A stretch of 24,943 nt of DNA from IMG/VR virus record IMGVR_UViG_2534681742_000001, positions 1-24,943 of that record. One strand, written 5' to 3'. Shown piece after piece: positions 1-24,943 of the stretch. The translations under genes were made by a program, and so were the position numbers. The stretch comes from a virus. Lineage: Duplodnaviria; Heunggongvirae; Uroviricota; Caudoviricetes. The notes below the pieces were generated by a model. The model ran no database searches. It was not told where the DNA came from and saw only the letters and a program-made list of their open reading frames with translations. How positions within the stretch are numbered: position 1 is the first letter of the stretch; each line of letters opens with the position of its first letter.

Positions 1-487
1 GCCGGTCGACGCCGTTCACCTTCTCAATCATGTTGATGGTGTCGATTTCGACCAGCTCCTTACCGTCCATCGTCAGCCGGAAATAGGTGCAGACCACGGA
101 GATTTTCGACTCGGTGTCTTCTCCCTGTTTACCCTCACCGGTGTCGATTTCTTTCTGACGGCCACGCATGACCACTTCGACGGCCACCGTTTCGCCGGTA
201 TCGTCGCGCTGGTAAGAGCCTGCAAAACGAATCGGCACGGCATCCACGCCGGTTGCGGCGTAAAGCTCCCAGATAACCGAATCCGGGAAGCCCCCGAGCG
301 ACCACTCCATTGACAGCGCATCGTCATCAAGGCCGAGGTCTACCGGTGCGCTGCCGTTCATCCCCGCACCGCGATAGTTTTCGAGCTTACGGGTCAGTTT
401 TGGCAGCGTGACGGACTTTGCAACGCCCTGATAGCTGTAGCCGTTCAGAAAGACGTTCATTAACTTGAGTTTGCGCGGCATTGCCAT
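1..487 (-). CDS. FII: Major tail tube protein, partial (C-terminus runs off the window start)
   Basis: Reverse translation from ATG at 487-485 gives MAMPRKLKLMNVFLNGYSYQGVAKSVTLPKLTRKLENYRGAGMNGSAPVDLGLDDDALSMEWSLGG..., recognised as P2 FII. Not in the ORF track because the stop is outside the window. Confidence 0.85.
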   Translation of the reverse strand, partial: MAMPRKLKLMNVFLNGYSYQGVAKSVTLPKLTRKLENYRGAGMNGSAPVDLGLDDDALSMEWSLGGFPDSVIWELYAATGVDAVPIRFAGSYQRDDTGETVAVEVVMRGRQKEIDTGEGKQGEDTESKISVVCTYFRLTMDGKELVEIDTINMIEKVNGVDR

Positions 488-499
488 CGGTCAGGCTCC

Positions 500-1690
500 T
501 TAATTGCTGTTAACCGAGGTGACCAGATTTGCCAGGTATTTATCGGTAATACGCTGGCGCAGGGTCAGGTTTTCAAGAGGAGGCACCGGTGTATAGTCGT
601 AGTCGATATACAGTTTTCCGGCCTTGAGGGTTTCCGCATCGTTGGATTCTTCGCTGAACCAGCAGGTCGCATCCACGATATAGCCGTTTGTTTTCAGCTC
701 ACGGAATTTGGCATTGATGCCGTCAACGATGTCGCGAATCAGCGTTGCGGTGATGGGCTTGTCCACCGCCCACATGTGCGCCTCAGCCATCGTGTCGGCC
801 AGCACCTGCGCGGTGCGGGTGTAGTTTTCAAAAAGGAACAGCGGGTCATCAGAGCAGGTACGGTTACCCCAGAAGCGGAAACCGTCACGGCGAATCAGCG
901 TAGTGACGCCTGACTCGTTAAGCAGGTCAGCATCGGTGCCGGACTCCTGCAAATCCCAGAATACAGAGGCGCTGATGCCGGTAACACCGTTCACCCCGAC
1001 ATTGGACAGCGTTTTATGCCAGCCCTGCTCCTGGTCAATTCTGGCACGCAGACCCAGCGCACGGGCGGTGGCATACGCGGTGGCGGTAGTACTGGTGACC
1101 GTATCCCATGCGAGGAAATCCGGCCAGATGACCATCAGCTCACGCTGGCTGAAATTCTGACGGTAGGCTTTCACCTCGGAAATGGTTTTACAGTCCCATG
1201 CGCTGATATACCCGAAAGCGCGCAGCTTCTGACAGACGGATGCCAGTGCAACAGCCACCTCTTTGGTGTCCAGTCCCGGCACACCGAGAATACGCGGTTT
1301 AACACCGGTTACCGACTCCGCCGCCAGCAGGGCTTTCAGTCCGGTGTACTGACCATTTTCGTCGGTGGTGCCGATGATATTGGAAACGGTCTGCGCGAGT
1401 TTCGTTTCCTCGTCGTCGCCGGTGCCGTCTTCCACACGCACGACAACGGTGACCGGTTTTGACTGGTCAGCGATGGCCTGCAACGATGCCGCCAGCGTGC
1501 CTTTTTTACCGGCCTTTGCAATCGCGCTCTGCACATTGGTGATCAGCACCGGTTTATTGACGGGGAAGGTTTCCGCATCCGCATCGCTGGCCGTGCAGAC
1601 CATGCCAACAATGGCGGTGGATACGGTGGAAATGACGCGGGTGCCGTCGTTAATCTCCAGCACCTGCACGCCGTGATGATAGTCACTCAT
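500..1690 (-). CDS. FI: Contractile tail sheath protein
   Basis: 396-aa track ORF MSDYHHGVQVLEINDGTRVISTVSTAIVGMV..., recognised as P2 FI; sits immediately upstream of FII as in P2. Confidence 0.9.
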   Translation of the reverse strand: MSDYHHGVQVLEINDGTRVISTVSTAIVGMVCTASDADAETFPVNKPVLITNVQSAIAKAGKKGTLAASLQAIADQSKPVTVVVRVEDGTGDDEETKLAQTVSNIIGTTDENGQYTGLKALLAAESVTGVKPRILGVPGLDTKEVAVALASVCQKLRAFGYISAWDCKTISEVKAYRQNFSQRELMVIWPDFLAWDTVTSTTATAYATARALGLRARIDQEQGWHKTLSNVGVNGVTGISASVFWDLQESGTDADLLNESGVTTLIRRDGFRFWGNRTCSDDPLFLFENYTRTAQVLADTMAEAHMWAVDKPITATLIRDIVDGINAKFRELKTNGYIVDATCWFSEESNDAETLKAGKLYIDYDYTPVPPLENLTLRQRITDKYLANLVTSVNSN

Positions 1691-1749
1691 CCGTTTAACT
1701 CCGTGGTTAATGGGTGAGTGTTATTTTCAGTTGTGCCGGAGATGTCAGG

Positions 1750-2343
1750 CTATTTGTCCCGGTTGGCTAAGGGATGACACAATTTATTCTTTGCCGCTGA
1801 TGAGGGGAATTTTTTATAGAGCGTGGACAGGCCAATATCAAAAATCAGCGCCACGCGTTGACGTGATTCACCCGCAGCCAGCAACCGTCCTGCCTGTTCC
1901 CACTCACTCGCGGTGAGCTTCGGACGTCTGCCACCAATACGCCCTTTGGCTCTGGCCGCTTCCAGTCCGGCGCGTGTCCGCTCGACAATGAGTTCTCGCT
2001 CCATTTCAGCCAGGGCACCCATCACATGAAAGAAAAAACGCCCCATCGGCGTGCTGGTATCAATAGCATCTGTCAGGCTGCGAAAATTAACACCGCGTTC
2101 GCGCAGTTCCTCAACCAGAATGACCAGATGCCGCATACTACGCCCCAGCCTGTCCAGCTTCCAGACTACCAGAGTGTCACCTGCTGATAATGTTCTGAGC
2201 AGTTTTTTCAGTCCCGGTCGATCGGACTTAGTGCCGCTGATTTTATCCTCAAAAATCAGCTCACATCCTGCACACTCCAGCGCATTACGCTGCAATTCCG
2301 TGTTCTGGTCATTTGTTGATACGCGGACATAGCCAATAAGCAT
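1750..2343 (-). CDS. Serine recombinase, Hin/Gin/Cin/Pin-family DNA invertase
   Basis: Internal start MLIGYVRVSTNDQNTELQRNALE... (ATG at 2343-2341) with catalytic Ser in the VRVSTNDQ motif, the FFFHVMGALAEMERELIVERT core and a C-terminal HTH (STLYKKF). The 236-aa track ORF carries an N-terminal extension that is probably not translated. Confidence 0.85.
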   Translation of the reverse strand: MLIGYVRVSTNDQNTELQRNALECAGCELIFEDKISGTKSDRPGLKKLLRTLSAGDTLVVWKLDRLGRSMRHLVILVEELRERGVNFRSLTDAIDTSTPMGRFFFHVMGALAEMERELIVERTRAGLEAARAKGRIGGRRPKLTASEWEQAGRLLAAGESRQRVALIFDIGLSTLYKKFPSSAAKNKLCHPLANRDK

Positions 2344-2442
2344 GATGGATCCCCTGAATAAAAACCGGAGATGATGCCAGTTAGCCGTTATCTCTGCATT
2401 TTCATAAACGTTGGTTTGGGAGAAGCGGCGAAAAGGGATGTG

Positions 2443-2787
2443 GGTAACGGGCAAAACCAAATTCCTGATATGTCAGCGTGGGAGTGTGGGGGAGATACAA
2501 CGACGGGATGGAGGCGAAGCCCGGATGGTTATATTGAACAATGGGGGCTAACTGGGGGCACAACAAATGAAGTTTTGATTAATTTTCCTATCCCATTTCC
2601 GACAGCCGTCATTTCTATTAATGAACATGACCAGGCTCCTGTGGCAGGGAAAATGTCAGTATGGCAATTCTATAAATTGACTAATTCAAATGTCATAGCA
2701 GAGAACCTGGGATCTCTTGATAAAGGAAATCCATCCTTCAATGTTCCAACTCTCGCTGGTTGCCGCTGGTTTGCTACAGGAAGATAA
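2443..2787 (+). CDS. Silent alternative tail-fibre C-terminal cassette (no start of its own; would fuse to the H constant region after inversion)
   Basis: Open frame ending TAA at 2785-2787, opposite strand to H, immediately followed by its own tail-fibre assembly gene. This is the arrangement of Mu Sv' and the P1 C segment. Confidence 0.5.
   Translation, partial: GNGQNQIPDMSAWECGGDTTTGWRRSPDGYIEQWGLTGGTTNEVLINFPIPFPTAVISINEHDQAPVAGKMSVWQFYKLTNSNVIAENLGSLDKGNPSFNVPTLAGCRWFATGR
2446..2472. repeat. Candidate invertase crossover site (left copy of an imperfect inverted repeat)
   Basis: AACGGGCAAAACCAAATTCCTGATAT; its reverse complement resembles 4080-4106 (shared AAATT-CCTGAT core). In frame it encodes N-Q-I-P-D, matching N-K-L-P-D at the equivalent point in H. 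Confidence 0.4.
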
Positions 2788-2788
2788 A

Positions 2789-3229
2789 ATGAGTAAATAT
2801 CTTTACGATGCTAAAACTAATATGTTTTACCCATTTACTCTGGAAAGTCAGTATAAGGAGTCTGGGTTATGGCCTCATAATGGAGTTGAAGTTGATGAGG
2901 ATATATTTATTAAGTACCTGTCCCCACCTCCAGGGAAAGTGAGAGTTGCGGGTGATGATGGCTATCCTGCATGGGATGACGTACCGCCGCTAACTCATGA
3001 AGAACAACTGTCAGAAGCGGAACGAAAAAAACAGGCACTCATAAATCGAGTTAATGAATATATTAACAGTAAGCAGTGGCCAGGAAAGGCGGCTATTGGT
3101 CGTCTGAAAGGTGAGGAACTGGCGCAATATAATTTATGGCTGGATTATCTGGACGCACTGGAACTGGTTGATATTTCCAGTGCTCCAGATATTGAATGGC
3201 CTACGCCTCCGGCTGTTCAGGCCAGATGA
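2789..3229 (+). CDS. Tail fibre assembly chaperone (alternative copy, partner of the silent cassette)
   Basis: ATG at 2789 preceded by AGGAAG; MSKYLYDAKTNMFYPF...; C-terminus LWLDYLDALELVDISSAPDIEWPTPP parallels the other chaperone's VLDYIDAVTATDTSTAPDVIWPEQP. Confidence 0.7.
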   Translation: MSKYLYDAKTNMFYPFTLESQYKESGLWPHNGVEVDEDIFIKYLSPPPGKVRVAGDDGYPAWDDVPPLTHEEQLSEAERKKQALINRVNEYINSKQWPGKAAIGRLKGEELAQYNLWLDYLDALELVDISSAPDIEWPTPPAVQAR

Positions 3230-3803
3230 CATCCGGCGCGGTGCTGGTATCTGTTGCCGTCACCGCGTCAATGTAATCCAGCACAGCGTTAAGGCGGGTT
3301 GTTTCTGCCTGCGTCAGTTTACGTCCGGCCTGCAATTTCAGCTGAATCAGACTGATGGAGGCCATTGCAGTATCAATCAGCGACTGGCGCTGTGCTTCTG
3401 CCGCTTCTACTGCGGCGCTATGCTGTGCCTTAGTATCCGTCACCCATTTCTCACCATCCCATTTATCGTATGGCGTTAACGGGGCGATATTGGTTGTATT
3501 ATCAGGGTAATCACCCGGAGAGGTGATTTCTTTTGATTCACCTGTTTCGGTGCTAAAGACGATTTCACCGCGATGGTCTGGCACATATTCCCATGAGTTA
3601 AAATCTGCAGATCGGCAGATTGCATAACCATCTTTGTATGCGCCTGGAGCATCTAAACAGGAACATGCCGGAATGCCGACACCAACGGCAAGATATTCAT
3701 TTGAAGTGGAAATATATTCCCGTGTTTCGCCATCATAGTTATAGACGGTAATATTCCCCGCCTTTGTAGCAATAAACTCGCTATTTAATACAGCGTTATC
3801 CAT
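3201..3803 (-). CDS. G: Tail fibre assembly chaperone (expressed copy, P2 G / Mu U-like)
   Basis: 200-aa ORF directly downstream of H, with start ATG overlapping the H stop (TAATG); Tfa-like C-terminal motif. Confidence 0.8.
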   Translation of the reverse strand: MDNAVLNSEFIATKAGNITVYNYDGETREYISTSNEYLAVGVGIPACSCLDAPGAYKDGYAICRSADFNSWEYVPDHRGEIVFSTETGESKEITSPGDYPDNTTNIAPLTPYDKWDGEKWVTDTKAQHSAAVEAAEAQRQSLIDTAMASISLIQLKLQAGRKLTQAETTRLNAVLDYIDAVTATDTSTAPDVIWPEQPEA

Positions 3804-5065
3804 TATGCAGCCCTCACGATATAGTTAAATGCGACGTTGCGCGGCCGGGTTTCAGAACCACCAACCGATACCGTAGAAATTGAATTTGCCGTAATAAGTT
3901 CCCCGAAAGCATCAGCCGTAACTACTAACCGACCTCCCGTTGGATCAAAACTTTTTAGCGCATAGTACTGGTCAAACCAGTGCCCATGAGAAGCAAATAA
4001 ATGGCCTTGAGATGTCAACAAACCACGAGAGGAATCCACCCCGCGCCCATCATCCCATCCACGAATAAATTCACCGCGTAAATCAGGCAATTTATTTGTC
4101 GGGTAAGCCTTTGCCAGTTCCGGGTATTCTTCAGCAGAAAAAGCCGCACCATTGCATTTCAACCAGCCTGTTGGCGGAGTGGCTGAAGGCCACGGAACAG
4201 GCACCCCAACAGGTAATGCTGAGCCTTCTCCCAAACCAAGGTATGCGAGAAGACCAGCAACATCCTTTCCGCTCAAATGAGTCAGCGTCTCATCCAGTGG
4301 CTGCTTACCTGACAGCGCATTGTTAATGGTGGTGCTGAATTTCGGGTCATTGTTAATGGCCGCGGCAATTTCTTTCAGTGTGTCCAGTGTGGCTGGCGCA
4401 CCGTTAATCAGAGCGGTAATAGCGGCCTGAACAAACTCAGTGGTCGCAATCCGCGTGGTGTTATTTCCTGCGGCAGGCGTCGGCGCTTTTGGTTCTCCGG
4501 TAAATGTCGGATTATGTTTCTGCGCATACTGGGTATGAGGATCCTGTGCGGCAATGTGGTTTCTCATCTGGTCATCCACATACAGCTTTAATTCCAGGAC
4601 TTCATCATCCACGTATTTACGGGTTGCCAGTACCACCGACGGGTCGATTTTCAGCGTGATAGCTTCGGTATTCGTGACAACCAGAATCATGCGGATAGTC
4701 TGGGTACGACCACTGCCTTCCTGCAACTGCGGTTTGTACGTTTCCGGGCAGTTCGCCACCGCAATGAGTACGCCTTCATCATCATAAAGCCCAATCTCAC
4801 GGATCCAGAATCCGCCCTCGTTCTCAGGGATGATTTGCTCCGCAATAATCTGGCTCTGGTTGTTCGGGTCAACACTCAGAAGATTCAGCGACGCGATGCG
4901 TTTCTGGTTAATCAGTTTTGTCTGTGCCGGGTCTGGTGTCGGCAAGACACCATTCGCATCACCAACGGCCATTTGCGTCAGATTCAGCTTACTGCCGAGC
5001 ATCGTCGCGTTAGCCAGCCGTGCCGCGCCCTGATTAGTCAGAATGGCGTAGTATTTCACTGTCAT
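3803..5065 (-). CDS. H: Tail fibre protein (constant N-terminal region plus the currently expressed variable C-terminus)
   Basis: 420-aa ORF with N-terminal region ...EIGLYDDEGVLIAVANCPETYKPQLQEGSGRTQTIRMILVV... typical of P2 H-like fibres; followed by tfa. Confidence 0.85.
   Translation of the reverse strand: MTVKYYAILTNQGAARLANATMLGSKLNLTQMAVGDANGVLPTPDPAQTKLINQKRIASLNLLSVDPNNQSQIIAEQIIPENEGGFWIREIGLYDDEGVLIAVANCPETYKPQLQEGSGRTQTIRMILVVTNTEAITLKIDPSVVLATRKYVDDEVLELKLYVDDQMRNHIAAQDPHTQYAQKHNPTFTGEPKAPTPAAGNNTTRIATTEFVQAAITALINGAPATLDTLKEIAAAINNDPKFSTTINNALSGKQPLDETLTHLSGKDVAGLLAYLGLGEGSALPVGVPVPWPSATPPTGWLKCNGAAFSAEEYPELAKAYPTNKLPDLRGEFIRGWDDGRGVDSSRGLLTSQGHLFASHGHWFDQYYALKSFDPTGGRLVVTADAFGELITANSISTVSVGGSETRPRNVAFNYIVRAA
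4080..4106. repeat. Candidate invertase crossover site (right copy, inside the H coding sequence)
   Basis: Reverse complement TTACCCGACAAATAAATTGCCTGATT resembles 2446-2472. It lies at the H codons ...AYPTNKLPDLRGEF..., i.e. at the predicted constant/variable boundary. Confidence 0.4.
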
Positions 5066-5673
5066 GCGTTTACTCTCAGGTTATCAATTAAATGAATGGC
5101 CGAGGCCGGGAAATAATCCCCTCCGACAATAATGGCCTCCGGGGTGTAGGGATAAACCGTCAGGGCGTCACCGTGATAGCATCCCGCACCGGCAAAAATG
5201 TTGCCGGTTGTACTTAAACTGATAGCCAGTCCCGTCAGATGGCGGCTTGCCGGTTTTGCATCAGCAACGAGGCGCTCCAGCTCCTGATACATTTCCTCGG
5301 TAATACCCTGCTCAAGCACGCCAACAACGATGCGGAACGTCCCCGGCTCCTCGTTGAGCTGCCACCACTCCCTCACCTCAATCAGATAGCCGAGCGGCTC
5401 CACCACACGACGGATTGCGCCTATAGTGCCCTTATGGCAGTGAATGAAATAGGCATCGCGGATAACAGCGCGTTTTGTCGCTTCCGGCCACTTATCATCC
5501 CAGCGGTCAACCGAAAATGACCACGCCAGCCACGGCAGCAGATTTGCCGGACAGGTATCCGGGTTCCACAGCTCACGAATACTGACCGGCGTTTTTTCAA
5601 TTTCCGCACAGGCTCTTGCGGCGGCGACTTCAAGCGGTGATGAGCCGGTCGGCAGCAGGCGCGAATCACTCAT
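5062..5673 (-). CDS. I: Baseplate assembly protein I
   Basis: 203-aa ORF MSDSRLLPTGSSPLEVAAARACAEIEKTPVSIRELW..., recognised as P2 gpI; syntenic. Confidence 0.85.
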   Translation of the reverse strand: MSDSRLLPTGSSPLEVAAARACAEIEKTPVSIRELWNPDTCPANLLPWLAWSFSVDRWDDKWPEATKRAVIRDAYFIHCHKGTIGAIRRVVEPLGYLIEVREWWQLNEEPGTFRIVVGVLEQGITEEMYQELERLVADAKPASRHLTGLAISLSTTGNIFAGAGCYHGDALTVYPYTPEAIIVGGDYFPASAIHLIDNLRVNA

Positions 5674-6574
5674 CCGAGCCTCCGGTCACGACGCTGTATT
5701 CGGTGCAGAAAGACGCCTGCGTACTGTTGAGCACGATGTCGGCCAGTGGTGCAGTCAGCTCGACACGCTGCACGCCTTCCACATGCAAAGCGGCATAAAT
5801 GGCAGACAGACGGATGTCGCGCCCCAGCCGGTGCTGTGCCGTGATGTACGCTTCCAGTTTTTTCACGGCGGCAGCGCGTATAGGTTCGCTTTCGGGACCA
5901 GGGTAAAGGTAAAGCGTGGCGTTTATCTGGTATTCAACGATGGCGGCAGACTGCACGGTCACGCGGTCGGCCACCGGCCTGACGTCCTCGCCATTAAGGG
6001 CGTTACGCACCACGGCCAGCAGGTCTTCGGATGCAACACCGTTATTTTCACGTGACAGCACAGAGATGGTGACGCAGGCCGGAGACGGACTGGTTACAGA
6101 AATATCCGCGACACGCCCGTCGGCACTGCGACCATGATACTGATAAGCACCCACCGACCCGGCGACGCTTAAGCCCTCAAACGCCTGCTGAATACGCAGA
6201 CGATAATCGGTGTCAGACTCCATCACTGCCGGTGTCGGCGGGATAGTCGAATCATCTGCCGGGGTGATAATCAGGCGCGTGGTGTTGTAATTGGCACCAA
6301 TCACATCAAGGTCATTACCCGCGGCACAGGCCAGCATCACCGCCCGTGCGGCCTCATTCACACGCTGACGCCAGATAAGCTCACGATAAGCATTTTCCTC
6401 CAGCAATTTGACGAGAGGCTCGGATTCCAGCGTCAGGGTACGGGCGACCGCCTCCTGCTGGTCTTCCGGGTAAAGGGAAATCAGTGTCGCCTTGCGTTCG
6501 GCGAGAATGGTTTCAAAGTCCAGCTCCTCGACCACATCCGGTGCGGGTAGCTGGTTCAGGTCGATAATCGGCAT
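5666..6574 (-). CDS. J: Baseplate protein J
   Basis: 302-aa ORF MPIIDLNQLPAPDVVEELDFETILAERKATLISLYPE..., P2 gpJ-like; syntenic. Confidence 0.9.
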   Translation of the reverse strand: MPIIDLNQLPAPDVVEELDFETILAERKATLISLYPEDQQEAVARTLTLESEPLVKLLEENAYRELIWRQRVNEAARAVMLACAAGNDLDVIGANYNTTRLIITPADDSTIPPTPAVMESDTDYRLRIQQAFEGLSVAGSVGAYQYHGRSADGRVADISVTSPSPACVTISVLSRENNGVASEDLLAVVRNALNGEDVRPVADRVTVQSAAIVEYQINATLYLYPGPESEPIRAAAVKKLEAYITAQHRLGRDIRLSAIYAALHVEGVQRVELTAPLADIVLNSTQASFCTEYSVVTGGSDE

Positions 6575-6578
6575 GGTT

Positions 6579-6926
6579 TCAACTCACAGGGATGGTTAAC
6601 GAAAGTGGCTGGCCGGTGTCGTTGTGCTGGCCGGTTAGCGTAACTGTCATTCGCCCGTCAAAGCTGCGCGCCGTGGTGACGGATGACAGGGTGACGCGGG
6701 GTTCCCATTTCAGCACTGCCATGTAACAGGCGACTTTAATCTGCAACTCAAGCGCCGGGGTCTGCGGCTGGTCAATCATTGACGCCAGCAACGAGCCGTA
6801 ATCACGACGCATCACCCGTGAGCCGACCGGTGTGCGCAGGATATCGCCGATACTCTGGCTGATATGCTCAAGGTCAGTGACAGTCAGGCCATCACTGCGA
6901 TTCATTCCGAGATAACGCGCTGTCAT
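6579..6926 (-). CDS. W: Baseplate wedge protein W (GPW/gp25 family)
   Basis: 115-aa ORF, P2 gpW-like, between V and J. Confidence 0.85.
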   Translation of the reverse strand: MTARYLGMNRSDGLTVTDLEHISQSIGDILRTPVGSRVMRRDYGSLLASMIDQPQTPALELQIKVACYMAVLKWEPRVTLSSVTTARSFDGRMTVTLTGQHNDTGQPLSLTIPVS

Positions 6927-7558
6927 AGAGGTCCCCCTGTTGTGCCGCCACTGTCGCCGGGGTGTTTATGGGTATGCAGTACCTTACCGTTTGATGAGAG
7001 TTCACCGCCGGTGTGTTCAATGTTGCCGCGCATCGTCCCGCCCTTCTGCACTTCCAGCGTGCCGGTAATCAGCCTGTTGGTGCAGACCACCTCCGGTGTG
7101 TCCAGGGTGACGCGGGTTGACGCTTTCACCATGACCACCGGCACCGTGGCAGTAACAGAATCAGAAGCCGTCACGCTGGCCGTTTTAATTCCGCTTACCG
7201 TGAGTGCACTGGTTTCGGGTTCATATTCAATCACCGCCCCGTCAGGGAAACGGATATGCAGGGCATCCGCCGACACAGACGGCGAGGGGTTATCGCCGGA
7301 ATAAATCCCCGGCAGAACGAACGCCGTGTCGAGTTCACCACCCACGGCCAGAATCAGCACCTGTTCCCCCACGGAAGGTGCCCACCATGTGCGCGAACGT
7401 CCTGCGCGATGGGTCAGCCACTGAAGCCAGTCGGTGCACATGCCGCCGGTCTGCACGCGGCAGCGACCGGCGTTAAGGTCGGTTTCGACGATAATGCCGG
7501 TGCGGATCATGTTGCGCAGTGCGCGCGCGAGTTCCTGAATATTTGCGAGAGTGTTCAT
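6923..7558 (-). CDS. V: Baseplate central spike protein V
   Basis: 211-aa ORF MNTLANIQELARALRNMIRTGIIVETDLNAGRCRVQTGG..., P2 gpV-like. Confidence 0.85.
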   Translation of the reverse strand: MNTLANIQELARALRNMIRTGIIVETDLNAGRCRVQTGGMCTDWLQWLTHRAGRSRTWWAPSVGEQVLILAVGGELDTAFVLPGIYSGDNPSPSVSADALHIRFPDGAVIEYEPETSALTVSGIKTASVTASDSVTATVPVVMVKASTRVTLDTPEVVCTNRLITGTLEVQKGGTMRGNIEHTGGELSSNGKVLHTHKHPGDSGGTTGGPL

Positions 7559-7624
7559 AACGGGAAGGATGCCGCCGGGTCATACCGGCGGCAATGTGAC
7601 GATGAGGTGTCAGGAATGGCACAA

Positions 7625-8077
7625 CTAACGGTCGAGGTGAGCAAGGATAATCTCTTCAATCATCTGCACATCCTCACCGGTAAAGCCGAGCAGAGGACGC
7701 GCCGGATAATCAATTTTCTTACCGTCTTTCCGGTTTTCTTCCGACAGACCGAACTGATGCACGCAGGCGATTTTCGGTGACTTCCCGCCGTAAAATTCCA
7801 TTGATGCCTGTTCCGGGCTGGCACGGATATGCAAAAAACGGCTGGTGATAAGTTTCGCAAACATTTTTCGCTTAACGCGACCGGTCTTTTTTCTGGCGCT
7901 CTGCTGCTGGCGTGGCGCATAGGGTGTGCCATCCGGGGCTTTCTGTGCCATCACCCGGCGCTGCTGACTCTGCCGCAGACGTTTCGCCAGTTCGGCGCTC
8001 AGTCGCCGACGCCCTGACGGTGACAGCGATTCAATAAGTCCGGTCAGCCGGTCTTCAAAACGCTTAAACTCATTCAT
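7625..8077 (-). CDS. S: Tail completion protein S
   Basis: 150-aa ORF, P2 gpS-like, syntenic after R. Confidence 0.8.
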   Translation of the reverse strand: MNEFKRFEDRLTGLIESLSPSGRRRLSAELAKRLRQSQQRRVMAQKAPDGTPYAPRQQQSARKKTGRVKRKMFAKLITSRFLHIRASPEQASMEFYGGKSPKIACVHQFGLSEENRKDGKKIDYPARPLLGFTGEDVQMIEEIILAHLDR

Positions 8078-8537
8078 CCCACTTGCTCACCAGTTCACCA
8101 TTGATATAAAGCTCCATCGGGCGGGTGACCGGCTCCGGCGGCGTGGGTTCCGGGATATTCTTCACATGCAGTGCGCCGTCCACCTCACTGACCAGCGTGC
8201 GCTCGGTCAGCATCAGGCTGATGCTGATATCAAAGCTGCTGTCATTGTTGATGTCTGCATAAAACGTGAAGCCCTTTTTCTGGCCTGCGTCGGTGGTCAT
8301 GATGTCGGGCTGATTTTCCCGCAGCCACGCCAGCACCGGCACAATGAGCAGGTCAAAATCACCGGTAAAGTCGGTCACAATCACATTGAGCGTGTAACGC
8401 TTTTCGAATGACAACGACGTCGCCAGTGTGGAGGCAATACTCCCGTTATCCACGAATATCCGCAGCATATCGGGGTTAGTTTTCAGCACCGTGACGGCAT
8501 CAGTCAGCGCCCTGCGCAGGCTGTCGGGTTTGAGCAT
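8070..8537 (-). CDS. R: Tail completion protein R
   Basis: 155-aa ORF, P2 gpR-like, syntenic after the lysis genes. Confidence 0.8.
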   Translation of the reverse strand: MLKPDSLRRALTDAVTVLKTNPDMLRIFVDNGSIASTLATSLSFEKRYTLNVIVTDFTGDFDLLIVPVLAWLRENQPDIMTTDAGQKKGFTFYADINNDSSFDISISLMLTERTLVSEVDGALHVKNIPEPTPPEPVTRPMELYINGELVSKWDE

Positions 8538-8790
8538 CGTTTTCGTCCTGACAGTGTTTAATCATTTTTACCTGGCTGGCACAGCGTGCCAGCGCGTTCT
8601 CAAGCTGCCGGATATCGGCACTTAAATCGCCGTTCGTCTGCGGGTCACTGCCCGGCATCGGGCAAAGGCTCACTTTCGGGCAGGCGTTGTGGACAATCAC
8701 TGGCGTCTGCGCAGGCCGGGCGCTGGTGCAACCGGCGCACAGCATCAGGCAGGTCAGCACCGTACCAGCGGCGAAAATCTTCGTTTTCAT
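8500..8790 (-). CDS. lysC: Rz1-like outer-membrane lipoprotein spanin (LysC), embedded out of frame in lysB and overlapping R
   Basis: ATG at 8790-8788 with GAGG upstream; MKTKIFAAGTVLTCLMLCAGCTS... has a lipobox (LCAGC); 96 aa, the same length as P2 LysC. The 135-aa track ORF has an unlikely N-terminal extension. Confidence 0.6.
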   Translation of the reverse strand: MKTKIFAAGTVLTCLMLCAGCTSARPAQTPVIVHNACPKVSLCPMPGSDPQTNGDLSADIRQLENALARCASQVKMIKHCQDENDAQTRQPAQGAD

Positions 8791-9070
8791 TGAGTAACCT
8801 CGTGATGGTTTTCTCGCGCTGTGCTTCACGCTTCGCGGCGTTCTCCAGTTCCTGACGCAGTGCCACCTGCGCCAGCTCGTTTTTGTCTGCCCTGGTGATG
8901 GCAACATGAAGCTGATTTTTCAGCATGGTGATGGTCGTCTGCTGTTCACTGGCGACGTTATTCGCCCTGTCCAGCGAGGCGCGCAGGCTGGCATTTTTGT
9001 GTTTCACCAGAAACAGACCGGCCACCGCCAGCGATAACAACACGACCAGCACAATCATCAGCTTTGACAT
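8645..9070 (-). CDS. lysB: Rz-like inner-membrane spanin LysB
   Basis: 141-aa ORF with N-terminal TM helix MSKLMIVLVVLLSLAVAGLFLV and coiled-coil-like body; P2 LysB position. Confidence 0.8.
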   Translation of the reverse strand: MSKLMIVLVVLLSLAVAGLFLVKHKNASLRASLDRANNVASEQQTTITMLKNQLHVAITRADKNELAQVALRQELENAAKREAQREKTITRLLNENEDFRRWYGADLPDAVRRLHQRPACADASDCPQRLPESEPLPDAGQ

Positions 9071-9483
9071 AGTTCCCGCCCCTCAAAACGCTGACGGCAG
9101 GCCGTACGTATCAGCCGGAAGAACACCGACGCCACGAGGTAAATCAGCGCAGTAAAAATCCACCCGGCAGCGACCAGCGAGATAAACGTCGCCACCATCA
9201 CCACCAGAGCCGCCGCCCGTCTGCGCCACGGCACCGGCTGCAAAAACAGCGACGTGACAATCTTCACGGCCAGCGATTCCGGCGGCAGCTCCCGCCCGTA
9301 GCGTTCAAGTACATACTCGGTGGCATACACGCCGACACCACCGGCAACCACACAGATAACCGTCGCCAGAATCGCCCAGGCAGCGACAAAACTGACGGCC
9401 ACGCTCTGCGGGTAAATCAGGGACAGTGCCAGCATCAGCGCCAGCGACACGTTCAGCATCAGAGAAAGGGATAATTTCTTCAT
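9058..9483 (-). CDS. lysA: Lysis regulatory membrane protein LysA
   Basis: 141-aa multi-TM ORF between K and lysB, as in P2. Confidence 0.8.
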   Translation of the reverse strand: MKKLSLSLMLNVSLALMLALSLIYPQSVAVSFVAAWAILATVICVVAGGVGVYATEYVLERYGRELPPESLAVKIVTSLFLQPVPWRRRAAALVVMVATFISLVAAGWIFTALIYLVASVFFRLIRTACRQRFEGRELCQS

Positions 9484-9497
9484 GGTGTTTACTCCGT

Positions 9498-9995
9498 TTA
9501 AGCCGGTGCGCCGCCAGCGGTACGCCAGACGGTGACCAGTTTTTCCAGTGAATGCTCACGCTGACCGTAACCGGCACCCGGCAGGGACGCCCAGATATTG
9601 CGACAGCGTGAAATGGCGCGCTCAATGCGTCCCGCCCGGATGTCATCCAGTGCACCGCGTTCGCGGATCAACTGAATGGCAAGTCTGTCCTGTGACAACG
9701 GGCTGAAATCCGGCAGGGCAAGCTGTTTGCGGTAATGCGGCCAGAACAGGTAAAGCTGCTGATAGCGACCGGAGGCCGTGGATTTTTCACCGCGACGGTT
9801 AAACACCTTCGCCGGTCGGCCATGTGCGAACGGGTGGTCACTGTAGTCGGTGAAAATTTCCGGCTTCCCGTCCAGTCCGGTGACTATCACGTCATAGCCC
9901 CGGTTTTTCGTCAGCGGATGGTTTGCCGTCCCTTCGGACACGGCCAGCATGTCGAGAAAGGCGGCGATATTCTGATGCGTGTTAATAACCGGCAT
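9498..9995 (-). CDS. K: Endolysin (lambda R-like lysozyme / transglycosylase)
   Basis: 165-aa ORF MPVINTHQNIAAFLDMLAVSEGTANHPLTKNRGYDVIVTG..., P2 gpK-like. Confidence 0.85.
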   Translation of the reverse strand: MPVINTHQNIAAFLDMLAVSEGTANHPLTKNRGYDVIVTGLDGKPEIFTDYSDHPFAHGRPAKVFNRRGEKSTASGRYQQLYLFWPHYRKQLALPDFSPLSQDRLAIQLIRERGALDDIRAGRIERAISRCRNIWASLPGAGYGQREHSLEKLVTVWRTAGGAPA

Positions 9996-10276
9996 TACGG
10001 TTTCCCCCTGCCCTTAAAGCGGCGCTGAATGGCAATCTCAATCACCTGATAACCGGCGATACCCAGCATGGAGCCGATGCCGCACACCGCAGGCAGTGAC
10101 AGGTCAGGAAACTGCACCAGAACAACACCGGCAACCATCGAGACAAAACCACCGAGCAACATGCGCCCGATAAACAGACGCGGGGTGATGGGTTCACCAC
10201 CGGCAAGCACCTTGCCGACAACAATCAGCACTCCAATCATGAAAAGCGACAGGACGCTTTTTTCTTCTGCTGTCAT
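9995..10276 (-). CDS. Y: Holin
   Basis: 93-aa ORF with TM segments, immediately upstream of the endolysin (ATGA-type overlap). Confidence 0.8.
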   Translation of the reverse strand: MTAEEKSVLSLFMIGVLIVVGKVLAGGEPITPRLFIGRMLLGGFVSMVAGVVLVQFPDLSLPAVCGIGSMLGIAGYQVIEIAIQRRFKGRGKP

Positions 10277-10279
10277 GCG

Positions 10280-10483
10280 TTACTCCCACAGATTGACAGT
10301 TTCAGCCACGGGCGCGGTCTGAACGTCGGGCAGTTCGACGGCGGTGCCGTGCGGCAGCACCGCGCCCAGTTCAGCCAGTCCCGGATTTGCGGCGAGCACG
10401 GCTTCGACCACGCCCTCAGTGCGCCCGTAATACCGGACACAAATGGCGTCGAGCGTGTCGCCCTGTAGCGCAAAGGTCTTCAT
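10280..10483 (-). CDS. X: Tail protein X (LysM-like)
   Basis: Internal ATG at 10483-10481 gives MKTFALQGDTLDAICVRYYGRTEGVVEAVLAANPGLAELGAVLPHGTAVELPDV... (67 aa, P2 X size), overlapping the L stop (TGATG). Confidence 0.7.
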   Translation of the reverse strand: MKTFALQGDTLDAICVRYYGRTEGVVEAVLAANPGLAELGAVLPHGTAVELPDVQTAPVAETVNLWE

Positions 10484-10992
10484 CAGATTTGACTCACGAT
10501 GCAGCGCGGCTTGTCCTGGATGCGCGCCACTGCCCAGCGCATATCCCGCCACAGCTCATCAATGGTGCTGTCAATGCTGTCGGCCTTCTTGTCGCCTTTC
10601 GCACTGGCATCCACACCGCGATAACGTTCATAAAGTGACGCGGTCGCCATCGCACACACGGCGCGCTCGTAGTAAAAAACTTTGATGCTTTCACCGTCGA
10701 TGTCGTCCGCCGGGACGTCCGCCAGACGCGTAAAACCGGCAGCAATTTTCTGTTCGCGGTACTCGTACAGCTCCGCATTCGTTTCAGCCATGCCTGACTT
10801 GATGGCCTCACGCAGACGGGCGGGGGCGACGGTCTGCTCAAGGCGCATACGTTCCCGGACGCGCTTCGGGTCGATATCGGGAAAAAAGAACGTGTTTTTA
10901 ATCACCGGCTCGTCGCCTGCCGGTTGCGGGATGACCACCGTACCCTCACCGGATACGGGAGCCTCCTTTCGCGGAATAATCAGCGTCATCAT
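10483..10992 (-). CDS. L: Head completion / stabilisation protein L
   Basis: Start MMTLIIPRKEAPVSGEG... at 10992 with GAGG upstream; 169 aa as in P2 L. The track ORF is longer. Confidence 0.8.
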   Translation of the reverse strand: MMTLIIPRKEAPVSGEGTVVIPQPAGDEPVIKNTFFFPDIDPKRVRERMRLEQTVAPARLREAIKSGMAETNAELYEYREQKIAAGFTRLADVPADDIDGESIKVFYYERAVCAMATASLYERYRGVDASAKGDKKADSIDSTIDELWRDMRWAVARIQDKPRCIVSQI

Positions 10993-11091
10993 GACTACCT
11001 CTGAAAAGTCGGGCGGTGGACGCCGGTGCAGTGTCAGGTGATTCACCCTCACTGACCGGCGTGCCGCCCTGGCGCGGGGCGCATTCGGTTG

Positions 11092-11835
11092 TTAACTGGC
11101 TTTCTTTTTCGGGCGTCCACGTTTTGCCGGTGTCACGCTCCGGGTCTTACGCGGGGTACGGGTGGCCGCTTTTGGCTGCGGCTCCGGCTTCGGTTTCAGC
11201 TCCCGCTCCAGTCGTTCAATCTCTTTTTTGACGCCTGCCTGACAGTCGAGCTGTGTCGCACGTTGCAGGTGCGCCAGCGCACCGGCGGCATCACCACCGT
11301 CACGCATAAACAGACCGGTGATTTTGTGCAGCTTTGCGCGCACTTCATCAGGCATGTCAGCCGTGGCGGTCAGTTCGAGGGTGTCCGTCAGCAGGCGGGT
11401 ATCCACAGACTCACCGGCAGCGTGGGCGCGCATGGCCGCAAGTGCCACCTCCTCGGTGAACATGTACGGCGGGGTGCGGCGGTGTTTACCCGGCATGGTC
11501 AGACCGTATTTCAGGGCATAACGGGCAATCTCCAGCGCACCGGCAATATCGCCGGTATCCAGACGCCACAGCATGACCGTCATCAGAATGTCATCCTGTG
11601 CACCTTTGCCCTGCTCCAGCACACCGTTCACCCACGGCAACCAGAACGGCAGCAGTTCGCGCTTTTTCGCGGCCTTAAGCTCTTTTGAATAAATCGCTTT
11701 CAGTGTGCGCTGGTCTGCGGCCAGCTTAACCAGCATCTGCTCATAGACAGTTGCATGTCGCAGCGGGGCGGCTTCCCGCTGCGCGGTCATCGCTGCCGAG
11801 ACCCGCATCATGTGGCGCTGTGCGGGACTCGTCAT
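11092..11835 (-). CDS. M: Terminase endonuclease (small) subunit M
   Basis: 247-aa ORF, P2 gpM-like, with basic C-terminal tail; syntenic between N and L. Confidence 0.85.
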   Translation of the reverse strand: MTSPAQRHMMRVSAAMTAQREAAPLRHATVYEQMLVKLAADQRTLKAIYSKELKAAKKRELLPFWLPWVNGVLEQGKGAQDDILMTVMLWRLDTGDIAGALEIARYALKYGLTMPGKHRRTPPYMFTEEVALAAMRAHAAGESVDTRLLTDTLELTATADMPDEVRAKLHKITGLFMRDGGDAAGALAHLQRATQLDCQAGVKKEIERLERELKPKPEPQPKAATRTPRKTRSVTPAKRGRPKKKAS

Positions 11836-11838
11836 CGG

Positions 11839-12912
11839 TTACGCTCCCGGCTCTGCGGTCGCCCTGGCCGGTGTGGAGAAATCACCGACCTTAATTTTTT
11901 CCACCAGGCAACCGGCGGCGTAGTCTTCCACCACGTAATCAATATTCATTGACTCGTAGTTCTCCACGCGGTCGAGTTTCGGGTTTTCCACAATCACGCG
12001 GCGATGGCTGTCATCCATGTAGTAGATGGACAGGTTTTCCAGCTTCGTGATGAGCATCGCATCCGCCGGGAAGTACGGGACGCGTACCGCCGGCAGGTTA
12101 CCGATGCGTTTCTGGCTGATGATGACGTCAGCGGCCAGCATTTCGCTGTTGTCCTGCTCCTTGTTGACGATGGGGAAATACTTGTCCGCCAGTAACTGAC
12201 GACCCACAATCACCACAAGGTCAGGGTCTTCCTGATACCACGGCTCAATCAGGTTGTTGGTCGCATCCATCACCAGTGCATCAAGGCTGGCATAATCACC
12301 GCCCTTACCCACGCGGATAACCTCAGAGGTGGTGCGGCCTTCCTCGTCAGTGACCTTGCTCATCACGCGCGCCGGGGCTTCATTGCGGTATTTCTGCAGC
12401 CAGCCGACCGCCACATCCTGCAACATCGGATTGCTGCTGCGGTCAGAGGTTTCAGCACGCTTCACGCCGTTAAAACCGGCCATGATTAAATCAAGGGACT
12501 GGCGTTTGATAATGGCGTTACGGATACGGAGCTGGAAATCCTGATAACGCGCCCACAGGTCAAGCGTTTTGTAGCGGATATAAAAATCGAAGTTAATCTG
12601 GTCGCATTCGTACTTGTTTGACGCCAGCTTCGAGAAGTCCTTCGGCTGACGCTCAGTGCCACCGGCGGTGTCGGTGGTGCTGGCGATGGAGCCGGTGACA
12701 CCGATGCCAATTTTTTCCCCTTTCATTTCGCTGACCGGCACAATATTGATGCGGGTCAGAAAGTCAGAGGACTCCTGCATGGTGTTCATCAGGGTCTGGG
12801 TGACCGACGGTTCAACGGTGAATTTTTTCGACACATCACCGGCGTCGATGCCGTTCAGTTCGGCAACACGGGACAGGTAAGCATTAAATTTAAAGCGGGT
12901 TTCCTGGCGCAT
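11839..12912 (-). CDS. N: Major capsid protein N
   Basis: 357-aa ORF MRQETRFKFNAYLSRVAELNGIDAGDVSKKFTVEPSVTQ..., P2 gpN-like. Confidence 0.9.
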   Translation of the reverse strand: MRQETRFKFNAYLSRVAELNGIDAGDVSKKFTVEPSVTQTLMNTMQESSDFLTRINIVPVSEMKGEKIGIGVTGSIASTTDTAGGTERQPKDFSKLASNKYECDQINFDFYIRYKTLDLWARYQDFQLRIRNAIIKRQSLDLIMAGFNGVKRAETSDRSSNPMLQDVAVGWLQKYRNEAPARVMSKVTDEEGRTTSEVIRVGKGGDYASLDALVMDATNNLIEPWYQEDPDLVVIVGRQLLADKYFPIVNKEQDNSEMLAADVIISQKRIGNLPAVRVPYFPADAMLITKLENLSIYYMDDSHRRVIVENPKLDRVENYESMNIDYVVEDYAAGCLVEKIKVGDFSTPARATAEPGA

Positions 12913-12970
12913 AGTTTTTCCTGAAATTAAGGGTTAATCGTGAAGGTTTTCCCGGACTGACTGACGCCGG

Positions 12971-13825
12971 TCAGCAGTTCGTCATCAGGGCGTCACCGCC
13001 ACCACCGGTGGCCTTGCTGCGGCGCTGCTGGGTCAGACTTTCGGTGTGGTCGAGACTGTTTTTCAGGCGGGTGAATGCCTGACTGGTTTCATCCGCCCTG
13101 TCAGTCACATCCTGCTTAAGTGCGGAAAAGGCGGTTTCCATCTCAGCAAGGCGCTGCTCAGTGGCGCTCAGTTTTTCCTGCACATGCTCAGCGACAGCGG
13201 TCACCGCTTCATGCACGTCATTCAGACGGGCGTCATCGCTGGCCTGTTTGCGGCCAAAAATGGATTTCACCTTTTCGGTCAGGGCGGTGAACACGGTTTC
13301 AGGCAGGTCTTCAAATTCCAGCTCAACAGGCGTTGCCACTGAAATCAGGTTTTCAGGGCTTAATTTGAAGCGGTTCAGAGGGTTGTGTTTTGCCGTGCGG
13401 CAGAATTCCAGGTATTCCGTGCCGAGGCTTGCCGGGTCATCGGTGACGGCCAGACCCACCAGATAACATTTGCCTGTATTGGCAAAGTTCGGCTGAATTT
13501 CCATTGAGGTATAGACCTTCTGCGCGGCCTTGTTCATCGCGATAAGGTCATCGGTCGGGGTGATTTTCGCAAACAGCGCCCATTTGCCTTTCAGCGCCGA
13601 ATCATCGTCAATCTTTTCGGCCTTCAGTTCGATCACATCGCCATAACGCTTAAAAATACCGTCAGGCAGGATGCCGCGCAGATGTTCCAGGTTAATACGG
13701 CAACCATAGACACGCGGGTCAAAGGTTTCGGCCATTTCCTGAATATCCTGCGCACTGATGACACGCCCGTCACAGGTGTCACCCTCAACGCCGATACGAA
13801 AGAATTTTGATGCTTTTTTTGCCAT
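12971..13825 (-). CDS. O: Capsid scaffolding protein O
   Basis: Internal start MAKKASKFFRIGVEGDTCDGRV... at 13825 (284 aa); P2 gpO-like. Confidence 0.85.
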   Translation of the reverse strand: MAKKASKFFRIGVEGDTCDGRVISAQDIQEMAETFDPRVYGCRINLEHLRGILPDGIFKRYGDVIELKAEKIDDDSALKGKWALFAKITPTDDLIAMNKAAQKVYTSMEIQPNFANTGKCYLVGLAVTDDPASLGTEYLEFCRTAKHNPLNRFKLSPENLISVATPVELEFEDLPETVFTALTEKVKSIFGRKQASDDARLNDVHEAVTAVAEHVQEKLSATEQRLAEMETAFSALKQDVTDRADETSQAFTRLKNSLDHTESLTQQRRSKATGGGGDALMTNC

Positions 13826-13998
13826 TGTCAGGAGTCCTGAATAGTGATTAGAGGAGTCACATGTCGGCATCAGTTTCCCGACGATGCGCATACTCCGCCA
13901 TCAGTCCCGGATGGCTTATCACTGACACAACAGCACCTTAGCGAATCGCGGGACGCGACTCAGTAGCCTTGCCGTGTATTCATCACGGCGAGGTATTC
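13826..13998. promoter_or_regulatory. Divergent late-promoter region between O and P (position inferred from P2; no Ogr-type TGT-N12-ACA site confidently found)
   Basis: 173-bp gap between divergently transcribed O and P; small palindrome GCCGTG-N7-CACGGC just before the P ribosome-binding site. Confidence 0.35.
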
Positions 13999-15771
13999 AT
14001 GACCATCACCACAGACACCACTCTTTTACACGACCCGCGTCGTCAGGCGGCGCTGCTGTACTGGCAGGGATTTTCCGTGCCGCAGATTGCCGCCATGTTG
14101 CAGATGAAACGCCCGACGGTGCAGAGCTGGAAACAGCGCGACGGCTGGGACAGCGTTGCCCCCATCAGCCGTGTCGAAATGAGTCTGGAAGCGCGGCTGA
14201 CCCAGCTCATCATCAAACCGCAGAAAACCGGCGGTGACTTCAAGGAAATTGACCTGCTGGGACGCCAGATTGAACGACTGGCACGGGTCAACCGTTACAG
14301 CCAGACAGGCAACGAGGCAGACCTTAATCCGAACGTCGCTAACCGCAACAAAGGCGGGCGTCGCAAACCGAAAAAGAATTTTTTCAGTGACGAGGCCATC
14401 GAAAAGCTGGAGCAGATTTTCTTTGAGCAGTCTTTCGACTATCAGTTGCACTGGTATCGCGCCGGGCTTGAGCACCGCATCCGCGATATCCTGAAATCCC
14501 GCCAGATTGGCGCAACGTTTTATTTTTCCCGCGAGGCGCTGCTGCGCGCCCTGAAAACCGGTCATAACCAGATTTTTCTGTCGGCCAGTAAAACGCAGGC
14601 GTATGTGTTCCGCGAATACATCATCGCCTTTGCCCGGCTGGTTGACGTTGACCTGACCGGTGACCCGATTGTCCTGGGCAATAACGGCGCAAAACTGATT
14701 TTTCTCGGCACCAACTCCAACACCGCACAGAGCCATAACGGTGACCTGTACGTCGACGAGATTTTCTGGATCCCGAATTTTCAGGTACTGCGTAAGGTGG
14801 CATCAGGTATGGCCTCACAGAGTCACCTGCGATCGACCTATTTCTCCACCCCGTCCACGCTGGCGCACGACGCCTACCCGTTCTGGTCGGGTGAACTGTT
14901 CAACCGGGGACGCGCCAGCGCCGCCGAACGCGTGGAAATCGACGTCAGTCATAACGCCCTTGCCGGTGGGCTTCTCTGTGCGGACGGCCAGTGGCGGCAG
15001 ATTGTCACCATTGAGGACGCCCTGAAAGGCGGCTGCACGCTGTTCGACATTGAGCAGCTCAAACGCGAAAACAGCGCCGACGATTTTAAAAACCTGTTCA
15101 TGTGTGAATTTGTTGACGACAAGGCGTCGGTGTTCCCGTTTGAGGAGCTGCAACGCTGCATGGTCGACACGCTGGAAGAATGGGAAGACTATGCGCCGTT
15201 TGCCGCCAATCCGTTCGGCTCCCGCCCGGTATGGATTGGTTACGACCCGTCACACCGTGGCGACAGCGCCGGATGCGTGGTGCTGGCACCGCCGGTGGTG
15301 GCCGGTGGCAAATTCAGAATACTTGAGCGTCACCAGTGGAAAGGCATGGACTTTGCCACTCAGGCGGAATCCATCCGCAAACTCACCGAAAAATACAACG
15401 TCGAATACATCGGTATTGATGCCACCGGCCTCGGTGTCGGCGTGTTCCAGCTCGTGCGCTCGTTCTATCCCGCCGCGCGCGATATCCGCTACACGCCGGA
15501 AATGAAAACCGCAATGGTGCTCAAGGCAAAAGACGTTATTCGCCGTGGCTGTCTGGAATATGACGTCAGCGCCACCGACATCACCAGCTCGTTTATGGCT
15601 ATCCGCAAGACCATGACCAGCAGCGGACGCAGCGCCACCTATGAGGCCAGCCGCAGCGAGGAAGCCAGCCACGCCGACCTCGCCTGGGCGACCATGCACG
15701 CCCTGTTAAATGAGCCACTCACCGCCGGTATCAGCACCCCGCTGACATCCACCATTCTGGAGTTTTACTGA
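13999..15771 (+). CDS. P: Terminase ATPase (large) subunit P
   Basis: Start MTITTDTTLLHDPRRQAALLYWQGFSVPQIAAM... at 13999 after AGGT; 590 aa; stop overlaps the Q start (ATGA). Confidence 0.9.
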   Translation: MTITTDTTLLHDPRRQAALLYWQGFSVPQIAAMLQMKRPTVQSWKQRDGWDSVAPISRVEMSLEARLTQLIIKPQKTGGDFKEIDLLGRQIERLARVNRYSQTGNEADLNPNVANRNKGGRRKPKKNFFSDEAIEKLEQIFFEQSFDYQLHWYRAGLEHRIRDILKSRQIGATFYFSREALLRALKTGHNQIFLSASKTQAYVFREYIIAFARLVDVDLTGDPIVLGNNGAKLIFLGTNSNTAQSHNGDLYVDEIFWIPNFQVLRKVASGMASQSHLRSTYFSTPSTLAHDAYPFWSGELFNRGRASAAERVEIDVSHNALAGGLLCADGQWRQIVTIEDALKGGCTLFDIEQLKRENSADDFKNLFMCEFVDDKASVFPFEELQRCMVDTLEEWEDYAPFAANPFGSRPVWIGYDPSHRGDSAGCVVLAPPVVAGGKFRILERHQWKGMDFATQAESIRKLTEKYNVEYIGIDATGLGVGVFQLVRSFYPAARDIRYTPEMKTAMVLKAKDVIRRGCLEYDVSATDITSSFMAIRKTMTSSGRSATYEASRSEEASHADLAWATMHALLNEPLTAGISTPLTSTILEFY

Positions 15772-16805
15772 TGAGCAAGAAAAAAGGGAAAACACCGCAA
15801 CCTGCGGCAAAAAAAATGACCGCCAGCGCCCCGAAAATGGAGGCATTCACCTTTGGTGAGCCGGTGCCGGTACTCGACCGCCGTGACATTCTGGATTACG
15901 TCGAGTGCATCAGTAACGGCAGATGGTATGAGCCACCGGTCAGCTTTACCGGTCTGGCAAAAAGCCTGCGTGCTGCCGTGCATCACAGCTCACCGATTTA
16001 CGTCAAACGTAATATTCTGGCCTCGACATTTATCCCGCATCCGTGGCTTTCACAACAGGATTTCAGCCGCTTTGTGCTGGATTTTCTGGTGTTCGGTAAT
16101 GCGTTTCTGGAAAAGCGTTACAGCACCACCGGTAAGGTCATCAGACTGGAAACCTCACCGGCAAAATATACCCGCCGTGGCGTGGAAGAGGATGTTTACT
16201 GGTGGGTGCCGTCCTTCAACGAGCCGACAGCCTTCACGCCCGGCTCCGTGTTTCACCTGCTGGAGCCGGATATTAATCAGGAGTTGTACGGCCTGCCGGA
16301 ATATCTCAGCGCCCTTAACTCTGCCTGGCTGAATGAGTCGGCCACGCTGTTCCGCCGCAAGTATTACGAAAACGGCGCACATGCCGGATACATCATGTAC
16401 GTCACCGATGCCGTGCAGGATCGCAACGATATCGAAATGCTTCGCGAAAACATGGTGAAGTCGAAAGGCCGCAACAACTTTAAAAACCTGTTTCTCTATG
16501 CCCCGCAGGGGAAAGCTGACGGCATTAAAATTATCCCCCTCAGTGAAGTGGCGACGAAAGACGATTTTTTTAATATCAAAAAAGCCAGCGCCGCTGACCT
16601 GCTGGACGCGCACCGCATCCCCTTTCAGTTGATGGGAGGCAAGCCGGAGAACGTCGGGTCGCTGGGAGATATTGAGAAAGTGGCAAAGGTCTTTGTCCGC
16701 AATGAGCTTATCCCGTTACAGGACAGGATTCGGGAAATAAACGGCTGGCTCGGTCAGGAGGTCATCCGCTTTAAAAACTACTCACTGGACACTGACAACG
16801 GCTGA
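15771..16805 (+). CDS. Q: Portal (capsid vertex) protein Q
   Basis: 344-aa ORF, P2 gpQ-like, transcribed toward cos as in P2. Confidence 0.9.
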   Translation: MSKKKGKTPQPAAKKMTASAPKMEAFTFGEPVPVLDRRDILDYVECISNGRWYEPPVSFTGLAKSLRAAVHHSSPIYVKRNILASTFIPHPWLSQQDFSRFVLDFLVFGNAFLEKRYSTTGKVIRLETSPAKYTRRGVEEDVYWWVPSFNEPTAFTPGSVFHLLEPDINQELYGLPEYLSALNSAWLNESATLFRRKYYENGAHAGYIMYVTDAVQDRNDIEMLRENMVKSKGRNNFKNLFLYAPQGKADGIKIIPLSEVATKDDFFNIKKASAADLLDAHRIPFQLMGGKPENVGSLGDIEKVAKVFVRNELIPLQDRIREINGWLGQEVIRFKNYSLDTDNG

Positions 16806-16810
16806 ACATC

Positions 16811-16832
16811 GCCGCCTGCGGGCGGCTTTTTT
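16811..16832 (+). terminator. Rho-independent terminator of the P-Q operon
   Basis: GCCGCC-TGCG-GGCGGC stem-loop followed by TTTTTT, starting 6 nt after the Q stop. Confidence 0.7.
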
Positions 16833-16974
16833 ACACCCTGTCATCACGCCCTCACACGCTCACCACCGCACAAAACATCCCGCAGACACACCAACGCCCC
16901 GGCGAACAATCTAAACGCCATCACGACGCGCTCAGACGCTGAAAAAATAAAATCAGCACCACCGCCAGCGCGCA

Positions 16975-16993
16975 GTGCTTTCCCCGCCTCGCC
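16975..16993. other. cos: cos cohesive-end site (P2-type 19-nt overhang sequence)
   Basis: GTGCTTTCCCCGCCTCGCC is the exact reverse complement of the P2 cohesive end GGCGAGGCGGGGAAAGCAC (recalled from memory), next to Q as in P2. Confidence 0.75.
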
Positions 16994-17140
16994 CGCCCGC
17001 TTCATGGGGTGGTTTTAATGCAGATGCACGAACACGCCGGAAGCGCGCCAGCACCAGCGGCGCTCACACGTGACCGGGAAGGAAAATGCATGCGATTCGA
17101 TGCAGTAATGCATGCAGAGCTAAAAATGGCAGAACATACT

Positions 17141-17179
17141 GAAAAAACGCATAAAAAACCGGCATTCAGGTTGCCGGTT
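17141..17179 (-). terminator. Rho-independent terminator ending the early/replication operon
   Basis: Minus-strand reading AACCGGCA-ACCTGAA-TGCCGGTT followed by TTTTTTATGCGTTTTTT; about 145 bp downstream of the last coupled ORF. Confidence 0.6.
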
Positions 17180-17323
17180 TGAGTCGGCTTCATTGTGGTT
17201 ACTGGCCGCGCTATGCGCCAATAATACCAGGAGTCAATCTGATAACCAGCTAACGCCTCGCTACGCTCGTTGTTCAACCCCGCCAGCCCTGAAAACAAGT
17301 TTCACGACTGGCGGCGTTCTCTA

Positions 17324-17527
17324 TCATCTGCGTGGTGGTGACATAACTCTTGATTGACCGATATGATTAAACCGCCCGTAATTATCCCGGACTATTTCGG
17401 CACACCCGACCAGCTCATCGGGCGTCAGATTTTCGTTGACCATAATCCGCTGTAAACGCTGAACAATAGCCATCAGCTTGATATTTTTAGTTTTATGGTG
17501 CGGTATCTCGCATGGTATTCTGTGCAT
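17324..17527 (-). CDS. Hypothetical small protein (67 aa), translationally coupled to the upstream DUF3850-like gene
   Basis: ATG at 17527-17525 overlaps the upstream stop (TAATG); MHRIPCEIPHHKTKNIKLMAIVQRLQRIMVNENLTPDELVGCAEIVRDNYGRFNHIGQSRVMSPPRR; AT-rich relative to the core genes. No homology recognised. Confidence 0.35.
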   Translation of the reverse strand: MHRIPCEIPHHKTKNIKLMAIVQRLQRIMVNENLTPDELVGCAEIVRDNYGRFNHIGQSRVMSPPRR

Positions 17528-17982
17528 TATCCAAGCCACCCGTTTTGCTGTGCACGCTCCATCTGTTCATCTGAATAGTTCCATGCTCCATCCGTGGCAA
17601 CCATTGCCCCGCCAGACATCCCCGTCTCTGGTTCATACATAACAGCAAGGCCGAGCTGATGCATAATTTCATGATTAATTCTGAATACCAGACCACGCTC
17701 ACTAAGTTCTTTCCAGTTCACAATCTCATATGCGCCTGTATTAAGCAGCTCAATACTTAGCAAGACATAATCTTCCAGCCAGTCTGACAGGTCAGTAACA
17801 TCTGTTATCCGGGCTTCAACCTTTCGCCCCGTATACACACCCTGTACCCATTCATGCAAAATCAACGTGTCCCCGCGCTCATAATTACGGTCATTTTTCC
17901 GAAACTCTGCGCGTTTCTTTCCTTCCAGCACAAGGTCAAAATATTTGGCGTGCAGCTTTACCTCGTGAATTTTTGCCATCAT
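17527..17982 (-). CDS. DUF3850/ASCH-like (PUA-fold) domain protein with a unique C-terminal extension carrying an HExxH motif
   Basis: Start MMAKIHEVKLHAKYFDLVLEGKKRAEFRKNDRNYERGDTLILHEW... overlaps the A stop (ATGATG); the N-terminal ~75 aa fit the DUF3850 pattern as I recall it; the C-terminal ~70 aa contain INHEIMHQLG. Confidence 0.6.
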   Translation of the reverse strand: MMAKIHEVKLHAKYFDLVLEGKKRAEFRKNDRNYERGDTLILHEWVQGVYTGRKVEARITDVTDLSDWLEDYVLLSIELLNTGAYEIVNWKELSERGLVFRINHEIMHQLGLAVMYEPETGMSGGAMVATDGAWNYSDEQMERAQQNGWLG

Positions 17983-20270
17983 TTCCACTCCATTACTGTT
18001 GAGAATCCCGGCCACTCATCAGCGACCGGATACGTGAATTTTTTCCCGTCATAATTTACGGTCGCGCCACGCGCCAGCGCCTCAAGCTCCCATCGCTGCG
18101 GCCTGATACCGTTCTGAGCAAGGTCAACGCGGATACGGGTAATTTGCATTCTTTCCGACCGGGTCAGTCTGGCCGATGGTGCAATTTCATGTGGCTTTAA
18201 CGGGCTTCCGTTTCTTTGCTGACGGTTTGGCGTTCGCAGGTCGTGTTTTAATGCGCCCCTGAGCGCCCTCACGACCTCCGGTTCATTCCATTCAATAACA
18301 CCGTCATCAACCAGATTAAGCACTGCTGCGGCGTGCTCAGAAGGTGTGGGAGCCGGTAACGAAGCATCACCGCCGGTGAGCTTTCCACAGTTATTGACAG
18401 GACTCCGAGGCGCGGCGATGCCGCTTTTTAAAGTCAAAGGCTCAACGACCGGAACTTTCGGCACAATGCGCCAGTCCGTCGTTCTGGTGATATGAATATG
18501 ACGCGCGCCGAGATGCGGCGCGTAAATGCCGACCACTCTCTCGACTTCTTCCTCGTATTCGTTAACGTCATCCGACGGGCTACGGGCGACCCTGACAGTC
18601 TGACAATCGCGCGGGACATTTGCCCCGCCCTGCGCGCTGATATACAGCGCAAAATCGCCACTGTCTGCGGCGGCGCGTGCAGCCTCCACGCGTTCGTCAA
18701 ATTCATCAGCAATGCTGACGCCGCGAGGCAATTTACGTAGCTCACGGTAAGCTCCCATTGTCGGCAGGCCAACCGTTTTAAATTGCGGGATGCGCCACGT
18801 TGACGCCCATGCGGTAACAGCCGCCGCAGTATCTTTCAGCGGTCTGCCGGTATCGTTATCGAGCTGACCATCCAGTGCATAGCCGTCGATATTTTTTGAA
18901 ATGTATTTCGCGATATATCCCGCAGCACCGCCCCGGTTAAGGTGTTTTGCCTGAAAACGGTTTCGCGCGGCTCCTCTTTCGTCGCCATCCTCTTTGAGCG
19001 CATAGCGATGCATGATTTCGATAATCTGGTTACGCTGGCGTGGATTACAAAAAAGCATCATATGCCAGTGCGGCGTTCCGTCGTGGTGTGGCTCGACGAC
19101 TCGCAAACCGTAGACCTGTAAATCATTATCCTTGAATGCCGTGCGCATCAGGCTCCAGATACGGCAGAGATAACGCTGCGCATCCTTCGGATTAAATGCC
19201 TCATCATTCCAGCCGTGATTAAGCTGGACGGTTTTACTTTCGCCTTTTCCGACCTGACGTGTCGGGTGATACTTTGACGGCGCGGTCAGCGTGATAAACA
19301 TCCCCACATCACCCTCTGCGGCGGCGTAACGCTCAATACCGGCAATGGTGTTCATCAGCTCCATCCGGCGAATTTCAGGATTAGAAATACTGCCCATCAC
19401 CTTACTGATAAGGTCGATGCGTTCGCCGGTTTCCCTGTTTTCAAGGTCACACGATTTAAGAAACTCCAGATTTGCCTGACGGCGCGCACGCACATCACGA
19501 ATGGCATGTTTACTGGCATAAGGAGAACGGTCTTTATTGACCTCCCCGACAGCTATCAATAACGCCTCATGCCAGCGCATACGCTGGCCTTTAAGCTGAT
19601 GAGTCCACCACTCATCGTTAAACAGACGGGCAATGGCAGAATATGCCTGCCTCGTGGTCATCTGTCCTTTACGGTATTTTTTCCAGTAAAGCGGGGAAAT
19701 ATTGAAAGCACGTGCAGCGCCAGCAACATGACCATACAGATGCGCCTGCGCCTCATCCGTAAACAGCGATACTTTTTCGCCATGCGCATCCACCCAGGCA
19801 TCGCAGAGTTCCTCATACATCATGAAAAGCTGCGATGAGATACGGGCGGCAAACTTTTTCAGCTCCTTGTCATTCATTCCCGGCAGGCGCGCATAATGGT
19901 CACGCTCTGCCAGAAACAGCAACGACGCGTCGGTGTTCATTTCATGGCGCTGATTCACACGCTCAATGCGCGGCCATAAACGACGCTGAAAAGTGGATGT
20001 GAGGAAATAAAACCCGTGTACCGGGCTTTTATTGCGCCGGATGTAGTCATAGCGTGAAGTAAACAGCGAGCGCAAAAAGTAAGGCAGGCGGTTAATCGTG
20101 GATAAAACACCTTGCACCTGACGCATCTCGTCACGTGTAAGGGGTCTTTCGCGCCCGACGGCCTCGCGTGGCGCGTTCCATGCATAAGCACCGGTAAACG
20201 CCTTACCGGTGCCTGCAGCAAATGCTGACGGAGGTACGCAGGTGTATTGCTCCTGGAAAGAATGACTCAT
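17979..20270 (-). CDS. A: Replication initiation endonuclease A (rolling-circle initiator)
   Basis: 763-aa ORF, size and sequence character of P2 gpA; position between the early genes and cos. Confidence 0.9.
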   Translation of the reverse strand: MSHSFQEQYTCVPPSAFAAGTGKAFTGAYAWNAPREAVGRERPLTRDEMRQVQGVLSTINRLPYFLRSLFTSRYDYIRRNKSPVHGFYFLTSTFQRRLWPRIERVNQRHEMNTDASLLFLAERDHYARLPGMNDKELKKFAARISSQLFMMYEELCDAWVDAHGEKVSLFTDEAQAHLYGHVAGAARAFNISPLYWKKYRKGQMTTRQAYSAIARLFNDEWWTHQLKGQRMRWHEALLIAVGEVNKDRSPYASKHAIRDVRARRQANLEFLKSCDLENRETGERIDLISKVMGSISNPEIRRMELMNTIAGIERYAAAEGDVGMFITLTAPSKYHPTRQVGKGESKTVQLNHGWNDEAFNPKDAQRYLCRIWSLMRTAFKDNDLQVYGLRVVEPHHDGTPHWHMMLFCNPRQRNQIIEIMHRYALKEDGDERGAARNRFQAKHLNRGGAAGYIAKYISKNIDGYALDGQLDNDTGRPLKDTAAAVTAWASTWRIPQFKTVGLPTMGAYRELRKLPRGVSIADEFDERVEAARAAADSGDFALYISAQGGANVPRDCQTVRVARSPSDDVNEYEEEVERVVGIYAPHLGARHIHITRTTDWRIVPKVPVVEPLTLKSGIAAPRSPVNNCGKLTGGDASLPAPTPSEHAAAVLNLVDDGVIEWNEPEVVRALRGALKHDLRTPNRQQRNGSPLKPHEIAPSARLTRSERMQITRIRVDLAQNGIRPQRWELEALARGATVNYDGKKFTYPVADEWPGFSTVMEWK

Positions 20271-21274
20271 TCACATACACCGGCATAGACACTACTGCAA
20301 ACTGACTTATCATTCACCGAAGCCAGCAAATCAAACTGTGCCCCGCCACGCGTGGTCATCGCCCAGTCACGATAAGACTCAATTCCGTAAGCATCGACAG
20401 TAATAATATCAATGCGGCGTTCCGCACGACGCGGGTCATGAGTTGACGGGAAGAAAGTAGAATTTCCGCGTCTGGAGCATGCGGCGACAAGTCGCTCCCA
20501 TTCCGCAACACGCTTAACCTCTTCCGGCCAGCGACTAAAAATTTCAGCTAATTCAGACTTTCTGGCGTGGATGCAGGGCATACAACCGACACGACTGCAT
20601 CCCTGCTGGTATAACGGATTAGGTTTAATTCCATGACGTCTTGCAAATGCAAATACCTCCTCATGCGTCCAGTTCAGAATAGGACGGTATACATGGAGCC
20701 CGGGCGTATTGTCCGCATCCTCTTCCCAGGCAGGCAGACCCGCGCGCGCAGGAGACTCCTGAGCGCGAACCCCCTGCCAGCTAATTACCTCATCAAACTC
20801 ATTAAGCGCAGGTAACACGACCTGAGTACGTACTGGCTCATGTTTAAGGTCAAAAGTGCAAAATCTGGCTTTAGTGGAAGGAAATCGCCCTTTCCACATG
20901 CACAAATCAAGAAATGGGATACCAGTAGGCTTGAGAATTTCCAGCGCACAATTGATGCGCTCTGCCGCTTCCCCCGGAGACATTCCGCACTCTTCAACCA
21001 GAGAAACAGGCCATTTCTCAGCAATAAACTTGCGCTTACCTTCAATCTGTCGGGAGAAGTCAGCTTTAACCCGTTTAACCGGCCCGAGTCGGTTCTCCAG
21101 ATAATCGAGATACTCCATTGTCTGCGGATGCTCATGCCCGGTGTCTGCAAAAACCGGCAAAAAATGCACACCGCTTTCAATACCAACAAGCCATTGAGCA
21201 AGGCTATCCTTTCCGCCAGAAACAGAAATAATATTGATAGAGCTTTCAGCTCGGCAGCGGGTATCAACTATCAT
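20267..21274 (-). CDS. PAPS reductase-family PP-loop protein (DndC/CysH-like fold), function unknown
   Basis: SVSGGKDS PP-loop motif near the N-terminus; cysteine cluster CSRVGCMPC; ATGA-coupled to the flanking genes. Confidence 0.7.
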   Translation of the reverse strand: MIVDTRCRAESSINIISVSGGKDSLAQWLVGIESGVHFLPVFADTGHEHPQTMEYLDYLENRLGPVKRVKADFSRQIEGKRKFIAEKWPVSLVEECGMSPGEAAERINCALEILKPTGIPFLDLCMWKGRFPSTKARFCTFDLKHEPVRTQVVLPALNEFDEVISWQGVRAQESPARAGLPAWEEDADNTPGLHVYRPILNWTHEEVFAFARRHGIKPNPLYQQGCSRVGCMPCIHARKSELAEIFSRWPEEVKRVAEWERLVAACSRRGNSTFFPSTHDPRRAERRIDIITVDAYGIESYRDWAMTTRGGAQFDLLASVNDKSVCSSVYAGVCE

Positions 21275-21774
21275 TTAGATTTCCCCGCACAGAGAAACGC
21301 AGTCAGACACTGCTGACCGAGCTGCTCAACCTGAGAGCTCAGCGCCTCAAAAGAGACAGCGTTACCGCTCAAAATATCGTGATGGATCAGACCGGAAACG
21401 AGCTGGTTTAATTTGGGGTAATAGCCGACAACATCCAGCCACTCTTTACCGGCATTCTTCCCGGTTTCAGCGATCTTTCTCTCCTGCAAAATGAACTGAA
21501 AACGGTCATTTGTGACGACATAACGCTCGCCAATCTCGATACGAATGCTCATGCCATTCTCCGGTAATGCTTGTTTTTTTGCTTCAAAGACTGACTGGCA
21601 GGAAACACAACGCGTGGCTGACGGATAAGCCGCACGACGGGCAGCAGGTATTGGCGCGTCACACTCTTCGCAAACCAGCGCAGAAACACCGCAATGTTTT
21701 ACCCTTGCCGCGTTAATCTGGCGCTCCAGTAATTCAGCCTGTTGTTCCTGAATAAAATCTACGTTGTCCGGCAT
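21271..21774 (-). CDS. TraR/DksA-family C4 zinc-finger protein with an additional C-terminal domain
   Basis: C-x2-C ... C-x2-C in CGVSALVCEECDAPIPAARRAAYPSATRCVSCQ; about 90 extra C-terminal residues. Confidence 0.6.
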   Translation of the reverse strand: MPDNVDFIQEQQAELLERQINAARVKHCGVSALVCEECDAPIPAARRAAYPSATRCVSCQSVFEAKKQALPENGMSIRIEIGERYVVTNDRFQFILQERKIAETGKNAGKEWLDVVGYYPKLNQLVSGLIHHDILSGNAVSFEALSSQVEQLGQQCLTAFLCAGKSK

Positions 21775-22079
21775 TACCAGTTCCTTTTGTCGTTCAGTTT
21801 CTTAAATTCATCAGCGCAATAGCTGGCGAGTTCTGTCGTTAATTTTGTCAGTTCATCCACTGAGGAAATTTGCTTGTGAAATACAGCGCGTTTCACAAGT
21901 AAATTGATCACATCAGACAGGAGGTTTAATTCGCTCTGATAAATCGCGATAACAGATTCAGTTATGTCGCGCTTTTCTTTATCAAGACCAAGTTGAATAA
22001 GAGACAAATCGCCATTTTCCATAACGGCGATTTTTAAGGCGTTATTCAGTAATACAACTGAACGAGAACAGGACATCAA
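21774..22079 (-). CDS. Hypothetical early protein (101 aa)
   Basis: ATGA overlap with the upstream ORF stop and TAATG overlap with the downstream start; AT-rich. Confidence 0.5.
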
Positions 22080-22300
22080 AGCACCTCCCCGCGAGACAAT
22101 CCGATATTGTGAAATTTTTCCGACTCCTGACTGAGCAGCTCGACTATCTCCACGCGGGATAACTCCGCCTTTGTGATGTGGCGAATCATGGCATCAAGAT
22201 GAGAAGAAAAGCGCGTCGCAGCGTCGGCCTGTGCTTCGGTTCTGGCCTGTTGCAGCAGTAATGCGTATTTACCGCACTGATTTTCAGAAACTGTATGCAT
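22076..22300 (-). CDS. Hypothetical early protein (74 aa from ATG at 22300)
   Basis: GGAG ribosome-binding site 6-9 nt upstream of ATG at 22300; the track ORF start at 22333 is a TTG without a recognisable RBS. Confidence 0.45.
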
Positions 22301-22363
22301 GACTTTCTCCAGGCAAAAAGAAGCCCCGCACAATTAAGTGCGTTAAAAACTCTGGTTAATTAT

Positions 22364-22870
22364 TTAATGCAGATATTGCTCTGGTTTTACCGACGTCAGA
22401 ATTGTCGGTGCATACTCAAACAGACTGAATAATTCACGTAATGCACGGAACAAAGCATCACGCCAGTAACATGATTCTTCATTAATTCGCCAGTATGGCT
22501 GATTAAATTCTTTTTCTGTCAGTCGTGCGTGCATAAATAAAGTGCGACGCTGACTTACTGTTAAAAAACTAATATATGCATACTCACTTGCGCCAACCTG
22601 ACGGCGTTTTGAGAATGCCCCACGCAATTCATCAATTGCACATACCAGCCGTTCACGTTCGACGTCGTTCATTTCTTCAAAACGCATCGTTGCGTGATGC
22701 TGTTTTAACTGCGCATGAAAGCAAACCGTTAACCGTTCGCGCTCCATCATCTGATTATAATAATCACATGTATCCTGCCAGCGAGGGACGGCAAGATGCT
22801 TACCAATTATCCGGCGCATAGTTGCTGGCTGTTTTTCAACGAGATTGAGCGTCATCACTGTCATTTCCAT
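22364..22870 (-). CDS. B: Replication protein B (helicase-loader-like)
   Basis: 168-aa ORF MEMTVMTLNLVEKQPATMRRIIGKHLAVPRWQDTCDYYNQ..., position and size of P2 gpB. Confidence 0.6.
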   Translation of the reverse strand: MEMTVMTLNLVEKQPATMRRIIGKHLAVPRWQDTCDYYNQMMERERLTVCFHAQLKQHHATMRFEEMNDVERERLVCAIDELRGAFSKRRQVGASEYAYISFLTVSQRRTLFMHARLTEKEFNQPYWRINEESCYWRDALFRALRELFSLFEYAPTILTSVKPEQYLH

Positions 22871-23031
22871 ACCCTCCGGCTTTTCAGAAAGGTCAGAGCC
22901 TTTTTTAACGGACTCTGTTTTTTGGTGCGGATAATGATTCCCTTGCGTCCCTTCCCGTGGGTGATGGTGAAGTCAATCGCCCTGGGGCTTTCGTTACGCA
23001 GTAACTGAGCAATACAACGCGGCTCATTCAT
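22861..23031 (-). CDS. Hypothetical small basic protein between cox and B (P2 orf78-position)
   Basis: ATG at 23031-23029, 2 nt after the cox stop; MNEPRCIAQLLRNESPRAIDFTITHGKGRKGIIIRTKKQSPLKKALTFLKSRRVWK. Confidence 0.35.
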   Translation of the reverse strand: MNEPRCIAQLLRNESPRAIDFTITHGKGRKGIIIRTKKQSPLKKALTFLKSRRVWK

Positions 23032-23033
23032 AA

Positions 23034-23306
23034 TCACAACCCCATCCACAAAAGCCATGCATCACGCTGTTCAACCGGTCGGTTATAAAACGCCTCACGC
23101 ACAGCGCGATTAAACTCTGGAATGAAAACCCATTTCTCACCGGCGCGGGCCTTCGGCTTATTTGGATCTCGAAGCTCGATAACCGGTAGCTTGTTAGCCT
23201 TTATCATTTCTGTAACTGCGGTTTTTGGTTTACCCAATAAATCTGCAAACTTTTCCGCATGTACCGCATCAAGCGGGTACTTAATCACATAATCATTAAC
23301 TTCCAT
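23034..23306 (-). CDS. cox: Cox-like excisionase / lytic-switch regulator
   Basis: 90-aa ORF; C-terminal FIPEFNRAVREAFYNRPVEQRDAWLLWMGL parallels P2 Cox YLPAWNNGLKLAYESRPKEIRDGWLMWLGL; first gene of the early operon, divergent from C. Confidence 0.7.
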   Translation of the reverse strand: MEVNDYVIKYPLDAVHAEKFADLLGKPKTAVTEMIKANKLPVIELRDPNKPKARAGEKWVFIPEFNRAVREAFYNRPVEQRDAWLLWMGL

Positions 23307-23441
23307 CTATGTTACCCTCATAGGATCCAGCCCCTTAAAAACCGCTTGGAACCGTTTAAGCGGCGCTGGACTCACGCCCGAAAAGGTTCTGGATTAATGA
23401 CCTTTTCGGGGAATATAGTCATTAAGTCAGGACTATGTCAA
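23307..23441. promoter_or_regulatory. Lysis/lysogeny switch region (expected Pe and Pc promoters and operators)
   Basis: 135-bp gap between divergent cox and C; perfect 10-bp inverted repeat CCCGAAAAGG-N14-CCTTTTCGGG (23377-23410) and a shorter CCGCTT-N11-AAGCGG pair (23342-23364). Confidence 0.5.
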
Positions 23442-23735
23442 ATGAATATCGCACAGAAATTAAGAGCAATAAGACAATCGGAAGGGCTAACTCAAGCAAA
23501 ATTCAGTGAAATCAGCGGAATAGCGTTAGGAACGCTAAAGAATTACGAAGGAGGCCATCAAGACCCTGGCATCCAAGTTGTGTTGCAGGTCACCAATGCA
23601 CCTCAGTTCCAAAAATACACACTATGGCTCATGACAGATAAAACAGCGCCGGAAGCGGGACAAATCGCACCGGCTCTCGCGCACATTGGGCCAGAATCAA
23701 CAGAATCCGACCACTCCGCGAAAAGGATTGGCTAA
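23442..23735 (+). CDS. C: Immunity repressor C (XRE-family HTH)
   Basis: Start MNIAQKLRAIRQSEGLTQAKFSEISGIALGTLKNYEGG... (97 aa); upstream of int on the same strand as in P2. Confidence 0.7.
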   Translation: MNIAQKLRAIRQSEGLTQAKFSEISGIALGTLKNYEGGHQDPGIQVVLQVTNAPQFQKYTLWLMTDKTAPEAGQIAPALAHIGPESTESDHSAKRIG

Positions 23736-23804
23736 CTCTATATAAAAATTACATTTTCACCATTTGCTACCAAGATGGTGAATACAGCGCCGGAGGGCTT
23801 TCTT

Positions 23805-24785
23805 ATGGCAATTAAGAAGCTCGATGATGGTCGCTATGAAGTGGACATTAGACCTCGCGGTCGCGACGGAAAACGCATCCGCAGGAAATTTGAAAGAAAA
23901 GCTGAAGCACTAGCATTTGAGCGATACACAATCGCCAATGCCAGTCAGAAAGAATGGGGAGGCCAGCGAGCAGACCGCCGAACTTTGACAGAATTGCTCG
24001 ACATCTGGTGGAAATACCACGGGCAAAACCACGAGCATGGGACAAAAGAGTTTAATCATCTGCTCAAAACCATCAGCGGCATAGGTGATATACCAGTGAG
24101 TCGGATGAACAAAAGGGCTTTGATGGATTATCGCTCCATGCGACTACGTGACGGCATCAGTGCTGCAACGATAAACCGCGACATGTACCGATTATCCGGC
24201 ATGTTCACAAAATTAATTCAATTGGATGAATTTTCCGGGCAACACCCAATTCACGGACTGCCGCCACTGACGGAGGCTAACCCTGAAATGACGTTCCTGG
24301 AAAAAGCGGAAATCGAAAAACTGCTAAATGTTTTGACTGGTGATGACTTACTTGTCGCGCTTTTATGTCTGAGCACTGGAGGAAGATGGACGGAAGTTGC
24401 CACGCTAAAACCAGCACAGATTACAAGTTGCAGGGTTACCTTCCTGAAAACCAAAAACGGTAAAAAGCGAACAGTGCCGATTTCTGAGGAACTGGAGAAA
24501 AAAGTTAAAGAGGAGGCCAGCGCCAAATTGTTCAAGGTAGATTATGAGAAGTTTTGCGGGATTTTACGCAGAGTTAAACCTGATATACCTCCCAATCAGG
24601 CAACCCACATTCTGCGGCATACATTCGCAAGCCATTTCATGATGAATGGGGGCAACATAATTGCACTGCAACAGATTCTGGGGCATGCGAGCATTCAGCA
24701 GACAATGACCTATGCGCACCTTGCGCCTGACTACCTGCAGAACGCCGTCACTCTGAATCCACTAAAAGGCGGAGTGACGTTATAA
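23805..24785 (+). CDS. int: Tyrosine integrase
   Basis: ATG at 23805 preceded by GGAGGG; C-terminal catalytic region ...ATHILRHTFASHFMMNGGNIIALQQILGHASIQQTMTYAHLAPDY... (R, H-x-x-R and Y context). Confidence 0.85.
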   Translation: MAIKKLDDGRYEVDIRPRGRDGKRIRRKFERKAEALAFERYTIANASQKEWGGQRADRRTLTELLDIWWKYHGQNHEHGTKEFNHLLKTISGIGDIPVSRMNKRALMDYRSMRLRDGISAATINRDMYRLSGMFTKLIQLDEFSGQHPIHGLPPLTEANPEMTFLEKAEIEKLLNVLTGDDLLVALLCLSTGGRWTEVATLKPAQITSCRVTFLKTKNGKKRTVPISEELEKKVKEEASAKLFKVDYEKFCGILRRVKPDIPPNQATHILRHTFASHFMMNGGNIIALQQILGHASIQQTMTYAHLAPDYLQNAVTLNPLKGGVTL

Positions 24786-24799
24786 ATTTCCCCTTTGAG

Positions 24800-24818
24800 T
24801 GTCCACATAGTGTCCACA
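24800..24818. repeat. Tandem direct repeat TGTCCACA-TAG-TGTCCACA, candidate Int arm-type binding sites in the att region
   Basis: Two exact 8-mers 3 bp apart, 15 bp after the int stop; the complement TGTGGACA matches the P2 Int arm-site consensus as I recall it. Confidence 0.45.
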
Positions 24819-24911
24819 CTCAAGAAATTTTGAAACCGCTCCAAACCCTTACAGCTTTCGATAAATGACTGTTTTTACTATTGATTGCATGTAAGTGATT
24901 GATAAAAAAAA

Positions 24912-24943
24912 CCCCCCCCCCCCCCCCGCGGGGGGGGGGGGGG
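24912..24943. repeat. C16-GCG-G14 homopolymer hairpin at the window end (probable assembly or contig-end artefact)
   Basis: Sixteen C, then GCG, then G to the last base; preceded by an A8 run. Confidence 0.6.

Follow-up and report, generated by a model that had tools for sequence, protein, structure and literature searches.

The tail-fibre locus of the 24,943-nt window, i.e., the whole stretch of DNA that was analyzed, is very probably (roughly 90%) a site-specific DNA inversion switch of Pin/Gin type, by which a P2-like (Peduovirus) prophage would alternate its tail fibre. The genes and the paired crossover sites are present, inversion preserves the fibre reading frame, close relatives have inverted at these exact sites, and inversion of a homologous module in EPEC has been published (PMC4272514). 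A switch of this kind is already well known and ordinary and the idea is not new; an invertible module in the P2 Z/fun hotspot was noted previously (bioRxiv 10.1101/2024.10.15.618418). The useful yield is a corrected anatomy, namely the real crossover sites and the real extent of the swapped fibre tip.

The initial annotation had described a Mu-G-segment-style invertible tail-fibre locus with a Hin/Gin-family serine invertase at the P2 Z/fun place, made up of H, chaperones, invertase and a silent cassette, and our open reading frames and Pfam/PHROG domain assignments agree with this general reading and with the gene layout. The tail fibre gene H (3803-5065, minus strand) carries a Phage_tail_fib N-terminal domain and a Collar domain. 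Its constant part, residues 1-276 (4240..5065, minus strand; Pfam Phage_tail_fib N-terminal, 8.3e-63), aligns collinearly whichever way round the segment lies in relatives and is followed by the variable C-terminus that is expressed now, residues 277-420 (3803..4237, minus strand), consisting of GLGE at residue 277 and 140 further amino acids, with the Pfam Collar domain at residues 287-334. Two cassette-and-chaperone sets lie head to head in the segment: the chaperone expressed now, equivalent to P2 G, is at 3201..3803 on the minus strand (Caudo_TAP, 1.4e-33; PHROG_105, 3.8e-98), and a silent chaperone, cognate to the alternative tip, is at 2789..3229 on the plus strand (Caudo_TAP, 3.1e-34; PHROG_188, 2.1e-58). 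The silent alternative fibre C-terminus, GLGE plus 120 amino acids (2413..2787, plus strand; Gp53-like_C, 2.8e-12; PHROG tail fibre families), belongs to the AAKR..NQIPDM cassette class with a Gp53-like_C fold. This cassette had been called startless; however, its reading frame extends to an in-frame ATG ATG at 2371/2374, outside the segment. Genes of P2 type for I, J, FI, gpA, Cox and integrase were recognized from reading frames and domains, with the sheath gene FI at 500-1690 on the minus strand. Alignment to the annotated P2 region 17555-17652 placed a homologue of the P2 late promoter P_F, comprising the activator site, transcription start region and leader to the FI ATG, at 1691..1791 (minus strand), the homology beginning at about 1788. 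In P2 itself, H and G come first, followed by fun(Z), P_F and FI; since fun(Z) lies between G and P_F/FI there, the module occupies the Z/fun slot, as had been proposed.

The invertase gene (1750..2343, minus strand) encodes an intact, 197-aa serine DNA invertase of the Pin/Gin/Hin/Cin family with Resolvase and HTH_7 domains. Profile searches matched Pfam Resolvase (2.9e-52), HTH_7 and a PHROG DNA invertase family (2.9e-100), and comparison with the Gin structure 3UJ3 gave 1.7e-94. It shares 87.3% of its residues with e14 PinE and 79.3% with Mu Gin, and it is 99% identical to the invertase of the P2-like prophage in E. coli W. MLIGYVRVSTNDQ (YVRVSTNDQ) contains the catalytic Ser9, and the protein has the composition of a Din-family (Gin/Hin/Cin/Pin) recombinase, with the active-site serine in an N-terminal catalytic domain and an HTH at the C-terminus. 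Translation starts at the ATG at 2343, and the TTG at 2460 given in the list of open reading frames is an over-extension. A simple scan found no sigma-70 promoter between the proximal crossover site and this ATG, and across 1600-5200 it returned 4 sites vs. 4.4 expected, making it uninformative. A terminator-like hairpin (2382-2363) was observed in the same interval between site and ATG. The invertase also bears a tail of ~14 codons that is absent from Gin and Pin and overlies the Ogr/activator-binding site and adjoining downstream sequence; accordingly, the P_F homologue overlaps the stop codon and these last ~14 codons. Transcription of the invertase and P2-type activation of the tail operon from P_F might conceivably interfere with one another, an unlikely arrangement that, if true, would couple when, or how often, the fibre switches to whether the phage is in its lysogenic or lytic state.

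Two 26-bp crossover sites of hix/gix/pix type, inverted relative to each other, with a 12-2-12 architecture and identical AA/TT cores, bracket the variable DNA. The invertase-proximal site, TTTTCATAAACG-TT-GGTTTGGGAGAA, lies at 2399..2424 (core TT, 2411-2412), and the distal site, TTCTCCCAAACC-AA-GGTATGCGAGAA, lies within H at 4226..4251 (core AA, 4238-4239); both encode G-L-G-E. The repeat 2399-2425 / 4225-4251 matches at 22/27 positions and was both the top match in the repeat search and the unique best local window pair. It contains an exact inverted 15-mer, TTGGTTTGGGAGAAG (2411-2425 / 4225-4239), with 2 copies in 24.9 kb vs. 0.08 expected, and a degenerate 26-bp site pattern matched these two places only, vs. 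0.00 expected. Scored against hix and gix (the gix sequences having been verified on the Mu record), both sites reached 17-20/26 and were the best two consensus sites of the whole window. The reverse complement of the proximal site is identical at 26/26 positions to the e14 site adjoining pinE. Of 76 related IMG/VR loci, 70 have this site at 80-81 nt upstream of the ATG of the invertase, and most also have a distal site, inverted, at a distance of 1.6-2.6 kb. In their outer half-sites both sites deviate from AAACC (AAACG and ATACC), a deviation shared exactly by relatives that demonstrably invert. A third site, as would be needed for shufflon-like multi-inversion of the kind found in one EPEC prophage, was considered and rejected, the next consensus score being 14/22 vs. 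17/22; the 15-mer and the degenerate pattern likewise revealed no further crossover sites in the window, giving two matches only.

Conservation within the invertase gene suggests that a Fis enhancer may lie in its 5' coding region. The candidate recombinational enhancer (2259..2322) contains two putative 15-bp Fis cores, one proximal to the crossover site at 2308-2322 (GTATCAACAAATGAC on the minus strand) and a second at 2259-2273 (GTGCAGGATGTGAGC). These were assigned by homology together with the layout of the hin enhancer, and both (15-bp G...C) are conserved at the nucleotide level with Mu gin and e14 pinE. Among 68 unique relatives, synonymous codon diversity was lowest in invertase codons 1-30 (0.55 vs. 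0.92 bits). Din-family inversion systems normally have their Fis-dependent enhancer toward the 5' end of the invertase gene, some 100 bp from one crossover site. Here about 97 bp separate the centre of the proximal putative core from the crossover core; the corresponding spacing of the hin enhancer is about 100 bp (PMC3798978).

To describe the product of inversion, we flipped 2413-4237 in silico. H stayed in frame and now read as 276 aa, GLGE and 120 aa to the stop codon; in place of the last 140 residues and the entire Collar domain that they contain, it gained a 120-residue gp53-like tip, and the chaperone was exchanged as well. The predicted extent of the swap, previously put at ~95 residues, is 140 vs. 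120 residues after G-L-G-E. In relatives, GLGE precedes every cassette. We propose that the invertase (1750-2343) would bind the inverted sites at 2399-2424 and 4226-4251 and make staggered cuts at the identical AA/TT cores, so that the 1,827 bp between them would be inverted, probably with the assistance of a Fis-bound enhancer in the invertase's own 5' coding region. After a flip, ...CATAAACGTT should run into the reverse-complemented sequence that descends from 4237, and the reverse-complemented sequence that ascends from 2413 should run into AAGGTATGCG.... Since the distal site lies inside H at the G-L-G-E codons, each orientation would fuse the constant 276 residues to a different C-terminus, with the chaperone belonging to that tip following it downstream in the shared late operon. 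The Collar-type tip (140 aa, expressed now) and the gp53-like tip (120 aa, silent now) would both be receptor-binding, and the virions then released by a lysogen population would be of two types that differ in adsorption specificity. In the fibre switches of Mu and P1, orientation alters host range. A similar consequence for adsorption or host range may be expected here from the differing folds of the two tips (Collar vs. Gp53-like_C), and in the accessible literature we found no demonstration of such an effect for P2-like phages.

Close relatives have inverted with breakpoints at the cores of these sites. The E. coli W and B-766 prophages are in opposite orientations with collinear flanks (99.7-100%), as are the copies on the MS 198-1 record 'plasmid unnamed2' and chromosome (collinear flanks, 100%), and in both pairs the segments between the flanks match at 99.95% as reverse complements. 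The breakpoints, ...CATAAACGTTGGTTTGGGAGAAG| and |CTTCTCCCAAACCAAGG..., fall exactly at the 26-bp sites. We considered whether the MS 198-1 'plasmid' copy could be an excised or replicating phage; since this record carries the chromosomal genes udk, mdtABC and baeSR together with frameshifts, it is instead an assembly duplicate of the chromosomal region. In a census of 26 IMG/VR loci, the two cassette classes were expressed vs. silent at 13:13 and four cassette pairs were found in both states, and this 1:1 ratio implies frequent switching. Native and flipped queries matched E. coli genomes equally well, and a module with the same sites had at least a partial match in 3,050 of 5,426 complete E. 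coli genomes. For the P2-like prophage of EPEC E2348/69, the measured inversion interval is 2977580-2979467 (PMC4272514 Table S1), and homologous 26-bp sites lie there at 2977568 and 2979454, with the published endpoints on their core dinucleotides. By analogy with these relatives, the present molecule would invert at the same site cores, and we infer that the switch is active in this very genome.

Alternatively, the layout could have been inherited as a frozen relic, with a silent or weak invertase, an idle switch and only the Collar-type fibre in use. The scan revealed no obvious sigma-70 promoter upstream of the invertase and the terminator-like hairpin precedes its ATG, as such a relic might show. 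However, the invertase reading frame is intact and 99% identical to those of E. coli W-type prophages seen in both orientations, neither site differs from its counterpart in inverting relatives, the frames of the silent cassette and chaperone are unbroken, and even the truncated EPEC remnant inverts; we therefore regard a relic as improbable. Less probable still is a general, RecA-type homologous recombination between the two repeats that would leave the invertase irrelevant. Inverted repeats alone can sustain rare RecA-dependent inversion, and a second EPEC P2-like prophage has repeats of 215 bp (PMC4272514), but we reject such recombination here because exact identity extends over just 15 bp, far below what efficient RecA recombination uses; the 12-2-12 serine-invertase architecture of the repeats, their fixed distance from the invertase gene and the 1:1 census also argue against it.

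Finally, the initial annotation had placed the crossover at an imperfect inverted repeat, 2446-2472 / 4080-4106, where the silent cassette encodes NQIPD and H encodes NKLPD, with a swap of about 95 residues. Both peptides exist, an exchange there would be in frame, and the left arm holds CAAAACCAA, similar to a single hix half-site with its core; yet crossover at this place is next to impossible, since the repeat, tested in register and at ±6-nt shifts against all local window pairs, matched at chance level only (10/27 in register, 16/27 shifted by 1 nt, with 58 other pairs equal or better), scored 8-12/26 against hix/gix, and is bypassed by the natural inversions in relatives, which all break at the 26-bp sites. 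Aligning the junctions there revealed no shared crossover core, the clear shared core lying elsewhere: the proposed centres are internal to the segment, 2459 missing its true core by about 47 bp and 4093 by about 145 bp. As for NQIPDM, one cassette class conserves it as a protein motif, and it is not a recombination site.

If the inversion switch is active, a single lysogen could give rise to phage with two alternative receptor-binding tips, a form of bet-hedging with a wider host range, which would be relevant to phage typing, phage therapy and tailocin engineering. It also bears on genome assembly, since invertible segments produce assembly bubbles (cf. MS 198-1).

Among known systems, the P2-like prophages of EPEC E2348/69 and E. 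coli W and the phage records KC618326 and pro483 share the backbone, slot, sites and gene order and differ in sequence only. For the best E. coli match, identity is 94.9% across 94% of the region. The combination of cassettes also differs; E. coli W differs in the window region 3483-4223, and the EPEC copy is a truncated remnant whose invertase is only about 82% identical. The e14 P-inversion system of E. coli K-12 (pinE, stfP/stfE, tfaP/tfaE) has the same order of constant fibre, site, variable tip and chaperone, inverted chaperone and tip, site and invertase; its distal site shares the inner half and the AA/TT core, and the segment between core centres is 1,828 bp vs. 1,827 bp here. However, e14 is a decayed lambdoid element with a pseudogene fibre and different cassette contents, whereas the present module lies between H and FI in a P2-type late operon that appears intact from its reading frames and domains. 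Like the Mu G segment and Gin, the locus has an invertase gene that lies beyond the segment, some 55 nt from the site, as well as 26-bp sites of 12-2-12 architecture, a fusion of constant and variable fibre parts (in Mu, Sc with Sv or Sv') and paired chaperones (in Mu, U/U'). Conservation with Mu also covers the initial ~90 nt of the invertase gene, the stretch in which Mu's enhancer was reportedly placed (Kahmann et al. 1985, listed in PMC3798978). Mu differs in its 3.06 kb segment, its GA/TC gix core (vs. AA/TT), its transposable Mu-type backbone and its much longer cassettes. The Hin/hix system of Salmonella flagellar phase variation shares the recombinase family, the 26-bp sites and, if the candidate enhancer is real, the logic of an enhancer within the gene, and the hixL core is presumably AA, as in the sites here. 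Moreover, an AT-rich element has been named in the hin enhancer (PMC3798978), and the TAATG that separates the two putative Fis cores matches it. Hin inversion, however, flips a promoter and the invertase's own gene, whereas here the invertase lies outside the segment and it is coding sequence that would be exchanged.

The window corresponds to a prophage region of the P2-like (Peduovirus) type, and its minus-strand genes include those for baseplate J (5666-6574), I (5062-5673; Tail_P2_I), fibre H (3803-5065; Phage_tail_fib N-terminal domain, and a Collar domain at residues 287-334), a chaperone (3201-3803; Caudo_TAP), a 197-aa serine recombinase (1750-2343; Resolvase and HTH_7) and sheath FI (500-1690). 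Between the minus-strand chaperone and the recombinase lie two plus-strand features, a fibre C-terminus (ORF 2371-2787; Gp53-like_C) and a second chaperone (2789-3229; Caudo_TAP), and genes for P2-type gpA, Cox, a repressor-like HTH protein and integrase were found farther right. Since the P2 reference carries H, G, a terminator, fun(Z), the P_F promoter and FI at the corresponding place, the extra module fills the Z/fun slot, as the initial annotation had proposed. The silent cassette ORF extends 40 nt past the crossover core (2371-2412) and reaches two consecutive in-frame start codons, ATG ATG, with GGAG before them, and its equivalent in relatives is labeled by PGAP as a free-standing "gp53-like domain-containing protein." Elsewhere, the old/tin hotspot, which separates portal Q from gpA, contains a minus-strand gene for a 162-aa ASCH/DUF3850 and DUF7415 protein (17527-18015; PHROG_1812, unknown function) and a minus-strand 98-aa ORF (17002-17298) that matched nothing in Pfam or PHROG comparisons and is unlikely to be a real gene. 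Replication gene A has immediately downstream of it a gene for a 335-aa PAPS-reductase-domain protein (20267-21274, minus strand; PF01507, PHROG_424), followed by a DksA/TraR zinc-finger and DUF5405 protein and then a second DUF5405 protein.

When 2344-2800 was compared with reverse-complemented 3803-4400, the unique best pair was 2399-2425 and 4225-4251 (22/27), which was also the longest inverted repeat returned by a repeat search (27 nt, 81%). The imperfect repeat initially put forward, 2446-2472 and 4080-4106, matched at 10/27 positions in its original register and 16/27 with a 1-nt shift, a level of at least 16 matches reached by 58 pairs in the same comparison, and its arms scored 8-12/26 against hix and gix; we therefore rejected it as a chance similarity. 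The NQIPD motif, formerly taken to mark the crossover, is instead conserved within one cassette class among IMG/VR relatives. The two 26-mer sites, TTTTCATAAACG-TT-GGTTTGGGAGAA and TTCTCCCAAACC-AA-GGTATGCGAGAA, have the 12-2-12 architecture of hix and gix, show 17-20/26 identities to hixL, gixL, and gixR, and at 2399-2424 (proximal) and 4226-4251 (distal, inside H) are the top two consensus matches across the entire 24.9-kb window. The gix references were verified against the annotated Mu record. The 15-mer TTGGTTTGGGAGAAG, common to both sites, occurs exactly twice, inverted (0.08 expected), and a degenerate 26-bp pattern matched these two sites only (0.00 expected). The inner half-sites are perfect inverted copies of each other. 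On the plus strand the cores read AA and TT, so they match exactly in an inverted-repeat alignment of the two sites. Identical cores are the condition for religation after the 180-degree subunit rotation of serine invertases (PMC3798978).

G-L-G-E is encoded at both sites in both reading frames, and H stays in frame after in-silico inversion of 2413-4237, with residues 1-276 constant and followed by GLGE. The present tip continues for 140 residues (GSALPVG...), including the Collar domain, and the alternative is a gp53-like tip of 120 residues (AAKRDVGNGQNQIPDM...), in place of the exchange of ~95 residues first estimated. Each orientation places the matching chaperone directly downstream of its tip, and the segment measures 1,827 bp between core centers.

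Searches of 5,426 complete E. coli genomes showed that the 3.4-kb region in the orientation of the window (native) and its flipped version each matched the same 3,050 genomes, with 11 (native) and 6 (flipped) at ≥80% coverage and comparable top coverage and identity. E. coli W is in the native state and strain B-766 in the flipped state; their flanks are collinear (one 100%, the other 99.7% identical) and the middle 1,844 bp is reverse-complemented (99.95%). Two records of a single strain, MS 198-1, have flanks that are 100% identical and a reverse-complemented 1,900-bp middle. In both pairs, collinearity stops exactly at ...CATAAACGTTGGTTTGGGAGAAG| and |CTTCTCCCAAACCAAGGTATG..., corresponding to window 2411-2425 and 4225-4239. 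One MS 198-1 record, NZ_CP146689.1 ("plasmid unnamed2," 66,790 bp), carries the segment in the orientation opposite to the chromosome record. Since it contains chromosomal udk, alkA, mdtABC, baeSR, yegQ, and ogrK, several of them frameshifted, along with a P2-like prophage, we rejected it as a plasmid in favor of an assembly duplicate of the same chromosomal region, and we infer that the sequenced culture held both orientations, of which this record is the resulting assembly bubble. Similarity of the window to E. coli W breaks at 3483-4223 and to NZ_CP146689.1 at 2472 and 4034, all inside the invertible segment, indicating cassette-wise mosaicism among prophages that are otherwise 96-98% identical; the window and E. 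coli W have the silent cassette set in common and differ in the expressed tip and chaperone N-terminus.

An IMG/VR search with the invertase protein gave 79 loci, 76 with upstream and 72 with downstream DNA. The proximal site lay 80-81 nt upstream of the invertase ATG in 70 of the 76, a distal inverted site with the same core lay 1.6-2.6 kb away in nearly all loci with enough sequence, and G-L-G-E preceded every cassette. Among two-site loci, 13 had a Collar-type expressed tip with an AAKR..NQIPDM-type silent one and 13 had the reverse arrangement, and four identical cassette pairs occurred in both states. At least eight cassette classes were present, so the crossover sites double as joints of a modular cassette library. 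A P2-type sheath gene directly follows the invertase in 33/72 loci, the remainder being in other phage backbones. Both cassettes of L018 and L020, two of these loci, have the same start (TINLARNAVP...).

The Fis-dependent enhancer search suggested in the initial annotation showed the first 120 nt of the invertase gene to be 77% identical to gin (70% overall). Two candidate 15-bp G...C cores (gene nt 22-36 and 71-85) are kept in gin, pinE, and the window, with a TAATG element between them; an element of this type is named for the hin enhancer (PMC3798978). The proximal candidate core is centered ~97 bp from the crossover core, the corresponding hin distance being ~100 bp (PMC3798978). Synonymous codon diversity among 68 unique related invertase genes was lowest in codons 1-30 (0.55 vs. 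0.92 bits). These features are supportive of, though not decisive for, a candidate Fis enhancer, and relatedness, recombination, and translation-initiation constraints could contribute to the low 5' diversity. At the other end of the gene, P2 P_F homology begins at ~1788 and extends to the FI ATG at 1690, placing the left edge of the inserted module at the promoter. The last ~14 invertase codons (...KNKLCHPLANRDK*) and TAG stop (1750-1791) overlap the homologue of the P_F late-promoter activator site; thus, activator-site DNA and the sequence immediately downstream encode the invertase tail, which is non-conserved and absent from Gin/Pin, and its stop. The proximal site is separated from the invertase ATG by a minus-strand terminator-like hairpin with a T-run after it (AACTGGCATCATCTCCGGTT TTTATT; 2363-2382), which might attenuate late-operon read-through into the invertase.

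Using paired-end sequencing and PCR, Goldberg et al. (2014, PMC4272514) detected inversion in two EPEC E2348/69 prophages that are P2-like: a simple switch with two states and a three-repeat system with four. The simple switch (NC_011601.1 2977580-2979467; repeat TTG(G)TTTGGGAGAAG; PMC4272514 Table S1) has the gene order of the window: fibre tip, chaperone, inverted chaperone, inverted gp53-like tip, recombinase, sheath. With its 26-bp sites starting at positions 2977568 and 2979454, the endpoints given in the paper land on the two core dinucleotides. This module belongs to a truncated remnant (2977243-2978079) that lacks the constant H part and has a partial integrase gene directly adjoining the fibre tip; its segment still inverts, being 93% forward in the published data (PMC4272514). 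Several related IMG/VR loci have three sites. L025, L035, L043, and L074, each with either a third crossover site or a second silent cassette, are multi-inversion (shufflon-like) variants comparable to the EPEC prophage with four states. GenBank phage records KC618326, pro483, Salmonella MET_P1_103_31, and Klebsiella KP12 also have this layout with an annotated DNA invertase. Overall, the feature is real, and with high probability it works as a Pin/Gin-type tail-fibre inversion switch. The general interpretation of the initial annotation stands, but its crossover sites, exchanged length, and implied novelty do not. Elements of this type, where they sit in P2-like phages, and the fact that they invert were all already documented (see also Egorov et al.).

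The window invertase is 99% identical to the E. coli W prophage copy, 87.3% to PinE of e14, the defective K-12 prophage, ~82% to the EPEC copy, and 79.3% to Mu Gin. The proximal site is identical (26/26) to the one next to pinE in e14, whose segment measures 1,828 bp as compared with 1,827 bp in the window. The parts are arranged as in Mu (constant S part, G boundary, Sv-U, U'-S'v, G boundary, gin), and the site-to-invertase-start distance is ~55 nt in both; however, Mu differs in its gix core (GA/TC), its 3.06-kb segment, and its backbone.

Follow-up and report, generated by a model that had tools for sequence, protein, structure and literature searches.

The proposed functional analogues of the phage protein reported here are SspD, DndC and BrxP rather than CysH; these are PP-loop proteins that insert sulfur in DNA phosphorothioation by the Ssp, Dnd and BREX type 4 systems. 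Known phosphorothioation requires partner proteins, namely, DndA, DndD and DndE or SspA, SspB and SspC. An intact PP-loop is also found in DndC and SspD (PMC10853773), and in BrxP extra alpha+beta and Cys-rich/DUF4007 modules accompany the PAPS-reductase domain within a BREX-4 locus (PMC12839542). Phages carry genes with PAPS-reductase domains. In vibriophage 44E38.1, a swap of two genes (p0018 and p0019) gave escape from host Dnd (Piel et al.; bioRxiv 10.1101/2021.05.05.442762), and p0018 encodes a Dam fusion in which the PAPS domain spans aa 4-175 (bioRxiv 10.1101/2021.05.05.442762). PAPS reductases were also found in Aca-regulated anti-defence operons (PMC13551039). In a study of coral vibrios, the presence of a phage PAPS gene was uncorrelated with host Dnd status (PMC10945359); that phage gene is 32% identical to the one described below. 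In phage 186, the GenBank record describes orf84 as non-essential, without assigned function and translationally coupled to the replication gene A, and notes that translation of the A protein appears to need translation to the end of orf84. A literature search on 186 orf84 returned nothing beyond this note.

In this study, a tailed-phage sequence of 24,943 nucleotides (IMG/VR record IMGVR_UViG_2534681742_000001; hereafter the window) was analysed around a gene that an earlier note had described as a 335-aa protein with an SGGKDS PP-loop. The reading frame was confirmed, and its features are collected in Table 1. The gene is not unusual; it proved to be the ortholog of 186 orf84 and is already annotated in identical form. 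The 186 protein (CP84; NP_052288.1) has 334 aa, compared with 335 aa in the window, with 82.3% identity over residues 2-335, and its gene likewise has orf83, the DUF5405 gene, on one side and A on the other, with the same 4-nt overlaps. The two loci differ by one extra A, which fuses TraR and DUF5405 in the window, and otherwise by nothing substantial.

Table 1. Features of the PP-loop gene and its flanks in the window
Feature	Position	Strand	Basis
335-aa PAPS-reductase-like PP-loop protein, phage 186 Orf84 ortholog	20267..21274	-	ATG start; ORF list, PF01507, PHROG, synteny
PP-loop S19-G-G-K-D-S24, ATP pyrophosphatase signature	21203..21220	-	read from sequence
Cys139, invariant, in F-C-T-x-x-L-K144-x-E-P motif	20858..20860	-	alignment of 58 relatives
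G230-C231-M-P-C234, APS-reductase-type CxxC, putative Fe-S ligands	20573..20587	-	alignment
C-terminal tail C326-x-S-x-Y-x-G-x-C334-E335, putative mobile nucleophile or sulfur carrier	20270..20299	-	alignment
ATGA overlap, stop of upstream DUF5405-type ORF / start of PP-loop gene	21271..21274	-	sequence
ATGA overlap, stop of PP-loop gene / start of gene A	20267..20270	-	sequence
Downstream gene A (rolling-circle replication endonuclease), with translational coupling	17979..20270	-	PF05840 Phage_GPA, E 3.8e-123
Upstream ORF, TraR/DksA zinc finger (aa 1-68) and DUF5405/orf83-like domain (aa 74-167), fused in window	21271..21774	-	PF01258 and PF17399

The gene was said to be ATGA-coupled between a TraR-like gene and gene A. 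Both overlaps are present, and the upstream one is annotated identically in E. coli C11 and 186; the identity of the upstream neighbour required correction. In relatives, TraR and DUF5405 are two separate, overlapping genes. The fusion in the window arises because the homopolymer at 21574-21580 reads A7 instead of the A6 of E. coli C11, the reference compared; the other closest relatives are also one base short at this site and have two separate genes annotated. Judged from these sequences, the gene directly upstream is really of the DUF5405/orf83 type. The proposal of a shared operon with the replication initiator was upheld, as the gene lies in the early/replication operon and a consensus scan found no promoter-like site directly upstream of it.

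The distribution of the gene was surveyed in host genomes and across the wider family. The TraR-DUF5405-A region occurs in approximately 1634 of 5426 complete E. coli genomes, and the PP-loop gene in only 43-67 of them; DUF5405 abuts A directly in approximately 96% of E. coli prophages with the region. Typical P2-like prophages thus lack the gene, which agrees with the earlier statement that P2 has only small orfs (80-83) here. The gene, labelled "PAPS reductase" in databases, is an optional cassette of P2/186-like phages and was already known as such. Near-identical prophages also differ by its natural presence or absence. Annotated proteins in E. coli prophages and in Yersinia phage P37 are identical or 99.7% identical to the window protein; a 100% identical copy is present in E. 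coli, and the sole close relatives are prophage copies. Beyond these, more than 5400 homologs were found, with 351 representative clusters at E<1e-30, spanning phyla and unrelated phage types. The dN/dS ratio was at most 0.1 wherever dS was computable, and the family is under strong purifying selection.

A degraded pseudogene or a chance ORF was rejected, considering that nearly all members are full-length in the 84 loci with a called ORF (median 335 aa, few shorter), that dN/dS is low and that the motifs are conserved. A host-derived housekeeping cysH was likewise rejected, given the failure of the curated models, the phage-like composition of the gene and the restriction of close relatives to prophage copies.

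Conservation was scored over 58 diverse relatives, with identity to the window protein down to 36%. In the PP-loop, G21, D23 and S24 never vary, whereas S19, G20 and K22 reach at least 90% conservation; in the predicted model the loop directly follows strand E12-17. By this placement and conservation, the protein belongs to the PP-loop ATP pyrophosphatase class, with the activity predicted. Five cysteines are conserved in the family (C139, C231, C234, C326 and C334), of which C139 and C231 are invariant and C234 is at least 90% conserved. The CSRVGCMPC cluster reported earlier is present at residues 226-234; it lies approximately two thirds along the protein rather than at the C-terminus, and C226 is not conserved, being mostly Met in relatives. 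The actual C-terminal tail carries an invariant C334, with C326, S328, G332 and E335 at least 90% conserved; the exact ...CE ending recurs in nearly all relatives, and the tail has the lowest model confidence (pLDDT 67-80). DTG, K144, G-x-R-x-x-E-S-x-x-R, NPLY and R-V-G-C-x-P-C are also conserved, which was counted in favour of the explanation proposed below, and the family keeps two motif types known from APS/PAPS reductases, adenine/ribose and Arg-loop.

Alignment with the reductases revealed both shared and divergent sites. APS reductases of P. aeruginosa (2goy) and M. tuberculosis (7lhr) and CysH (1sur and 6vpu) have a degenerate P-loop and act on pre-activated sulfate, whereas the window protein has a true PP-loop; SGGKDS aligns to 'SFSGAED' in APS reductase and to 'SSFGIQ' in CysH. 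The family motif 'RVGCmPCi' aligns with 'SIGCEPCT' (2goy) and 'SIGCAPCT' (7lhr), whereas PAPS reductases have 'SVG' and no Cys at the GCxPC position. From the register of K144, E146 and P147, we match C139 to the cluster motif CC-x-x-RK-x-EP in APS reductase (PaAPR). Only one Cys of that pair is kept, the other position being a conserved Phe (F138-C139). Neither the window protein nor the 58-sequence alignment contains the catalytic motif ECG[LI]H; the family ends in ...Y-G-L-C-E instead.

Profile searches placed the protein in the superfamily and outside its curated reductase families. Pfam PF01507 (PAPS_reduct) matched residues 15-236 with E 1.4e-35 and 123.3 bits against a cut-off of 22.5, and PHROG 424 (E 2e-84) and phrog_15238 (E 5.9e-88) were also matched. 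The NCBIfam models for CysH/PAPS reductase scored below their cut-offs (PRK02090, 66.8 vs 154 bits; TIGR00434, 45.6 vs 165.1; TIGR02057, 41.7 vs 254.2), with the CysH-model matches confined to residues of approximately 156-254. The APS reductase model TIGR02055 reached 55.2 of the 235.3 bits set as its cut-off, and the four-Cys CC...CxxC site is incomplete. DndC TIGR03183 gave 22.6 bits over residues 132-212 only, against a cut-off of 290.4. The kinship with CysH and DndC suggested earlier thus stands as a remote relation to DndC, SspD and BrxP and fails at the curated CysH and DndC cut-offs; similarity to QueC, also put forward for checking, is at the level of the PP-loop only. The best defence-family matches were PADLOC SspD (E 8.6e-22, 76 bits; partial, profile positions 72-202 of 277; PADLOC is without a curated cut-off) and the core of PADLOC BrxP (55 bits, profile positions 212-336 of 779). 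Both models matched all 58 diverse members, and the DndC model matched 44 of them. Eight members also match the PADLOC MTase_II model, a sign that MTase-PAPS fusions occur; longer homologs in the subfamily have no clear extra Pfam domain, with one weak, sub-threshold methyltransferase match.

Structural comparison ranked the reductases first, followed just below by TtuA and NcsA (Fe-S tRNA thiolases), TilS and ThiI. Approximately 184 of the 335 residues superpose on reductases, and approximately 150 extra residues are without a counterpart there. A search of BFVD structures returned only other 'PAPS reductase' labels. The PDB entry 'PptA' (21fy_C) was matched at E 1.3e-5, and a literature search on it found nothing.

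Partner genes were sought in two ways: in 87 loci, the five genes flanking either side were clustered all-vs-all, and 119 neighbours were put through a Pfam census. No obligate partner emerged from either, and cysteine desulfurase, DndD/E and SspB/C were absent; ParB_N occurred only twice in the census, and across 56 dereplicated loci no DndD/E-like family recurred as a neighbour. The window itself contains no Dnd, Ssp, BREX or ParB-like genes, the immediate neighbours being TraR, DUF5405 and gpA, and the sspA/B/C context is absent from the window and from the recurrent neighbours. The earlier observation that partner genes are missing was therefore correct for Dnd and Ssp in the window. The commonest neighbour class was DNA methyltransferases: in 34 dereplicated distant loci, they accounted for 11 of the 119 genes located no more than two positions away (raw counts). 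Among 22 dereplicated P2-like loci, Dam occupied position -1 or -2 in 10, in several cases with a 4-nt overlap (raw counts). In phiE125 the order is N4C-MTase, PP-loop gene and ParB-like gene, with a ParB-like neighbour also in a relative, Riah; in phage Rivra a MTase, the PP-loop gene and a DNA MTase all overlap. In the loci examined, the setting is replication/early operons and cys genes never adjoin family members. The methyltransferase neighbourhood could simply reflect the clustering of accessory genes in early regions, and in the window phage no methyltransferase adjoins the PP-loop gene, which was counted against the explanation that follows.

We tentatively favour, at a little short of an even chance, the reading that the window protein works alone as an adenylating sulfurtransferase of the DndC/SspD kind, with nucleic acid as its substrate and counter-defence as its purpose. 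The enzymatic part of this reading is preferred because the PP-loop is intact, unlike the degenerate loops of CysH and APS reductase, because the CxxC lines up with the cluster ligands of APS reductase, and because the SspD and BrxP models match throughout the family and the DndC model in most members, with reductase and DndC NCBIfam scores far below the cut-offs. The purifying selection and the cassette-like distribution were likewise counted in favour of the reading. A role in DNA modification or anti-restriction, as the earlier note had proposed, is one that we infer and that is favoured because of the methyltransferase neighbours and the literature on vibriophage anti-Dnd and Aca-regulated operons.

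The gene is an optional cargo of the early (replication) operon in a P2/186-like temperate phage. In the proposed mechanism, the SGGKDS loop would split ATP into AMP and PPi and adenylate a substrate oxygen, and a sulfur nucleophile would then displace AMP. This nucleophile may reside on the three-Cys Fe-S site (C139, C231 and C234), on the C-terminal Cys tail (C326/C334) or on both, and the sulfur would be supplied by the host cysteine desulfurase IscS. The target would be nucleic acid, most probably replicating phage DNA, and the purpose may be self-protective modification or a counter-measure to modification-dependent Dnd/Ssp/BREX-4-type host defences. The enzyme may often work beside phage Dam or another DNA methyltransferase. 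A stronger version, which we consider unlikely, holds that this single phage polypeptide installs a sulfur mark on replicating phage DNA with only ATP and host IscS/persulfide and with no Dnd/Ssp helpers; the mark would be a phosphorothioate or a thio-base, possibly Dam/GATC-directed or -coordinated.

The comparison with described systems supports a common core and marks clear differences. The window protein shares the PAPS-reductase-superfamily core with SspD, DndC and BrxP, and like them has Cys residues for Fe-S or sulfur handling. However, it is stand-alone, without a cysteine desulfurase, an ATPase (DndD/SspC) or a DNA-binding/nicking partner (DndE/SspB), and the absence of partners that known phosphorothioation requires was counted against the favoured reading. 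Only its core, residues 126-263, is covered by the matches. DndC and BrxP are much larger, and the window protein departs from them by a helical insert and a C-terminal ...C-E tail; it shows neither the BrxP architecture nor a BREX-4 context. E. coli YbdN/IbrA also shares the PP-loop PAPS-reductase core (hhalign probability 97.6% over the N-terminal approximately 210 residues), with the match ending at residue approximately 224; in YbdN, DUF3440 replaces both the tail and the region of G-C-x-P-C, and the protein is paired with the ParB-like YbdM/IbrB, whereas Pfam gave no DUF3440 match in the window protein. Compared by description, p0018 joins a shorter PAPS domain to Dam in one protein and was transferred along with p0019, whereas the window phage has no Dam; p0018 ties the PAPS domain to Dam by fusion, and in 10 of 22 P2-like loci relatives of the window protein have Dam as an adjacent gene. 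p0018 is the sole experimental precedent, and its different architecture and accompanying second gene were weighed against the favoured reading, as were the non-essential status of the 186 ortholog and the missing correlation with host Dnd status in the coral-vibrio study.

Virome studies call such genes 'cysH', and PHROG 424 and several papers place them among auxiliary metabolic genes. On that explanation, the protein would be either a true APS/PAPS reductase or an enzyme in which sulfate activation and reduction are fused, and it would raise sulfur assimilation by the host during infection. The fold, the Pfam family, the APS-reductase-type CxxC, the motifs of Lys144 and Arg-loop type and a Cys tail that resembles the CysH/APR catalytic tail are all consistent with it. 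We nevertheless rate it as quite unlikely, considering that the CysH, PAPS and APS reductase models reach 42-67 bits against cut-offs of 154-254, that reductases bind pre-formed APS/PAPS through a degenerate loop while an ATP-splitting PP-loop is conserved here, and that ECG[LI]H is missing. The extra residues without a reductase counterpart, the position beside DNA methyltransferases and never cys genes, and the cysH already present in E. coli hosts argue in the same direction. An RNA- or nucleotide-directed PP-loop enzyme, which could thiolate tRNA as TtuA/TtcA do or modify a nucleotide pool or cofactor, might tune translation or shield tRNAs from host anticodon nucleases. The TtuA/TtcA design combines a three-Cys cluster site with a PP-loop, which the window protein resembles; the thiolases rank just below the reductases in structure, and no DNA-binding partner is encoded. 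This account is improbable, as Pfam detected no recognisable THUMP, PUA or other RNA-binding domain and no TtuA-type zinc fingers, the neighbours are DNA methyltransferases and replication genes rather than tRNA or RNA-modification genes, and the profile relatives are SspD, BrxP and DndC rather than tRNA thiolases.

The missing partner genes, the homology to DndC/SspD/BrxP subunits and the anti-Dnd effect linked to a phage PAPS domain would also suit a non-catalytic mimic, a decoy that poisons host phosphorothioation or restriction complexes. Such a decoy is very unlikely, because the PP-loop, DTG, Arg-loop and Cys residues are invariant or nearly so across the relatives scored, a pattern typical of an active enzyme and not of a mimic. 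Dnd or Ssp is also not known from most E. coli hosts, a further point against a decoy. Least credible of all, and barely worth entertaining, is a functionless protein whose sole relevant role is ribosome delivery to gene A by translational coupling. The ATGA overlaps at both ends and the 186 note on orf84 translation accord with this role, but A does not need the PP-loop gene, because the great majority of related E. coli prophages lack it and couple DUF5405 directly to A. The strong purifying selection and the conservation of motifs across phyla and unrelated phage types also oppose ballast.

The presence of the PP-loop gene in the window is itself ordinary, and its significance lies in the family. 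The gene is dispensable, occurs in the tractable phages 186 and P2 and is naturally present or absent, so it offers a convenient entry point to the stand-alone PAPS-reductase-like proteins of phages and plasmids. Virome surveys routinely count phage "PAPS reductase/cysH" genes as auxiliary sulfur-metabolism genes. The intact PP-loop, the three-Cys site, the distinctive Cys tail, the failed reductase models and the methyltransferase/replication neighbourhood point away from CysH chemistry and suggest that nucleic acid is adenylated and receives sulfur in the manner of DndC/SspD. If the one-protein sulfur-mark reading is true, it would constitute a minimal DNA thiomodification system and would make the 'phage cysH AMG' label wrong for this PP-loop family.

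The factual part of the earlier finding was confirmed. The ORF with the PP-loop motif SGGKDS (residues 19-24) and ATGA coupling at both ends was present in the sequence, and the Pfam domain PAPS_reduct (PF01507) covered its residues 15-236, scoring 123 bits where 22.5 is the cut-off. The reported cysteine cluster CSRVGCMPC was also present (residues 226-234), although its first cysteine, C226, is usually Met in relatives. A consensus scan of the minus strand detected no promoter-like site immediately 5' to the gene, and its base composition was in keeping with that of the flanks. Regarding the coupled neighbours named in the earlier note, gene A was retained downstream, whereas the annotation of relatives assigned the upstream position to the DUF5405 gene and not to the TraR-like gene. 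The E. coli C11 prophage has a PAPS-like gene 100% identical to that of the window, and there TraR-like and DUF5405 are two ATGA-overlapping genes with A6 in place of the A7 of the window; the other closest relatives are also one base short across this homopolymer stretch and have two separate genes annotated. A single extra A fuses the two into one ORF in the window, and the gene physically coupled to the PAPS-like ORF is therefore the DUF5405 gene. Possible origins of the extra A are an error in sequencing or assembly, a genuine frameshift mutation and slippage.

Coordinates of the PAPS-like gene, its surroundings in the window and features at comparison loci
Locus	Feature	Position (strand)	Length	Source
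Window	PAPS-like ORF	20267-21274 (-)	335 aa	ORF list
Window	ATGA, stop of upstream ORF and ATG of PAPS-like gene	21271-21274 (-)		sequence
Window	ATGA, stop of PAPS-like gene and ATG of gene A	20267-20270 (-)		sequence
Window	Gene A, P2-type replication endonuclease		763 aa	Pfam PF05840, E 3.8e-123
Window	TraR zinc finger and DUF5405 (P2 orf83/186 CP83-type) fusion	21271-21774 (-)	167 aa	Pfam
Window	Homopolymer A7	21574-21580 (-)
Window	DUF3850/ASCH (PUA-like) and DUF7415 protein	17527-18015 (-)	162 aa
Window	Slot corresponding to the C11 cargo, occupied by the ASCH/DUF3850 gene	17000-17979
E. coli C11 prophage (L007)	C5 DNA methyltransferase and BbrUII/HgiDII-type restriction enzyme directly after gene A	8396-11008
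Vibrio phage 1.047.O (L092)	Region with a short family gene between DUF3987 protein and CHC2-type primase	344-4168
IncC plasmid NZ_CP132696.1 (L089)	Distant paralog ~1.5 kb from repA	5494-6609

Phage 186 Orf84 shares 82% identity with the window protein over its full length and lies in the same slot between orf83 (DUF5405) and A, which identifies the window gene as its ortholog; given this orthology and the 186 RefSeq record, the ATGA coupling is a documented feature. That record marks orf84 as non-essential and notes that translation through to its end seems to be required for A protein to be made. The gene is already catalogued, as an ortholog of 186 orf84, through annotated identical copies and as a member of PHROG 424, and to a specialist, finding a PAPS-like gene in the early operon of a P2/186-like phage would come as no surprise. 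By megablast, Yersinia phage P37 and a record named Peduovirus P2 were 99.9% identical in DNA, and both are annotated. Copies in E. coli genomes were 99.8-100% identical (n = 14) or 60-80% identical (53 more), and the protein database held one identical sequence and thousands at 75-90% identity from Enterobacter, Salmonella, Citrobacter, Providencia, Yersinia, Pectobacterium and Serratia. A cassette query comprising TraR-DUF5405, the PAPS-like gene and the initial 800 nt of A matched 1634 of 5426 complete E. coli genomes. Coverage reached at least 80% of the query in only 43 of them; in almost all the rest, 1281 bp rather than 2305 bp separated the two flanks, with the DUF5405 gene overlapping A directly. 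Therefore, about 3-4% of the P2-like prophages in E. coli carry the gene as an optional cassette, and its absence from most of them agrees with the earlier remark that P2 has only small orfs here. Distant paralogs (~29% identity over the core) were widespread on plasmids, mostly conjugative, and 1556 plasmid records carried some family member.

An exhaustive HMMER scan covering 1.84 billion representatives yielded 351 clusters with E<1e-30; at E<1e-10 the number was 983. The majority were 300-380 aa long and could be aligned through to the final residue. When the window protein was aligned to 57 relatives at 36-55% identity, the invariant or at least 90% conserved positions were S19-G-G-K-D-S24, D44-T-G46, E48, D123, F131-P132, F138-C139, K144, G168-x-R170-x-x-E173-S174-x-x-R177, R197-P198, N219-P-L-Y222, R228-V-G-C231-x-P-C234, K239, W259-E260, W304, G310-G311 and the C-terminal C326, S328, G332 and C334-E335. 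An AlphaFold2 model from this alignment had a mean pLDDT of 94.8 and a pTM of 0.92, the last ~25 residues falling to pLDDT 67-80; a helical insert (~residues 74-130) and the C-terminal ~95 residues had no solved counterpart.

Profile-to-PDB alignment paired the family's vSGGkDS with SFSGAED in APS reductase and SSFGIQ in CysH, and among the three only the phage family has the canonical ATP pyrophosphatase signature. The RVGCmPCi motif aligned with SIGCEPCT of P. aeruginosa APS reductase (2goy) and SIGCAPCT of the M. tuberculosis enzyme (7lhr), whereas PAPS reductases have SVG without Cys at this place. In PaAPR, C139, C140, C228 and C231 ligate the [4Fe-4S] cluster, and K144 touches both substrate and cluster. 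By motif register, phage C139, C231 and C234 correspond to three of these ligands and K144 to the PaAPR lysine; the fourth ligand position is a conserved Phe in the phage family. The family lacks the catalytic ECG[LI]H tail found in the reductases and has a conserved tail of its own that ends in C-E. The family profile also matched PDB chain 21fy_C ("PptA", 270 aa; E 1.3e-5, profile positions 183-248); a literature search found nothing on PptA, possibly a PAPS-reductase-like protein yet to be characterised, and a comparison with it would be worthwhile.

The window protein scored far below the cut-off of every curated NCBIfam model considered: PRK02090 CysH (66.8 bits against 154), TIGR02055 APS reductase (55.2 against 235), TIGR00434 cysH (45.6 against 165), TIGR02057 PAPS reductase (41.7 against 254) and TIGR03183 DndC (22.6 against 290). 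PADLOC models for phosphorothioation subunits matched with partial coverage, namely SspD (E 8.6e-22), BrxP (E 1e-15) and DndC (E 6e-7); all 58 aligned members matched SspD and BrxP, and 44/58 matched DndC. Eight of the 58 members matched PADLOC PDLC03333 "MTase_II" (Type II methyltransferase) through the PAPS core (best E 1.9e-11), which suggests that this model includes methyltransferase-PAPS fusion proteins. The match to E. coli YbdN (IbrA type) was limited to the N-terminal ~210 residues. As judged from these profiles, the protein belongs to no curated functional family and represents a distinct branch of the PAPS-reductase superfamily, about equidistant from reductases and phosphorothioation sulfurtransferases.

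Neighbourhoods were compared across 80 IMG/VR loci retrieved with the family profile and annotated phage and prophage loci, in which ORFs were called and five genes per side were clustered and scanned with Pfam. No family was an obligate partner across these loci. DNA methyltransferases were the top functional class: at 34 dereplicated distant loci they supplied 11 of the 119 genes lying no more than two positions away (7 C5, 2 N6_N4, 1 D12 and 1 Dam-PF05869); ParB_N and DUF4406 occurred twice each. Among 22 dereplicated P2-like loci, 10 had a D12 Dam gene at -1 or -2, often with a 4-nt overlap and in the order Dam, PAPS-like gene, A. Burkholderia phage phiE125 has N4-cytosine methyltransferase gp56, PAPS-like gp57, ParB-like gp58 and then replication genes; Agrobacterium phage Rivra encodes a methyltransferase, the PAPS-like gene and a DNA methyltransferase, all with 4-nt overlaps. 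The methylase lies two genes away in Stenotrophomonas S1 and three in Acidovorax Alfacinha1, and Dam lies two genes downstream in Serratia phage Parlo, with an ASCH-domain gene nearby. No methyltransferase adjoins the PAPS-like gene in the window phage. As raw neighbour counts, these figures make the methyltransferase association suggestive and no more. Placement beside replication genes recurs: the gene precedes gpA in the window and the replication module in phiE125, adjoins a CHC2 primase gene in Vibrio phage 1.047.O and, as a distant paralog, lies next to repA on IncC plasmids. A CP83/DUF5405 gene of 1.047.O lies ~1.8 kb upstream of the PAPS-like gene; proximity of the two therefore also occurs in a phage unrelated to P2.

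Downstream, the ASCH/DUF3850 gene of the window overlaps the 3' end of gene A by its first 37 nt. PUA-like domains commonly recognise modified bases. An ASCH-like gene near another PAPS-like gene is Parlo gp28, and IMG/VR neighbour clusters 14 and 25 appeared ASCH-like by eye, the cluster-14 representative having no Pfam match. A functional link between the ASCH/DUF3850 gene and the PAPS-like gene is conceivable, and the region downstream of A looks like a variable cargo hotspot.

The predicted protein shows the features of an ATP-splitting PP-loop enzyme and carries the motifs with which the APS/PAPS-reductase core binds adenine/ribose and phosphate; three conserved cysteines align with the site where APS reductase binds its cluster, and the conserved Cys-bearing C-terminal tail is probably flexible. 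By established PP-loop chemistry (ThiI, MnmA, TtuA/TtcA, DndC), ATP would adenylate a substrate oxygen and the AMP would then be displaced by a sulfur nucleophile, which could be a mobile Cys in persulfide form or a sulfide bound to the free iron of a cluster held by three Cys. Published descriptions present DndC as an ATP pyrophosphatase that contains Fe-S (PMC8569181; PMC10853773); BrxP has additional domains but no equivalent of the Cys dyad of DndC (PMC12839542). From genomic context and a vibriophage precedent, the substrate would be nucleic acid, most likely replicating phage DNA, with host IscS supplying sulfur; the benefit would be escape from host restriction or modification-dependent defence, often together with a phage methyltransferase. 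In that precedent, two phage-specific genes of Vibrio crassostreae podoviruses, transferred to a sensitive phage, gave full infectivity on a Dnd-carrying host, and one of them, p0018, fuses a PAPS domain (aa 4-175) to a Dam domain (bioRxiv 10.1101/2021.05.05.442762). Aca-regulated operons also contain PAPS reductases according to a 2026 study, whose authors suggested that they counter defence (PMC13551039). In a study of coral-vibrio phages, the gene and host Dnd status showed no correspondence (PMC10945359); the proteins of those phages, 367.14 and 97.13, share 32% identity with that of the window.

We tentatively favour a DNA-directed counter-defence role, to which we give slightly under an even chance; the broad interpretation in the earlier note is reasonable. 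Modification of RNA, tRNA or nucleotides is unlikely. In virome papers, phage "PAPS reductase/cysH" is counted among the sulfur AMGs with no experiment behind the label (PMC13369170; PMC8879888); the sequence features poorly support this common label for the family, and a true sulfur-assimilation AMG appears quite unlikely. Against P2-like relatives dN was 0.07-0.30 with saturated dS, and dN/dS was 0.02-0.10 where computable; these values and the conserved positions indicate a functional, constrained protein. A non-catalytic decoy is improbable. Since the DUF5405 gene overlaps A directly in most of the E. coli prophages, expression of A needs no PAPS-like gene, and a mere translational-coupling spacer is the most far-fetched reading. 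The remaining interest lies in the biological role of this widespread mobile-element family and in the poor fit between its sequence and the "cysH AMG" label.
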